The notes: generated by a model not told the origin, from the letters alone. A DNA stretch of 64,000 nt from Bryobacteraceae bacterium (GCA_035568415.1 DATMOC010000049.1:28246-92245); one strand, 5' to 3'; shown: positions 1-64,000, numbered from the stretch's first letter. A program made the numbers and translations.

Positions 1-900
1 TCCCGCGAATACCATCGCTTTCAACGGCTCGAAACCGGGCAGGGGTTCAGCGGCGGGGTTTTCTTGATCGATGATGGTGTCGCCGATCTGGGCGTCGGAA
101 ACGGTTTTGATATTCGCGAAAACGAATCCGACTTCCCCGGCGGAAAGTTCGTCGCAAGGAATCGGTTTAGGCGACTGATAGCCGAGCCCCTCCACTTCGT
201 GGACGGATCCGTTGGCCCACAGCCGGATCTTCTGGCCTTTGCGCAGGTGGCCGGAAAAAACGCGCGTAAGAATGATGACGCCGCGATATGGGTCGAACCA
301 GGAATCGAAAATCAAGGCGCGCAGCGGATCGTCGGGCGATCCTTTCGGCTGCGGAACCAGGTGCACCACGGCTTCCAGCACTTCGTGAATTCCGACGCCG
401 TTCTTGGCGCTGGCGAGGATGGCGCCGCTCGCGTCGAGTCCGATGACGTGCTGGATCTGCTCGCGAATGCGGTCAGGCTCGGCCGAGGGCAGATCGATCT
501 TGTTGATGACCGGAATGATTTCCAGGTTGTGGTGCAGCGCCAGATAGGTGTTCGCCAGCGTCTGCGCTTCGACGCCTTGCGACGCGTCCACCACCAGCAG
601 CGCGCCTTCGCACGCCTGCAAGCTGCGCGAAACCTCGTAAGTGAAATCGACGTGGCCGGGCGTGTCGATCAGGTTTAGCTGATACATCTCTCCGTCATCG
701 GCTTTGTAATCCAGTCGGACGGCATGGGCCTTGATGGTGATGCCGCGTTCGCGTTCCAGGTCCATCGAATCGAGAACCTGCTCCATCATTTCGCGCTTGG
801 AGAGCGCGCCAGTGGTTTCGAGCAGACGGTCGGCGAGCGTCGATTTTCCGTGGTCGATATGCGCAATGATGCTGAAATTCCGGATATGCTGCGGGTCCAT
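1..900 (-). CDS. lepA: Elongation factor 4 (LepA), first 300 codons; gene continues past window start
   Basis: Reverse translation from ATG at 900 reads [27 protein letters not shown]...DTPGHVDF...NKIDL...[10 protein letters not shown]...[14 protein letters not shown]. These are the translational GTPase motifs with a LepA-type N-terminus. The frame is open to position 1 and is absent from the ORF track because there is no stop in the window. Confidence 0.9.
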
Positions 901-959
901 GCGGCCTTTCCTTCATGATCGCAGATGAACGCCGATTCACGCAGCTAAAAAACGCTATC

Positions 960-1466
960 ATGATGCAGGAACAGCTTTTGTCGACAGATCAAATCAAGTG
1001 GGAACACGATGCCCGTGGCTTGAAGTTCGCCATCGTAGTGGCGCGTTTCAACGGCGCGATCACGGAGAAACTGCTGGAAGGAGCACAAAAGGCGCTGGAG
1101 CAAGCGGGCGCCGAGGGTGTCGAAGTGTTTCACGTTCCTGGAGCGTTCGAGTTGCCGCTGGCGGCGAAGCTGCTGGCGCATACGCACGCTTTTGACGCGA
1201 TCGTCGCGCTGGGCGCCGTCATCCGGGGGGAGACGCCACATTTCGATTTCGTCGCGGCGGAATCCGCGCGCGGATTGCAGCAGGTGGCGCTCGAGACGGG
1301 ACTGCCAGTCGCCTTCGGAGTGCTGACTACGGACACCGTGGAACAAGCCGAGGCGCGCGCGGGCACTTCGGGAAACAAGGGTTTCGACGCGGCGATGACT
1401 GCGATCGAGATGTCCCGCGTGGCTCGCGTCATCGCGCTGTCGGGCGCACGGGCCGCGCGGACGTAG
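960..1466 (+). CDS. ribH: 6,7-dimethyl-8-ribityllumazine synthase
   Basis: ORF 915..1466 contains [21 protein letters not shown]...[10 protein letters not shown]...[16 protein letters not shown], typical RibH. The classic ribH-nusB pair follows. I chose the start at the internal ATG ATG (960); 915 is an alternative. Confidence 0.88.
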
Positions 1467-1470
1467 CGTC

Positions 1471-1890
1471 ATGCCAGCACGTCATCGATCCCGCCAGCGC
1501 GCGCTTCAGGTGCTGTTCCTGTGGGACTTGCGCAAGCAACCCATCAACGAAGCTATTTCGTCGTTCTATGACACTTTGTCTTCCGAGGAAGACGAGCCGC
1601 AGCGAGCGCCCACGGACGAGTTCATGGAGGAGCTGGTGCGCGGGGCATCCGAGAAATCCTCCGACATCGACAAACGCATCAGCGAAAAATCCGAGCATTG
1701 GCGGCTGGAGCGCATGCCGGCGGTGGATCGCAACATTCTGCGCCTGGCGGTTTACGAAATGAACGAGATGAAGACGCCCGCGCCGGTGGTGATCGACGAA
1801 GCGCTGGAACTGGCGCGGCAGTTCTCCGGCGACGAATCGGTGTCGTTCATCAATGGCGTGCTGGACGCGGTGCACCGCGGCTCACTGTGA
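1471..1890 (+). CDS. nusB: Transcription antitermination factor NusB
   Basis: 139 aa with RHRSRQRALQVLF...MPAVDRNILRLAVYEM...PAPVVIDEALELAR..FINGVLD, and it lies directly after ribH. Confidence 0.9.
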   Translation: MPARHRSRQRALQVLFLWDLRKQPINEAISSFYDTLSSEEDEPQRAPTDEFMEELVRGASEKSSDIDKRISEKSEHWRLERMPAVDRNILRLAVYEMNEMKTPAPVVIDEALELARQFSGDESVSFINGVLDAVHRGSL

Positions 1891-2597
1891 ACGCTCTACG
1901 CGTGGTTCTGGTGGCCCCGCGGAATCCGCTGAACATCGGCGCGGCGGCGCGGGCGATGAGCAATTTCGGCGTTCCCCAGTTGCGGCTGGTGAATCCCTAC
2001 GACGTTGCGTTTCGCGAAGCACGGTCGGCGGTGAAGTCGCAAAAGGTTCTGACCGAAGCGAAGGAATTCGCGACGCTCGCCGAAGCAGTGGCGGATTGTG
2101 CGCTGGTGGTGGGCACCACTTCCAAGGGCCATCGAGCGTTGGAGCATCCGCTGCGACGCCTCGAAATGGGCGGCAAGCTGATCGCGAAGAAGCTTGTGAA
2201 CGCGCCCGTCGCGCTGCTGTTCGGGTCGGAAAAGTTCGGGCTGTCTAATGAGGACATGAGCCATTGCCACTGGCTGATGCGGATTCCGACACGCGAAGCG
2301 CACGAGTCGATGAATCTGGGTCAAGCGGTGGCAGTGTGTCTCTACGAGATCCTGCGCAGTCCAGTGGCGGCGCGCGCCAAACCCGAGCTGAAACACGCGG
2401 CGAAAGCGGACGATCTGGAGCGATTGACGGCGCTGCTGGAAGAAGTGCTGGAGAAATCCGGATACGTGCACGCGCGGGTGGAAGGCTCCACACGGATCAA
2501 GATCCGGCGGCTGGTGCGTCGCATGGATTTGAATACGCACGACGCGGAAGTCTGGCTGGGAATGCTGCGGCAGGTGCTGTGGAAGCTGGTATCCTGA
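1887..2597 (+). CDS. SpoU/TrmH-TrmJ family RNA 2'-O-methyltransferase
   Basis: GTG at 1887 overlaps the nusB stop (GTGA). Translation VNALRVVLVAPRNPLNIGAAARAMSNFG...LLFGSEKFGLSNEDM...IPTREAHESMNLGQAVAVCLYE matches the SPOUT knot motifs. The upstream part of ORF 1698..2597 overlaps nusB and looks non-coding. Confidence 0.8.
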   Translation: MNALRVVLVAPRNPLNIGAAARAMSNFGVPQLRLVNPYDVAFREARSAVKSQKVLTEAKEFATLAEAVADCALVVGTTSKGHRALEHPLRRLEMGGKLIAKKLVNAPVALLFGSEKFGLSNEDMSHCHWLMRIPTREAHESMNLGQAVAVCLYEILRSPVAARAKPELKHAAKADDLERLTALLEEVLEKSGYVHARVEGSTRIKIRRLVRRMDLNTHDAEVWLGMLRQVLWKLVS

Positions 2598-2614
2598 GTT
2601 TTCCAACTTTTCCA

Positions 2615-2845
2615 ATGACCAAAGTAACGCTGCACTACGATCTGCTCCGGCCGCTGACAGACGACGATCTGGCCAACATCGCGAAGGTCCATAGCACCTA
2701 TGGAATCGTGCGGGTGCAAGTTGCGCCAGCGCCCGATAAGATCACAGTGGATTACGACGCGTCGCGGCTGATGAAGAGCGACGTGGAAGCGGTGCTGGCG
2801 CGGCATGGGCTGCCGATCCGCACGAGGGCGCAAGTCGTCGCGTAG
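2615..2845 (+). CDS. Hypothetical small protein (76 aa)
   Basis: ATG at 2615 inside ORF 2264..2845. The sequence MTKVTLHYDLLRPLTDDDLANIAKVHSTYGIVRVQV...ITVDYDASRL has a non-low-complexity composition. No family recognised. Confidence 0.45.
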   Translation: MTKVTLHYDLLRPLTDDDLANIAKVHSTYGIVRVQVAPAPDKITVDYDASRLMKSDVEAVLARHGLPIRTRAQVVA

Positions 2846-2882
2846 TCTTCAGCGAATCCTCAGCGGAGAGACCGATACTCTT

Positions 2883-2948
2883 CTTGGCGACTTTGCGTCT
2901 TTGCGTGAAATTTTTAAGAGTCTCACGCAAAGACGCAAAGACGCCAAG
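2883..2948. repeat. Palindromic intergenic repeat, copy 1 (26-nt arms, 14-nt loop)
   Basis: Left arm CTTGGCGACTTTGCGTCTTTGCGTGA (2883-2908) and right arm TCACGCAAAGACGCAAAGACGCCAAG (2923-2948) are complementary at 25 of 26 positions. Related copies are at 28714-28795 and 31746-31772. Confidence 0.85.
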
Positions 2949-2958
2949 GAGAACCGTC

Positions 2959-3390
2959 ATGAAGATGCTGTGGATCGCGATGGCCGCGGGGACCATCTGT
3001 TTCGCGGATCAGAAGATCAAGCTGGAAGACATGCCGGCCGCCGTGCAGGCAGCAGTGAAAGAGCAGAGCAAAGGCGCCACTATCAAGGGATTTTCCAAGG
3101 AAGTAGAGCACGGAAAAACGTCCTACGAGGCCGAGATGACCGTGAACGGTCATGCCAAGGATGTGAGCTTTGACGCCGCAGGTAAAGTCGTCAGCGTCGA
3201 AGAAGAGACCAGTATCGATACGATTCCCGCGCCGACCCGAGACGCGATTCAGAAAGCGGTCGGGACTGGCAAACTGCAAAAGGTCGAAACAGTGACGGAA
3301 AACGGAAAGACGTTCTACGAAGCCGCCATCAAGACCGGCGCAAAGAGCAAGGAAGTGAAGTTCGACGCGGCCGGTAAGACTGTTAAGTAG
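2959..3390 (+). CDS. Secreted PepSY-like domain protein (two internal repeats)
   Basis: ATG 2959 is preceded by AAGGAG (2946-2951). Signal-like MKMLWIAMAAGTICFA. Two repeats are present: GKTSYEAEMTVNGHAKDVSFDAAGKVV and GKTFYEAAIKTGAKSKEVKFDAAGKTV. The PepSY_like assignment is from memory of the family pattern. Confidence 0.7.
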   Translation: MKMLWIAMAAGTICFADQKIKLEDMPAAVQAAVKEQSKGATIKGFSKEVEHGKTSYEAEMTVNGHAKDVSFDAAGKVVSVEEETSIDTIPAPTRDAIQKAVGTGKLQKVETVTENGKTFYEAAIKTGAKSKEVKFDAAGKTVK

Positions 3391-3877
3391 ATCTGAGCAA
3401 TCGCGCGCACGTTTCGGCGGCCCAGGGATGCGTGTGACTCCATGAGGCCCATACCGAGGCCGCCCATTTCATCAGCATCGCGTCGCGATCCGGACCCGGT
3501 GCCGCGTTGACGACGTCGAGCACCGTGAGGGCGGCGCGCTCGCGCGGCATTTCGAATGTCCCCCATTGCCGCTTGGTACGGCCCAGCTGCAGGTGCGCTA
3601 GTTGGGCTTGTCTTCCGGTGTATCCTTTTTCGATCGCCAGGTACAGTCCGATCAATGAGAACGCAATGCCGATGTTCGATTTCGATTCGACCATGTGCTG
3701 CGCTTGCCACGCGTCGACGGCATGTTGATGGATAAACTTCGGATCGCCGTGCGACAGCGTGTACGCGGATAACTCGCCAAACAGCGCCCAGCATTCGGCG
3801 GAGGCGTGGTAGCGCGTTTCCAGCGGCTTGCCGGTCGCAGGCTGCTCGACGCCGCAACCGGGACAAACCAAAGTCAC
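3383..3877 (-). CDS. Hypothetical protein with N-terminal CPGC motif
   Basis: 164-aa ORF with non-repetitive composition. Its start overlaps the ridA stop by 4 nt. Family not recognised with confidence. Confidence 0.6.
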   Translation of the reverse strand: MTLVCPGCGVEQPATGKPLETRYHASAECWALFGELSAYTLSHGDPKFIHQHAVDAWQAQHMVESKSNIGIAFSLIGLYLAIEKGYTGRQAQLAHLQLGRTKRQWGTFEMPRERAALTVLDVVNAAPGPDRDAMLMKWAASVWASWSHTHPWAAETCARLLRST

Positions 3878-4257
3878 TTGGGCTTGTACGCGACGCAGTC
3901 GATTTCGACGCGCATGTCGCTAACGAATTCGCACACCACGGTGGTTCGGGCGGGGCGGTTCACGCCGAAGAATGCAGCATACACTTCATTCATCGCCTGG
4001 AACTCGCTGCCGTCTTTCAAAAAGACGGAGCACTTGACCACGTCCGCCGCCGATGCTCCGCAGGCTTCGAGAATGCGCTTGATATTCGAGAGGACCAGAC
4101 TGGTCTCGTGTTGAATATCGCCCTTCGAGAGCTTGTCGGTAATCGGATCGATGGGGCCCTGCCCGCTCACGTAAATGAAATCGCCGGCGCGGACGGCAGG
4201 CGAATAGGGACCGCGCGGAGCGGGAGCATTGTGCGGAAAGATGCGCTCGATGCTCAT
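3874..4257 (-). CDS. ridA: RidA/YjgF family reactive-intermediate deaminase
   Basis: 127 aa with APAPRGPYSPAVRAGDFIYVSGQGPIDP...NIKRILEACGASAADVVKCSVFL...FQAMNEVY...PARTTV...RVEIDCVA, typical of the YjgF/RidA family. Confidence 0.9.
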   Translation of the reverse strand: MSIERIFPHNAPAPRGPYSPAVRAGDFIYVSGQGPIDPITDKLSKGDIQHETSLVLSNIKRILEACGASAADVVKCSVFLKDGSEFQAMNEVYAAFFGVNRPARTTVVCEFVSDMRVEIDCVAYKPK

Positions 4258-5576
4258 TCGGGTTTCTTCCTGCGCGGACGCCGCTGCGGACCGCTGCCGG
4301 GAGACTTGGGCGGACGTTTTCGCGCGGGAGCCCGCTTGGGTTTGGCGGGCGGAGGATTCGGCTCGAAGATGGTCGGCTGGCCTTCCACGTAGGGCTGAGG
4401 CTCGTCTTCTTCTTCCTCGATCTCGTGAACAGCTTCAGGCTCGGGCTTGGGCGGCTCGGCGGGTGGATAAAACTCCGCGCCCAGATACACCAGCATGCCT
4501 TGTTCCTCGTGCGGCTCCAGGCGAACCACGGTCTTGTCCTGCGCGTAGTTGAGGAACTCGGAGAATTGCTGGAATCCGTACGCGGTCGGATCGAAGTTGG
4601 GCTGTTCGGCGCGGAAGGAGTGTTCCAGGTCCTCGATCGGGCATCCATTTTCGATTTCGAGGCGATGATTCTCCAGGACGTCGCGCAACGGCGGCAGCAA
4701 ATCTTCGGGTTTGAGATTCGCGCGCTCCGGCGTCGACGAGCCCTTGCGCTCGATGATGTAGCGTCCGCCGGTTCCACTGACGTTGACCAATTCGGCGCGC
4801 TTTAACTTTTCCACGAAATCGGAAAAGCTGGAGGCGCCGTAAGCGCGTTCGTTGAAGGCGGGGTCGAGCTGCAGCATGGTGGACTTGAGAAGTCCGAGCT
4901 GCGGCTGGACGGCGCGCCGTTCCAGGACTTGCAGAGCGCGCTCCACCAGGGCCATGGACTGGCCCAGTTCGAGCGGAGCGGGACGCTGGCGGCGATCGCC
5001 ACGGTCGGGCCGGTCGCCGCGTTCGGGACGATCTGGCCGGTCGCCACGCCCGCGCGGCACGCGCACTTCTTGCGGCAGGGTAATCATCGGACGATCCGGA
5101 GCGTCCGACATCAGCGATTCGAAGCTGATGAACTCGTGACAGTTCTGCTGAAGAATAGTCGAGGTGAAGGCTTTTCCTCCGACGACAAACACGGTTTTGC
5201 CGTATTCCTTCAGCTTGTTGACCAGCGGGATGAAGTCGGAATCGCCGCTGACGATGGCGAAGGCGTTCACGTGGGTATGGGTGAAGGCCATCTCCAGAGC
5301 GTCGAGCGCGAGGTTGATGTCGGCGCCGTTCTTATCGCCTCTTGGCGAGGGGATGCGCTGGACCATCTGGACCGCGTTTTCGGCCATCTGGCGCGTCGCG
5401 CCGTCCTGGCGTCCCCAATTGGCGTAGGCGAACTTGGCGACAATGTCGCCACGCTCCTTGAGCGCATCCAGCGCCAGGGAGACGTCGAACTCGCGTCGAA
5501 GGGTCGATTTGAGTCCGATCTCGATGTTGTCGTAATCGACGAACACCGCAATATTCAATTTATCTTGCATCTGCAT
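4254..5576 (-). CDS. NYN (LabA-like) domain protein with two OST-HTH/LOTUS-like modules and a basic Pro-rich tail
   Basis: The N-terminus NIAVFVDYDNIEIG...AFAIVSGDSDFIPLVNKLKEYGKTVFVVG is the NYN motif set. It is followed by two ~60-aa modules (..YGASSFSDFVEKL.. and ..YGFQQFSEFLNYA..) resembling OST-HTH. Confidence 0.85.
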   Translation of the reverse strand: MQMQDKLNIAVFVDYDNIEIGLKSTLRREFDVSLALDALKERGDIVAKFAYANWGRQDGATRQMAENAVQMVQRIPSPRGDKNGADINLALDALEMAFTHTHVNAFAIVSGDSDFIPLVNKLKEYGKTVFVVGGKAFTSTILQQNCHEFISFESLMSDAPDRPMITLPQEVRVPRGRGDRPDRPERGDRPDRGDRRQRPAPLELGQSMALVERALQVLERRAVQPQLGLLKSTMLQLDPAFNERAYGASSFSDFVEKLKRAELVNVSGTGGRYIIERKGSSTPERANLKPEDLLPPLRDVLENHRLEIENGCPIEDLEHSFRAEQPNFDPTAYGFQQFSEFLNYAQDKTVVRLEPHEEQGMLVYLGAEFYPPAEPPKPEPEAVHEIEEEEDEPQPYVEGQPTIFEPNPPPAKPKRAPARKRPPKSPGSGPQRRPRRKKPE

Positions 5577-5602
5577 TCTTTCTTCGGCGATGCGGCCGCT
5601 GA

Positions 5603-6031
5603 TTAGGCGGTCTGCTTCACCGAGCTGCGGATGAACTCCACAATCTGTTCGAGGGAGGCGCCGGGTTGATACACGGCGGCGACGCCCTGACGCTTCAATT
5701 GTGCGGCATCCTCATCGGGGACGATTCCGCCCACAATGACGATGACGTCGTTCATCTGTTTTTCTTTAAGCAACTCCATCACGCGAGGCACGATGGCGTT
5801 GTGCGCGCCCGAGAGGATCGAGAGTCCGATGACTTGAACGTCCTCTTGCAGCGCGGCGTTAACGATCATTTCCGGAGTCTGGCGCAGGCCGGTGTAAACG
5901 ACCTCCATACCGGCATCGCGTAACGCCCGGGCGATTACTTTTGCGCCCCGGTCGTGACCGTCGAGGCCGGGCTTGGCGACCAACACCCGGATTTTATGAT
6001 CCATATTGGAGATAGAGACTTGTTCCGCCAT
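5603..6031 (-). CDS. Stand-alone cobalamin (B12)-binding domain protein, methylmalonyl-CoA mutase C-terminal-domain type
   Basis: [42 protein letters not shown]...[10 protein letters not shown] contains the DxHxxG B12-binding signature. The start is uncertain (6031 or 6004; the ORF track gives 6061). Confidence 0.85.
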
Positions 6032-6122
6032 CTTCAGTTCGAAGGCGGTGGAACACCTCATTTAGATTATAGCCTCAATGCGGCTGGTTGCTGGCTGCCT
6101 GGATACGGGGTAGGTTGGAGAT

Positions 6123-6347
6123 ATGACGCTGGAAGCCATCAAGGAAGCGATTGAGCACCTCTCGCCCGACGAGCAGTCCGAACTCGCCGGCTGGATCAGC
6201 GAACGTGAATGGGACGTCTGGGACGAGCAGATCGAGAAGGATTTCGCGCCGAATGGCCGCGGGGCGCGGATACTCGCGGAACTCGAACGGGAAATTGCCG
6301 AAGGCCAGAGCCGGCCGCTCGATGAAGGCCTTTCGAAGCGAAAGTGA
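6123..6347 (+). CDS. Putative antitoxin / addiction-module component
   Basis: 74-aa acidic helical protein (..AIEHLSPDEQSELAGWI..). Its stop overlaps the GTG start of a RelE/ParE-like toxin gene (GTGA at 6344-6347). Confidence 0.55.
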   Translation: MTLEAIKEAIEHLSPDEQSELAGWISEREWDVWDEQIEKDFAPNGRGARILAELEREIAEGQSRPLDEGLSKRK

Positions 6348-6604
6348 GCTTCGAATCGCGCGCGCTCCCCAGGTTCTGGAAGTGTTTCGACCAACTACCA
6401 CCGGCAATTCAGTTACTTGCGCACAAGCAGTACGCGCTGTTCCTTACAAATCCGCAGCATCGTTCTTTGCGGCTCAAGCAGGTTGGACCATTTTGGTCGG
6501 TTAGGATCTCGCGATCCTATCGGGCGCTCGCGTTGCGGAAACAAGATCAGTTCGTCTGGTTCTGGATCGGAACACATCGCGAATATGAAACGATCATCAA
6601 GTAG
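6344..6604 (+). CDS. RelE/ParE-superfamily toxin
   Basis: 86 aa ending ..RISRSYRALALRKQDQFVWFWIGTHREYETIIK, the C-terminal W-I-G-x-H-x-E-Y pattern seen in RelE/ParE-fold toxins. It is the second gene of a two-gene overlapping pair. Confidence 0.7.
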   Translation: MSFESRALPRFWKCFDQLPPAIQLLAHKQYALFLTNPQHRSLRLKQVGPFWSVRISRSYRALALRKQDQFVWFWIGTHREYETIIK

Positions 6605-6649
6605 ACGCCGGATGCCAGCCTGGACGTTGTATCCTGGAAGTAAATCCTT

Positions 6650-8944
6650 ATGCGCCGAACCCGGTGGCTCGTTCTCGCCGCCATTGTTGGAATCGTGTTC
6701 TCCGTCGGCGCTACCTATCTAAAGTACAAGGCTGCTGAGGCCCGCAACGCGCCGACGCCGCCGAAAGCGCTGGATTCCGCCCTGGACGCTGCTTCCCAGG
6801 ATTGGACTTACACCAAGAGCATCGGGACGCAGCAGCAGTTTTTCGTTCGCGCGCACAGCATGCGCAAGCGAAACGATGCGTCGACCATCGAACTCGAAGG
6901 CGTCGAGCTGCGCCTGTTTAAAAAGGATGGATCGGAGTACGATCTGGTACGTTGCGCCGCCGCCAAATTCGACGAGTCGGCCAAGACTCTGGTTTCCGAT
7001 GGTGAAGTGGATATCACCATGGGCGTTCCCGTGGAAGGTCCGCCGCACGGACGGTTGGTAAAGATCCATTCGTCGGGCGTGAGCTTTCAGAGTGAAACCG
7101 GGAAGGCCGACACGGAGCGGCATGCATCCTTCGAATTCGGTCATAACGGCGTCACCGAAGGCACGGGTACGGCGACCGGCGCCGAATACGATCCGCAAAC
7201 GCGGGAACTGCACTTAAAGCACGACGTCGCGCTGGACTGGCGCGGCAAAACGGCGCAATCCGTTCCCATGCACATCGAAGCAGGTGAGGCTTTCTACAAG
7301 GAAAAGGAATCCAAGGTGTGGCTGATGCAATGGTCGAAGCTGACGCGCGACATGTTGCATTTGGAAGGGCTGACGTCGTTGGTGACGCTGGAAGAGGGCG
7401 AAGTTCGCGAATCGGAAACCCAGAATGCGCATGGCGTCCGCGACGATCCGGGCCGCAAAGTCGAGTTCGCCGCGGATCAGCTCAAACTGCATTTCGAGGA
7501 CGGCATGGTAGTGGATCACATCAGCGGCGATAAGAATGGGCGGCTGGTGTCTACGGCCCAGACCATGCGCACTACCGTGACATCGAACCATCTCGACCTG
7601 GATTTCGATACTTCCACCAAAGACAGCACCCTGAAGACTGCGGTTGCGACCGGATCGAGTGTCGCGGAGGCGGTACCGCTCCCCAAACCCGGAGCCGAGC
7701 CGGGCGATACGCGCATCCTGCGGAGCGACACCATTACGTTGCGGATGAAGAACGCTGGCCGTGACATCGATAACGTGGAAACGGCCGGTCCTGGAACTAT
7801 CGATTTTTTGCCGAATCGCGAAGGACAGCCGAAACGCTCGGTGAAGGGCGACCGGATCTGGATCGCCTATGGCGATGAGAACCGGATTAAGTCGTTCCGG
7901 TCGATCAACGCGCAGACCCGCACCGACAAACCACCGCGTGCCGATAAACCCAAGCCCGATCCCTCCTTCACCGAAAGTAAGGAGTTGATGGCAACCTTCG
8001 ATCCGAAGACCAGCGACCTGGTCCGCCTGGAACAGAAAAACGATTTCCGCTATCAGGAAGGCGACCGGCGTGCGCGCGGGGATCGGGCGACTTTGGAGCA
8101 GCAGAAAGACCTGATGACGCTGGATGGCGCGGCGCGCGTGTGGGATTCGACCGGTTCGGCGGCGGCCGACAAGATCGTCATGAATCAGAAGTCGGGCGAT
8201 TTCGTGGCGGACGGGCACGTCGCGTCGACGCGCGAGCCGGAGAAAAAAGGCAAGTCCTCCGCGATGCTTTCAGGCGACGAAGTGATGCAGGCGCGCGCCC
8301 AGCACATGACCTCGGCCGAAAACAACACCAGGATCCATTACGAAGGCAACGCCGTGGCGTGGCAGGGCGCGAATCGCGTGGAGGCCGACCGCCTGGATAT
8401 CGATCGCGACAGCCAGATTATGGAAGCGCACGGCAAGGTGAAGAGCCAGTTCGTCGACAAGGACAAATCCGGAGACGACAAAACGGCGGCGAAGGTGAAG
8501 CCTCCACCGGTGTTCACGGTGGTCACGGCGCCGGACATGTTTTACACCGAAGAGACGCGCATCGTGGATTACACCGGCGGCGTGGTGATGAAGCGTCCGG
8601 AGATGACCATCACCTCGCAGAAAATCCGGGCATTCCTGAAAGACGCGGACGCGGATTCGTCGCTCGACAAGGCGCTCGCGGACGGAACGGTGAAGGTGGT
8701 GAGCACGTCGGAAAAACTGAAGCGGACCCGCACCAGCACCTCCGAGCACGCCGAGTACTATGCGGGCGAAGAGAAGGTGTTGCTGAACGGCGGCGATCCT
8801 CTGCTGTTGGATATCGTGAAAGGCCAGCCGGGCAACCAGACGCGCGGCAAACAATTGACCTGGTTTTCCAACGATGATAGGCTCATCGTTGACGGCGCGG
8901 TCAACGACCCTGTCAAAAGCACCATCCGCAAAAAGAAGAAATAG
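6650..8944 (+). CDS. Membrane-anchored LptC/LptA (OstA-like) multi-module periplasmic protein
   Basis: N-terminal TM anchor (RWLVLAAIVGIVFSVGATYL), then repeated strand-rich segments of the OstA type (ADQLKLHFEDG.., GDRATLEQQKDLMTLDGAARVWD.., ANRVEADRLDIDRDSQIMEAHGKV.., SEHAEYYAGEEKVLLNGG..). It ends 3 nt before lptB, the position occupied by lptC-lptA in E. coli. Confidence 0.65.
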   Translation: MRRTRWLVLAAIVGIVFSVGATYLKYKAAEARNAPTPPKALDSALDAASQDWTYTKSIGTQQQFFVRAHSMRKRNDASTIELEGVELRLFKKDGSEYDLVRCAAAKFDESAKTLVSDGEVDITMGVPVEGPPHGRLVKIHSSGVSFQSETGKADTERHASFEFGHNGVTEGTGTATGAEYDPQTRELHLKHDVALDWRGKTAQSVPMHIEAGEAFYKEKESKVWLMQWSKLTRDMLHLEGLTSLVTLEEGEVRESETQNAHGVRDDPGRKVEFAADQLKLHFEDGMVVDHISGDKNGRLVSTAQTMRTTVTSNHLDLDFDTSTKDSTLKTAVATGSSVAEAVPLPKPGAEPGDTRILRSDTITLRMKNAGRDIDNVETAGPGTIDFLPNREGQPKRSVKGDRIWIAYGDENRIKSFRSINAQTRTDKPPRADKPKPDPSFTESKELMATFDPKTSDLVRLEQKNDFRYQEGDRRARGDRATLEQQKDLMTLDGAARVWDSTGSAAADKIVMNQKSGDFVADGHVASTREPEKKGKSSAMLSGDEVMQARAQHMTSAENNTRIHYEGNAVAWQGANRVEADRLDIDRDSQIMEAHGKVKSQFVDKDKSGDDKTAAKVKPPPVFTVVTAPDMFYTEETRIVDYTGGVVMKRPEMTITSQKIRAFLKDADADSSLDKALADGTVKVVSTSEKLKRTRTSTSEHAEYYAGEEKVLLNGGDPLLLDIVKGQPGNQTRGKQLTWFSNDDRLIVDGAVNDPVKSTIRKKKK

Positions 8945-8947
8945 TTC

Positions 8948-9712
8948 GTGCGCACGCTCCAGACCACCGAAATCACCAAGGCGTATCGCGGCCGGAAGGT
9001 CGTGGATAATGTTTCGGTGCGGGTAAAGCAGGGCGAAGTAGTCGGCTTGCTGGGGCCCAACGGCGCGGGAAAGACCACGTCGTTCTACATGATCGTGGGG
9101 CTGATCACACCGGATTCGGGCCGCGTGATGCTCGACGACGAAGACATCACGCCGCTGGCGATGTATCAACGCGCGCGCCGCGGAATCAGCTATCTTCCAC
9201 AGGAAGCCTCCGTGTTCCGCAAGCTGTCGGTGGAAGACAACCTGATGGCGATCCTTCAGACGCTACCGCTCAACCGCAGGGAGCGCCGGGAACGAATGGA
9301 TCAACTGATCGATCAACTGGGGCTCGACCAAGTCCGGCACAGCAAAGGATACATGCTTTCTGGCGGGGAGCGGAGGCGCGTGGAGATCGCGCGATCGCTG
9401 GTGATCGAGCCGAGTTTCCTGCTGCTGGACGAGCCGTTCTCTGGTATCGATCCGATCCAGGTACTAGAGCTGCAAAAGATCATTTTCGATCTGAAGCATG
9501 CAGGAATCGGCGTGCTGGTGACCGATCACAACGTGCGGGAAACGCTTGCGGTGACCGATCGAGCCTATATCATCAACAACGGCCGGATCTTTCGTTCCGG
9601 CTCGCCGGACTCGCTGGCGAACGATCCTGAAGTGCGGCGCGTGTACCTGGGCGAGAATTTCGGCTCGGAGCTACAGAGCGGTCGCTGGCAGGTTCCTACG
9701 ACCGAGGGTTAG
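8948..9712 (+). CDS. lptB: LPS export ABC transporter ATP-binding protein LptB
   Basis: GTG start. Walker [10 protein letters not shown], signature [13 protein letters not shown], Walker [13 protein letters not shown]. The N-terminus ..[16 protein letters not shown] and [17 protein letters not shown] are typical of LptB. Confidence 0.92.
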
Positions 9713-9727
9713 ATAAGCGGGTAGAGA

Positions 9728-10183
9728 TTAGGCGGCGGCGCCGGCCACAGCGCGTTCGCCCATGGAATTCGCGAAGTGAGCGACGACCGAGGACATCTCA
9801 TCCAGCGCGCGGTATGCGGCAGCGGGAGAGAACCGGCGGCAAGCCGAGTACCAGGCGCCCATCAACTTGTAGTTGACCTCCAGCATTCGCTTTTCGATGG
9901 CGGCATCGCCGCTCGATGGGTTGGCGGCATGCTTCAGCAGATAAGTGAGGACCCTGTAGTCGCGATCGAGAGCATCCTTCAACTGGTCGAGGTCCGCGGC
10001 GATTGGATCACGCAGAACCGCTTGCACTTCGAGGAAGCCGAGTTGATTCGCCGTGGCGACCGAAACTGCATAGTCGCGAGTCGTCTTGGCGCTCAGGATG
10101 AGCAGGCAGGTGTAGCGGAACCAGTAGGCGAACAACGCCACAGAGCTGGTGGCGATGATTACCGTCGCTACAAATTCCATCAT
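9728..10183 (-). CDS. Hypothetical membrane-anchored protein
   Basis: 151-aa ORF with one N-terminal hydrophobic helix (FVATVIIATSSVALFAYWF). Non-repetitive. No family recognised. Confidence 0.5.
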   Translation of the reverse strand: MMEFVATVIIATSSVALFAYWFRYTCLLILSAKTTRDYAVSVATANQLGFLEVQAVLRDPIAADLDQLKDALDRDYRVLTYLLKHAANPSSGDAAIEKRMLEVNYKLMGAWYSACRRFSPAAAYRALDEMSSVVAHFANSMGERAVAGAAA

Positions 10184-10302
10184 TTTGCGCCTAACTCAAT
10201 CCTTTCTGCAAGGTGATGTTCTCTTGGACTACAGAGAGCATAGCATCGGATTTCAAACTCATCAATAGACTTTCTGGGTACTAAGATTCTTTTCCGAGGG
10301 TT

Positions 10303-10887
10303 CTAGAGGCCGGCCTTACCCTGGAAGGTCATATCGGGTGGTGCATGCGGGTTGGAACGGCGGTATTCCTGGTAGAGCGCGGCGTAGCTATGGGTCAAGT
10401 ACTCCGCCTCGGATAGTCCTAGTCGAGCTGCGGTTTGATCGATCCATTGAGCCGGCCCCTCGAGTTCCAGGAAGACTCCGATGGGGGTTTCGTCGATGGT
10501 GACAATTCCTGGCTCGCCTGAAGCTGCGAATTTCGTGCGGTATTTTTCGTAGCGGAAGCGGGGCGTGTACCCGAGCCGTTCCAGCACCTGATGGAAATTT
10601 GCGGGATTGGAGACGTCAAACTCGATTTCCTCGCGGCTTTTGTGACGCTCGCTACGCCCCGGACCTTTGAACGTCACAGTGGCTAGATCTCCGGCGTGGC
10701 GGAGTCGTAGAAGCTGATCGGCGCGACGTAGTTCACTGTCGCCACGATCGAACAACTGGTCGGATTCCAGAGTGCGATCCTGCTTCAGCGTGAAGCCGCT
10801 GTTTTCGATTTTGTGGCGCGCAGCATCGGGTCCCTGAGGGAAGCGGATTTTGACTTCAGTTTCGATATAAGGTTGGTTGGCCGGCAC
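10303..10887 (-). CDS. CYTH domain protein (class IV adenylate cyclase / triphosphatase family)
   Basis: GTG start. The EVKIRF opening (ExExK-like) plus RLRHAGDLATVTFKGP...EIEFDV...RYEKYRTKF...IDETPIGVFLELEG is the CYTH/CyaB pattern. Confidence 0.8.
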   Translation of the reverse strand: MPANQPYIETEVKIRFPQGPDAARHKIENSGFTLKQDRTLESDQLFDRGDSELRRADQLLRLRHAGDLATVTFKGPGRSERHKSREEIEFDVSNPANFHQVLERLGYTPRFRYEKYRTKFAASGEPGIVTIDETPIGVFLELEGPAQWIDQTAARLGLSEAEYLTHSYAALYQEYRRSNPHAPPDMTFQGKAGL

Positions 10888-10916
10888 GGCTGACTTGATG
10901 ATACGATGAGGGCAAC

Positions 10917-10993
10917 GCGCCCGTAGCTCAGCTGGATAGAGCGACTGGCTTCGAACCAGTAGGCCGGGAGTTCGAGTCTCTCCGGGCGCGCCA
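10917..10993 (+). tRNA. tRNA-Arg (anticodon TCG)
   Basis: GCGCCCG TA GCTC AGCTGGATA GAGC G ACTGG CTTCGAA CCAGT AGGCC GGGAG TTCGAGT CTCTC CGGGCGC G CCA. This folds as a 77-nt cloverleaf with a 7-bp acceptor stem, the T-loop TTCGAGT and an encoded CCA. Confidence 0.9.
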
Positions 10994-11115
10994 TTTTACC
11001 TCTTCTACATCAAGCACTTGGGGCAGTATCGGGGATTCCGGCAGATTCTCCGATCTGGTCGGTATGCCCAGAAGTATGCCCACCATTTGCAAGTCTGGCC
11101 TTCTCGACAGCATCC

Positions 11116-11596
11116 TTAGAGTGCGCCTTGTTGGGGATGGATGTACCGCTTCGTGATGCTCATGTCGCGATGGCCCGCCATGTAGGCGAGCGCCCATGGG
11201 TCGACGTGTGGTGCCCATCTCGTCAAGCACGTGTGTCGGAGTGTGTACAGCGGAAAAAGGCTCAATGCTCCACACCTGGGGCTCACCCGTCTTGCGCTTG
11301 GCGTTCTGCAAGGCATTAGCCGCTCCTTCGCAGGCGTGGAGGTGTTGTCGCTTTAGGCTGGCAGGCTCAATATGTCCGCTGTGAGTCATCGCAGGAAACA
11401 CCCAGTCGCTGCTAGAGGTGCTCTTGCGCATCTCTAGGAGAGCGGCCCAGTCGACTTGACCTAACCCATTCGGGGTATACGATGCAGCTACTTTTTGGGT
11501 ATCCGAAACGATTCGATTGGGTGATGTCTGCAATTCGCTATTGGACGCATACTCGCGAATGGTGCGGGCAACTGATCGAGGTACAAGAACCGGCAA
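11116..11596 (-). pseudogene. Tyrosine recombinase/integrase remnant (frameshifted, N-terminal half missing)
   Basis: ORF 11116..11316 gives LYTLRHTCLTRWAPHVDPWALAYMAGHRDMSITKRYIHP, which carries the RHT..GH..Y catalytic motifs. The preceding integrase-like segment (..DWVFPAMTHSGHIEP..EPQVWSIEPF) is in another frame (ORF 10928..11596). Only about 160 codons remain before non-coding sequence and the next gene. Confidence 0.7.
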
Positions 11597-11864
11597 GACA
11601 GACGCGATCGCGCAAGACGAATTCTTGCTGCCGCCCTAAGCTGTTTTCGAAACGAGATTCGCATCCTCACTCGGGGTAGCTACTCAGTCCGGCATCTTTG
11701 TGGAATCACAATCTCTTGGGAAGGACGCAAATGGAACAGGACACCCCGATCATCGTGCGAAGGAGACCTGCCGCGGCGTGAAGTGGCAGAACCGGGGTTC
11801 TCTCCCGGAGCAAGCGCGACAGGAATTGAGAACTTCGACAAGAACATGATGTGACGGGGCTCTA

Positions 11865-14800
11865 ATGCGACAAACCGCTTTGGTGGTGATTGTCATGCTG
11901 GCGGGCGTACCTGCGCTGGCCCAAATAAGCGGAGGCAATATCAGCGGTCAGGTTATCGATGCCCTTGGCGGCGCAATTCCCGATGCGGTCGTAAATATCT
12001 CAAATCAGGCAACCGGCGAGACACGTACTTCGAAAACGAATGTTAAGGGTTTCTATAGTTTTCCCAACCTGATGCCAGGACGCTACAACGCTTCGGTTTC
12101 CCGCACCGGGTTCGACGATGCCGGAAAAAGAAATCTGCTCGTCGACGTCGGTGCACAAATGATGGTTGATTTCGAACTAACGGTCGGCGTTGTTGCAAGC
12201 TCGGTGGAGGTGGCATCGCAATCAGAGGGGGTCTCCTTAACGTCCTCGACCTTGAGTAACGTTGTGCGTGGGCAAACCGTTCGCGACTTGCCCCTGAACG
12301 GCCGCGACTGGACGTTGCTGGCAAGTCTCGAACCGGGCGTCCACACGATTGAAGCGCAAACGGCGATCACCGCCGGAAGCAACGGCCGGGAGGACCGCGG
12401 CTGGGGTACACAGCTAACGTTCGGCGGCGGCCGTCCTCAGCAGAATAACTACAGGCTCGACGGCGTTAGCATCAACGACTTCACGGGAAACGGACCAGGC
12501 AACGTGCTCGGATCCGTCCTGGGGACAGACGCGATCCAGGAGTTCTCCGTCGTCACAGGAATCCCGTCTGCTGATTATGGGAAGACGTCGGGCGGAGTGA
12601 TCAACGCGTTGACGCGCGCGGGCTCCAACCATTTCCAGGGCTCGGCGTACGAGTTCCTGCGTAATAGCGCAATGGATGCCCGGAATTTCTTCGACGGTTC
12701 CCAAGTTCCGCCGTTCAAGCGCAACCAGTTTGGAGCGACGCTGGGCGGTCCCATCCGCGCCAATCGGACCTTCTTCTTTTTCAACTACGAAGGCTTGCGC
12801 CGGAATCTCAGTTCCACCACGATCACTACGGTCCCCTCTCTCGCGGCGCGGACCGGGCAGCTGGTCAGCGGTAAAGTCACGATTGATTCGAAGGTCGTAC
12901 CTTATTTCCAGATGTTTCCTGTTCCGAACGGGCCTGAATCAGGCGATTCAGGGATCTATTCCTTCGTTTCGGCCGCGGAGACATCGGTGAATCTTTGGAC
13001 CGGCCGCTTGGACCACAAATTCTCGGATAGCGACTCGGCTCGTGGCAGCTTTCTGATTGCAAATTCGAGGACAACTTCGCCGGACGCGACAGACTTCGTC
13101 ATTACAGGGCAAATTTCGCAAACGCGATTCGGATCGATCGAAGAAACACACATCTTCCGGCCGCATCTCCTGAACATCTTTCGCATCGGCCTGAATCGCT
13201 CGGTATCGGATGCGCCGATTCGGGCTGGGGTGGTGAATCCACTCGCTACCGATACCTCGCTCGGATTTCTGCCCAACACACCGGCCGGCGGAATCGCCAT
13301 AACCGGCCTCACGGGGGTCAGCGGCGGTGTCGGCGCTCTTGGTGAGAATGATTTTCACTTCACCAGCTGGCAGATCTACGATGATCTTTTTTATACGCGC
13401 GGTGCTCATTCGCTCGAATTCGGGATCGCACTGGAGCGAATCGAATCCAATGAAGATGGCAACTCCAATCCCAACGGCCACTACTCGTTCGGTTCGTTGC
13501 AGGCCTTCCTGACAGATCAGCCTCAAAACTTCAGCTCGACCATTCCCGGCAAGAGTCCGACGATTTATCTGCGGCAGTTCATCCCCGCTTTCTATTTCCG
13601 TGACGACTATCGGGTCCTGCCCAATCTCACACTGAATCTTGGTGTTCGCTACGAAATGGCGACCGTGCCCAGCGAGAAATATGACCGGCTGAGCAACCTC
13701 GACTCACTCACCGCAACAGCGCCCAAACTTGGCTCGCCGTATTTCAAGAATCCGACTCTGCGAAATCTCTCGCCCCGGATCGGATTCGCATGGGATCCAT
13801 TTCGAAGCGGAAAGACCGCGGTCCGCGGCGGATTCGGAGTCTACGATACGCTGCCATTGACGTATCAATTCGAGCTGCTCGCGATCAACGTAGCTCCGTT
13901 TTTTCAAACCGGAACTCTAACCGCACTACCGCAAGGATCGTTTCCGACCGGAGCGTTGTCGTTGCTCGCCGCGAACAACCTCGGCTACGCATGGGTCCAG
14001 CCGAACCCTAAGCGCTCCTATGTCGAGCAATGGAACTTGACGATACAGCGCCAACTACCAGGGAGCGTGATTGCGACACTCAGCTATTCGGGCCAGCATG
14101 GTCTTCACCAGCCGCTGCGAACGACCGACGCGAACCTCGTGCTCCCGGCGCAAACCGCACCAGGCCTGGTCTGGCCTGTTCCGCGCGGCAGCGGCTCTCG
14201 CCTGAATCCGAGCATCGGCGCGATCAATTCCCTCGCGTGGCTTTCGTCAAACAGTTATGCGGCGGGTAACGCGGCGGTGTCATGGGAACGTAGGGGTGTC
14301 CGCATCGGTGGAGCTTACACGTTCGCGAAAAGTATCGACGACAGCTCTTCTTCGATCGCGGTTGCGAATTTCAGCAACTCCGTAGTCGGCTCATTTATCT
14401 TCGACCCGGCTCTGGCCCGGGGACTTTCGGATTTTGACGTGCGTCAGAATCTGGTCGTCAATGCTACGTGGCTGCTGCCGCGCGTGCGGTCCGTTCGCGG
14501 TTTTGCAAGCTGGGCCGTCAATCAATGGCAAGTTGGTGGAATTTTCCGTGCCAGCACTGGGTTGCCGTTCACACCAGTGATCGGAGGAGATCCGTTAGGA
14601 ATGAATGATTCCGCGGCATTCGATTTTCCCGACCGCCTGAACCTTCCGGGTTGCAATAATCCCGTGAATCCAGGGAACGCGACTCACTACATTCACACGC
14701 AATGTTTCGCGCCGCCGCAGCCGGCCACGCGCTTGGGAGATAGCGGACGGAACATCGCGATCGGGCCCGGCCTGAACAATCTCGACCTGGCGGTCTTCAA

Positions 14801-15008
14801 AGATAACTACATCCACAACGAGAAATTCAATCTCCAATTCCGGGCAGAGTTGTTCAACCTGCTGAATCATACAAATTTCGCTGTCCCCGACCGAACCGCC
14901 GCTCAAATTTTCACGCAGACATTTTCACCGGTCGCTACAGCCGGACTATTGAAGACGACCTCGACCACATCACGACAGGTTCAACTGGCGCTGAAGTGCA
15001 TTTTTTGA
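11865..15008 (+). CDS. TonB-dependent outer-membrane receptor with N-terminal carboxypeptidase-regulatory-like domain
   Basis: Signal peptide (..AGVPALAQ), then ISGQVIDALGGAIPDAVVNISNQATGETRTSKTNVKGFYSFPNLMPGRYN (CarboxypepD_reg pattern), a plug-like region and a long beta-barrel that ends in a terminal aromatic residue (..ALKCIF). Confidence 0.85.
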   Translation: MRQTALVVIVMLAGVPALAQISGGNISGQVIDALGGAIPDAVVNISNQATGETRTSKTNVKGFYSFPNLMPGRYNASVSRTGFDDAGKRNLLVDVGAQMMVDFELTVGVVASSVEVASQSEGVSLTSSTLSNVVRGQTVRDLPLNGRDWTLLASLEPGVHTIEAQTAITAGSNGREDRGWGTQLTFGGGRPQQNNYRLDGVSINDFTGNGPGNVLGSVLGTDAIQEFSVVTGIPSADYGKTSGGVINALTRAGSNHFQGSAYEFLRNSAMDARNFFDGSQVPPFKRNQFGATLGGPIRANRTFFFFNYEGLRRNLSSTTITTVPSLAARTGQLVSGKVTIDSKVVPYFQMFPVPNGPESGDSGIYSFVSAAETSVNLWTGRLDHKFSDSDSARGSFLIANSRTTSPDATDFVITGQISQTRFGSIEETHIFRPHLLNIFRIGLNRSVSDAPIRAGVVNPLATDTSLGFLPNTPAGGIAITGLTGVSGGVGALGENDFHFTSWQIYDDLFYTRGAHSLEFGIALERIESNEDGNSNPNGHYSFGSLQAFLTDQPQNFSSTIPGKSPTIYLRQFIPAFYFRDDYRVLPNLTLNLGVRYEMATVPSEKYDRLSNLDSLTATAPKLGSPYFKNPTLRNLSPRIGFAWDPFRSGKTAVRGGFGVYDTLPLTYQFELLAINVAPFFQTGTLTALPQGSFPTGALSLLAANNLGYAWVQPNPKRSYVEQWNLTIQRQLPGSVIATLSYSGQHGLHQPLRTTDANLVLPAQTAPGLVWPVPRGSGSRLNPSIGAINSLAWLSSNSYAAGNAAVSWERRGVRIGGAYTFAKSIDDSSSSIAVANFSNSVVGSFIFDPALARGLSDFDVRQNLVVNATWLLPRVRSVRGFASWAVNQWQVGGIFRASTGLPFTPVIGGDPLGMNDSAAFDFPDRLNLPGCNNPVNPGNATHYIHTQCFAPPQPATRLGDSGRNIAIGPGLNNLDLAVFKDNYIHNEKFNLQFRAELFNLLNHTNFAVPDRTAAQIFTQTFSPVATAGLLKTTSTTSRQVQLALKCIF

Positions 15009-15027
15009 GATCGTCAAACGGAACACG

Positions 15028-18000
15028 ATGGAGCGTAGCCGCACACTTCCCAGACGAGCCGCTGGCGTCGCATTAGTCGCCTCGCTGTTCGCGTCTTGGG
15101 CTGCCGCGTTAAATCCGGCGCTGGATATCAGCCAGTATGCGCACACTTCGTGGAAACTTGACGAGGGTTTTTTTAAAGGAGCAGTCCACTCGATCGCTCA
15201 AACGCCCGACGGTTTTCTCTGGCTCGGTACCGAGTTTGGCCTCGTGCGCTTCGATGGCGTAAAAGCCGTCGAGTGGCCGATTCAGGGCTCTCTTCCGGCC
15301 CAGCAGGTTAGGAGCCTGCTCGCCGGGCGCGACGGAACTCTATGGATTGGCACAGCCAGAGGCCTCGTCAGCCTGAAAGATGCGAGTCATAAGGTTGTCC
15401 AATACGATGAGCTTACCGGGGAAACGATCTTTTCCTTGGTCGAGGATCGCGCCGGCAACATCTGGGTCGCGGGCTGGTCTGCGTCCAAAACGACGCTGTG
15501 CTCCATCGGGAAAGGCGGTACGCAGTGTCACGGAGAGGATGGCGTTTTGGGCAGCGTGGTCGGAGGCCTATACACGGATCGCAAAGACAACCTATGGATA
15601 GGAAGCGGTGACGGCGTGTGGCGATGGAGTCCTGGGCCGCGGAAGCTTTATTCGATACGGGGCGAAAGTGGTTTCGACGCTCTAGCCGAGGACGGCAATG
15701 GCGCCTTGCTGTTCGCGCAGGGTGGCGCAATCAAGCGCCTCGTGGATGGCCATGTGGAAGCGCTCTCCCGCCTTCCCGCAGCCACGCGGGAGTTTCATGT
15801 ACGGAGAATGCTTCGCGATCGCGATGGCGGTCTCTGGGTGGGAACCTCGGGTGGCGGCCTCGCGCACATACATCAGGGCAGGACCGAAATGTTCACCCGG
15901 ACCGAGGGACTTTCGGGCGAGGATATCACGGCGATGTTTGAGGATCGCGACGGCAACATCTGGGTCAGCAACTTCAACGGGCTCGACCGGTTTCGCGATA
16001 CTCCCGTTACGACATACTCCCAGCGCGAGGGACTATCGAGCGTGCGCATCGTCTCCGTGCTTGCGGCCAAGGACGGAAGCGTCTGGATGCGCACTCTCGA
16101 CGGGTTGAATCGAATGAAGAACCGGGAGGTCGCCTTTTATCGTGAGCAGGACCAGAGCATTACGCCGGTATCCCGGTCGCACACGAATGCATCAGCAGTG
16201 AATGGATTCCGGGAGCAAGGCGCCGGATCGCTTTACGAAGACACTAAGGGGCGAATCTGGGTGTCGACTCTCAACGCAGTCGGTTATATGGAAAACGAGC
16301 GGTTTGTGCTGGTACGCGGCGTCCCGGCAGGACGAATCCACTCGATTACCAGTGATCGGGCGGGTAGGATGTGGTTCGCCCACCAGGATCGTGGTCTTTT
16401 TCGCTGGGAGGAGAGCGGGGCGGTCCAGGAAACTGCCTGGAGTGCGCTGGGTCAAAGAGGTTTTGCCGATGTTCTCGCCGCGGATCCATTGGAGGGCGGC
16501 CTCTGGATCGGCTTTTTTGGTGGCGCGTTGCTCTACTTTCAGGACGGCCGCGTCTTGAGATCCTACACGTCCGCCGACGGGCTCGCCGATGGCCGCATCA
16601 ACGACCTTCGAGTCGAAGCTGACGGCACACTCTGGGTTGCAACCGAGGGCGGACTGAGCCGATTGAAAAATGGCCGTATCGTTACGTTGACGACGAAACA
16701 GGGCTTGCCATGCAACAGGGTTCACTGGTCGATTGAAGACGACCTCCATTCGGTTTGGCTGTACACGTCGTGCGGGCTCCTGCGAATCCCGCGCTCCGAA
16801 TTGGACGCGTCGGCTGTGGCGATCGAAAAAGACAAGAACGCCGCGGTGCGGATTCGACCGGCGGTTTTTGACAGCTCAGATGGACTGCGGGCGCGCGCAA
16901 ACGCAGGCGGATTCAGTCCCCACGTCACCAAATCCTCGGATGGGAGATTATGGTTTTTCCCGCTGGATTGCCTTAGTTCCATCGATCCAGCCCGCCTTCC
17001 GCTGGACAGCTTGCCACCGCCTGTTCACATCGAACAGCTTCAAGCCGACCGCATTGCCCACAGATATACGTCCGATCCAAAGGATCGCCTCATGCTGCCG
17101 CCGCTCGTTCGCGATCTGGAAATCGAATACAACGCGCTGAATATTGCCGCACCGGACAAGCTGCGCTTCCGCTACATGCTAGAGGGCCGGGATCACGATT
17201 GGACGGACGCGGGGACTCGCAGGCAGGCGTTCTACAACGACCTCCCTCCGGGAAACTACCACTTCCGCGTGACTGCCACGAACAGTATCATCTGGAACGA
17301 GACCGGCGCGGTTTTGGATTTCGCTGTGACTCCAGCGTACTATCAGACGCGCTGGTTCCAAGCGTTGTCTCTGGTGTCGTTCTTCGGCGTGCTCGGAATG
17401 CTCTATGCACTTCGGTCGCGCCAGGTCGCACGCCAATTTAAGATCCGGCTGGAAGAGCGTGTCGGCGAACGCACGCGCATTGCCCGAGATTTGCACGACA
17501 CGCTGCTGCAGAGTTTTCAAGGGGTCCTGCTGAAGTTTGGCGCGATCACCTATCTGCTCGAAAATCACCCGGAAGCCCGGAAAAGACTGGAGGGTGTCTG
17601 TGATGACGCCAGAAAGGCGATCGGCGAGGGCCGTGACGCAGTGCAGGGGCTGCGCTCGTCCACGGTCATCACCAACGACCTTGCCCGTGCGATCAGCACG
17701 CTGGGAGAAGCGCTCGTCGCCCAGCCATCCTCCGGTGAGGCTGGCCAGACTTGTCCCGAATTCCGCGTGCACGTGGAAGGGAAATCAAGGAACCTGGCTC
17801 CCCTCGTCCGCGACGAAGTCTACCGGATCGCCGGGGAGGCCCTGCGCAATGCATTCCGGCACGCCCAGGCGAAGCGGATCGAAGTGAAGATTCACTACGA
17901 CCAGCGGCGGCTCCGATTGCGCGTCCGCGACGACGGAAAGGGCATCGACCCGCAGGTCTTCGAAGCCGGCGGCCGCGCCGGACATCACGGTATGCCGGGC

Positions 18001-18156
18001 ATGCAGGAGCGCGCCGCACTGGCGGGCGGACAACTGGCGGTCTGGAGTGAACTCGGTTCCGGTACAGAAATCGAAGTGACTATTCCAGCTTCGATTGCCT
18101 ATGCAAAATCGGTTCCGGACGGCCAGTCGATGTCGTCCGGAAAGGAAACGGCATGA
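15028..18156 (+). CDS. Sensor histidine kinase with periplasmic Reg_prop beta-propeller/Y_Y_Y sensor and HisKA_3 + HATPase_c core
   Basis: Repeated ..DG.LW.GT..GL..F motifs span about 650 aa. Then come a Y_Y_Y-like segment (FRYMLEGRDHDWTDAG...PPGNYHFRV), a TM helix, the H-box RTRIARDLHDTLLQ (NarL-class HisKA_3), and the N/G boxes (EALRNAFRH.., DDGKGID, GMPGMQERA). Confidence 0.85.
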   Translation: MERSRTLPRRAAGVALVASLFASWAAALNPALDISQYAHTSWKLDEGFFKGAVHSIAQTPDGFLWLGTEFGLVRFDGVKAVEWPIQGSLPAQQVRSLLAGRDGTLWIGTARGLVSLKDASHKVVQYDELTGETIFSLVEDRAGNIWVAGWSASKTTLCSIGKGGTQCHGEDGVLGSVVGGLYTDRKDNLWIGSGDGVWRWSPGPRKLYSIRGESGFDALAEDGNGALLFAQGGAIKRLVDGHVEALSRLPAATREFHVRRMLRDRDGGLWVGTSGGGLAHIHQGRTEMFTRTEGLSGEDITAMFEDRDGNIWVSNFNGLDRFRDTPVTTYSQREGLSSVRIVSVLAAKDGSVWMRTLDGLNRMKNREVAFYREQDQSITPVSRSHTNASAVNGFREQGAGSLYEDTKGRIWVSTLNAVGYMENERFVLVRGVPAGRIHSITSDRAGRMWFAHQDRGLFRWEESGAVQETAWSALGQRGFADVLAADPLEGGLWIGFFGGALLYFQDGRVLRSYTSADGLADGRINDLRVEADGTLWVATEGGLSRLKNGRIVTLTTKQGLPCNRVHWSIEDDLHSVWLYTSCGLLRIPRSELDASAVAIEKDKNAAVRIRPAVFDSSDGLRARANAGGFSPHVTKSSDGRLWFFPLDCLSSIDPARLPLDSLPPPVHIEQLQADRIAHRYTSDPKDRLMLPPLVRDLEIEYNALNIAAPDKLRFRYMLEGRDHDWTDAGTRRQAFYNDLPPGNYHFRVTATNSIIWNETGAVLDFAVTPAYYQTRWFQALSLVSFFGVLGMLYALRSRQVARQFKIRLEERVGERTRIARDLHDTLLQSFQGVLLKFGAITYLLENHPEARKRLEGVCDDARKAIGEGRDAVQGLRSSTVITNDLARAISTLGEALVAQPSSGEAGQTCPEFRVHVEGKSRNLAPLVRDEVYRIAGEALRNAFRHAQAKRIEVKIHYDQRRLRLRVRDDGKGIDPQVFEAGGRAGHHGMPGMQERAALAGGQLAVWSELGSGTEIEVTIPASIAYAKSVPDGQSMSSGKETA

Positions 18157-18304
18157 AGATCCCGCATCTCCCTTTCTTGGCTGGCCTGTCATAATGGATC
18201 AGGGCGGTGCCGTCAGGTTTAAGGAAACCAGCCGTGAAATGACGGAGGGTTGGGTCCAGACGGCAATTTTAGCGGCGTCATTTTGAGATTCACATGTCGC
18301 TTTC

Positions 18305-19483
18305 ATGAAGCGGCTCCTCTTTATCACGGAACACTTTCCTCCCGCCTTGGGTGGCGTAGCGGCCAGTGCGAATCGCATCGTAAATGCGCTGCATAGCCTG
18401 GGAGTCGATGTCGACGTAATCGCCTGGACACGCGCACTGCAGCCGGGGGTCGTCGAATCGACGGGCGAGAATCCGCGAGTCTTCCGAATCGGGCGCTTCC
18501 GGGAATGGGACAGCACGTTTCCACACTCGATGAACTTGTGCGATTGGCTGTACTCGATCGCTCCATATCAGGCGATCTGGGGACACTATCTGGCGCCCGC
18601 CGGCTTTTTCGCCGCGTGGCTCGGACGATTGAAGAGCACGCCATCCGCCGTGAGCATTCGAGGCAACGACCTGGATCGCGATGTGTTTCCTCCTGGTGAT
18701 TTCGCGCGCCTGCGCTGGACGCTCGAGAACGCCACGGTCGTGACCGCGGTCACTAGAGAACTGTCGCGCAAGGTCACGGCGCTGGTCGAGCGCGATGACG
18801 TGGTGTACCTACCCAACTCGGTCGATCACGAAGTGTTCCAGCCAGAGCCTGCCCCGGATGGTCTGAGGCAGCAGCTCGGAATTCAACCCGACGAATTGGT
18901 GCTGGGCTTCTGCGGCGAGCTGCGCGAAAAGAAGGGCTTGCAACCAATCCTGGAGGCACTCCGGCAAGTCCGTGCGAAGCGGCCTGCCTGTCTGCTGATT
19001 ATCGGCGAAGTGCGGCCGTCGCAGATGCCGAGGTTGTTCGAGTTCACCGCTGGGGAGCCGCTGCCGGCGCATCGGATCCTGGTCACAGGCGCGTTAGCGG
19101 GAGGACCCCGCGCGGTGAATCAACATCTTCAACTGTGCGACGTTTATTTGCAACCTTCGCTCTGGGACGGGATGCCGAACGCCCTACTGGAGGCAATGGC
19201 GGCCGGATGCGCTTGCATCGCCAGCGATGCCGGCGGTATCCCTGAAATCATCACACCCGGAGTGGATGGATTGATTCTCCCGCGCTGGCAATTGCATCGA
19301 CTGGCGGAAGCGATCCTCGCATGGGAGAACCAAGAAGGGCCGCATCATCGCCGTATGCGGGAGGGGGCGCGCAGGCGAGTCGTCGAACACTTCAACTTCA
19401 ATCAGGAACGTGCACGCCTTCAGAATTTGCTAGCGAAACTGGGCGATCGATCAGGTCACGATGCACTGCGAGCAACGACTTAA
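18305..19483 (+). CDS. Glycosyltransferase family 4
   Basis: MKRLLFITEHFPPALGGVA.. at the N-terminus, and ..LQPSLWDGMPNALLEAMAAGCACIASDAGGIPEII at the C-terminus (the GT4 EX7E region). Confidence 0.85.
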   Translation: MKRLLFITEHFPPALGGVAASANRIVNALHSLGVDVDVIAWTRALQPGVVESTGENPRVFRIGRFREWDSTFPHSMNLCDWLYSIAPYQAIWGHYLAPAGFFAAWLGRLKSTPSAVSIRGNDLDRDVFPPGDFARLRWTLENATVVTAVTRELSRKVTALVERDDVVYLPNSVDHEVFQPEPAPDGLRQQLGIQPDELVLGFCGELREKKGLQPILEALRQVRAKRPACLLIIGEVRPSQMPRLFEFTAGEPLPAHRILVTGALAGGPRAVNQHLQLCDVYLQPSLWDGMPNALLEAMAAGCACIASDAGGIPEIITPGVDGLILPRWQLHRLAEAILAWENQEGPHHRRMREGARRRVVEHFNFNQERARLQNLLAKLGDRSGHDALRATT

Positions 19484-20537
19484 CGGCGTGGGCCCAGGTG
19501 TAGCGCTCCGCAACCAATCGCCGGGCATTCAAGGTTAACTTCTCCGCGAGCCCCGGATCGCTGCGGAGCCGCACGATAGCCTTCGCCATCGAATCCGCGG
19601 ATCCGGGCTCGGTTAACAGAAAGTGTTTTTCGCCGGTCCCTAACTCCCGCACGATTCTTAGATTGCTCGCGATCACAGGACGTCCTGCCGCCATGCCTTC
19701 CAGAACTTTCAGCGGACAGCATCCTTGAACCACGTTGCGGTCATTCCACAGCAACGGTGCAAGCACGGCATGGCACGTCGTCAGCTCTTCGGCGAGTTCC
19801 TCCTGGGATACAGCGGGCCGTATCGCGATTCGATCCCCGCCACTGAGCTTGCCGGCGAGCCTGGTAAGCAGCTTGATTCTCATCCGGCTCCCCGTGCCCA
19901 ACACCGTAAGAGATGCCCCGTCCACTTGCGCCACGGCGCGAATCGCGACATCGACGCCTTGCCACGGCGACAGCGTGCCGAAGTAGAGCAGCTTCCACTC
20001 AATCCTGCCGGGGATTGCTCCGGAAGGATGGAACAGCTGCGTGTCGGCGCCGTTCGGAATAACCGCGATTCTGTCGCGAGCCGCGCCACGCGCCTGAATC
20101 AGAAAGTCGCGAGTGACGGTGCTCGGCGTGACGATGCGATCCGCCGCGGCGATGCACGCACATTCCTGTATTTGGATCTTGTACATCAACTCGCGATCAT
20201 CCTCTGAACCTGGATAGCGATACTTCAACTCGATGGAAGGAAGCCCGTTGACCTCGAACACCAGCGCCGCGCCGTTGCTCCGCTTCAGTATCGGCAGCCC
20301 TTCGAAGATGGAACGAAAATGAATGACTTGATAGCTGCGCGTCGCGAGCCAGCGCGTCAGGAATCCGCGGAAGTAGAGTACGCGTTCGATCATGGCGACG
20401 CTGCCAGTGCAGCGGCTGCGCTTAAGAATCCGATTCGGCTTGCCGGCCTCGCTCAGATGAAAGAGTTCCGCTCCACGGACCAAGGTTTGGCGATGAAAAC
20501 GATTTTGAAAAACAATCCGACAGTCGCGGCCACTCAT
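19398..20537 (-). CDS. Glycosyltransferase family 4 (divergent N-terminal domain)
   Basis: ..IAVIPNGADTQLFHP...LLYFGTLSPWQGVD...GCCPLKVLEGMAAGRPVIASNLRIVRELG.. The 3' end overlaps the convergent GT4 gene by 86 nt. Confidence 0.75.
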   Translation of the reverse strand: MSGRDCRIVFQNRFHRQTLVRGAELFHLSEAGKPNRILKRSRCTGSVAMIERVLYFRGFLTRWLATRSYQVIHFRSIFEGLPILKRSNGAALVFEVNGLPSIELKYRYPGSEDDRELMYKIQIQECACIAAADRIVTPSTVTRDFLIQARGAARDRIAVIPNGADTQLFHPSGAIPGRIEWKLLYFGTLSPWQGVDVAIRAVAQVDGASLTVLGTGSRMRIKLLTRLAGKLSGGDRIAIRPAVSQEELAEELTTCHAVLAPLLWNDRNVVQGCCPLKVLEGMAAGRPVIASNLRIVRELGTGEKHFLLTEPGSADSMAKAIVRLRSDPGLAEKLTLNARRLVAERYTWAHAVKSLLAVHRDLIDRPVSLANSEGVHVPD

Positions 20538-20620
20538 TCAGCGAACCAAGCGATGTTGCTCGGTGCGTATCGCATCCTAAACCTGGCCCGTCAACGCGTG
20601 ACTGCGACCGGAGGTACGAA

Positions 20621-20944
20621 GTGATTCCGGGCGGATGGCAATGCCCCAAACGCATAGGTTTTTTGTTCCCTCATCCCTGCGAGCGTTTGACGCCCGCCGG
20701 TTGTCCGGATTGCGACAGCGGCCGAGTAGGAGACCCGTACCGAAGCCGATCTGATCGCCCGGGCTACGAGGGTGACGACTTCGACAACTACACATCAGAT
20801 GAGACCGGGGATGCGTCTAGTCCTCCGGTCTTCGGCGGCGGCGATTCCGGTGGAGGAGGTGCGTCGGTGGACTTCACCGAAGCGGATGGCGCAAGCCTCG
20901 TCAATACGGATGACGCCTTCGAAGACGATCTCTCGGCAAGTTGA
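20621..20944 (+). CDS. Hypothetical small Cys-rich protein with acidic/Gly-rich tail
   Basis: GTG start with GGAGG 6 nt upstream (20610-20614). Four Cys lie in the first 31 aa (WQCPKR..HPCERLTPAGCPDC), followed by a D/E/G-rich tail with FGGGDSGGGGASVDF. The stop overlaps the TTG start of the next gene (TTGA). Confidence 0.55.
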   Translation: MIPGGWQCPKRIGFLFPHPCERLTPAGCPDCDSGRVGDPYRSRSDRPGYEGDDFDNYTSDETGDASSPPVFGGGDSGGGGASVDFTEADGASLVNTDDAFEDDLSAS

Positions 20945-21885
20945 AGATCCTGATCTACGCACTCGGTGGCGGATGGGGACATGTGACCCGAGCTGCCGCG
21001 CTGGCTCGCGCGCTGAGTCCGGCCGCGCGCGTGCGAATACTCGCCAACAGCCCGTATCTTCCAATCGTACAAACCGCGATGCCGGAGCTCTCGATTGAAA
21101 CTGTTTCCACGTCGATGGAGGTTGCCTCGCGAATTGCCGGGGAAAAGTTCGACGTCCTGGTGGTTGACACATTTCCCCGTGGCCTGGGAGGAGAACTGGC
21201 GCCCGTGCTTGCTTCTCTGCGAGCGTCGAAAATCCTTGTCCATCGCGACCTCAATCCCGCGTATGTGGCGTGGGCCAAACTGCGCCCGTTTGTCTCCCGC
21301 CACTATGATGGGGTTCTCTGCCCAGGCGAAAGAGGTCCGCTAGCGGATCTCCCGCAAGCCCACTTCACTCCGCCGTGGCTAGTGAGGCCGCCCATTGAAG
21401 TTAACCCCGGCGCCGAAGTTGTCGTGTGCGCTGGGGGCAACGCGGCAGAGATGCCTTGGTATCGCGAAGTGGCCGCGCTGCTATCGCGCAAAGTCGATTT
21501 ACATTGTCTTGCGGCGGAGCTACCGACCGGAACTGCACGCGAGCGGTGGAGTCGATACTGGCCGTCCATCGACTGGGTCGCGAGCGCCAGGGCCGTCGTC
21601 GGTGGTGCCGGTTACAACACCATCAACGAATGCTTCGCCTTATCGGTGCCATTGATCGCACGGCCCTGGCCGCGAAAGTACGATCGCCAGCGGTTGAGGG
21701 CCGAACAATACCAAAATGTCAGAATTGTTGAAACGCCTCACGAGGGAGCGCGTGCTGTTCTCGACGCACTCGCACGGCGCCCAACTACGCCGCCGGTCTT
21801 CAGAAACGGGACGGGCGAGGCCGCGGACTGGATCCTGTCTAACGCCAGGTCACGCGGGCTCGACCATGCACGGACCCATTTATAG
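20941..21885 (+). CDS. MurG-like (GT28/GT1 fold) glycosyltransferase
   Basis: MKILIYALGGGWGHVTRAAALARAL (the G-loop GGxGH as in MurG), with C-terminal ..VVGGAGYNTINECFALSVPLI.. TTG start. Confidence 0.7.
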   Translation: MKILIYALGGGWGHVTRAAALARALSPAARVRILANSPYLPIVQTAMPELSIETVSTSMEVASRIAGEKFDVLVVDTFPRGLGGELAPVLASLRASKILVHRDLNPAYVAWAKLRPFVSRHYDGVLCPGERGPLADLPQAHFTPPWLVRPPIEVNPGAEVVVCAGGNAAEMPWYREVAALLSRKVDLHCLAAELPTGTARERWSRYWPSIDWVASARAVVGGAGYNTINECFALSVPLIARPWPRKYDRQRLRAEQYQNVRIVETPHEGARAVLDALARRPTTPPVFRNGTGEAADWILSNARSRGLDHARTHL

Positions 21886-21962
21886 CGGACTCCTGTAAAA
21901 TGGCTTCCGAAAATGGATCTCGCAATTTGGCCGCGAATCGGAAAATCAAGGAGGCCGTCCAA

Positions 21963-23102
21963 ATGATGCTGTCGATGAGAAGTCCGGCGATTTGGGCGAT
22001 TCTAATTGCCGGGCTCATGGCCGCGCAGGGTACGAATAACGCATCCATCACCCCACGCGGCGGCGTCAATCCTGCGACTATTCCGACAGCGGCGATGGGC
22101 GCAACGATCTCCGGCCGCTTCCAACTCGAGGATGGCTCGCCTCCGCCGGACCGGGTGCGCATCGAGCTGGTCTGCAATTCCGTCCCGCGTCCGCAGGGCT
22201 GGAGCGACTCTAAAGGAGGCTTCAGCGTTCAGTTAGGCCAGAGCGTTACGGACGAAGTGATGGACTTGACGTATTCACGTCCGGCATCAACGCCGAACTC
22301 GGGGGCGGCGGCTGCGACAGAGCCGGCGTCGATCGATACGATTCCTCGAGACCTGATGGGATGCGATATTCGCGGCGCGCTCCTCGGTTATCGCTCTGAT
22401 ATAGCCCCAGTCTCCGGACATCGCCGCCTGGATTCACCGGACGTGGGCACCATCATTCTGCATCGCCTCTCGAATGTCGAAGGTCGCAGTATCAGCGCGA
22501 CCAGCGGATTGGCGCCGGCCGACGCTCGCAAAGCGTTCGAGAAAGGCGAGGACGCGATCAAGAAACGCAATATTGATGAAGGGCAAAAGAATTTTAAGAG
22601 AGCCGTCGAGATTTTTCCCAAGTACGCTGTGGCGTGGCTCTACCTGGGACGAGTCTACGAGATGCGTAAGCACTATAAGGAAGCGATCGATGCTTACCGC
22701 CAGTCCATTGCCGCCGATCAGAAGTATCTGTATCCATATGAGCGTCTGTACATACTGCTGGCAAACGGCGAGACTTGGCCGGATGTTTTGGACACCACCA
22801 ACAAGGTGATTCATCTGGACCCGATCGATTTTCCGCGCGCCTACTACTTCAACGCCATCGCGAATCTGAATGTCAACGAGCTGGACGCGGCGGAAAAAAG
22901 CGCCCGCGAGGCCGTGAAGCTCGACCTGGCGGGGAGTCCGCGTTCAGGTTACGTGCTCGGCGTGATTCTGGCGCGCAAGCAGAACTTCACGGAGTCGGCT
23001 CAACTGCTGCGCGCCTATCTCCAGGCGGTTCCCAATTCGCCGGATACGGACGCGGTGAAGCAGCAGCTGGCGGTGCTCGAAAAGCTCGCGAAGCCTCAGT
23101 GA
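21963..23102 (+). CDS. Secreted CarboxypepD_reg-like + TPR repeat protein
   Basis: AAGGAGG (21948-21954) lies 8 nt before ATG 21963. Signal-like MMLSMRSPAIWAILIAGLMAAQG, then ISGRFQLEDGSPPPDRVRIELVC..GGFSV, then TPR-like repeats (..AVAWLYLGRVYEMRKHYKEAIDAYRQSIAADQKY..). Confidence 0.7.
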   Translation: MMLSMRSPAIWAILIAGLMAAQGTNNASITPRGGVNPATIPTAAMGATISGRFQLEDGSPPPDRVRIELVCNSVPRPQGWSDSKGGFSVQLGQSVTDEVMDLTYSRPASTPNSGAAAATEPASIDTIPRDLMGCDIRGALLGYRSDIAPVSGHRRLDSPDVGTIILHRLSNVEGRSISATSGLAPADARKAFEKGEDAIKKRNIDEGQKNFKRAVEIFPKYAVAWLYLGRVYEMRKHYKEAIDAYRQSIAADQKYLYPYERLYILLANGETWPDVLDTTNKVIHLDPIDFPRAYYFNAIANLNVNELDAAEKSAREAVKLDLAGSPRSGYVLGVILARKQNFTESAQLLRAYLQAVPNSPDTDAVKQQLAVLEKLAKPQ

Positions 23103-23104
23103 AG

Positions 23105-23788
23105 TTACGAATTCGGCGTGGCCTTCCGCCGCGACAAGAACTGGTTCATCTTGACGCGCGGCCCGCTGCTTTCGAAGGCGGCTTCGAACGCGTCGATTCC
23201 CGCATCAATGGCGGCGCTGAGAGGGAGATCCTCCCATTGACGAATCAACTTCTTCTGCAATCGAACCGCGCTGGCACCGGCTTCCAGAATCGACGCGATC
23301 CATTCTTCTACAGCATGATCAAGATCAGCGAGGGGCACTACTTTCTCGATCAGCCCCCAAGCGGCGGCTTCCTGTGCGTCGATGGTTTCGCCCAGCAGCA
23401 GCATTTGCCGGGTCCGTCCCCAACCGATCAGCGACGGCAGCAGCGCCGCTTCGATGACGGATGGAATCCCCACTTTCACTTCAGGCATTCCAAAGCGCGA
23501 GGTATCCGACGCGACGCGCAGGTCGCACGCGGCGGCGACTTCGAGTCCGGCGCCCAGTGTATATCCAGCGATCCGGGCGATCGCCGGAACTGGAAGATCC
23601 CGCAATGCAGCACAACATTCATGCAGGCCAGTGATGAAATCTCGGGCAGACGTGGTATCGAGCTGCGCCATCTCAGCGATATCCGCGCCGCCAATAAAGG
23701 CGCGGTCTCCTTCGCCGGTCAGCACCACCGCGCGCAACTCGTCATTCCGCGAAAGTTCTGAGATGGTGGAAACGAACTGGTCCATCAA
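23105..23788 (-). CDS. Enoyl-CoA hydratase/isomerase (crotonase) family protein; true start probably upstream of 23788
   Basis: ..AVVLTGEGDRAFIGGADIAEM...ARIAGYTLGAGLEVAAACDLRVASD..FGMPEVKVGIPS.. is the crotonase core. In-frame homology (VAHVTIRNPGKLNTLN) continues upstream of the first ATG/GTG/TTG (see finding). Confidence 0.8.
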   Translation of the reverse strand: MMDQFVSTISELSRNDELRAVVLTGEGDRAFIGGADIAEMAQLDTTSARDFITGLHECCAALRDLPVPAIARIAGYTLGAGLEVAAACDLRVASDTSRFGMPEVKVGIPSVIEAALLPSLIGWGRTRQMLLLGETIDAQEAAAWGLIEKVVPLADLDHAVEEWIASILEAGASAVRLQKKLIRQWEDLPLSAAIDAGIDAFEAAFESSGPRVKMNQFLSRRKATPNS

Positions 23789-23880
23789 CGCTCGATTCAG
23801 CGTGTTCAGTTTTCCGGGGTTGCGGATTGTGACGTGTGCGACTTGCGCATCAAGTCGAACCCCGATCTGTGCCGGCTCGC

Positions 23881-24903
23881 CTATTTCCCCACCACCAGAA
23901 TGCTGAACGAATCGGGCACCATCTGTCCGCGGCCGGCACGTCCTCCGGGCTGCGCAGGCGCCGTGGGCGCGCCGAATTCCGCGGCGATCAGAAGAATATG
24001 GCCCGTCTTGCTATCGAACGTCAGAGTCTTCGCGGTCGGCACGGTTTTCAAGGTCTGCTCGACCACGAAGTTCTTGGGACTTTTTTCCTTGACGATGGTC
24101 AGCGTACCGTCGCCTTGCGAGCTGAAGGCTTCCTTGGTCTTCGGATTAAATACCGTGCCGTCGGTGCCGCCTCCGATGGGAAGAGCGGTGATGATGCTGC
24201 CGTCTTTCGCGTTGAGGATCACCATGTTCTGCGGGTTGCGGCAGGAAGCGAAGAGAATCTGATTCTTCACGTCCATCGCGAGGCCCGCGCAGACTCCGCC
24301 CTTACCCTGGAGGTCGTAGTGAGCAGTCGCCTTCATGGTTGCGGCATCGATCACCGCGACGTTGCCTTTGTCTTCGATGTCGACGTAGATTTTTCCCTTA
24401 CCGTCGGTGGCTGCCTGCTCGGGCGCTCCACCCAGATCGATGGTGCCCAGGACCGAGCCGTCGGCCGCATTGATCACGGTCGCGTGCGGAGCGCGATGGC
24501 TGAAAATGTAGATGCGATCGTTGAACGGATCGTGCAGTATGCCGTCGGGTCCACCTTCGACGTCAATGGTTTTGATGGGAGCCAGAGTCTTGGCGTCCCA
24601 CATCGCGGCGGGCTTGCTGCTGGCGAATCCATGGCCCGATTTCGGGGACACCGCCGCACCCGCGGCGCTGGTATTCGCGATTTCGCCCACGGATTTCAAC
24701 GTATCGAGATCGAAAACCGTAACCCGGTTCGGATTGCGGCGAGCGATGTACAATCGACGGCCAGCCGAGTCGGCATAAACGTAGTCGAACCCGCCCGCAC
24801 CTCCGACTTTCTCCGTCTTCAGAATCTTATAAGGACCATCCTGGCCATATCCGGTAAACGTCAAGGCAATCAATCCAATTGCCAGACAAGTTCGTCGCAT
24901 CAA
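23881..24903 (-). CDS. Secreted YncE/YVTN-type beta-propeller repeat protein
   Basis: Signal peptide MMRRTCLAIGLIALTFTGYGQ. Repeated ~40-aa units (..RLYIARRNPNRVTVFD.., ..RIYIFSHRAPHATVINAADG.., ..KIYVDIEDKGNVAVIDAATM..). Confidence 0.8.
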   Translation of the reverse strand: MMRRTCLAIGLIALTFTGYGQDGPYKILKTEKVGGAGGFDYVYADSAGRRLYIARRNPNRVTVFDLDTLKSVGEIANTSAAGAAVSPKSGHGFASSKPAAMWDAKTLAPIKTIDVEGGPDGILHDPFNDRIYIFSHRAPHATVINAADGSVLGTIDLGGAPEQAATDGKGKIYVDIEDKGNVAVIDAATMKATAHYDLQGKGGVCAGLAMDVKNQILFASCRNPQNMVILNAKDGSIITALPIGGGTDGTVFNPKTKEAFSSQGDGTLTIVKEKSPKNFVVEQTLKTVPTAKTLTFDSKTGHILLIAAEFGAPTAPAQPGGRAGRGQMVPDSFSILVVGK

Positions 24904-25077
24904 ATTATCTCCTGGGGCGGGGACCGACTCCCGACCGCCAGTCAGTATACACCGTCAAGCTTTGTAAGTACCTGAAGAATCGCTGAAAATTCGGAGCGGG
25001 GCCGGAAACGGCCTAAAGAGATCGGTCCCGAACCGCGATAGAAAGTAAAGGTGTAGTCCATTTACTTACCTAACCTT

Positions 25078-28000
25078 ATGCGCTCGAGTACCAGTATCTG
25101 GGTAGCAATGCTGCTCGCGATCGTCGTCGCGACCATGCTTTGCTCCGCCCAGAGCTATACGTTTCAGGTGTACGGTCAGACCGATGGACTCGGGAATCTC
25201 ACGCCGAACTGCCTCTTGCAGGATCGAACTGGATTCTTATGGGTGGGGACGCAAAACGGTCTGTTCCGGTATAACGGTTCGCGATTCGAGCGGTTCGGGA
25301 CGGGATTGCCCAGCAACCGTATCAACTCCTTATATGAGGATACCGACGGCACGATTCTGGCAGCCACACCGGCCGGGCTCGCGCGGTTCGCCAACGGGAC
25401 TTTTACCAGCATCTCCGATGTGAGGCTGACCACTCTGCGGCGGCAGGGAATCGTAACGGATGCGAGCGGAACGATCTACCTTGCAACCGAAATCGGCGTT
25501 GTTGCGAAACGGGGCCAGGACGCCAAGGTTCTTGGCGGCGGACCCATTTACGCGTTATTGAAGGACCCCAGCGGAAAAATCTGGGCGGGTTGCGGCCAGC
25601 GCCTTTGCGCGATCGAACAAGGCAACGTCGTTCCCACCGCCCCAGAGGTGGACAGCGGAGTTTTCAGTCTTCGCGCTGACCGGTCCGGAGGATTGTGGCT
25701 GCTTGGCGAAAAAACTGTCTGGGTTCGCCATCGCGGCGCTTCTCAATTTGAGAGATTGCCGACCCTGCCGATGGGAAGCGGGCCGTTCCTGGGCGACGCC
25801 GCTATCGAGATCGAATGGAATGGCGACGTCATCGTGACGTCGGCCGCAGGCCTGTGGCAATGGGACCAGCATCAGTGGAGCCTGGTGGATCAATCCAGAG
25901 GTCTGCCGCGCACCGATCTCACCGCCATGTTTGCGGATCGAGAAGGCTTTCTGTGGGCCGGGATCGCCGGCTTGGGAGTGGCGCGCTGGCTGGGCCGAGC
26001 CGAGTGGGAAAGTTGGCGATCCTCGGACGGATTGCCCCACGACCAGATCTGGTCCGTCCATCGCGACGCCAACGGCACTCTCTGGGCTGGAACGCGGGGC
26101 GGGCTGGCGTTCGCAAAATCGCAGCATGGATCGCTTCAATCGCTTCAATGGGTCGCGCAGCCTGAATTTGCCGGCAGGATGACTCTTTCCATCGCGCACT
26201 CGCGCGACAACACGCTGTGGGCCGGCACCGGAAACGACGGGCTGTGCCGCCTGGACATTCGCTCAGGAAGATTTCAAAAGGTGCCGCTGGTGGGCACGGT
26301 TAGCGCGTTCGCGCCGAAAATTCTGGTGGATCGTGACGATCGACTGTGGGTCACTACGCTGGGAGGCCTGTATCGCAGCGTTTCGGAGGCGAGCGGAGGC
26401 ATTCCAACATTTCAGGCCGAGCCGGTTCCGGGGGTGGCGGACAAAGAGCTTTTCCAGCAACTGGCGCAAGACAGCCAAGGCCGAATCTGGGCCGCTTCAA
26501 CGCGCGGCATCGTCTATTCGGATCACGGCCGTTGGACGCGGCTCACAACGCGCGACGGTCTTCTCAGCGACGACACGAGCATGATCGCCTCGGCGCCGGA
26601 TGGAAGCATGTGGCTCGGTTACATTGACGCGCTTGGTCTCACGCACCTCATTCCGGACGGACCACGCTGGAAGTTTGAACACATTTCCATGGCGAATGGC
26701 TTGCATTCGAACGGCGGCCTGTTCGTCGGGTCCGATGCGCGAGGATCACTGTGGTACGGAACCGACAGTGGAGTTGAAGTGCTCGAGGGCGGCGGCTGGA
26801 CGCACTACGGCCAGTCCGACGGACTGGTTTGGGACGACTGCGATTCGCGCGCCTTCTACGCCGATTCCGATGGCAGCGTGTGGATCGGGACCAGCCGCGG
26901 CCTTTCTCGATTCCATGCAAGCCCGCAACCTCCTGCGTCCCCGCCGGTCACGGTCCTCACTGAGGCGCAACTGGGAGAAACCAGACTTCCGCTCGGATCG
27001 AACGCGAGCGTTTCTTATGCGGATCGGTACCTGGTGGCGCGATTCACCGCGCCCACGCTGTTCACTAGTCACCAGAAGATATTCCGGTACCGGCTCTCCC
27101 ACGTCGACCGCGATTGGGTGGAAACCACGTCCGGCGAAGCGCGTTATGCCAACATCCCACCAGGGGATTACACCTTCGAGGCGGCGGCTCGAAATTCCGC
27201 GGGTATGTGGAGTGTGGAGCCTGCCCGCGTTTCGTTCACCATCAAACCAGCCTGGTGGCAAACGTGGTGGCTGTGGGCATTCTGGGCCGGCCTGGCGACA
27301 ATGGGAGCGCAACTAGTGTGGCGTCGTCATCTGGAGCGCCATCTGCGCGAGCAGCATCGGCTGCAAGAAGCGATCGAACAACGCACGCAAGAACTGGCCG
27401 AGGAAAAACTGCGAGCGGAAAAAGCGAACGAGGCGAAAAGCGAGTTCCTGGCTCAGATGAGTCACGAAATCCGCACGCCCATGAACGGCGTGCTTGGCAT
27501 GACCCATCTGCTGATCGAAAGCGACCTGGATGCGGAACAAAGGGAATGGGCCGACGCGGCTCTTTTTTCCGCTGAATCGCTGCTGACAGTGATCAACGAC
27601 ATTCTGGATTTTTCCAAAATCGAAGCCGGTAAGATGACCATCGTCCGCGAACCTTTCGAGTTGCGGCAGGTGGTTGAGGATTCCGTACAAATGCTCCGGC
27701 CGCGAGCTGCGCAGAAAGGACTCGCGATTCAGCTCGAGTACGACTCACATACGCCGGTCCACGTCCTGGGCGATGCCACGCGCGTCCGGCAGATTCTGAT
27801 CAATTATCTAAGCAATGCGGTGAAATTTACGGATCGCGGCCAAGTGCGGGTCAACGTCGAATATCAGACGCCGGCGATGTGCACCATCTCGGTCGTCGAT
27901 TCTGGTATCGGCATTCCGGTCGATAAACAGGAAATTCTATTTAAGAAGTTCACGCAGGCCGACTCGTCCGTGATGACCCGTGTTGCCGGAACGGGTCTGG

Positions 28001-28539
28001 GACTGGCAATCTGCAAGCAGCTCGCGGAGCTGATGGGGGGGACCGTGGGGCTTCAAAGCGTGTTGGGCATGGGTTCCACGTTTTGGGTGCGATTGCCACT
28101 GGAGCCCGCACGCTGCGACCTGCCAAGCGATCTGGAGCGTCTCAACGCGGTCCACACTAACGGGCGTCCCCTGATTCTGGTGGCCGACGACAATCGGGTG
28201 AATCAGAAGATTGCGTCGATGTTGCTGGCCAAGCTCGGATGCGAAGTAGATATCGCGGTGAATGGCAGGGAAGCTCTGGCGCGCTGGAACCAGCGTCCCT
28301 ACCACGCGATTTTCATGGATTGCCAGATGCCGGAACTCGACGGCTACGAAACCGCGCGCCGCATCCGTGCCGGCGGAGGCCGCGGCAGCGAGATTCCGAT
28401 CATCGCTACCACCGCCAGCTCAATGGACGGAGAGCGCGCACACTGCTTTGCTGCAGGGATGACTGACTACCTTCCCAAACCGTTCAGCATCGACGATCTG
28501 CGGCGAGTGCTTGGGGCTTCTGTGGCGATCCCGTCGTAG
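25078..28539 (+). CDS. Hybrid sensor histidine kinase/response regulator with Reg_prop propeller + Y_Y_Y sensor
   Basis: About 700 aa of ..G.LW.GT..GL.. repeats, then [32 protein letters not shown] (Y_Y_Y), a TM helix, the H-box [38 protein letters not shown], and a C-terminal receiver [12 protein letters not shown]...[14 protein letters not shown]. Confidence 0.9.
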
Positions 28540-28713
28540 AACGGCTGGAATCGCCGCCCAGACCCGGTCACTGTCGTTCGCGGTTCGGTGCTTCCACGAA
28601 CAATCAGAGCCTCGGCACCGAACCACGACCGTCAGCGAGTAGGTCGTGACCTTCTTCGACAAACTTAGTGTCGTGAATCAAAAGTTCACCGAAAAATTCG
28701 GCGAAAGCAATGT

Positions 28714-28795
28714 TCACGCAAAGACGCCAAGACGCAAAGCAAAGCAACGCAATGAAAACTCTTGGCGTCCTTTGCGTCTTGGCGTCTTTGCGTGA
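28714..28795. repeat. Palindromic intergenic repeat, copy 2 (perfect 26-nt arms, 30-nt loop)
   Basis: TCACGCAAAGACGCCAAGACGCAAAG (28714-28739) and CTTTGCGTCTTGGCGTCTTTGCGTGA (28770-28795) are exact reverse complements. They use the same 8-nt modules as copy 1, in permuted order. Confidence 0.85.
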
Positions 28796-28840
28796 ATCCG
28801 AGAGACGGCGATTGATTCCGCGAACTTGTGACTCGGGACA

Positions 28841-29947
28841 CTAGATCGCCAGAACTTCGCTCAACGCGGTCCGGAACTTCGCCATTTCCTGATCCGTGCC
28901 GATGGTGATCCGCATCATCTTGTCGTACGGCGGGAAATGCCGGCCCACGGCGACGCCCTTGGCGAGCATCGCCGGAGCCGTTTCACGGATGTCCTTTTTC
29001 GCATCGAACATCACGAAGTTGGCCTGTGACTCGATATAGCTCAGCTTTTTCTGCTGGAGCCAAGCACACAGCTCATTACGCGTGCGGGCCATGTTCTCGC
29101 GGCGCTCGTCAATCAGCTTCGGTCCCAAATCGATGGCCGCCATGACTCCACGCACACTCACGATGCTGATCACGGCATTACGGAACGGCGTCATCTTGCT
29201 GATCAAATCCGGACGCGCGGCCGCGTAACCGACACGCAGTCCCGCCATTCCGTAGATCTTTGAGAACGTGCGCATCACGATCACGTTCTTGCCTTCACGC
29301 ACGTACTTCATGGCGCTCTCCGTATCGTGCGACATATTGAAATGAAGATACGCTTCGTCCATCAGCAGGATGGTATCCGCCGGAAGATTCGCGACCAGCC
29401 AGGCGATATCCTGTTTCGGCGTGACATTGCCAGTCGGATTGTTGGGATTGCAAATATAGATCAGTCCGCCGCCGGCCTTTGCCGCTTCGGCAGCCAGCCG
29501 CTTCACATCCGAAGTGTAGTTCGAAGTGAGTGGTATTTTCACCACGGCATGTCCCTGCGCGGAGGCCAGCTCTGGAGCAGATTCGAAGGTCGGCCAGCCA
29601 CAGATGATGGGCCGCTTGGGTGACGTGAAGGCTTCGACAGCGCAATGCAGTGTTTCCGTGGACCCTTCGCCGATCAGAACCTGTTCCGCTTTGAGTTTCT
29701 CGAGATTCGCCACGCTTTGATAGAAGCCCGGAAACTCCGTAAAGTGGTAACGATTCGCCTCGCCCCCAGCACGCGTGATGGCCTCAACGGCGGCGGCGGG
29801 CGGGCCGGATGGAAATTCATTCGAATTGAGCCACACGGTCCCTTTCGGCGCGGGCACATTCATCGCATCCACTGCAGCCTTTTGCGCGAATGCATATTCC
29901 GTGAATCCGGCGGCTACGAGTCCGGCAAATCCTCGACGAGTGAGCAT
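28841..29947 (-). CDS. HisC-family class I/II PLP aminotransferase with Tat-type signal peptide
   Basis: ..YICNPNNPTGN...LLMDEAYLHF...VIVMRTFSKIYGMAGLRVGYA.. shows the PLP-Lys context of histidinol-phosphate aminotransferase-like enzymes. The N-terminus MLTRRGFAGLVAAGFTEYAFAQKA looks like a twin-arginine signal. Confidence 0.85.
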   Translation of the reverse strand: MLTRRGFAGLVAAGFTEYAFAQKAAVDAMNVPAPKGTVWLNSNEFPSGPPAAAVEAITRAGGEANRYHFTEFPGFYQSVANLEKLKAEQVLIGEGSTETLHCAVEAFTSPKRPIICGWPTFESAPELASAQGHAVVKIPLTSNYTSDVKRLAAEAAKAGGGLIYICNPNNPTGNVTPKQDIAWLVANLPADTILLMDEAYLHFNMSHDTESAMKYVREGKNVIVMRTFSKIYGMAGLRVGYAAARPDLISKMTPFRNAVISIVSVRGVMAAIDLGPKLIDERRENMARTRNELCAWLQQKKLSYIESQANFVMFDAKKDIRETAPAMLAKGVAVGRHFPPYDKMMRITIGTDQEMAKFRTALSEVLAI

Positions 29948-29995
29948 GGAACCTCCGACCAGTTATTCTACCTGAAAGCTTAGAATGAGGAGGGA

Positions 29996-30084
29996 GCCCG
30001 GGTGGCGAAATCGGCAGACGCAAAGGACTTAAAATCCTTTTTCCGGCAACGGGAGTGCGGGTTCAAGTCCCGCCCCGGGCACCA
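29996..30084 (+). tRNA. tRNA-Leu (anticodon TAA)
   Basis: GCCCGGG TG GCGAAATCGGCAGACGC AAGGA CTTAAAA TCCTT, then a long variable arm TTCCGGCAACGGGAGT, then GCGGG TTCAAGT CCCGC CCCGGGC A CCA. This is an 89-nt class II tRNA. Confidence 0.9.
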
Positions 30085-30116
30085 AACACTTCGCGGTTAC
30101 GGACGTCAATCTTTTC

Positions 30117-30500
30117 ATGACTTTTCGGATCTTTGCGATCGGGATCTTTGCGGCGGTTCTATTTGCAGCCGACGATTCCGGCATCGCAGGTTCCTGGACC
30201 GGCGAATCGCTGTGTACCGGCGTCCGCAGCGCCTGCAAAGATGAGCATGTCATCTGGACCTTCAAGGCTCCCGATAGCGCCGGTAAAGTTTGGGCCAGCG
30301 CCGACAAGGTCGTGGATGGTCAGCGCATGAACATGGGCTCTGGAGAATTCCAGTTCGACAAGCCAGCCTCAACTCTTTCGTGGAAGATTCCGCTGGGCAT
30401 CTGGAAGTTGATATTGAAGAAGGACGCCATCGATGGGACACTTACGCTGAACGAGGGCGGAATCGCCAGGCGCATGACATTGAAAAAGGACACACCATGA
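30117..30500 (+). CDS. Hypothetical small secreted protein
   Basis: 127 aa with signal-like MTFRIFAIGIFAAVLFA. The stop overlaps the ATG of the next gene (ATGA at 30497-30500). No family recognised. Confidence 0.55.
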   Translation: MTFRIFAIGIFAAVLFAADDSGIAGSWTGESLCTGVRSACKDEHVIWTFKAPDSAGKVWASADKVVDGQRMNMGSGEFQFDKPASTLSWKIPLGIWKLILKKDAIDGTLTLNEGGIARRMTLKKDTP

Positions 30501-31744
30501 AGATCGCATCTTTTGTATTTGCCGGTTCAGTCGCCCTGGCCGCCAATCTTCCCGAATGGCCCCAGTTCGGCGGGCCGAATCGGAACTTCATGGTCGACGT
30601 GAAGGGTCTCGCAAGCTCATGGCCGGCCGATGGTCCGAAGAAGTTGTGGTCACGTCCCCTGGGCGAAGGATACTCGACCGTCGCGGTTGATAACAGCACG
30701 CTGTACACGATGTACCGCAAAGGCGACGACGAAGTGGTGATCGCGCTCGACGCGGCTACGGGAAAGACCCGCTGGGAGCATTCATACGACGCGGCGTTCA
30801 TTAAAGGACTCGCGATGGAAAACGGCGCGGGGCCGCACTCTGCGCCGTTGATCGTGGGCGATCGCCTCTATACTGTCGGCATCCTGGCACGGTTGAATTG
30901 TTTCGACAAGAACTCGGGGAAACTGCTGTGGTCCAAGGATCTGTATAAAGATTTTCCCGGCGCGACCATCATGGGCCGAGGCTACTCGTGCAGCCCGATG
31001 CTGTATAAGAACACCATCATCCTGACGCTGGGCGGGCGCGGGCATGCAGTGATTGCGCTGAATCCGTCCGACGGCGCGCTGGTGTGGGCCGCGAACGATT
31101 TCGACAACGCGCCCAGCTCTCCGATATTGATCAATGTGCAGGGCCAGGATCAGTTGGTCACCTTTCTCGACGATGGCGACGGCAGCCAGAAGGAAGGCAT
31201 CATCGCGGGACTCGATCCTTCCAACGGTAAACTCCTGTGGACGCATCCGCACAAGACTTCGTGGGATCTGAACATCGCGCTCCCGGTGTGGGGCGATGAC
31301 GGGATTCTAGTAATCAGTTCCGCCTACGGCACCGGCAGCCGCGGGCTTCAGGTGACGCGAACCGGCGTGAAGGAGCTATGGGCGAACAACCGCATGCGCA
31401 TCCATCACAGCACCATGATTCGGATCGGCGATTACATCTATGGATCGAGCGGCGACTTCGGTCCGGCGCCGATGATGGCGATCAACGTGAAGACCGGAGA
31501 GGTCAAGTGGCAGGAGCGCGCGTTTCCCAAAGCCAACTTCGTTTATGCGGACGGCAAATTCATCGTAGTGGACGAAGACGGCGGAGTTTCGCTCGCCACG
31601 TTTTCACCGGAAGGCGCGAAGGTGATCTCCCGGGCGACACTGCTGGAGCACAATGCGTGGACCGCGCCGTCGCTGGCCGGTACAAAACTGTACGTGCGCG
31701 ACCGGAAATCGATTTTGGCTCTCGACGTCGGTGCACGGCAATAA
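30497..31744 (+). CDS. Secreted PQQ-like (BamB-type) beta-propeller repeat protein
   Basis: Internal ATG at 30497 of ORF 30290..31744. Signal MKIASFVFAGSVALAAN. Repeats of ..LYTMYRKGDDEVVIALDAATGKTRWEH.., ..RLNCFDKNSGKLLWS.., ..IIAGLDPSNGKLLWT.., ..MMAINVKTGEVKWQ.. Confidence 0.8.
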   Translation: MKIASFVFAGSVALAANLPEWPQFGGPNRNFMVDVKGLASSWPADGPKKLWSRPLGEGYSTVAVDNSTLYTMYRKGDDEVVIALDAATGKTRWEHSYDAAFIKGLAMENGAGPHSAPLIVGDRLYTVGILARLNCFDKNSGKLLWSKDLYKDFPGATIMGRGYSCSPMLYKNTIILTLGGRGHAVIALNPSDGALVWAANDFDNAPSSPILINVQGQDQLVTFLDDGDGSQKEGIIAGLDPSNGKLLWTHPHKTSWDLNIALPVWGDDGILVISSAYGTGSRGLQVTRTGVKELWANNRMRIHHSTMIRIGDYIYGSSGDFGPAPMMAINVKTGEVKWQERAFPKANFVYADGKFIVVDEDGGVSLATFSPEGAKVISRATLLEHNAWTAPSLAGTKLYVRDRKSILALDVGARQ

Positions 31745-31745
31745 A

Positions 31746-31772
31746 CTTGGCGTTCTTTGCGTCTTTGCGTGA
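31746..31772. repeat. Single arm of the palindromic repeat family, copy 3
   Basis: CTTGGCGTTCTTTGCGTCTTTGCGTGA lies in the 42-nt gap between convergent genes. It matches the copy 1/2 arm except for one extra T. Confidence 0.7.
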
Positions 31773-31786
31773 AACTGTTCTGTTTT

Positions 31787-32953
31787 TCAGGTCCGGAACA
31801 GCACGCTTTCTTTTTCGAATTGCCGCGTCGCCATGACGAAGGCGATCGCCGCATAGAGGAGATTCGCCCCTACGGTTACGGCGAAATTCACCGTCGAAAC
31901 TTCACCCAGCAGGATACTGCGGATCACCAGGCTTGCGTTGAAAATCGGAATCAGACACATTGCCGGGGTCAACTGGAGTCCCGGCAAGCCGCCGAGTAAT
32001 GCTGGGAAAATTACCAGTAGCATCAGCGGCGTCAGGTAGCTCTGGCCTTCCTTGAAGCTGCGCGCAAACAGAGCGATGGCGAACATGATCGATGCCGCGA
32101 AAACCGCGACCGGAATCAGCACGGCGACGATCATCGCGAGCGTGTTCGCGTCCAAGGGAATCGTCCTCATCATGTTGCGCATCTCTTCGGATTTGGCCGA
32201 GATGCGGTTGTTCTTGAGCGAATAGACCATACTCCCGAGCGTCAGCATAGCGGTAAGAAAAATGGCGGTCATCGCGGCCAAAGTCTTGCCCATCACGATT
32301 TCCCGCCGCGCTGCAGGTGAAGCGAGAAACGCCTCCAACGTCTTGCGCTCTTTTTCGCCTGCCGTCATGTCGATAATCGGATACATCCCTCCAGTGAACA
32401 TCAGCAGCAGCACGATATAGCCCAGCATCGTACCCCACACCGACCCGGCCATCTTGCGCTCGCCCGCGATATTGGTGCGCTTGACGGTGAACGGCGTGAG
32501 TACGCTTTCCGGTATTCCGGACGTGCGCAAGCTTTGCCGGATGCGCTGGTCTTTCAGCTCGGTCAAAGCGGTGCGGATTTTGTCACCGGCCGCACTGGAC
32601 GTCGGGTTTGAGCTGTCCACGTAAATCTCGATGACGCCGGACTTCTCTTCCACACTCGCGGCCGATTCTTTCTTCTCGACGGCTGCCCGCAAGTCGTCTT
32701 TCTCCTTGATCGCCAGACCCGTTTTCTCCAGTGCTTCGCGAACCGACGGCGTAGTCACGCGCGCTGCAATACCCATGCTGCGCGCTTCGGTTTCGGCATT
32801 CTGTTCCAGGCGCGAGGAAAATCGCAGCATCACCGAAACTACCAGCGGAAACACCACCAGCGGAACCACCACCATGCTGATCATGGTGCGGCGGTCGCGC
32901 AGCATGTCCAGCATTTCTTTGCGGTAAATCGTCGAGATCATGGAGAATCGCAT
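31787..32953 (-). CDS. ABC-2 type transporter permease (NatB-like)
   Basis: The 388-aa N-terminus IYRKEMLDMLRDRRTMISMVVVPLV is typical of ABC-2 permeases. It has a large extracytoplasmic loop and then 5 C-terminal TM helices, and it lies downstream of an ABC ATPase. Confidence 0.8.
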   Translation of the reverse strand: MRFSMISTIYRKEMLDMLRDRRTMISMVVVPLVVFPLVVSVMLRFSSRLEQNAETEARSMGIAARVTTPSVREALEKTGLAIKEKDDLRAAVEKKESAASVEEKSGVIEIYVDSSNPTSSAAGDKIRTALTELKDQRIRQSLRTSGIPESVLTPFTVKRTNIAGERKMAGSVWGTMLGYIVLLLMFTGGMYPIIDMTAGEKERKTLEAFLASPAARREIVMGKTLAAMTAIFLTAMLTLGSMVYSLKNNRISAKSEEMRNMMRTIPLDANTLAMIVAVLIPVAVFAASIMFAIALFARSFKEGQSYLTPLMLLVIFPALLGGLPGLQLTPAMCLIPIFNASLVIRSILLGEVSTVNFAVTVGANLLYAAIAFVMATRQFEKESVLFRT

Positions 32954-32969
32954 GCTTGGTCCTTACTTA

Positions 32970-33713
32970 TCACTTATCAGGCGGCAACCCGAGCAGGTCC
33001 AGAAAGATCTCGCGAAGTCTGTGTTTGCCGGTGGCCGTGCGCAGCTGATCCATGGTCCCGGTCATTTTTAACTGGCCGTCGTTGATCACCGCGATCCGGT
33101 CGCACAGATACTCGGCCTCCTCCATGACGTGCGTCGAGTAAACGATGCATTTTCCGGCATGTTTCGCGTCCACAATCGCCGTCTCGATCGTGCGCGCGGT
33201 GGGGACGTCCAGCCCCGACGTCGGCTCATCCAGAATCAGAATCGGCGGGTCGTGCAGCATGGTACGAGCGATCGCGGTCTTCTGCTTCATTCCCGTGGAC
33301 AGCTTGTCGGTACGAACGTCCGCGAAGCTCTGCATGTCGAACAGGGAGAATAAATCGTTGATGCGCTGGGTGCGGCGGCCGTTCGCCATGCCGTTGAGTT
33401 TTCCGAAAAATTCCAAAATCTCCCGAGGTGTTAGGCGCGCGTACAGGCCCATGTCACCCGAAAGAAATCCGATCTGCTCCCGCACTTTCCCGGGTTCTTT
33501 GTTGATGTCGAACCCGTTGAGAGTGGCAGTGCCGGAGGATGGCTTCAGCAGCGTCGCGATCAGCCGCAATGTGGTCGTCTTTCCCGCACCGTTGGGTCCA
33601 AGCAGCCCGAACACCTCGCCAGCGTGAACCTCGAAGCTGACTCGATCCACTGCCATACGAGTCCCGCGCTTCGAATCGGTAAAGGATTTGGAAAGGTCCT
33701 GGACCTGGATCAT
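32970..33713 (-). CDS. ABC transporter ATP-binding protein (NatA-like)
   Basis: Start chosen at [11 protein letters not shown]. Walker [10 protein letters not shown], signature LSTGMKQK, Walker [13 protein letters not shown]. Confidence 0.9.
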
Positions 33714-33769
33714 GGAATCCCTCAAGTGTATGCAGCGTTCATACACTTTGGCAACAGTAACATCTAAGT

Positions 33770-34618
33770 ATGCGAAACATGACACTCATGCTGCTGCTCG
33801 GAGCGGGCTTGGCTGCGGGGCAAGGCAGTTTCACGGGACCGGGCCGGTATGAAATCGAGAATCTGAAATCGGGAAAGATGCTCGACCTGGACCGGAACGA
33901 TCAGACCACGGTGATTCAATTCGGTGCGCGCGGGACCGACAATCAGCGTTGGGATTTCGAACCAGGCGACGGCGGCCTGTGGTTCATTCGCAACGCAATG
34001 AATGGGAAAGCGCTGCAAATCGTACGCGACGCCAATAGCGCTCAAGTCATCTGCAACAGGTTCGATCGAGGCCCGGATCAGCAGTGGCGCATCCAGCCGG
34101 GGAAGGACGGCAACGTCCTCATCGTTTCCCGTGGCGGCCGGACGCTCGATATTCCCGATGGCTCCAGTCGCGACGGACTGCATGTCCAAATTTACGATCT
34201 CAACGGCGATTCAAACCAACGCTTCATTGTGCGCCGGGTCAATGGAAATCCCGACCGGAGAGACGAGCGCGACCGTCCCGTCGATCGGGGCCGGGGAGAT
34301 CGGGGCCGCGGACCGGATGAGTTGGGTCGCTACTGGGACGAACGCGAACAGATGTGGAAGCTCGCCGGCGACGGCGTATGTTTTTATCGCCAGACCGATT
34401 TCCGCGGCGAAGCGTTCTGCGCCCGTGTCGACGTCGAGATCGGTGAAGTGATTCCTCAGTTCCGCAGTTCTTTCGGATCCGCCAAGCTGTTCGGCCGGGC
34501 GCAAGTCGTCGAAGTTTTCGAACGCCCTGGATTCCGCGGCGATCATTTTCGCATCACGCGCGACACGCGCGATCTGGACCGCGTGGGCGATCGGATCGGA
34601 TCGCTCCGGGTGAATTGA
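33770..34618 (+). CDS. Secreted ricin-type beta-trefoil lectin fused to a beta/gamma-crystallin domain
   Basis: Signal peptide, then three QxW-type repeats (NQRWDF, QQWRI, NQRFIV) and an Arg/Asp-rich linker. Two Greek-key signatures follow: YRQTDFRG...SAKL and FERPGFRG...GSLRV. Confidence 0.7.
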   Translation: MRNMTLMLLLGAGLAAGQGSFTGPGRYEIENLKSGKMLDLDRNDQTTVIQFGARGTDNQRWDFEPGDGGLWFIRNAMNGKALQIVRDANSAQVICNRFDRGPDQQWRIQPGKDGNVLIVSRGGRTLDIPDGSSRDGLHVQIYDLNGDSNQRFIVRRVNGNPDRRDERDRPVDRGRGDRGRGPDELGRYWDEREQMWKLAGDGVCFYRQTDFRGEAFCARVDVEIGEVIPQFRSSFGSAKLFGRAQVVEVFERPGFRGDHFRITRDTRDLDRVGDRIGSLRVN

Positions 34619-34622
34619 CTCA

Positions 34623-35276
34623 TCACAGAATATTGACGGCGCGGGCGGCGAGGATCGCGATGGTTCCCAGCGAGATCAAAGACTGAATCATCATCAAGAC
34701 CTTGGCCCATCGCGACAGAACCGGAACATCGGTCGGTGAAAACGCGGTGCTGGTGTTGAACGCCAGGAACAAATAGTCGACGAATCCGGGACGCCATTGG
34801 TCCTCACCCATCTCGCGGCGAAGGTCCGGGTCGAGCACCATCTGCGGAAATAGAAAGGCTCCGTCAGTATGCGACCGTTGCAAATCGCGCTGATGGGGGC
34901 CGCCGGCATCGAGCCTCCAGTACCAGCAGGCGAAAACCAGCAGATTGCTGAGCCACAGCAGCCCGGCTGAACGCATCAGTTCGATGGGCGAGTCCTTATG
35001 CCCTGGCAGTCTGGACACCAGCAACCCTAACGACGCGACCAGGGAAATCGTGACCACTGCGTTGGCGGCGTAGCCAAACACGCGACCCGCACGCCAAAAC
35101 CCCGCGCGATGAGAGATCATCGCGGGCATGATCAGCACGGTCACCAGGACGAAGACCAACCAGTCAGGGCCAAAGCTCAGCGCCGACGGCAGTATCCAGT
35201 GGAGCCCACCCACTGAAAGCAGTGCGGCCAGCGCCGGCCAGCGCGGCTCGCCACGAATGAATGTCGTTTCCGGCAT
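34623..35276 (-). CDS. DUF1345-like integral membrane protein
   Basis: Start chosen at MPETTF (35276). Six hydrophobic segments, with ..FLAFNTSTAFSPTDV.. resembling DUF1345 (recalled, not searched). The longer ORF to 35774 overlaps the divergent gene. Confidence 0.6.
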   Translation of the reverse strand: MPETTFIRGEPRWPALAALLSVGGLHWILPSALSFGPDWLVFVLVTVLIMPAMISHRAGFWRAGRVFGYAANAVVTISLVASLGLLVSRLPGHKDSPIELMRSAGLLWLSNLLVFACWYWRLDAGGPHQRDLQRSHTDGAFLFPQMVLDPDLRREMGEDQWRPGFVDYLFLAFNTSTAFSPTDVPVLSRWAKVLMMIQSLISLGTIAILAARAVNIL

Positions 35277-35312
35277 CCTCCTATAATCTCCGACTCCGCG
35301 TAGAATGTTCCA

Positions 35313-37007
35313 ATGACCCCTGCGGACCAGTGGTATTACCTCGAAGGATCGGAAACGCGCGGCCCAGTGACTTCGGCCGAGATCGCGCGCATGATCAAGG
35401 CGGGGTCGCTGAGCACCGCTACTCAGGTGGCCCAGGCAGGGTGGCCGCAATGGACCGTCGCGTCGATTGCGCTGGCGCACCTGCTGAGTGCGCCGGGACC
35501 ATCGGCGACGCCCTCTGAGCAGCCCATCTACGCAATCAAGATTCACTGTGTGTCCGGGCCTGATGCCGGGAAAGCGTACATGATCGGCGTGAGTGAAGTC
35601 GCGCTGGGACGCGTTTCCGGCATTGGGCAATCCGATCCGCAAGTCACCGAAAATCATGTGGCTCTCTCCCGGCAAAACAATGTACTGCAATTCCGCACCA
35701 TCGGCGGAGCGAAATTGCGAGTGGGCGGAGCCGAGGTGACGCAGGGAACGCTTTCGAATGGCCAGCAGTTTCAATTGGGCGCATCCACTTGGCAGGTGGG
35801 CAGCGCGCCGGTCGAGCTCAGCAATCTTTTGGGATCGCTGGGAGCCCGGCTGAATAAATTGACCAGCACGGAGAAGCTGGAAGGCTTCAGCCTGACCACC
35901 ATGTTTTCCGAGGTGTTCAAAGGACGCAAGCGCGGCGAGATCGAAGACTATTTCGTGGTGGGCACCAGCAAGACCACGCCGCCGCTGGACGAAGTGGAAA
36001 CCGGATGGCCGCGGCCCTGGTTTTTTATGCGCGTCCTGGGGTTCATGCTGGCGGTCTACTTTCTGTTTTCGAAAAGCTTGGAATATTTCAGCAATCCATG
36101 CGATTTGCCCGGGCTGATGATGATCGGCGCGCTGGCAGTTCCTCTGGCGACGGTGGTGCTGTTCTGGGAATTGAACACTCCTCGAAACGTGGCCTTCATG
36201 CAGATCCTGATGATGATCGCGTTTGGAGGCGTAACTTCATTTCTCTTCATGGAAGTGGTCTCGCGACTGTCGAACCTGGGCTGGCTGGGAACTCCCAGCG
36301 CCGGCATCGTGGAAGAAACCGCCAAGCTGCTCACGGTCATCGTGGTGGTGCGGAGCGTCAAATATAAATACATTTTGAACGGAATGGTGTTCGGCGCAGC
36401 GGTCGGCGCCGGATTCGCCGCGTTCGAAACCGCGGGCTATTCGTTTTTCGACGGGTACCTCACCAAGCTGATGCTCAACGTGTTCACGCAAATCGTCCAT
36501 CCCACGGAAGGTTTCAAGAACGCGGTGGATCATTTCGCCAAAAACCCAAGCGATATCCAGATGCTAAAGGGCGTCGCGTATCAACTCTCGAAATCGGCGT
36601 ACGCCTGGGCCTTCAGCCAACTCGACCTCCGGTCGTATTTCGCGCCCTTCGGCCATATTGCCTGGACTGCGATCGCGGCCGGAGCGTTCTGGCGCGTCAA
36701 AGGCGCCGATCCGTTCCGATTCAAAATGCTGGTGGACCCCATATTCGTGCGAACTTTTCTGGTTCCCGTGATCCTGCACATGACGTGGGATACCGATTTT
36801 GTCCAGAATCAGGACTGGCTGCTTCGCGACCTGATGCTGGTCGGGCTCGGCGTCATCGCCTGGTACGTGGCATTTCTTTTGGTGCAGCAGGGTCTGAAAC
36901 AAATCAAGCAGGCGCAGGTGACGCAAACCCAATCGGAGTACACGCATACTCGCGAGATCCTCACCACCACCGGCCGGTTTCGCGCGCAACAAGGAACGGT
37001 CCGGTGA
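35313..37007 (+). CDS. GYF_2(DUF4339)-like + FHA-like + PrsW-like intramembrane protease fusion
   Basis: aa 5-50, QWYYLEGSETRGPVTSAEIARMIKAG...WPQW, is GYF_2-like. aa 72-165 is FHA-like (..ALGRVS...ENHVALSR...LRVGGAEV..QQFQLGAS). aa 235-525 is multi-TM with IVEETAKLL (334-338), GFAAFETAGY (368-372) and FGHIAWTAI (448), matching the PrsW EExxK/FxxxE/H motifs. Confidence 0.7.
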   Translation: MTPADQWYYLEGSETRGPVTSAEIARMIKAGSLSTATQVAQAGWPQWTVASIALAHLLSAPGPSATPSEQPIYAIKIHCVSGPDAGKAYMIGVSEVALGRVSGIGQSDPQVTENHVALSRQNNVLQFRTIGGAKLRVGGAEVTQGTLSNGQQFQLGASTWQVGSAPVELSNLLGSLGARLNKLTSTEKLEGFSLTTMFSEVFKGRKRGEIEDYFVVGTSKTTPPLDEVETGWPRPWFFMRVLGFMLAVYFLFSKSLEYFSNPCDLPGLMMIGALAVPLATVVLFWELNTPRNVAFMQILMMIAFGGVTSFLFMEVVSRLSNLGWLGTPSAGIVEETAKLLTVIVVVRSVKYKYILNGMVFGAAVGAGFAAFETAGYSFFDGYLTKLMLNVFTQIVHPTEGFKNAVDHFAKNPSDIQMLKGVAYQLSKSAYAWAFSQLDLRSYFAPFGHIAWTAIAAGAFWRVKGADPFRFKMLVDPIFVRTFLVPVILHMTWDTDFVQNQDWLLRDLMLVGLGVIAWYVAFLLVQQGLKQIKQAQVTQTQSEYTHTREILTTTGRFRAQQGTVR

Positions 37008-37999
37008 AGATCGAGCCGGTAACGCTGGAAGGGCAGCACGTGCGTCTGGAGCCGCTTTCCTACGATCACCACGCGCAGTTGTGTGAAGTGGGACTTGATC
37101 CAGACCTGTGGCGCTGGATTCCTATGCGCGTCACCACACCCGAGGAGATGACCGGATTCATCCGCACGGCGCTTGAGTGGCAAGCCGCGGGAACCGCTCT
37201 TCCGTTCGCCACGATCACTGGCGGACGCGCAATCGGCAGCACACGCTTCATGAACATCGATGTTGCGAACCGTCACGTCGAAATCGGGGCGACCTGGATT
37301 GGTCGCGAACATCAGCGCTCCATCGTGAATACAGAAGCGAAATATCTGATGTTGCGGCACGCCTTCGAGACACTGGGCTGCTTGCGCGTCGAGCTGAAAA
37401 CGGACGCGCTGAACCGGCGCTCACGCAACGCCATCCGGCGGATCGGCGCGCGTGAAGAAGGAACGTTCCGAAAACACGTCGTGACGTGGAGCGGACGCAT
37501 TCGCGATTCGGTTTACTTCAGCATCCTGGATACGGAATGGCCGCGCGTCAAAGCGGACCTGGAAGCGAAGATGAAACGCGGTACGCCTTCGCCGCAAACG
37601 CGTATCGATGGATTGAGCGAATCGCAGATCGAAGACCTGCATCGTCTGTATCAGAACGAATGGTGGACCAAGGATCGCACTATGGAAGATGTCCGCCGCA
37701 TGCTGGACGCGACGCGCGTGCTGGTCGCTTTCGCCGATCCCGCCACCGGCCGGCTGATCGCGTTCGCTCGCGTCATCACCGATTTCGCCTTCAAAGCCCT
37801 GGTGCTGGATGTGATCGTCGATCCTTCAGGGCGAAAATCCGGCATGGGACGCGCTCTGATCGATGCAGTGGTAGGGCATCCGGAATTGGCCGGCGTGCAG
37901 CATTTCGAATTGTATTGCCGTCCTGAACTGATGCCGTTTTACGAGCGCTGGGGATTCAAACAAGTCGATCGCGATTTGCGATTCATGCGCCGGGGTTAG
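37004..37999 (+). CDS. Tandem GNAT N-acetyltransferase (RimJ/RimL-like domain + second GNAT domain)
   Basis: GTG at 37004 overlaps the upstream stop (GTGA). The first half has ..VEIGATWIGREHQRSIVNTEAKYLMLRHAFETLGCLRVELKTDALNRRSRNAIRRIGAREEG. The second half has ..LDVIVDPSGRKSGMGRALIDAVV...FYERWGF. Confidence 0.8.
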   Translation: MKIEPVTLEGQHVRLEPLSYDHHAQLCEVGLDPDLWRWIPMRVTTPEEMTGFIRTALEWQAAGTALPFATITGGRAIGSTRFMNIDVANRHVEIGATWIGREHQRSIVNTEAKYLMLRHAFETLGCLRVELKTDALNRRSRNAIRRIGAREEGTFRKHVVTWSGRIRDSVYFSILDTEWPRVKADLEAKMKRGTPSPQTRIDGLSESQIEDLHRLYQNEWWTKDRTMEDVRRMLDATRVLVAFADPATGRLIAFARVITDFAFKALVLDVIVDPSGRKSGMGRALIDAVVGHPELAGVQHFELYCRPELMPFYERWGFKQVDRDLRFMRRG

Positions 38000-38059
38000 A
38001 TTCGCGCATAAGAACGCGCTCCATAACTGTCGCGCCTCAAAGCCGTGCGCCGAGGCACG

Positions 38060-39217
38060 TTAGTCGCCTATTACTTCGAGAATCAGACACTTCAAGTAGT
38101 GCGTCTCGGGGACCGTCAACAGAATCGGATGATCGGCGGCCTGCGTACGCCGATCCAGAAAGCGCAGCGTCTTGCCTGCATCGAGCGCGGCCTCTGCGAC
38201 GATTTCCAGCAACGCCGCCTCGCTCACGTGATGCGAGCAGGAGCACGTGATCAGGATTCCTCCCGGCTCCAGTAGCCGCAAGGCGCGCAAGTTGATTTCC
38301 TTGTAGCCGCGCGCCGCATCTTCGAGCTGGCGGCGCGATTTCGCGAAAGCCGGCGGATCCAGCACGATGGTCGAATAGCGCCGGTCTATCCCCGACAGAA
38401 ATTCGAACACGTCCGCCTGGCGGAATTGGATGTTCGCGATCCCGTTCACACGCGCATTTTCTTCCGCTGTAGCTAGCGCGGGAGCCGATGAATCGATCGC
38501 CTCGACGGTTTCCGCTCGCCCAGCCGCGTGCAACGCGAAACCTCCTGTCGATGTGAAGCAATCCAGCACGCGCCCACGGGCCCACCGGCTGGCCGCAACG
38601 TAGTTTTCGCGCTGATCGAGATACACTCCCGTCTTTTGTCCTCGGCGCAAATCCGCGGCGAGCTTCAGACCGTTCATCCCGATCGAGACGCGCTCGGGAA
38701 TCTCGCCCGAAAGAACCGCGGTCTCCAGCGGAAGACCCTCCAGCTTGCGGACGCTCGCGTCATTGCGTGCCAGAATGCCGGCGGGCGCGAGCAGCTCCGT
38801 CAGGCAGTCGACCATCAGATCCCGCGCCCGATCCATCCCCTGATCGAGCGTCTGCATTACCAAGTACGGACCGTATCGATCCACAATCAGGCCCGGCAGC
38901 AGGTCGCCTTCGGAGAAGACCAGCCGGTATGCATTCGAGCGCTCCACCGCGCGTTCCCGATGCAGAATCGCGGCGCTGATCCGGCGCATGAAAAACGCGC
39001 GATCCACCGGTTCCACAATGCGGGAAAGAAGCCGTAGCGTGATCTGCGACGTCGAACTGTAGTGCGCAACACCGATCGCTTTCCCGCGAGGATCCACCAC
39101 ACGAACCGCATCGCCAGGCTCCGCGTCAGCTCGATCGACCACATCGCTTGAAAAAATCCAGGGATGTCCGCTCGCCGCCCGATCGGCGCCCTTGCGATTG
39201 ACCTTGACGGTCTTCAC
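38060..39217 (-). CDS. rlmI: 23S rRNA m5C methyltransferase RlmI family (PUA + class I SAM-MTase)
   Basis: GTG at 39217 overlaps the upstream stop. Contains ..HPWIFSSDV.. (PUA region), ..RLVFSEGDLLPGLIVDRYG.., ..QKTGVYLDQREN.., ..VLDCFTSTGGFAL.., ..IVLDPPAFAKS.., ..CSCSHHV.. Confidence 0.85.
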   Translation of the reverse strand: MKTVKVNRKGADRAASGHPWIFSSDVVDRADAEPGDAVRVVDPRGKAIGVAHYSSTSQITLRLLSRIVEPVDRAFFMRRISAAILHRERAVERSNAYRLVFSEGDLLPGLIVDRYGPYLVMQTLDQGMDRARDLMVDCLTELLAPAGILARNDASVRKLEGLPLETAVLSGEIPERVSIGMNGLKLAADLRRGQKTGVYLDQRENYVAASRWARGRVLDCFTSTGGFALHAAGRAETVEAIDSSAPALATAEENARVNGIANIQFRQADVFEFLSGIDRRYSTIVLDPPAFAKSRRQLEDAARGYKEINLRALRLLEPGGILITCSCSHHVSEAALLEIVAEAALDAGKTLRFLDRRTQAADHPILLTVPETHYLKCLILEVIGD

Positions 39218-40884
39218 TGAAACGACCGCGCGTGGACCATCATCGGCAGATCGGAGTCCGCGCTGTTCCACGCCTCCAGAAAGTCGCGATAGGCGCGAGA
39301 CGCCTGCTCGCGCTTGCCTTCGGCTTCCCAAGACTTTGCGATTCCGTACAGCGCATGTCCGCTCGCCGGGCGGAAAATCAGTTCGCGGTGAAATGCCGCG
39401 CGCGCTTCTGGATATTTTTTCGCCCGAACGAAAGCGTACCCGAGCGCTTCCAACTCGGGCCGCGCGTACTGTGGAGGCTCATTGTAGCCGAGCTTCGCGT
39501 CTTTCTCTACGGCTTTCTGAAGCAGATCGATGGCTTCCTCGAAGCGCCCTTGCGCAGCCCGTAGATTGCCGCGCAAGTCGAGAGAAGACGTTTCGAGGAT
39601 CAATAGCGCCCGCTCCGGATTGTCGTCTTTATCGTCCGTCTTCGAAGCGTGGGTACGCCAAGAGATCGCGTCCAGCGCGTCGGATTCACGCTCGGCTGCG
39701 TCCAGACGATTGGATTTGATGGCTTGCATCCCGCGCGCATACACCAGGATTCCGTCGCGAAACGCCGTCGCCGATGCACCCGCGCGGGCTTCGTCGAATC
39801 CCAGTTTTATCGGCCGATCGATGGCCGCCTGATAGTCGCCAAAACGCATCTTGAGCCGTACCGCGGTCCCGCCCACAGTGATGACATGAGTGGGCGCGCC
39901 GCTTCCCAGGAACGGTTGTGCGGGAAGACCGTCGAGCAGAGCCGCGAGTTCCATGGCCTCTCGATAACGCCCCGATTCGGCATCACTCGCGATCAGGTAG
40001 CTCAAGTTGTGCGGATAGTTCCAGTCGTCCAGTGTCGAAACTTTCTCGCGCTGCATGTACTCTTCTTCGAATTTCTTCGAAGCGAGAAAGGATTCGCGCG
40101 CGCGATCGTACTGGCCGATCCGGTAATAGATATGACCCGGCATGTGGATCATGTGCCCTGATCCCGTCACGAGCCTGGCGAGCGCCTCCGCGTCCGGCAC
40201 GGCATCCGCAGCATGCAGGCTCGATTCCAGCGCATGAATCATATAATGATGCGCCGCGGCGCTGTCGGGCTTCCGGCGCAGCACGTCGCGGATCAGCATC
40301 TCCGTGTACGGAGCGCCTGTCCGGGGGCGTCCGTCGTTTTCATATCCATAAGGACGATTCAGCGCGAAAAAGAGCTTGGCGTCGATGTCGTCCGGATATT
40401 TGTCGATCAGCGCTTCCATTTCGCGCTGATATTCTTCCGGCTTGTCCTGCTTCTGCTGCGCTCGGATATAGAACTGCTCCTGCTCTGTGATCTTCGGAAG
40501 CAGCGCCTTGGCTTTTTCGGACGCCGCGTCGCTTTCGATGGACATGGCTTTGTATCCGCTGAGCGATTGCACGATGCCCCACCACGCCATCGCCGCATCC
40601 GGATCTAGGCGCGCGGCTTCTTTGAACACGCGGTATGCCTCGAAATCCCAGAAGCATTGCAGCAGGTTCAAGCCCTGATCGAACCAGGCCTGCGCTTCAG
40701 GCGACTTGGTGGTGATTTGCAGATGGCTGGAGCCGATGCCCGTTAGTTTTCGCGGCGCCGGCATGGACGTCATTTTGTAATCGCGCGCGACGTGATCTTT
40801 GTGACACGACGGCCCTTGCTGAGCGTGAAGTTGTGCGGCGAGCATGGCGGGAAGAATCGCCAGGATGGAAAACCTCATAGACAT
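39214..40884 (-). CDS. Secreted TPR repeat protein
   Basis: Signal MSMRFSILAILPAMLAAQLHAQ. Multiple TPR-like helical pairs (..AQAWFDQGLNLLQCFWDFEAYRVFKEAARLDPD.., ..AHHYMIHALE.., ..GHALYGIAKSWEAEGKREQASRAYRDFL..). Start could be 40884 or 40878. Confidence 0.7.
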   Translation of the reverse strand: MSMRFSILAILPAMLAAQLHAQQGPSCHKDHVARDYKMTSMPAPRKLTGIGSSHLQITTKSPEAQAWFDQGLNLLQCFWDFEAYRVFKEAARLDPDAAMAWWGIVQSLSGYKAMSIESDAASEKAKALLPKITEQEQFYIRAQQKQDKPEEYQREMEALIDKYPDDIDAKLFFALNRPYGYENDGRPRTGAPYTEMLIRDVLRRKPDSAAAHHYMIHALESSLHAADAVPDAEALARLVTGSGHMIHMPGHIYYRIGQYDRARESFLASKKFEEEYMQREKVSTLDDWNYPHNLSYLIASDAESGRYREAMELAALLDGLPAQPFLGSGAPTHVITVGGTAVRLKMRFGDYQAAIDRPIKLGFDEARAGASATAFRDGILVYARGMQAIKSNRLDAAERESDALDAISWRTHASKTDDKDDNPERALLILETSSLDLRGNLRAAQGRFEEAIDLLQKAVEKDAKLGYNEPPQYARPELEALGYAFVRAKKYPEARAAFHRELIFRPASGHALYGIAKSWEAEGKREQASRAYRDFLEAWNSADSDLPMMVHARSFQ

Positions 40885-40894
40885 GTAGACGCAC

Positions 40895-41269
40895 TTACAG
40901 GAGTTTTTCGTCCCCAAATTTTTTAAATCCCGCGGCCACCAGCTCGCGCAGCTGGTCGATCGCATCACGGTCGACGTCCGCGAAATTGAAGCACGATTTT
41001 CCTTGCATGCGCTTCTTCAATCCGGTTCGCAGACCTTTCAGCAGCTCCGGATAAGTGTAGACCGGCATGAGATAGACACTGACGCAACCTTTGCCGCTGC
41101 GCAGGGCCGCGAAGAACATACGCTCGCCCTGGTAGCTGCGCGACTTGGTTTCCAGGTAGTAGTAATCCGGCTTGTCCATCTTGACGAACAGCCGTTTTTC
41201 GTACTTCGCGAGGACTGGCCTCAGCGCGCCGAAAACCTCCCCGAAACTCCCTGGCTGTGGAGCAGGCAT
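40895..41269 (-). CDS. Hypothetical protein (possibly DUF1801/YdhG-like)
   Basis: Start chosen at MPAPQPG (41269). Contains ..MFFAALRSGKGCVSVYLMPVY...GKSCFNF.. The family call is tentative. Confidence 0.5.
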   Translation of the reverse strand: MPAPQPGSFGEVFGALRPVLAKYEKRLFVKMDKPDYYYLETKSRSYQGERMFFAALRSGKGCVSVYLMPVYTYPELLKGLRTGLKKRMQGKSCFNFADVDRDAIDQLRELVAAGFKKFGDEKLL

Positions 41270-41307
41270 GGCCGACAGTATACAGAACCGCACACCCGGA
41301 CTGTTAG

Positions 41308-42636
<1,329 letters not shown>

Positions 42637-42647
42637 TGGCGGTAGGC

Positions 42648-42974
42648 TTAGCGGCGATGGCCGCGGTTGCCTTCATGCCCCCGGTGTTCGAAACGTTCGC
42701 GATGATCGCGACCGTGGCCGCCCCAATATCCGTAATACCCGCCGTACGGATACACGTACGGAGTCGAATAATACGGCGTTGAATAGGGGTAGGGATAAGC
42801 ATACCCGTACGGATTGTACGCATACGGATAGGGATACGCGTACGGCGGCGGATAGGTGTAAACCGGCCCGCCGATCCCGATCCCGAAATGCACCCCCGCT
42901 TGAGCGGGAGCCGCACCCGCGAAGGCCAACATTGCGATCACAGCGAGTGTCGGAATTCCAAGTTTCTTAAGCAT
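42648..42974 (-). CDS. Secreted Tyr/Pro-rich low-complexity protein with His/Arg-rich tail
   Basis: Signal peptide MLKKLGIPTLAVIAMLAFAGAAPAQA, then about 55 aa of YP/PY repeats (YTYPPPYAYPYPYAYNPYGYAYPYPYSTPYYSTPYVYPYGGYYGYW), then HGRDHRERFEHRGHEGNRGHRR. Confidence 0.5.
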   Translation of the reverse strand: MLKKLGIPTLAVIAMLAFAGAAPAQAGVHFGIGIGGPVYTYPPPYAYPYPYAYNPYGYAYPYPYSTPYYSTPYVYPYGGYYGYWGGHGRDHRERFEHRGHEGNRGHRR

Positions 42975-43127
42975 CTCTTTCTCCTTCCGAGGACCTCGCC
43001 CGATCCTCTAACCAATTAGACGTAGCTACGCCCGCCAGGATTCCACGCCGCGTTACGCGCTGATAGGGAATGCTTTCGGGTTGCGGCGTATCCTGGGTGT
43101 GTGTATCGGTGTGTGTAAAGGAGACAT

Positions 43128-43922
43128 GTGCAACGGAACATCCTCACGGTCCCGATTCGCAAAATCGGCGACGCGTCGGCTTCAAGCGAACAGGACCTGG
43201 TTGCGGTGGAGGAGCCACTCGAAATCCGGCTTGCCGGCCGAAATGTCGCCATCACGATGCGGACGCCGGGAAACGATGAGGAACTCGCCGCGGGATTCTT
43301 GTGTACCGAGGGAATCCTGCGAAATCCAAGCCAGATTACCGGGATTTCGGAGCCCGAGCGCAATATTGTCGATGTCCTGCTCGCCGATGAAACCGGTGTG
43401 GACTTTGAGCGTCTGGAGCGCCACTTCTATGTGAGTTCGAGCTGCGGGGTGTGCGGCAAAGCGTCGATTGGCGCGCTCGAAGCCACCGGTTGCCCCGCCC
43501 TGATTCGGAACCTACCAGTGATTCCTTCGAGTGTCATTCACGGATTGCCGGGAGAACTGCGTTCGCGCCAGGCGGTTTTCGATCGCACGGGAGGACTCCA
43601 TGCCGCCGCGCTGTTCGATTCGTCAGGGCGCTTGCTGAATCTCCGCGAAGATGTGGGCCGGCACAATGCCGTCGACAAGCTGATCGGCGCGGCTTTTCTG
43701 GGAGACTCCCTGCCGTTGAACGATCATATCCTGCTGGTTAGCGGCCGTGTGAGTTTCGAGCTGGTGCAGAAAGCGCTGATGGCAGGGATCGCGGTGCTGG
43801 CCGCGGTGGGTGCGCCGTCCAGCCTGGCCGTAGAAGTAGCCCTGCGCTTCGGAATGACGCTCGCCGGTTTCGTCCGCGAGGGACGCTATAACGTCTACTC
43901 GGGCGATTGGCGGCTGCGCTAG
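43128..43922 (+). CDS. fdhD: Formate dehydrogenase accessory sulfurtransferase FdhD
   Basis: GTG start with AAGGAG at 43118-43123. Contains ..EEPLEIRL..MRTPGNDEELAAGFLCTEGI.., ..SSSCGVCGKASI.., ..GGLHAAALFD.., ..EDVGRHNAVDKLIG.. Confidence 0.9.
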   Translation: MQRNILTVPIRKIGDASASSEQDLVAVEEPLEIRLAGRNVAITMRTPGNDEELAAGFLCTEGILRNPSQITGISEPERNIVDVLLADETGVDFERLERHFYVSSSCGVCGKASIGALEATGCPALIRNLPVIPSSVIHGLPGELRSRQAVFDRTGGLHAAALFDSSGRLLNLREDVGRHNAVDKLIGAAFLGDSLPLNDHILLVSGRVSFELVQKALMAGIAVLAAVGAPSSLAVEVALRFGMTLAGFVREGRYNVYSGDWRLR

Positions 43923-44194
43923 CTTTTTTGTTTCTCAGCCATCTGCTCGGCGGACCGGTTCACAAACAACAGAATGACGGTGGTCGCCAGGCACTTGAGA
44001 AACGATGGCGTGGCGGGAAGGAACAGGGACGCAACCGTCAGAACGCAGGAGATGATGAAAAGAATCTGGACGGCTTTCGCAAACCGGACCATCATGCTCG
44101 GTTTCTCGGATCTCGGCTTCCGGGGCGAGCCGCAAGAGATACATGCCACTTCGTCGGACCTGAGCGAACAGTTGCAGTCAAGGCAGCGTTCCAT
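43919..44194 (-). CDS. Hypothetical zinc-ribbon + two-TM small protein
   Basis: 91 aa with MERCLDCNCSL..ACISCG (a 2x CxxC-like motif), followed by two hydrophobic helices. The 3' end overlaps the fdhD stop by 4 nt. Confidence 0.45.
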   Translation of the reverse strand: MERCLDCNCSLRSDEVACISCGSPRKPRSEKPSMMVRFAKAVQILFIISCVLTVASLFLPATPSFLKCLATTVILLFVNRSAEQMAEKQKS

Positions 44195-44398
44195 AGTATG
44201 AGTCGATTTAAGTCTAGACCCACATTTGAGGCGTTGATATCGAGGATAAACCTCAGTACACCGGGTTAGAGGCTTTAGGTGTAATTAGTCGGCGAGCGAT
44301 TTCAAGTGGAAGCGTCCCATAACCGCACACTATCTAGTCGGTAAGCTACTCGAGAGAATAGACTTATTGTTGGTCGTGCGCATGCACCATCCACAGGC

Positions 44399-46762
<2,364 letters not shown>

Positions 46763-46795
46763 CTTTTTGTCTGCAAGAAGAGTAGCTTAGAACAT

Positions 46796-47674
46796 ATGAG
46801 GCTGCTCGCGGTATGCTTGTGTTTCCTGCCAGTGGGCGTCGCCGCGGACTCGGATGCATCGGCTTTTCTCGCCAAAGCGCGAAGCGCTTTCATTGAAAAC
46901 CGGGCACACGAGCGCCACTGGACCTGGACCACCACAACTACGCGATCCATCATCGACAAGCACGACAACGTGCTGGAGCAGATTCCATCGGTCACCGTCG
47001 AATCGCCGATTCGAAGCGACGGGAAGCGCTGCAATGCCGTGCTCGCCTGGGGCGATGGCCGTGAGCCGTATCTGGCCAATGCCGATGCCGATGCGCGCTG
47101 CACGGTGGAGCAGGAGGCGCAGGATTCGTTTCGGCTGGACGCGCTGCTGCGGAGCGCCCACGTGAAAATCCGCTCGCGGTCACCCCAGGCAATCACGCTG
47201 GCGATCGATGCGGATAAAGGGACCAAGGATTCGACGGATCCGGTTCAACGCTGCACCGGCTCGGCGCAGGCGATCGTACAGATCGATCCGGCTACGTTCT
47301 ATCCAAAGCATATAGAGGTCACTTTCGTTGAATCGGGCTGCGAACAGCAAGTGACGGTAGTAAATCACTATGACGATCGCCCCATTTCGAAAGCGCTCAG
47401 CGCTTTCCGCAAGGGTTCTGTTCTGCAGCTGGACTACGCCCTGCAAAGGGCCAAGGCGGGTAACGCGGAAAACGACTTTTGGATCTGTGAACATCGCCAC
47501 GCGGTAAACCAGCTGCGTGGAAATTCCCGAGGGCTCATTCTGTGGGGGCGGCAATTTGAGCTGACCAGCTCCGGCGGCGACCGGCGCGTGGTGGTGGATG
47601 GAACCACGGTCGCGAACGAGCTGGCCACCGAATCGACGCTGAAGTTCGAGACCGAGACGAAGAAAGACAAATAG
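46796..47674 (+). CDS. Hypothetical secreted protein
   Basis: 292 aa with signal-like MRLLAVCLCFLPVGVAA. Non-repetitive. No family recognised. Confidence 0.55.
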   Translation: MRLLAVCLCFLPVGVAADSDASAFLAKARSAFIENRAHERHWTWTTTTTRSIIDKHDNVLEQIPSVTVESPIRSDGKRCNAVLAWGDGREPYLANADADARCTVEQEAQDSFRLDALLRSAHVKIRSRSPQAITLAIDADKGTKDSTDPVQRCTGSAQAIVQIDPATFYPKHIEVTFVESGCEQQVTVVNHYDDRPISKALSAFRKGSVLQLDYALQRAKAGNAENDFWICEHRHAVNQLRGNSRGLILWGRQFELTSSGGDRRVVVDGTTVANELATESTLKFETETKKDK

Positions 47675-47749
47675 CGCCGCACGCCTAGATCGCGCCCAAC
47701 CAGGTGCGGGCTATACTGAAAGTCTCCCCCGGCGATCAGGATTACGCCT

Positions 47750-50700
47750 ATGCCCGCGCCGTTCGTTCATCTGCATTGCCATACCGACTACTCCCTTCTC
47801 GACGGGGCCTGCGAAATCTCGCAGTTGATGGACCTTGTCGCGGCACAGAAGATGCCGGCAATCGCGATGACCGATCACGGCAATCTGTTCGGCGCGGTGG
47901 AGTTTTATAACCAGGCCAAAGCCAAGGGCGTGCATCCCGTAATAGGATGTGAAGTATATGTGGCCCAGCAGGGTCACAAGGTCAACTCGGAGAGTAATCG
48001 CTACAACCACCTGGTGCTGTTGTGCGAAAACCAGGAGGGCTATCGCAATCTGATTCAGTTGGTGTCGACGGGCTATCTGGACGGATTCTATTACAAGCCG
48101 CGCATCGACAAAGACCTGCTTTCGCGGCACTCCAAGGGCCTGATCGCGCTTTCGGCGTGCCTGCGCGGCGATATCAATGAGACGCTGCTGGCGGACAAGT
48201 ACGACGATGCAAAACGGATCGCGTACGAGTACACGGATCTGTTCGGTCCCAAGAACTTCTTCCTGGAAATGCAGGATCACGGCCTGGAGCCTGACAAGCG
48301 CGTCATGCCGCTGGTGAATCGGTTGGCGGCGGACACGGGCATTCCGCTGGTGGTCACCAACGATTCGCACTACTTGCGTTTCGATGACGCGCGGGCGCAC
48401 GAGATCATGCTGTGCATCCAGACCGGCAAGACCATTTCCGATCCAAACCGGATGCGCTTCGAGCAGGAAGCCTTCTACATCAAGACCCGCGACGAGATGA
48501 TGACGCTGTTCGGCGAAGTGGAACACGCCCTCGACCGGACCTGGGACATCGCGCAACGGTGCCAGATAAAGCTCGACCCAGTGGAGGAGCCGTTTCCGAA
48601 ATTCGCTGTTCCACTAGGCCACTCCATCGATACTTATTTCGAATACATCGCGCGCCAGGGATTCGAGAAGCGGCGCGGCCGATTGGAAGCATTTAGAGCC
48701 CAAGGCCGCCTGAAGCATGACATGGCCGAATACGGCGAACGGCTGGATCGCGAAATTAAGATGATCCAGCAGATGAAGTTCTCAGGCTACTTCCTGATTG
48801 TCTGGGACTTCATACAATTCGCGAAGCAGAAAAGCATTCCCGTGGGCCCGGGACGCGGCTCGGCGACAGGAAGTCTGGTGAGTTGGGCGATGGAGATCAC
48901 CGACATCGATCCGCTCGAGTACAGCTTGATCTTCGAGCGCTTTTTGAATCCCGAGCGTGTCAGTATGCCCGATATCGATATCGACTTCTGCACACGCGGG
49001 CGGGGGAGCGTGATTCAGTATGTCACTGAAAAGTACGGACGCGAGCAAGTCGCCCAGATCATCACGTTCGGAACGTTGGGAGCGCGCGCTGCGATCAAGG
49101 ATGTGGGCCGCGCGCTGGATATCAGCTTCGCGGATGTCGACAAGATCACCAAGCTGATCCCCACGCAGCCTCTGAATATCAAACTCAAAGACGCGCGAAA
49201 AATGGAACCCCAGCTCGACGAGCTGGCTCGCAAGGAACCGCGTGTGAAGGAAGTTCTAGAGGTCGCCGAGCGGCTGGAGGGCATGGCTCGCAACGCATCG
49301 GTCCACGCGGCGGGCGTGGTGATTTCGCCGTTGCCACTCAAAGAACTGGTCCCGCTGTACAAGACCAACAAAGACGAAATTGTCACCCAGTACGACATGG
49401 TCGGGTTGGAAAAGCTGGGGCTGCTCAAGATGGATTTCTTGGGCCTTACCACGCTGACCATCATCGAGGACGCGCTCAAACTGATCGAGCGGCATCGCGG
49501 CGTGAAGCTGCACGTGGAGGATCTTCCGCTCGACGACAAAAAGACCTACGAGGCGGTCTTTCAAAAGGGCTACACCAGCGGAATCTTCCAGTTTGAATCT
49601 CCGGGAATGCGTGATATTTTGCGGCGCTACCAGCCAGACCGGCTCGACGATCTTATTGCATTGAACGCGCTGTACCGTCCCGGCCCGATGGACATGATCG
49701 ACGACTTCATCGATCGTAAGCACGGCCGGCGCGAAATCACCTACGATTTTCCGGAACTGAAGGACATTCTGGAAGAATCCTTCGGCGTGATCGTGTATCA
49801 GGAGCAGGTGATGCAGATCTCCAATCGCCTCGCCGGATACTCGCTAGGTGAAGCCGACTTGCTCCGTCGCGCGATGGGTAAGAAAAAAATGGAGGAAATG
49901 GCCAAGCAGCGCGCCCGTTTCCTCGAAGGTGCGAAGGCCAAGGGTCATTCCTCACGCAAGGTCGAAAAGATTTTCGATCAGATGGCGAAGTTCGCCGGCT
50001 ACGGATTCAACAAATCGCATTCGGCCGCATACGCCTATCTGGCGTTCATCACGGGATACTTAAAGACGCACTATCCGCTGGACTTCATGTCGGCACTGCT
50101 CACGTCGCAAACCGGAAACACGGGGCAAGTCGTCAAATACATCAACGAGTGCCGCGAGATGGGAATCAAGATTCTCGCTCCAGACGTCAATTCATCGGAT
50201 TTCGACTTCACTCCCGCACCCGACGGCATTCGCTTCGGCCTGGGAGCGATCAAGAACGTTGGCGGGAATGCGGTGGAATCGATCGCCAAGGCGCGGACTG
50301 AAGGTGGAAACTTCGGATCGCTGTACGACTTCTGCGAGCGCGTCGATCTGGGCGCGGTCAATCGACGCATGATCGAAAGCTTCATCAAGGCCGGCGCGAT
50401 GGATTCGCTGGAGGGCACGCGCGCCCAGCTCACCGCGATTATCGACAAGACCATGGAAACCGGCGCCCGCGCATGGAAGGATCGCGAAAGCGGCCAGTCC
50501 GGATTGTTCACGTCGATGATGGAAGAGCAACCCGCTGCCGATCACCCGCTGCCCAAAGTCCAGGATTGGACCGGCCAGGAAAAGCTGACAGGTGAAAAAG
50601 AGATGCTCGGATTCTACATCACCGGGCATCCGCTGGACGCGCACATGGACAAGGTGAAGGAACTCGCCACGCACACCACCGGCAAGCTGGAAGGGCTCGC

Positions 50701-51211
50701 GAAGAATACCGAGGTCGCGCTGTGCGGAATCCTCACCGGGGTCCAGCGGCGGCGCAGCAAAGAAGGCAAGCTGTGGGCGTCGATGCAGATCGAGGACCTG
50801 GAAGGATCCATCGAAGGGATGGTCTTCTCGACGCAATATGAGCGGCTGATTTCGTTGTTCGACGAAGACAAAGCCGTATTGGTTCGCGGACTGGTGCTGC
50901 CGGAAGAAAACGCGCCGCCGAAGATTTCGATTCAAGATATCGTTCCACTCGAAGTGGCGCGCGTAAGCCTGCCTTCATTGATTTCCATTCGCGTTCCCGT
51001 GAATGGATCTGGCGGCTCGGATCGGGCCGTCGCGCTACAGCAATTGTTCCAGCAGAAGCCTGGCGAGACCGAGGTCCGGCTGCGCCTCGAAAAGTCGAGG
51101 GACTTCTCGGTTATCCTGGACATTACAGCGAAGGTTCGTCCGGATAAGGAATTTTGCGCTGAAGTGGCCCGAATCTGCGGGACTGAGGCGATGGAAGTTC
51201 TGGCGGGCTGA
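47750..51211 (+). CDS. dnaE: DNA polymerase III subunit alpha
   Basis: PHP domain FVHLHCHTDYSLLDGA..., ..GPGRGSATGSLVSWAMEITDIDPL...FERFLNPERVSMPDIDIDF.., HhH and OB regions. 1153 aa. Confidence 0.97.
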   Translation: MPAPFVHLHCHTDYSLLDGACEISQLMDLVAAQKMPAIAMTDHGNLFGAVEFYNQAKAKGVHPVIGCEVYVAQQGHKVNSESNRYNHLVLLCENQEGYRNLIQLVSTGYLDGFYYKPRIDKDLLSRHSKGLIALSACLRGDINETLLADKYDDAKRIAYEYTDLFGPKNFFLEMQDHGLEPDKRVMPLVNRLAADTGIPLVVTNDSHYLRFDDARAHEIMLCIQTGKTISDPNRMRFEQEAFYIKTRDEMMTLFGEVEHALDRTWDIAQRCQIKLDPVEEPFPKFAVPLGHSIDTYFEYIARQGFEKRRGRLEAFRAQGRLKHDMAEYGERLDREIKMIQQMKFSGYFLIVWDFIQFAKQKSIPVGPGRGSATGSLVSWAMEITDIDPLEYSLIFERFLNPERVSMPDIDIDFCTRGRGSVIQYVTEKYGREQVAQIITFGTLGARAAIKDVGRALDISFADVDKITKLIPTQPLNIKLKDARKMEPQLDELARKEPRVKEVLEVAERLEGMARNASVHAAGVVISPLPLKELVPLYKTNKDEIVTQYDMVGLEKLGLLKMDFLGLTTLTIIEDALKLIERHRGVKLHVEDLPLDDKKTYEAVFQKGYTSGIFQFESPGMRDILRRYQPDRLDDLIALNALYRPGPMDMIDDFIDRKHGRREITYDFPELKDILEESFGVIVYQEQVMQISNRLAGYSLGEADLLRRAMGKKKMEEMAKQRARFLEGAKAKGHSSRKVEKIFDQMAKFAGYGFNKSHSAAYAYLAFITGYLKTHYPLDFMSALLTSQTGNTGQVVKYINECREMGIKILAPDVNSSDFDFTPAPDGIRFGLGAIKNVGGNAVESIAKARTEGGNFGSLYDFCERVDLGAVNRRMIESFIKAGAMDSLEGTRAQLTAIIDKTMETGARAWKDRESGQSGLFTSMMEEQPAADHPLPKVQDWTGQEKLTGEKEMLGFYITGHPLDAHMDKVKELATHTTGKLEGLAKNTEVALCGILTGVQRRRSKEGKLWASMQIEDLEGSIEGMVFSTQYERLISLFDEDKAVLVRGLVLPEENAPPKISIQDIVPLEVARVSLPSLISIRVPVNGSGGSDRAVALQQLFQQKPGETEVRLRLEKSRDFSVILDITAKVRPDKEFCAEVARICGTEAMEVLAG

Positions 51212-51225
51212 CCGAAGCTGCACAC

Positions 51226-52071
51226 ATGGCCGATACTCCAGCGCCACAACCTTCGAATCCAAGTTGGGAACGCGTCCAGCTTGCGCGGCACCCCAAGCGT
51301 CCGCACTCGCTCGATTACATCCAGCGGCTTTTTTTGAACTTTCATGAATTGCACGGCGACCGCGCGTTCGGCGAGGATCACGCCATCGTTGCGGGGATGG
51401 GCTGGTTTGATGGCCGGCCTCTGATGATCATCGCGCAGGAAAAAGGCCGCGACACGAAACAGAAAGTCTTCCGCAACTTCGGCTGCCCGCGTCCGGAAGG
51501 CTATCGCAAGGCGCTGCGGCTGATGGAAATCGCCGCGAAATTCAATCGTCCGATCATCACGTTTCTGGACACGCAAGGCGCGTGGCCCGGCAAGGATGCG
51601 GAGGAACGCGGTCAAGGTGAAGCGATCGCCCATAATCTTCGCGAGATGTCCCGGCTCGGCGTGCCGGTCATTGTGGTCGTGATTGGCGAAGGCGGCAGCG
51701 GAGGTGCACTGGCATTGGGCGTCGGCAACCGCGTGTACATGCTGGAAAACGCGGTCTACAGCGTGATCTCGCCCGAAAGCTGCGCGGCGATTATCTATCG
51801 CGATTCGGGAAAAGCTCCGCAGGCCGCCGCCGCACTGAAGATGACCGCGCCGGATTTGCTGGAGCTTGGCCTGATCGACGGCATTATTCCCGAGCCGGGT
51901 GAAGGTGCACATACGAATCCCGACAACGCGGCCGAAGCGCTGGGAGGAACCTTGCGGCACGTTCTGAATGAGCTGTCCGGCATGCCGTCACAGCAGCTGA
52001 TCGACGAGCGCTACGAAAAATTCCGGCGCATGGGCGCGTTCTTCACGGAACCGACGGCCACACACGGATGA
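51226..52071 (+). CDS. accA: Acetyl-CoA carboxylase carboxyltransferase subunit alpha
   Basis: ..LARHPKRPHSLDY...GFGCPRPEGYRKALRLMEIAAKF..PIITFLDTQGAWPG..AEERGQGEAIA...IGEGGSGGALA.. It is somewhat shorter at the N-terminus than E. coli AccA. Confidence 0.93.
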   Translation: MADTPAPQPSNPSWERVQLARHPKRPHSLDYIQRLFLNFHELHGDRAFGEDHAIVAGMGWFDGRPLMIIAQEKGRDTKQKVFRNFGCPRPEGYRKALRLMEIAAKFNRPIITFLDTQGAWPGKDAEERGQGEAIAHNLREMSRLGVPVIVVVIGEGGSGGALALGVGNRVYMLENAVYSVISPESCAAIIYRDSGKAPQAAAALKMTAPDLLELGLIDGIIPEPGEGAHTNPDNAAEALGGTLRHVLNELSGMPSQQLIDERYEKFRRMGAFFTEPTATHG

Positions 52072-52331
52072 AGAAACCGGTCCTCATCGGAGTTTTGTTA
52101 TTCGCAGCGCTGATCGCGTTGATCGCGTATTCAACCATAGGTACGGCGGCGAATCGAGTTGAAGTGTGCATGCAGTATGACGGCCGCACGTCCTGCCGAA
52201 CGGCTGCGGGATCGACCAAGGAATTCGCGCTGCGCACGGCCACGTCGAACGCCTGCGCCGAAATCTCCAGCGGTGTGACGGATACCATCAGGTGCGAACA
52301 CGCAGATCCGGTTCGCGTCACCTGGAAGTAA
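52068..52331 (+). CDS. Hypothetical membrane-anchored small protein
   Basis: 87 aa. ATG overlaps the accA stop (ATGA). N-terminal TM KKPVLIGVLLFAALIALIAY, and 4 Cys in the soluble part. Confidence 0.5.
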   Translation: MKKPVLIGVLLFAALIALIAYSTIGTAANRVEVCMQYDGRTSCRTAAGSTKEFALRTATSNACAEISSGVTDTIRCEHADPVRVTWK

Positions 52332-53282
52332 CTATTTGATCGCGAGGATCCCGTCCAGCACAGTACCCGTGACGCGGCCATCTACCGTGGTGAAGCCTGC
52401 CGCGGAGAGTAGTGCCGCATACTCGCTGAGCGTTCGTTCACGACCTTCCGTGCACACCAGCATGTTCAGCGACTGCATATGAGCAGACACCGGTCCGCGC
52501 CGATCTTCGTGGAGTAGCCGCTCGGCGATAAGCAGTCCGCCACCTGGAGGCAGCGCCGCGTATATTCGGGCCAGCAGATGAGTAATCTTCTCCTGGCTCC
52601 AGTCGTGAAGAATGCGGCCCACAGCAAACAGGTCAGCGGATGGAAGCTCGTCAATGAAGAAATCGCCGGCAATCAGTTCCAATTGAGTGCCGACGCGCTG
52701 ACGTGCGAATTCGATCACTTCCGGGAGATCGAACAGAGTTACCTGCAAATGCGGATAGCGATCCTTTGCAGCGAGAGCCAGGTGGCCGGTCGCGCCCCCC
52801 AGATCCACCAGCCGGTGGAAGCGCGAGAGATCGAACGCCGCGACCACTTTCGGAGAGCTGAGCATTCCGAACCCATGCATGCCCGTCAGGAAATGGCGCT
52901 TGCCTTCCTCGGTCTTGAAGAAATGCGAAAAGAGTCCGCCTTCCAGATCGAACGCCTGTTTCCAGCGGTGCGTGCCTTCGAGCACCGCGTCCTCCAGATG
53001 CGCCCACATCGGGTACAGTGCTGCGTTCGAATAGAGAATATAGCCGGATAGCGTGTGCGGGCTGGAGCGGCGGAGATACTCATCGGCGATCGGCGTATTC
53101 ACGAATTCCTCACCCTTTTTTTCGAGCAGTCCCAGAGCCACGCACGCTTCGAGCAGACGGTCCACTGCTGCGCCCTCGGGGCGCTCGCCATCGAAGATTC
53201 CGAGTGCGACGGCGGCGAACATGGTCTTCGAACGCCGGAAGGCTTCGATCAGGTCGAGTATGGGAGCAGGGTCGGAGGTCAT
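52332..53282 (-). CDS. Class I SAM-dependent O-methyltransferase (Methyltransf_2 type with dimerisation domain)
   Basis: Start chosen at MTSDPAP (the ATG at 53282 overlaps the thiL stop). Contains ..LVDLGGATGHLA.., ..TLFDLPEVI.., ..IAGDFF.., ..AVGRILHDW.., ..GGGLLIAE.. Confidence 0.8.
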   Translation of the reverse strand: MTSDPAPILDLIEAFRRSKTMFAAVALGIFDGERPEGAAVDRLLEACVALGLLEKKGEEFVNTPIADEYLRRSSPHTLSGYILYSNAALYPMWAHLEDAVLEGTHRWKQAFDLEGGLFSHFFKTEEGKRHFLTGMHGFGMLSSPKVVAAFDLSRFHRLVDLGGATGHLALAAKDRYPHLQVTLFDLPEVIEFARQRVGTQLELIAGDFFIDELPSADLFAVGRILHDWSQEKITHLLARIYAALPPGGGLLIAERLLHEDRRGPVSAHMQSLNMLVCTEGRERTLSEYAALLSAAGFTTVDGRVTGTVLDGILAIK

Positions 53283-54106
53283 CGGAAATGGTCGTACCCC
53301 AGAGGTCGAAGCGTACGACCTTCGAATCGTATCGCGCCGGGCGTGCCGGCCACAATCGTTCCGATCGGCAATGTGCCGCGCGGTGCAGTCTTCCCGCGCG
53401 GAAGCGTGAAGAGCAGCTCGTAGTCTTCGCCGCCGTTGAGGGCGCGTTCTATGGTGGCGCCACGGGTCAGGGGAATTCGATCGAGGTCCGCCGCCACGTG
53501 CGATGCCAGGCACACGCGATGCAAATCGAGCGAAAGACCGTCGCTGAGATCGATGCAGGACGTCGCGCGGCCGACTAGCTTCTGGCCCAAAGCCAGCCGC
53601 GGCTCAATGCGGCGCGTCCAGGACTTTCCAAGCGCGCCCGAAACGTAGACGCGATCACCTGGACGCGCGCCATCGCGGCGCAAAGCTTTGCCACGCTGGA
53701 CCGAGCCGCACACTATGACGTCGCAATGGATGTTTTTGGAATGAGCAAGGTCGCCGCCGGCGAGCAGTGTTTTCGTCCGCTTTGCCAACCCGATCAATCC
53801 ACGATAGAAGGCGTCGATCCATTTTTCATAATTCGCCGGAACCGCCAGCGTCACCAGGCAGAAGCGCGGGATGCCTCCCATGGCGGCGATATCGCTGAGG
53901 CTGCGGGCCAGCGATCGCTCTCCGACTGCGCGTGGCGCGTGTGAGCTCAGGAAGTGCACATCTTCGATGGTCTGATCGGTCGTGAATAGAAGATCCTCGT
54001 TGGCGCGGGGCCGGTAGATGGCGCAATCATCGCCGATTCCGAGTACCAGCCCGCGCTGGCCGCGCGTCATGCGCCGAATGCGATCGATGAGTGCGAGCTC
54101 ATTCAT
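53279..54106 (-). CDS. thiL: Thiamine-monophosphate kinase
   Basis: Start chosen at MNELALIDRI. Contains ..LGIGDDCAIY..., ..FTTDQTIEDVHF.., ..AMGGIP.., ..LAGGDL.. The start overlaps the upstream gene by 8 nt. Confidence 0.85.
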   Translation of the reverse strand: MNELALIDRIRRMTRGQRGLVLGIGDDCAIYRPRANEDLLFTTDQTIEDVHFLSSHAPRAVGERSLARSLSDIAAMGGIPRFCLVTLAVPANYEKWIDAFYRGLIGLAKRTKTLLAGGDLAHSKNIHCDVIVCGSVQRGKALRRDGARPGDRVYVSGALGKSWTRRIEPRLALGQKLVGRATSCIDLSDGLSLDLHRVCLASHVAADLDRIPLTRGATIERALNGGEDYELLFTLPRGKTAPRGTLPIGTIVAGTPGAIRFEGRTLRPLGYDHFR

Positions 54107-56702
54107 TGAATACCAAGCCCGCCGGCAATTCTTCGCCGAAAACTTTGCCCATCGCGGCGAGCTGATCCTGCGAATCGGCTTCCAGGTCGATCTCGGGGAA
54201 TGAGCGGCGCACCACGTCGAGAGCGGGACCTGATAAATCGCGCGTCCCATCGCCCGTGCGGCGCGCCATTGCCGCCACGGCGTCTTCCGCTTTGGTCACT
54301 TTAGCGATCGCTTCGATCCACCGCGTCGCCGTCGCGGGCGGAAGCACCTGATTGATCGGGCCGTAGAACAGCTTTCTCGCGCCCAATCGCGCCAGGCACC
54401 ACAGCCCGGTATCTACGAAGTCACCCTGCTTGATCCGCGCGATGAGCTCGTCTCCCAATTGAGTCTTGGTCTGGATCGGCAGCAGCTCCAGGCTCGCGGC
54501 GGCGCGCCACATTTCGCGAAGCAGGCTTGGATTGACGCGCGGCTGCCTCTTGGAAGCTCGCGGAAGCAGTGTAGGCGAGAGGCGCTGGAAAATGTCGGTC
54601 TGCTGGTTGCGATTCAATCCAGCGGCGACGCGGCCCCAGAAAATCCACCACTCGATTTCGTTCTGCACCTGATTCGCGAACTGCAAACCACCGGCGTAGA
54701 CGCGGCGGGCCTGCTCGATGCGATAGTCGTCGCCAGGGAAGCCGAATCCGGGGCGCAGACAAAATCCATACAGATTCAGCCAGCGCAGCTCGTGCGCAGC
54801 GCTGCGTTTGCGGCCGTCCGCGATTTCCAGCATCTGATCGGCAAGCTTGCGGATAGCCGCCAGCGGCCAGGAATTGCGGCCCAATCCGAGCGTTTGTTCC
54901 AGCTTCGCAGGAAGTTGCTGCGGCTCAAGTGTCGCATCGTGGAACGTTGCCGGAATCAGCGTTTCTGCAGCGTCCAGTGCTTCTTCACTGACCACCGCGG
55001 CGGGGCGCGATGCAGCCGTCTGCGCCGTTTTGCGCAATTCAAACTGCAAACGCCAGCGATGTTCAGTCTCCTTGGAATCAGCCCAGATTTCAAGCGTCCC
55101 GACTTCCGTGAGCCGCGCGCCCAGCTTCACCGGAACTAAACGCTCCCCGGCCTTGCCGAATCGAAGAACAGCGTTCAATGGCGCGTGGAGATGCAAGTCG
55201 CCGTCTTCTTTCGAAAATTCAACGACGTCTCCGGCCTTGTCTTCAGTCCGCGTGCGCGAGCTGTACAGTCGAAACGCCACGGCTTTATTGGCGACCAGCT
55301 GCAAATTCCCGGGGTCGACTTCGAGCGTCGAGCCTTCTTCAGCGCCGCGCGGAACCAGACACAGCGTTCGTAGAGCGTCACCACTACCGGCAAGACCGAT
55401 GAAGTACGATCGCGGCAATCCGCCGCGCACCAGCAGCCCCGCGCCGGTTTTACGGACGTAAGAGTAATAGGCCGCGCCCACCGCGACCGCCAGATCCAGA
55501 TCGCGATTTTCTAAAATCACGGGACGCTTGCCGTACCAATGCTCCATCACATCGGCGACGCGCTGGCGCAGAATCTCGGGGATGAAGAAACCTCCGTTGA
55601 ACAGGATCGCGTCCGGTTTCACGTCGCCAGCAGTCGCTAAGAATGCGGCGAGATGACGGGTCACCGCGGGATCGGCCACGTACGGCAGACCCAGTTCGCG
55701 AAACAGGCTCTTTTCTTCTTCTTTGGGCTTGTCGGCCACTTCGCACACCGGCAGGAATCCATCCAGCGCGAGTTCCAGCACCTCCTCACGAAGAATTTCC
55801 GTGCGCAGCGTGCCGCCAACCAGCGCGGATCCTGCCCCGAGCACCGTCACCTCGACACTCTTTAGATTCGGATCAGAAAGCAACTGCTCCTTTGCAGCCG
55901 CACACTGGCGGCGAAGTCCGCTACGTTGGCGGATCGATAACGATTTGCCCAGCTTGGCTTCCACCAGCCAGGTGAGGGTTAGATCGAGATTATCGCCGCC
56001 CAGCAGCAGGTGCCGTCCTACGGCAGTGCGCGTGAAATCGACGCGGTCGCCGTCGCGGGCCACGCGGATCAGAGTGAAGTCACTGGTGCCGCCGCCGACG
56101 TCGCAAACCAAGACAATCTGTCCATCGAAAAGACTCTTTTGCGATCGCGCCAGATCGTTGGCGATCCATGAATAGAACGCAGCAGCCGGCTCTTCGAGCA
56201 GCGTGAGATTCTCGATTCCCGCTTCGCGCGCCGCGAGCACCGTCAGCTCGCAGGCTTCCTCATCGAAACTCGCGGGAACCGTCAGGACTACGTTGTGTTC
56301 GCCCACGGTCGACCCGTGCTGTTTCGCGAACGCCTCGCTCAGATGCTTCACGATGCGCGAAGAAACTTCGACCGGCGAAAGAACGCGGCCCGCATCCTGC
56401 GCATCCCAAGGAAGAATCTTCGCCGTCCGGTCCACCTCGGGATTCGAGAGCCAGCTCTTCGCCGAATGAATGCTTTTGGTGGGGACCAGCGCGCCCTGCT
56501 CGCGCGCGAAGACGCCGACGTATTCCTGATCGCCCAGATACAGGAACGACGGCAGCGTGCGGCGGGGCTCAATGCGGCCTTGCGCGACATACTGCGGCAC
56601 TTCTTGAACGTGGATCGGAGGATAATCGGCTTCGGCCGCTTCCTGCGGATCGATGTATGCCAGCGCTGAATTGGTGGTGCCGAGATCGATCCCTAGGTTC
56701 AC
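54099..56702 (-). CDS. Atypical Hsp70-family ATPase (867 aa) with non-canonical C-terminal half
   Basis: GTG start overlaps the upstream stop (GTGA). The actin-fold/Hsp70 motifs are present: LGIDLGTTNSALAY, VLTVPASFDEEA, LLEEPAAAFYSW, VCDVGGGTSDFTLIRV, LGGDNLD, ILFNGGFFIPEI. aa ~425-570 is beta-rich and aa ~575-867 is helical, with no resemblance to the DnaK lid/EEVD region. Confidence 0.8.
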   Translation of the reverse strand: MNLGIDLGTTNSALAYIDPQEAAEADYPPIHVQEVPQYVAQGRIEPRRTLPSFLYLGDQEYVGVFAREQGALVPTKSIHSAKSWLSNPEVDRTAKILPWDAQDAGRVLSPVEVSSRIVKHLSEAFAKQHGSTVGEHNVVLTVPASFDEEACELTVLAAREAGIENLTLLEEPAAAFYSWIANDLARSQKSLFDGQIVLVCDVGGGTSDFTLIRVARDGDRVDFTRTAVGRHLLLGGDNLDLTLTWLVEAKLGKSLSIRQRSGLRRQCAAAKEQLLSDPNLKSVEVTVLGAGSALVGGTLRTEILREEVLELALDGFLPVCEVADKPKEEEKSLFRELGLPYVADPAVTRHLAAFLATAGDVKPDAILFNGGFFIPEILRQRVADVMEHWYGKRPVILENRDLDLAVAVGAAYYSYVRKTGAGLLVRGGLPRSYFIGLAGSGDALRTLCLVPRGAEEGSTLEVDPGNLQLVANKAVAFRLYSSRTRTEDKAGDVVEFSKEDGDLHLHAPLNAVLRFGKAGERLVPVKLGARLTEVGTLEIWADSKETEHRWRLQFELRKTAQTAASRPAAVVSEEALDAAETLIPATFHDATLEPQQLPAKLEQTLGLGRNSWPLAAIRKLADQMLEIADGRKRSAAHELRWLNLYGFCLRPGFGFPGDDYRIEQARRVYAGGLQFANQVQNEIEWWIFWGRVAAGLNRNQQTDIFQRLSPTLLPRASKRQPRVNPSLLREMWRAAASLELLPIQTKTQLGDELIARIKQGDFVDTGLWCLARLGARKLFYGPINQVLPPATATRWIEAIAKVTKAEDAVAAMARRTGDGTRDLSGPALDVVRRSFPEIDLEADSQDQLAAMGKVFGEELPAGLVFNE

Positions 56703-57202
56703 TCGACTTCAATCTCCGCAGGCGCCAGCACGGTCCCGGGGGGTGTCGACGGAAGCTCGACGTTTTCGGCGCGCCAGCCCTTGTGACGAAGCGTTCCGCC
56801 GGGAGCTTTCCCGCTCGCCGGAACATTGCCGATCAGTTTGATTCCGTCGACGTCGGCCTTGGTGTAGGTGCCTTCGACGCCGTCGATCACCGGCGCGAGC
56901 TTCAAATAGCGCTGCATCGCCTTGCGCGCGTTTTCCTGCACATCACGAACAGCGGCGCCCACCTGCTCATCAGAATAAGCGGAGATATCTTCCATCAGAA
57001 AATCGACCAGCCTCGCGTCGCGCTGCAGAATCGCCAGGATCTGAACCGCGCCGTCGGATGGGCCGGCTTGAGGCTTCGGCGGCGCCGTGGGACGCGTGGG
57101 GACCATCTTTGAATATCCATACGCCTGCGCGATGTCGGAAGGAAGCGAGCCACCAAAGAGGATGGCGAAAAACGCGCGGAATGCAAAAGTAATTCGATTC
57201 AA
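56699..57202 (-). CDS. DUF2760-like protein
   Basis: 167 aa with a TTG start. The N-terminal hydrophobic/amphipathic FAFRAFFAILFG and ..AVQILAILQRDARLVDFLMEDISAYSDEQVGAAVR.. match my recollection of DUF2760, which recurs next to atypical Hsp70 genes. Not verified by search. Confidence 0.6.
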   Translation of the reverse strand: MNRITFAFRAFFAILFGGSLPSDIAQAYGYSKMVPTRPTAPPKPQAGPSDGAVQILAILQRDARLVDFLMEDISAYSDEQVGAAVRDVQENARKAMQRYLKLAPVIDGVEGTYTKADVDGIKLIGNVPASGKAPGGTLRHKGWRAENVELPSTPPGTVLAPAEIEVE

Positions 57203-57242
57203 GCTTTGCCTCGATTAGAGTGGCAGAGATGCCTTTACTATT

Positions 57243-58166
57243 TTACCCGCGCGGTTCCGAAATCCGCGACCCAGGCAGCACTGTGGATTCGCGCAGCTTC
57301 GCCAGTTCGCGCCGCGCGATGGTCGCCCAGTGGCTGGCAGGATCCAGCTTCAAGTAGGTGGTCCAGTGCTGGACAGCTTTCATCGGCTGGTTCGACCCCT
57401 GATACAACAGCGCGACATTGTAGTGTGCATCGGCATAGTTAGGCGAAATCTTCAAGGCGGCTTCGTAGTGTGTGAGCGCGCGGGTGCGGTCCCCGCGTTC
57501 GTCGTACAGATTGGCCAGATCGAAGTGAGCCAGCGCGTATTCGGGATCCACTTCGAGCGCCTGGCGGTAATATTTTTCCGCGTCGCTCCACTTGCGCGCG
57601 TTGAAGTAAATAGTCCCAAGGTTCACCAGCGCTCCGGCGGAGTTTGGATCCAGGCCGATCGCTTTTTGATATGCCTCGATCACCTGTTCGGCGGGCGCGC
57701 CGGACTGTTCCAGGTCGAGTCCGCGCTGGAACCATCGTTCGGCCGTCGCGCGCTGGTCGCGTTCCGTAGCCGCGCGGCTCTTTTGCGGAAACTCCACCAG
57801 CCGTTTCAGCTCAGATTTGCCGAAGTTGAGCAGGAGCTGGCCCGAAACCGCTTCCATCGCGCCGCCGTCGATCTCCACGCGGACCTTTTTCCCATCGGCG
57901 TACAGCTTGAGATCGGTCAGTGGATTTTCAACGTGTTTGAGTTTTTGGCGGAGCGCCGCCAGCGCCTTGCGAAGCTGCAAAGCAGGTACGCGGTCCGCGC
58001 GGAGCTTCAAAATCGTGCGAAGCGCGAGCAGTTCGCGAAAGCCGTAGCTCGGCGTCGACGCGACCAGCTTCTGTTGCTCCCAACTCACGAGTTGACGTTC
58101 AGAGATTCCCAGGAGCCGGAGAACCTCTTTACGCGTATACGCCTGTTTCGCGGCGGCAGCGGGCAC
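57243..58166 (-). CDS. MerR-type HTH + TPR repeat protein
   Basis: The N-terminus YTRKEVLRLLGISERQLVSWEQQKLV is a MerR-like HTH. The C-terminal ~170 aa holds 4-5 TPR units (..AIGLDPNSAGALVNLGTIYFNARKWSDAEKYYRQALEVDPEYALAHFDLANLY.. etc.). Confidence 0.7.
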   Translation of the reverse strand: MPAAAAKQAYTRKEVLRLLGISERQLVSWEQQKLVASTPSYGFRELLALRTILKLRADRVPALQLRKALAALRQKLKHVENPLTDLKLYADGKKVRVEIDGGAMEAVSGQLLLNFGKSELKRLVEFPQKSRAATERDQRATAERWFQRGLDLEQSGAPAEQVIEAYQKAIGLDPNSAGALVNLGTIYFNARKWSDAEKYYRQALEVDPEYALAHFDLANLYDERGDRTRALTHYEAALKISPNYADAHYNVALLYQGSNQPMKAVQHWTTYLKLDPASHWATIARRELAKLRESTVLPGSRISEPRG

Positions 58167-58176
58167 GGATCAAAGT

Positions 58177-58707
58177 TTAGCAAGTCTCGAAAAGTGATAT
58201 CGCGGCGATCCCGGCGGCTCCGGCAGTCATGCAGGCTTTTGCGTTCTCTCGCGTGATGCCCCCCAGCGCCAGCACCGGGATCTTTACGTCACGCGCCGCT
58301 GCCGCAAGCGCCTCTAGACCGCGCGGGGCCAGGCCGGATGTTTTCGACAGCGGTGCAAAAATCGGGCCGAATACGACGTAGTCCGCTCCTTCCTGTTCAG
58401 CCGCGCGAACTTCTTCAATCGCATGGCAGGAGACTCCAATCAGGAATCCAGATGGAGCGACGGCGCGCCACCTCGATGGCGGAAGCGAGCCAGCCGGCAA
58501 ATGTAATCCCGACGCGCCCGCGGCCAGCGCGACGTCCATGCGGATATTCACGATGACCTTCTGCTCTCTTGCCATTACTTGGCGAACCAGTGCCAGCAGG
58601 TCGCGCGCGGGAAGTTCTTTGTCGCGGACCTGAATCCAGTCGACGGATTCGCGCACTGCGTTGTCGAGTCCGCGCAGATGCCGGTCGGTGATGTAGCACC
58701 GGATCAT
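58177..58707 (-). CDS. thiE: Thiamine-phosphate synthase family protein
   Basis: ..WIQVRDKEL.., ..VIVNIRMDVALAAGASGLHL.., ..IGVSCH..., ..GADYVVFGPIFAPLSK.., ..PVLALGGIT... It is short (176 aa). Confidence 0.8.
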   Translation of the reverse strand: MIRCYITDRHLRGLDNAVRESVDWIQVRDKELPARDLLALVRQVMAREQKVIVNIRMDVALAAGASGLHLPAGSLPPSRWRAVAPSGFLIGVSCHAIEEVRAAEQEGADYVVFGPIFAPLSKTSGLAPRGLEALAAAARDVKIPVLALGGITRENAKACMTAGAAGIAAISLFETC

Positions 58708-58735
58708 AACGTGGCACGGGCTTTAGCCTGTGGCG

Positions 58736-59086
58736 TCACGGACTGGATCTCCTCCGCCGTTCCGCCCGCCGGACCTGTGGCTCGTCCATTCCAAAATAGT
58801 GTGCGATCTCGTGCCACACCGTATCGGCGACCATCTTTTCCAAATCCACAGGATTGCTCGACAGCCGTTCGTGCGGACCCTGGTAAATCGTGATCTGGTC
58901 CGGCATGCGGAAGCTGTCGCCAACCCCTCGCGCTGTCAAAGGGACGCCATGATATAAGCCCAGCAGACCGGGCCGCGGAGGCTCGCGCTCCACGACGATC
59001 GCGACGTTTTCGATGCGCTTGCGAAACCGCGCCGGGATGCGCCGCAGCGCGCGTTCCACGATCTTGTCGAACTCCTCAGCGCGCAA
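58736..59086 (-). CDS. Small zinc metallopeptidase-like protein (HExxH)
   Basis: 116 aa with ..FDKIVERALRRIPARFRKRIENVAIVVE... and ..VWHEIAHYFGMDE.., the pattern of the possible-metallopeptidase family found widely in bacteria. Confidence 0.75.
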   Translation of the reverse strand: MRAEEFDKIVERALRRIPARFRKRIENVAIVVEREPPRPGLLGLYHGVPLTARGVGDSFRMPDQITIYQGPHERLSSNPVDLEKMVADTVWHEIAHYFGMDEPQVRRAERRRRSSP

Positions 59087-59087
59087 A

Positions 59088-61448
59088 CTACGGCGTCACC
59101 TTGGTAGCGCGGCCCTCGGCCTCCCCGCGCAGCCAGATCGACAATGGAGCCTTCGGGCTTGGCGACGGCCATGGCATCGCGATGCGCAGCGATTGTTTCG
59201 AGCCTTCGCCCGCGATCGGACGCGGCATCTCCGCGACGTTTAATCCCACACGCGCGTCCCAGCCGGTCTTCTCGATGGTTTCCAAATCGAATCCCTTGAG
59301 GATTCCGTAAAATCCGTCGCCGGATTTTTCGTCGGTCATCGTGAAGCTTTCGATGCGCGGCACCCGCACCACCTTTCCAAGCGTGAACGCGTCGGATTTG
59401 CCCACCTCGGTTTCCACGATCGCCGTGAGCGTGCAGCCGGATTGCCCCACGGCTCCGGGATCGAGCGAAAGAAACAGTGCGCCCGCACCTCCGGAAATCA
59501 GCTGTCCTCCCGGCTGCTTCTCGCCGCCCCGCAACTTGAGAAGTTGGGCGGTGAGCGCCGGCTCAGCGCATTGGACCGTCAACACGGGCTGGGCGTCCGT
59601 CAGGTCGGTCTTCATTGCGAATCCGACCCAGGACCCTGCGGGAATTTCTCCATCCCGAGGCGCGATAACAAGATCGCGAGGAAGCGACGGTTTGGCTTCC
59701 AAAATTCGAGGACGGGCCGCGACAACTTGCAGCGCGACTGGCAGGCGTAGTGCTCCCGCCATTCCGTCCACTTTGGCCGAAAGGGTCCCGGAATCACCCG
59801 CCTTGGCGCCCGCGCGCAGCCGCACAGTCACATTGCGCTGGGACCCGCCCTCAGTCGCCGCCGAGAGTACGATTTCCGCGCGATCCGATTCCAACGCGAC
59901 AATCCGATCCAACCCTGTTCCGGTGAGGGTTACGGCCTGCTCGCGCTCGCCCGCGTTGACGCGAATCCGGTCGAGTTTCGGAACGGGCGGCAGGACACGA
60001 AAAGGAACATCGGTGACGGCGCCGTCGATGCGCGAAAGCGCCAGCAGGTATGGCCCGGCACGCAGCGCGTCTGTATCCAGTTCGACCCGCAAATTCTGTT
60101 GCGCGGCCGGACGATCCGGCGGAAGATCCACAGGAATCTGCCGTGCGCTCTGCGGACGATGCACGGTGGCGTGATCCACGAACAGAAAATCGCAACCCGA
60201 TACTTCCACATCCACCGGACCAGAACCCGCAATAAGTCTATCCTGCGATTCCGGAGTCAGCCGCGCGCTCTTCAAATCGTCGAAGCGATGCAGCCGCACT
60301 GTACCGGCAATCTGGTACGTATCCCAATCCCATTTCCCCTGCAACGTGTATGCGCCGGGCGCGCCAGCGAACTTGCGCAGATCGACGCGCAGCGCGCGTT
60401 CATCCGGAATAGGCCGCACCATCACGTGCATGGGAGGCTGCGAAAATCCTTGCGGAACCAGTGTCCAATCGAAAACGTGATCCATTAACCGCCATTGCGC
60501 CTGATTGTCCAGCTTAAGGGGCACGCCCACGCGCAGGCCGATGGGCACGTCGCTATCCTTCAACACGGAAGCCGCGGGCGGCGCCGTATTGATCACGCGG
60601 TAAGCCCACATGTAGGCCAGCTTGTTGCGCGTGCGTGGCGCGAGCTGCGCACACAGCGTCATGCCATCGGAATCGCCGGGAATCGCGTACACACTGCGAA
60701 ATTCCGTATCCGGCATCAGGAATTGTTTAATCATCGGCAGCGCGCCGGCCCCCGGGAACAAGCCGCCCGCGTTCTCGAAAAATCCTTCGACGCCTTTGCC
60801 CATCATGGTCGCCGATCCAGCGCGGCGACCCGCGCCCAACGGATCGTAACTCGAAACCGACGGGTTCAGTGCCCGCACCAGCGCGAAGATCGCCTGCTCC
60901 GCCGGTGTGGTTGGACGAACTGAACGAGTCGACTCATCGTCAGCCTGCTCCTCCAGCTCGCGCGCCAGTTGCAGCCCTGCCTCCAGATCGGCGGTCTGAT
61001 CCGCGTAGTCGGCCAGTGCCGCCACCATGTTGTCGTCTCTTGTGACCAGGTTGGTCAGCCGCTTTTCGTCCAGCCCCTGCGGCGCGAAGACCACCAGCAC
61101 GATCCGTGCCGCGAAAGGAGTGGCCCATTCCGTGGAACTCGCGGCAAGCCGGGGCTCGAGCACGGTGAGCTGCCCGTCGTTCGCCTTGGGGAGGACAACC
61201 AACGTCAGCTTGGCGTCCTTGCCCAGATTCGCGGGCAAATCGAGCGGCGCATAACTGATGCGGAATCCCGAGCCCAGATTGTTAACCTGATGGATCGGAA
61301 TCGCTTGGGGCGCGTTGGTTCCAGAAGGCCGGGCAGAGAGCCGGAAGCTAGTCACTGCGGTGCTCCCAACGCATCCGCGAGGAGCGCCACAGGTCAGCGC
61401 GGCAAACAGCCAGAAGCCGGAAGCTAGTACAGCAAGTCGCGGCAACAT
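59088..61448 (-). CDS. Large secreted hypothetical protein (786 aa)
   Basis: Signal-like MLPRLAVLASGFWLFAAL. Non-repetitive N-terminal ~330 aa, then beta-rich segments suggestive of Ig-like modules. The stop lies 1 nt before the next gene's start codon. No family recognised. Confidence 0.6.
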   Translation of the reverse strand: MLPRLAVLASGFWLFAALTCGAPRGCVGSTAVTSFRLSARPSGTNAPQAIPIHQVNNLGSGFRISYAPLDLPANLGKDAKLTLVVLPKANDGQLTVLEPRLAASSTEWATPFAARIVLVVFAPQGLDEKRLTNLVTRDDNMVAALADYADQTADLEAGLQLARELEEQADDESTRSVRPTTPAEQAIFALVRALNPSVSSYDPLGAGRRAGSATMMGKGVEGFFENAGGLFPGAGALPMIKQFLMPDTEFRSVYAIPGDSDGMTLCAQLAPRTRNKLAYMWAYRVINTAPPAASVLKDSDVPIGLRVGVPLKLDNQAQWRLMDHVFDWTLVPQGFSQPPMHVMVRPIPDERALRVDLRKFAGAPGAYTLQGKWDWDTYQIAGTVRLHRFDDLKSARLTPESQDRLIAGSGPVDVEVSGCDFLFVDHATVHRPQSARQIPVDLPPDRPAAQQNLRVELDTDALRAGPYLLALSRIDGAVTDVPFRVLPPVPKLDRIRVNAGEREQAVTLTGTGLDRIVALESDRAEIVLSAATEGGSQRNVTVRLRAGAKAGDSGTLSAKVDGMAGALRLPVALQVVAARPRILEAKPSLPRDLVIAPRDGEIPAGSWVGFAMKTDLTDAQPVLTVQCAEPALTAQLLKLRGGEKQPGGQLISGGAGALFLSLDPGAVGQSGCTLTAIVETEVGKSDAFTLGKVVRVPRIESFTMTDEKSGDGFYGILKGFDLETIEKTGWDARVGLNVAEMPRPIAGEGSKQSLRIAMPWPSPSPKAPLSIWLRGEAEGRATKVTP

Positions 61449-61493
61449 GTATTTAGTTTACGCGCAGCGCACCTGTGATATAAATGGGCTGCT

Positions 61494-62810
61494 ATGACCA
61501 AGCAAGAAATTATCCTGGCGAATCAACAATACCTGTATCCGGCGGTCTTTCATTACTATAAGGAGCCGCTCGTGGTCACGCGAGCCAAAGATCAATACGT
61601 TTGGGATATCGACGGCAATCAGTACCTGGATTTTTTCGGCGGCATCGTCACCATCGGCGTCGGCCACTGCAATGAGACGGTCAACAAGAAGGTCCACGAG
61701 CAGATGGATAAGCTGCAGCACGTCTCCACTGTTTTCGCGAATGAGCCACAAGCTGCGCTGGCCAAACGGATCGCGGAGATCACGCCCGGCGGCAAGCTCA
61801 CTAAGAGTTATTTCACCAACAGCGGAACCGAAGCTAACGAAACGGCGTTCGTCACGGCGCGCTGCTACACCGGAAATCACGAAATCGTCGCGCTGCGGCA
61901 CAGCTATCACGGCCGCTCCGCAATTGCGATGCAGGCGACCGGAAATTCCGCGTGGCGGCTGGGCCTCTCCGCTCCGAACGGTTTCGTCCACGCGCTTGCC
62001 GGCTATTGCTATCGCTGCCCGCTTGGCCTGACGTACCCGTCCTGCAACGTACGTTGCGCGCGTGATATGGATGAGATGATCCGCACGTCGACGTCAGGCA
62101 AAATCGCCGCGTTCATTGCCGAGCCGATCCAGGGCGTCGGCGGGTTCATCACGCCTCCCAAGGAATATTTCGAGATCGTCCACGGGATCATCAAAAAATT
62201 CGGCGGCCTGTTTATCAGCGATGAAGTGCAGACCGGATGGGGCCGCACTGGCGGGAAGTGGTTCGGAATCGAGCAGTGGGGCGTCCAGCCCGACATCATC
62301 ACCAGCGCGAAGAGCCTGGGAAACGGTGCTCCCGTGGGGCTCACCGTCGCACGTCCCGAAGTGGCCGACGCGATGAAAGGCGCGACCATCTCGACCTTCG
62401 GTGGCAATCCCGTGACGGCCACGCAGGCCAAGGCCGTGATCGATTACATCGACGAACACAAGCTCATGATCAACGCGGCCGAAGTTGGGGCTTATCTGCG
62501 TGCCAAGCTTGAAGAGATGAAAGCGAAGCACTCCATCATCGGCGAAGTTCGCGGCATGGGCCTACTGGTCGGCGTCGAACTGGTGGAGGATCGCGAAACC
62601 AGAGCTCCCGCGGCCGCCGCGGTGAACGCGCTGATGGAAGCGTCGCGCGAGAATCGGCTGATGATCGGCAAGGGCGGCACGTATGGAAACGTGATCCGTA
62701 TTTCGCCTCCGCTGAATATTTCCAAATCCGATGTGGACGAGTTCGCGTTGCGCTTCGAAGCCAGCCTCCAACGCGTCGTCGCGTCGAACCTCGCAGGTGC
62801 GGCACGCTAA
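61494..62810 (+). CDS. Class III PLP aminotransferase (AGXT2 / beta-alanine-pyruvate type)
   Basis: ..FTNSGTEANETA.., ..AFIAEPIQGVGG.., ..LFISDEVQTGWGRTG.., ..DIITSAKSLGNG.. (PLP-Lys), ..TFGGNPV.. 438 aa. Confidence 0.9.
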   Translation: MTKQEIILANQQYLYPAVFHYYKEPLVVTRAKDQYVWDIDGNQYLDFFGGIVTIGVGHCNETVNKKVHEQMDKLQHVSTVFANEPQAALAKRIAEITPGGKLTKSYFTNSGTEANETAFVTARCYTGNHEIVALRHSYHGRSAIAMQATGNSAWRLGLSAPNGFVHALAGYCYRCPLGLTYPSCNVRCARDMDEMIRTSTSGKIAAFIAEPIQGVGGFITPPKEYFEIVHGIIKKFGGLFISDEVQTGWGRTGGKWFGIEQWGVQPDIITSAKSLGNGAPVGLTVARPEVADAMKGATISTFGGNPVTATQAKAVIDYIDEHKLMINAAEVGAYLRAKLEEMKAKHSIIGEVRGMGLLVGVELVEDRETRAPAAAAVNALMEASRENRLMIGKGGTYGNVIRISPPLNISKSDVDEFALRFEASLQRVVASNLAGAAR

Positions 62811-63088
62811 TGGCTCTCGAAGAAAAAGCGTTTTACCGCGAGTCGCCCACCACCAAGCCGGCCACGCTGAACTGTCCGTTCTGCCGGACCGCCGATTCCT
62901 ACGATCTACGATGGATGGTCCGCAAAAAGATCGACCAGCTTCCTCGCGGCGCAGATGAGCGCGATCGTGCGAGGTTCGCCAAATTCTTGAGCTACATGGT
63001 CCTGATGGACGATAAGGCCATGTGCAAGAATATGCGCTGCCGGAAGCGGTTTGATATTTCGGGCATCAAGACCATGGCGTTTATTTAG
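62810..63088 (+). CDS. Hypothetical small Cys-containing (zinc-ribbon-like) protein
   Basis: 92 aa with CPFC...C-x4-C. The ATG overlaps the upstream TAA by 1 nt (TAATG). No family recognised. Confidence 0.5.
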   Translation: MALEEKAFYRESPTTKPATLNCPFCRTADSYDLRWMVRKKIDQLPRGADERDRARFAKFLSYMVLMDDKAMCKNMRCRKRFDISGIKTMAFI

Positions 63089-63158
63089 ATAGCCGCGGAT
63101 AAACGCCGATTAGCGCGGATCGGATTCTTCTTGATCGACGTTCATCTGCGGCCGTTAA

Positions 63159-64000
63159 TCAGAACCACCGAGTCATGACGACCTTCTGCTCGGTATAAAA
63201 CGCCACCGCGTCCTTCCCATGTGCGTGCAGATCGCCGAAGAAGGAATTCTTCCAGCCTGAGAACGGGAAAAACGCCATCGGAGCAGCGACCCCGATATTC
63301 ACGCCGACCATGCCGCATTCGACTCGCGAACAATACTCGCGCGCCGATTTTCCGTCGGCAGTGAAAATCGACGTGGTGTTGCCGAACCGCGAGCTGTTCA
63401 CTAATTCGATCGCGTCATCAAGCGTCTTCACCCGGATCACCGAAAGCACCGGCCCGAAAATTTCTTCCTTGGCGATAGTCATCTGCGGCGTCACGTTGTC
63501 GAAAATCGTGGGGCCGAGGAAATATCCACTGCCATCCGACGTCGCACGTCCATCGCACAACGGCTTCGCACCTTCCGCCACGCCCTTCTCGATATACCCG
63601 ACCACTTTCTTCCGATGATCGCCCGTCACCAACGGACCCATGTCCGTTCCAGGCTTCAGGCCGTCGCCGACGTGTAGCGCCTTGGTCTTTTTCAGAAGCA
63701 GATCGAGCAGCGGCTCGGCGACTTCGCCAACCGGCACCAGAACGCTACCGGCCAGACATCGTTCGCCCGCCGCGCCGAACGCCGAACTCATAATGGCTTC
63801 GACCGTTTTCTCCAGATCCGCGCCCGGAGTCACCACCAGGTGATTCTTCGCGCCGCCCAGCGCCTGAACGCGCTTGCCGTGCTTTGCCGAGGTTTCGTAA
63901 ATGTACTTCGCCACCGGCGTCGATCCGACGAATGAAATCGCGCGCACCAGCGGATGCTCCAGCAGCGCGTCCACCGCGACCTTATCGCCGTGAATCAAGT
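63159..64000 (-). CDS. mmsA: CoA-acylating methylmalonate-semialdehyde dehydrogenase, C-terminal ~280 codons; gene continues past window end
   Basis: ..FVGSTPVAKYIY.., ..LGGAKNH.., ..FGAAGERCLA.. (catalytic Cys), and the terminal ..FFGDLHAHGKDAVAFYTEQKVVMTRWF are typical of MMSDH. Confidence 0.85.
   Translation of the reverse strand, partial: LIHGDKVAVDALLEHPLVRAISFVGSTPVAKYIYETSAKHGKRVQALGGAKNHLVVTPGADLEKTVEAIMSSAFGAAGERCLAGSVLVPVGEVAEPLLDLLLKKTKALHVGDGLKPGTDMGPLVTGDHRKKVVGYIEKGVAEGAKPLCDGRATSDGSGYFLGPTIFDNVTPQMTIAKEEIFGPVLSVIRVKTLDDAIELVNSSRFGNTTSIFTADGKSAREYCSRVECGMVGVNIGVAAPMAFFPFSGWKNSFFGDLHAHGKDAVAFYTEQKVVMTRWF

Follow-up and report, generated by a model that had tools for sequence, protein, structure and literature searches.

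A DUF2760 protein and a DUF3731-containing Hsp70 in a two-gene locus of a Bryobacteraceae bacterium: a putative J-domain-independent module

Gene content and surroundings of the locus

We analyzed a 64-kb window of the genome of a Bryobacteraceae bacterium (the whole stretch of 64,000 nucleotides, GCA_035568415.1 DATMOC010000049.1:28246-92245). A first-pass annotation had reported three consecutive genes in this window, encoding a protein with a MerR-type helix-turn-helix (HTH) and TPR units, a DUF2760-like protein, and an atypical Hsp70. All three open reading frames were found on the minus strand with the boundaries it had reported (Table 1). The 40-nt spacing between the MerR/TPR and DUF2760 genes and the 4-nt overlap (GTGA), which places the GTG start of the 867-aa gene inside the stop of the 167-aa gene, were likewise read in the sequence. 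This overlap would couple the translation of DUF2760 and the long Hsp70.

The MerR/TPR gene is preceded, at a distance of 10 nt, by a thiE/TenI-like gene. At the other end, the longest open reading frame of thiL is too long, and its likely ATG at 54106 leaves an 8-nt overlap with the Hsp70 stop. thiL was found downstream of the long Hsp70 gene in 36 of 53 Bryobacterales loci, and the GC content of the window was even. The module is embedded in a close-packed string of housekeeping genes running from thiE to thiL and is vertically inherited; it is probably co-expressed constitutively with this string. Promoter and terminator scans gave signals no higher than background, and an Rfam scan of the window returned nothing beyond two tRNAs, both away from the locus. 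As noted earlier for DnaJ and GrpE, no J-domain or GrpE family was present among the flanking window genes scanned. Elsewhere in the window, two open reading frames of exactly 1,153 aa were considered as a related pair; this was rejected, as one encodes a hybrid histidine kinase and the other DnaE.

Table 1. Positions of the genes and sequence features at the locus, counted from the first nucleotide of the window
Feature	Coordinates	Strand	Basis
thiL (thiamine-phosphate kinase), syntenic flank	53279..54106	-	TIGR01379, 214 bits, above cut-off
Long atypical Hsp70, 867 aa, GTG start	54099..56702	-	Pfam HSP70 and DUF3731
DUF3731 ("DnaK-related") helical domain, aa 634-864 of the long Hsp70	54111..54803	-	PF12531, E 1.5e-65
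GTGA overlap of DUF2760 stop and Hsp70 start	56699..56702	-	Direct sequence reading
DUF2760 protein, 167 aa	56699..57202	-	PF10816, E 4e-33
MerR-like HTH (divergent), beta-rich middle and ~4 TPR, 307 aa	57243..58166	-	TPR models; MerR_1 sub-threshold
thiE/TenI-like gene, syntenic flank	58177..58707	-	PF02581, E 4e-44

Structure of the long Hsp70 and the DUF2760 protein

The long Hsp70 consists of a nucleotide-binding domain (NBD, approximately aa 1-420), an all-beta block (approximately aa 430-556), and the all-alpha DUF3731 domain. The assignment of the N-terminal region as an Hsp70 NBD was borne out by a PF00012 match above the cut-off at residues 3-313 (E 6e-21) and by the full set of catalytic residues. 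The phosphate-1 (DLGTTNS) and phosphate-2 (DxGGGTxD) motifs are both present, which places the protein in the Hsp70 superfamily. In an alignment with verified DnaK residue numbering, D8, K70, E171, D194, T199, and D201 are kept in the window protein, and they were invariant across 57 long and 60 short paralogues. By contrast, the residues that contact DnaJ in DnaK were replaced in all paralogues (R167 by T, N170 by E, and T173 by A or Q).

The C-terminal helical region had been described as unlike the lid of DnaK, and this part of the description stood. The alpha-helical lid (SBD-alpha) is absent: the PF00012 match ends at residue 313, profile position 303 of 599, and the C-terminus is occupied by another domain. 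The region is not unclassified, however, as it matches the Pfam family DUF3731 ("DnaK-related protein") at 222 bits (cut-off, 25), over profile positions 1-247 of 248. Approximately 14 helices are predicted in this domain by AF2 (low confidence), and a profile search of the PDB found no sequence relative of it.

Among the curated NCBIfam models, the best match was HscA (NF003520; 96.5 bits against a cut-off of 620), and DnaK (TIGR02350) scored 78 bits against 823. In agreement with the earlier description of the protein as an atypical Hsp70, it does not align end to end with DnaK, HscA, or any other curated Hsp70 model: these alignments were confined to residues 2-287, and a PDB profile search with the long Hsp70 matched the NBD only. 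No HscC-like end-to-end match was obtained with NCBIfam, whose matches included no HscC-specific model. In a comparison of the beta block with SBD-beta by sequence, hhalign gave a probability of 0.08, and the sole aligned stretch resembles the last SBD-beta hairpin of DnaK. Given this value and the restriction of the PDB profile matches to the NBD, identification of the block as SBD-beta on sequence grounds was rejected. The full-length AF2 model was built from a shallow alignment (pLDDT 58), and only its secondary-structure layout, in which the all-beta block falls at aa 432-555, was used. Foldseek analysis of this low-confidence model, which is weak evidence, returned two-domain Hsp70s as the top matches, aligned across almost the whole target.

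The dN/dS of the long Hsp70 was 0.07-0.10. In the window copy, Cys151 replaces an otherwise invariant Arg151, a substitution seen in none of 121 close homologues or 57 further long paralogues. As Arg151 is an allosteric residue in DnaK, this copy may be functionally altered. An origin of the window protein by recombination between short and long paralogues was rejected, since the whole NBD scores ~650-800 bits against long paralogues and ~270-300 bits against short ones.

The 167-aa protein is a member of the DUF2760 family, as had been recognized earlier; PF10816 matched at 114.2 bits (cut-off, 25), over profile positions 3-124 of 124. The protein begins with a basic-hydrophobic helix (aa 3-17) followed by a Pro-rich linker (aa 28-48) and the conserved domain (aa 49-167). 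All family-invariant residues are kept, including the C-terminal tail PAE(V/I)E, and the window copy ends in PAEIEVE. In the AF2 model (pLDDT 74), a confident helical core was observed at residues 49-99. The C-terminal half was extended and of lower confidence, as would be expected if it became ordered only upon binding a partner. Foldseek found no fold match for the model in the PDB (best E 0.6, TM ~0.2), and a sequence search of the PDB returned nothing; the protein was therefore rejected as a J-domain or GrpE analogue.

We also compared the N-termini of 123 diverse DUF2760 proteins. One or two transmembrane segments precede the domain in 49 of them (~40%), and the remainder carry a conserved R..AF(R/K).FF..LF helix. 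The helix of the window protein is too short and too weakly hydrophobic to qualify clearly as a transmembrane segment (its highest Kyte-Doolittle score over 19 residues is 1.41). The DUF2760 family comprises 1,731 clusters at 50% identity, and no mention of DUF2760 or DUF3731 was found in the searchable literature.

The module in other genomes and its MerR/TPR neighbor

DUF2760 was linked to an atypical Hsp70 in Acidobacteriota, Alpha-, Beta-, and Gammaproteobacteria, and Myxococcota, and in most cases the start and stop codons overlapped by 4 nt. The module is present in at least four phyla, and this consistent adjacency agrees with the earlier statement that DUF2760 is found beside such Hsp70 genes. 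The best 80 loci in a scan of a genome collection were all from Acidobacteriota, and the cross-phylum evidence is a small sample of 11 loci found by other routes. In those 11 loci, an Hsp70 of ~600 aa directly followed DUF2760 in every case, with a 4-nt overlap in nine, and a long DUF3731 paralogue came next in eight. The overlap arrangement was also found throughout the Bryobacterales loci, 60 of which were classified by the genes downstream of DUF2760: 36 had both short and long Hsp70s, 15 the long one only, and 9 the short one only. No J-domain or GrpE gene was detected in any sampled module neighborhood, including all 11 cross-phylum contexts; an exchange factor may be encoded elsewhere in the genome. 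These results indicate that the usual module consists of DUF2760, a lidless Hsp70 of ~600 aa, and an Hsp70 of ~870-950 aa with DUF3731, the short paralogue lying between the other two. Within the single order Bryobacterales, linkage may partly reflect shared ancestry.

The window carries a two-gene form, DUF2760 and the long Hsp70, and no second Hsp70 was found within its 64 kb, although a copy may lie elsewhere in the genome. The proposal of a self-contained machine was therefore not upheld, as the ~600-aa paralogue of the usual module is missing. The same form is common to the 15 related loci with a long paralogue only. In comparison with two-gene relatives, the dN/dS of the window genes was ~0.07-0.18, which points to purifying selection on the reduced form. 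The two-gene form of the window shows that the long paralogue together with DUF2760 is the smallest unit that selection has kept.

The first-pass annotation had further suggested that the MerR/TPR protein belongs to a self-regulated three-component machine, acting both as regulator of the module, as HspR does with DnaK, and as a partner that docks to the Hsp70 through its TPRs. Several observations agree with this suggestion. The gene lies directly upstream on the same strand and is under purifying selection. In 27 of 44 metagenomic loci, a homologue lies no farther than ~5 kb from DUF2760, and the loci with a homologue nearby include both two-gene and three-gene forms. Its TPR region, put at 4-5 units in the first-pass annotation, was confirmed, with three strong units and one degenerate one. 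A MerR-type HTH gene also stands beside chaperone genes in the HspR-DnaK and CbpM-CbpA systems. The HTH itself was weakly supported: MerR_1 scored 17.6 bits, below the Pfam cut-off of 21.6 (E 0.004), and the PDB list obtained with an N-terminal profile of 29 homologues was headed solely by MerR-family HTH proteins (Alr3614, CarH, LitR, and TnrA/GlnR; E 0.017-0.1). Unlike in those two systems, the HTH is sub-threshold and is followed by a conserved beta-rich region and then the TPRs, with no MerR dimerization helix.

The distribution of the gene argues against a part in the module. Among the 60 Bryobacterales loci, a homologue adjoined DUF2760 in 17 and lay no more than 2.4 kb away in a further 6, whereas 37 loci had none, and neither did any of the 11 loci from other phyla; the conserved linkage of three genes that had been supposed is thus not seen. 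Conversely, DUF2760 adjoined MerR/TPR in only 11 of 44 loci. The intervening genes were often on the opposite strand, and the link to thiE, which lies immediately upstream of the homologues in 37 of 58 loci, was tighter than that to DUF2760. Self-regulation was not supported either. Simple scans found no operator-like inverted repeat in three candidate intergenic regions, including upstream of the gene, no sigma-70-like promoter in 51900-62000 (acidobacterial promoters may differ), and no MerR-type palindromic operator in a promoter with a 19-20-bp spacer at the locus. Docking of the TPRs was not supported by the C-terminus of the window Hsp70, which is GLVFNE and not a motif of the EEVD type, to which the carboxylate-clamp TPRs of Hop/CHIP-type co-chaperones of Hsp70/Hsp90 bind. 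Moreover, the C-terminal tails of DUF2760 and Hsp70 were equally conserved in lineages without the TPR protein, and therefore the partner of these tails must be a core component. The linkage is facultative, in contrast to HspR-DnaK and CbpM-CbpA, and the MerR/TPR gene, a local neighbor confined to particular lineages, does not belong to the module core. We consider the three-component machine unlikely.

Alternative readings, known Hsp70 systems, and proposed function

An anti-phage or conflict system that uses the Hsp70-like ATPase as its sensor or motor, a role suggested for CnuD of CoCoNuT, is in our estimate very unlikely. CnuD, in a setting without J-domain or GrpE proteins, does combine an Hsp70-like NBD and SBD with a helical-repeat domain of HEAT-like helices (PMC11090510). 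In addition, one module copy lies on a conjugative Bradyrhizobium plasmid, a Thiodictyon plasmid copy adjoins DUF1156/PLD anti-phage genes, a VapC toxin, and a TIR protein, and the window Hsp70 gave a weak PADLOC match to the candidate PDC-M61B over part of the NBD (E 4.6e-5). However, CnuD is linked with McrBC-type CnuB/C genes and HEPN nucleases, and its Walker-like motifs are degenerate (PMC11090510), whereas the window module has no McrBC-type genes or other such neighbors close by and its catalytic residues are fully conserved. The module contains no effector domain (nuclease, TIR, pore-former, or protease). Its flanks are variable and mostly housekeeping, and within Bryobacterales it is syntenic between thiE and thiL. 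The GC content of the window is uniform. DUF2760 was found on 11 of 72,556 plasmids, in no phage record, and on no IMG/VR contig. In PADLOC-DB v2, DUF2760 had no match, the TPR protein had generic TPR matches only, and the Hsp70 had the partial match to PDC-M61B only. The PHROGs scan was less clean than the PADLOC, phage, plasmid, and IMG/VR results, as the NBD and the TPRs each matched functionally uncharacterized families. With these searches negative or nearly so, a defense or mobile-element origin was rejected.

It is similarly improbable that the protein is not a chaperone at all and is instead an actin-like, membrane-tethered polymerizing or remodeling ATPase, comparable with FtsA or MreB, both of which have amphipathic helices, for which DUF2760 would be the tether. 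Hsp70 NBDs share the actin fold, the canonical lid is gone, the DUF2760 N-terminus is amphipathic or transmembrane, and weak matches to MreB_Mbl and EutJ were obtained. Nevertheless, the MreB match remained below threshold (21 bits against 27), the Hsp70-specific Lys70, DLGTTNS, and DxGGGTxD are invariant, and every top structural match was an Hsp70 aligned through the SBD. As to whether the window copy is a decaying remnant, rendered non-functional by loss of the short paralogue and by R151C, the missing short Hsp70 and the uniqueness of Cys151 are set against reading frames that are all intact, translational-coupling overlaps that are kept, the recurrence of the two-gene form in related loci, and the low dN/dS relative to them. 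We regard this reading as extremely improbable.

We favor, as reasonably probable, the reading that the locus is a widespread module cut down to two genes, which encodes an Hsp70-type machine independent of J-domain proteins and GrpE, with DUF2760 as a probably membrane-tethered cofactor. The comparison with DnaK-DnaJ-GrpE shows both sides of this. An Hsp70 NBD with all catalytic residues is shared, and in the predicted layout it is followed by a hydrophobic stretch and then a beta-rich domain, at the position of the linker and SBD-beta. The differences are that the DnaK and HscA models fall far below their cut-offs, that DUF3731 stands in place of the lid, that R167 and N170 are replaced, and that the module has a DUF2760 partner instead of a linked J-domain or GrpE gene.

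Among known systems, the window pair can be compared with E. coli HscC and its membrane-anchored J-proteins DjlC and DjlB, and with DjlA and DnaK. HscC-DjlC/DjlB resembles the window pair as a specialized, non-heat-shock Hsp70 paralogue beside a gene for a small, dedicated partner that is anchored in the membrane, as DUF2760 probably is. It differs in that DUF2760 has no HPD motif or J-domain fold match and in that the window Hsp70 has a different C-terminal domain. Two divergent Hsp70 ATPases function jointly, one bearing extended C-terminal helices, in Hsp110/Sse1-Hsp70 (PDB 3c7n) and in the RAC complex Ssz1-Zuo1 with Ssb (6sr6 and 7x3k). These three structures were among the Foldseek matches of the window Hsp70 model, reflecting the shared Hsp70 fold and no specific relationship. 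If the paralogues of the three-gene form worked as such a pair, the absence of GrpE there would be explained. The likeness to these eukaryotic pairs is an analogy only, and the window has one paralogue and no J-protein.

A further described protein for comparison is MXAN_5323 of Myxococcus xanthus, a 925-aa Hsp70 in which only an NBD is annotated (PMC8265645). Its deletion is viable, reduces sporulation and H2O2 tolerance, and the gene does not complement E. coli dnaK (PMC8265645). Its length and "NBD-only" annotation fit a long DUF3731 paralogue, and Myxococcota carry the three-gene module; it may be an orthologue. PMC8265645 mentions neither DUF2760 nor an adjacent paralogue. The M. xanthus stk locus was rejected as a counterpart, since StkA (540 aa) with the SCP2-like StkB and the small StkC is a different cluster.

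From the anatomy and linkage observed here, we infer the following mechanism. The long protein would be a working Hsp70-type ATPase with an intact catalytic center, a beta block that is probably an SBD-beta-like beta-sandwich, and a DUF3731 helical scaffold in place of the lid. It would run without DnaJ or GrpE, with DUF2760 as its dedicated stoichiometric partner. The N-terminal hydrophobic helix of DUF2760 probably keeps the protein on the cytoplasmic side of the membrane, and its conserved domain and C-terminal tail probably contact the ATPase, recruiting or regulating it in the manner of the membrane-anchored co-chaperones of canonical Hsp70s. Where all three genes are present, the short and long Hsp70s probably work together, one regulating the other in the way of Hsp110-Hsp70 or Ssz1-Ssb, and the window lineage would have dispensed with the short one.

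A broader proposal is tentative and, on present evidence, rather doubtful: that DUF2760 is a new class of Hsp70 cofactor, standing in for a J-domain protein and perhaps for an exchange factor too, and forming with one or two Hsp70 paralogues a membrane-tethered, J-independent machine in several phyla. The analysis removes the tempting but unsupported idea of a MerR/TPR "regulator-adaptor", and the two-gene form offers a convenient entry point for biochemistry. Hsp70s are generally held to need J-domain proteins for ATP hydrolysis and exchange factors for resetting the cycle. The module lies outside this picture, with catalytically intact ATPases, replaced DnaJ-contact residues, a small protein without a fold match, and no linked J-domain or GrpE gene. 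If DUF2760 does replace the J-domain protein, the module would depart from the rule that Hsp70s operate with J-domain partners, and if DUF2760 drives or localizes the ATPases, it would represent a new mode of the Hsp70 cycle and perhaps also a new function in proteostasis or remodeling close to the membrane.

Gene organization and domains in the window

The three minus-strand ORFs were present exactly where the first-pass annotation had placed them, and its assignment of the 167-aa protein to DUF2760 was confirmed by the Pfam search. The 867-aa protein had been described as an atypical Hsp70. Its nucleotide-binding domain (NBD) was recovered as PF00012 at residues 3-313 (E 6e-21), but the C-terminus is not unclassified: residues 634-864 correspond to PF12531, DUF3731 'DnaK-related protein' (E 1.5e-65). 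The stop codon of the DUF2760 gene overlaps the Hsp70 start by 4 nt (GTGA), and there is an 8-nt overlap between the Hsp70 stop and the likely start of thiL. GC content was uniform throughout the window, whose source is a Bryobacteraceae-like acidobacterium.

Eight minus-strand genes are arranged head-to-tail here, encoding the 786-aa protein, Zincin_1, a thiE-like protein, MerR/TPR, DUF2760, Hsp70, thiL and an O-methyltransferase in that order, with all measured gaps or overlaps at most 40 nt. A single long transcription unit is probable, in which the module lies between two thiamine genes. The order of thiL and then the methyltransferase downstream of the long Hsp70 gene is kept in many Bryobacterales loci. 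The 786-aa protein has a hydrophobic N-terminus and gave no Pfam or NCBIfam match; its homologues occupy the same place upstream of thiE in two collected loci, L008 and L023. Two plus-strand genes elsewhere in the window both encode exactly 1,153 aa; one product, a hybrid sensor histidine kinase with Reg_prop/Y_Y_Y domains, is unrelated to the other, DnaE, and we regard their equal length as coincidence.

Coordinates of the features discussed
Feature	Sequence	Position	Strand	Remark
Long Hsp70, 867 aa	window	54099-56702	minus	GTG start; ORF read from sequence
Hsp70 codon 151 (TGC)	window	56250-56252	minus	Cys151
DUF2760 protein, 167 aa	window	56699-57202	minus	PF10816, E 4e-33
MerR/TPR protein, 307 aa	window	57243-58166	minus	TPR models: three strong units, one degenerate
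MerR/TPR aa 20-106	window	57849-58109		phrog_31673 (unknown function), E 1.3e-9
Likely thiL start (ATG)	window	54106
Eight-gene run	window	52332-61448	minus
786-aa protein	window	59088-61448	minus
1,153-aa protein	window	25078-28539	plus
1,153-aa protein	window	47750-51211	plus
HEAT_2/TPR-like protein	L087	9452-10762
HEAT_2/TPR-like protein	L088	10817-12148
HEAT_2/TPR-like protein	L171	2022-3404
HEAT_2/TPR-like protein	L172	5152-6582
Region around DUF2760 and short Hsp70	L084	1-15112		plasmid pTs485

Distribution and arrangement of the DUF2760-Hsp70 module

The best 80 loci from species-representative genomes, all from Bryobacterales or other Acidobacteriota, were collected with the DUF2760 alignment, and their six-frame ORFs were probed with the window proteins. 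Sixty loci with adequate flanks, including one duplicate pair (L001 and L002), were counted. In 36, DUF2760 was followed by a short (~600 aa) Hsp70 and then by a long Hsp70 with DUF3731; 15 loci had only the long Hsp70 after DUF2760, as in the window, and nine had only the short one within 10 kb. The short paralogue aligned with the first ~560 residues of the long paralogue, and thus comprises the NBD and the beta block without DUF3731. Because no second Hsp70 was found within the 64-kb window and the NBD of its Hsp70 is long-type over the whole length, the window represents a simple deletion form, and a chimeric long Hsp70 was rejected. The machine proposed as self-contained therefore retains DUF2760 and the long Hsp70 but lacks the short Hsp70 of the usual module. 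In Bryobacterales, the module shows vertical, housekeeping-like genomic behavior.

Of eleven contexts from other phyla, eight were contigs from MAGs or metagenomes, with Myxococcota among them, and three were annotated plasmids or chromids, from Bradyrhizobium, Thiodictyon and a Comamonadaceae bacterium. The ~600-aa Hsp70 directly followed DUF2760 in all 11, with the 4-nt overlap kept in nine and the ~900-950-aa DUF3731 paralogue immediately next in eight. Flanking genes differed, and no J-domain, GrpE or MerR/TPR gene was found in any of these 11 contexts. The linkage of DUF2760 (1,731 clusters at 50% identity) to atypical Hsp70 genes, as anticipated, thus held in the 60 Acidobacteriota loci and everywhere among the contexts outside them.

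Four Myxococcota-like loci have, adjoining the module or near it, a gene for a ~440-476-aa protein that gave faint HEAT_2/TPR matches, accompanied in L171 and L172 by an acylphosphatase gene. It may be a lineage-specific helical-repeat neighbor, much like the MerR/TPR gene of Bryobacterales.

Linkage and identity of the MerR/TPR gene

The TPR part of the 307-aa protein was confirmed, with three strong units and a degenerate one; the HTH part proved weaker, with a MerR_1 score of 17.6 bits against a cut-off of 21.6. When a profile of 29 homologues was compared with the PDB, MerR-family HTH proteins (Alr3614, CarH, LitR, TnrA/GlnR) ranked first, with E values of only 0.017-0.1. The N-terminus matched a phage family, phrog_31673, more strongly than Pfam MerR_1.

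Counting homologues that include the N-terminal domain, 17 of 60 Bryobacterales loci had MerR/TPR adjacent to DUF2760, at no more than 400 bp; six more had it within 2.4 kb, and 37 lacked it. A relative with an 82%-identical Hsp70 already lacks it. In the reciprocal test, which started from MerR/TPR homologues in metagenomes, 11 of 44 loci had DUF2760 adjacent and 16 had it at a distance of 0.9-4.6 kb, while 17 lacked it. The genes intervening at that distance are mostly on the opposite strand, and therefore no operon is shared in those genomes. In one sub-lineage (L151, L155, L160, L147, L153, L138 and L161), a ~1.44-1.5-kb gap recurs between MerR/TPR and DUF2760 and contains two ~240-aa opposite-strand ORFs; in another (L129, L150 and L145), the gap measures ~0.9 kb and contains a single opposite-strand ORF of 288 aa.

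The gene is linked more tightly to thiE, directly upstream in 37 of 58 loci, than to DUF2760. No inverted repeats or promoter-like sites were found in the relevant intergenic regions, nor a riboswitch in the window (Rfam). The association with DUF2760 is real regionally, in one order, and resembles synteny kept by descent, in which thiE is followed by MerR/TPR, sometimes another gene, the module, thiL and the O-methyltransferase. MerR/TPR might still have a regulatory or adaptor role in Bryobacterales, but no finding of this analysis speaks for one. These results indicate that the gene is not core to the module. The co-occurrence counts, with MerR/TPR missing from most Bryobacterales loci and all 11 other-phylum contexts, contradict the conserved three-gene linkage, and the three-part machine that started the analysis was largely not borne out; we disfavor it, since the linkage data count against MerR/TPR as a core part.

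Protein features and possible roles of the module

D8, K70, E171, D194, T199 and D201 (DnaK numbering) are invariant across 57 long paralogues and across 60 short ones in an alignment with E. coli DnaK whose register was verified against PDB chains. The DnaJ-contact residues are exchanged (R167 to T, N170 to E, T173 to A or Q). DUF2760 and catalytically intact Hsp70-type ATPases form a conserved, translationally coupled pairing; neither J-domain nor GrpE genes are linked to it, and the DnaJ-contact residues are lost. Judged by its NBD sequence, the long Hsp70 is a member of the Hsp70 superfamily; it fits neither DnaK, HscA nor any other curated type, in keeping with its initial description as non-canonical. 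The full-length model (pLDDT 58, low confidence) placed an all-beta block at aa 432-555 and ~14 helices at aa 573-850. Sequence profiles found no solved relative of either region, and hhalign against the DnaK substrate-binding domain (SBD) was not significant. The best Foldseek matches of the model were all two-domain Hsp70 structures aligned over nearly the whole target. Taken together, these results make an SBD-beta-like domain no more than plausible.

Cys151 occurs in the window Hsp70 only; 57 other long paralogues have Arg there, as do 120 close homologues. The equivalent residue of DnaK is R151, an allosteric residue, and the Cys could be a real strain-specific change or a sequencing error.

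The DUF2760 protein begins with a conserved basic-hydrophobic helix, R..AF(R/K).FF..LF, followed by a variable Pro-rich linker, a confidently predicted helical core (aa 49-99) and a more extended C-terminal half with an invariant LRHxGW motif and an invariant terminal PAE(V/I)E tail. One or two clear transmembrane segments were present in the N-terminal region of 49 of 123 diverse representatives. No fold match to the model was found in the PDB.

Decay of the window copy is disfavored by purifying selection on all three genes (dN/dS 0.07-0.18, with dS saturated) and by the recurrence of the two-gene form among the Acidobacteriota loci, as is an actin-like polymer by the Hsp70-specific catalytic signature. 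A defense system is very improbable: analogy with CoCoNuT CnuD and one Thiodictyon copy within a defense island favor it, but the module lacks an effector domain, its variable flanks are mostly housekeeping, PADLOC gave no meaningful match, and DUF2760 occurred on 11 of 72,556 plasmids and in no phage record or IMG/VR contig. That copy (L084, Candidatus Thiodictyon syntrophicum), the only defense-island context among those examined, consists of just DUF2760 and the short Hsp70; its neighbors are DUF1156, DUF3780 and PLD genes with anti-phage annotations, together with genes for a VapC toxin and a TIR-domain protein.

We conclude that the module is most likely an Hsp70 system with a dedicated non-J, non-GrpE partner, of which the window carries a reduced member. 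For the ATPase, the dedicated cofactor or adaptor would be DUF2760, probably tethered at the cytoplasmic membrane face, its conserved domain and tail engaging Hsp70, while DUF3731 may serve as a scaffold in place of the lid. The two paralogues of the three-gene form would be a regulatory pair analogous to Hsp110-Hsp70 and Ssz1-Ssb; the window lineage would keep the minimal unit of DUF2760 and the long paralogue.

DUF2760 and DUF3731 are both catalogued Pfam families, visible in databases for years, and we found no mention of either in the literature searched. In Mayer's review of bacterial Hsp70 machines, no mention of YegD, of Hsp70 paralogs or of additional, uncharacterized or unknown-function Hsp70s was found. 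The 925-aa Hsp70 MXAN_5323 of M. xanthus, annotated with an NBD only, fails to complement E. coli dnaK, and its deletion is viable with reduced sporulation and H2O2 tolerance (PMC8265645). These phenotypes of a possible family member are the only possible experimental hint to a module that is widespread, unexplained and experimentally approachable.
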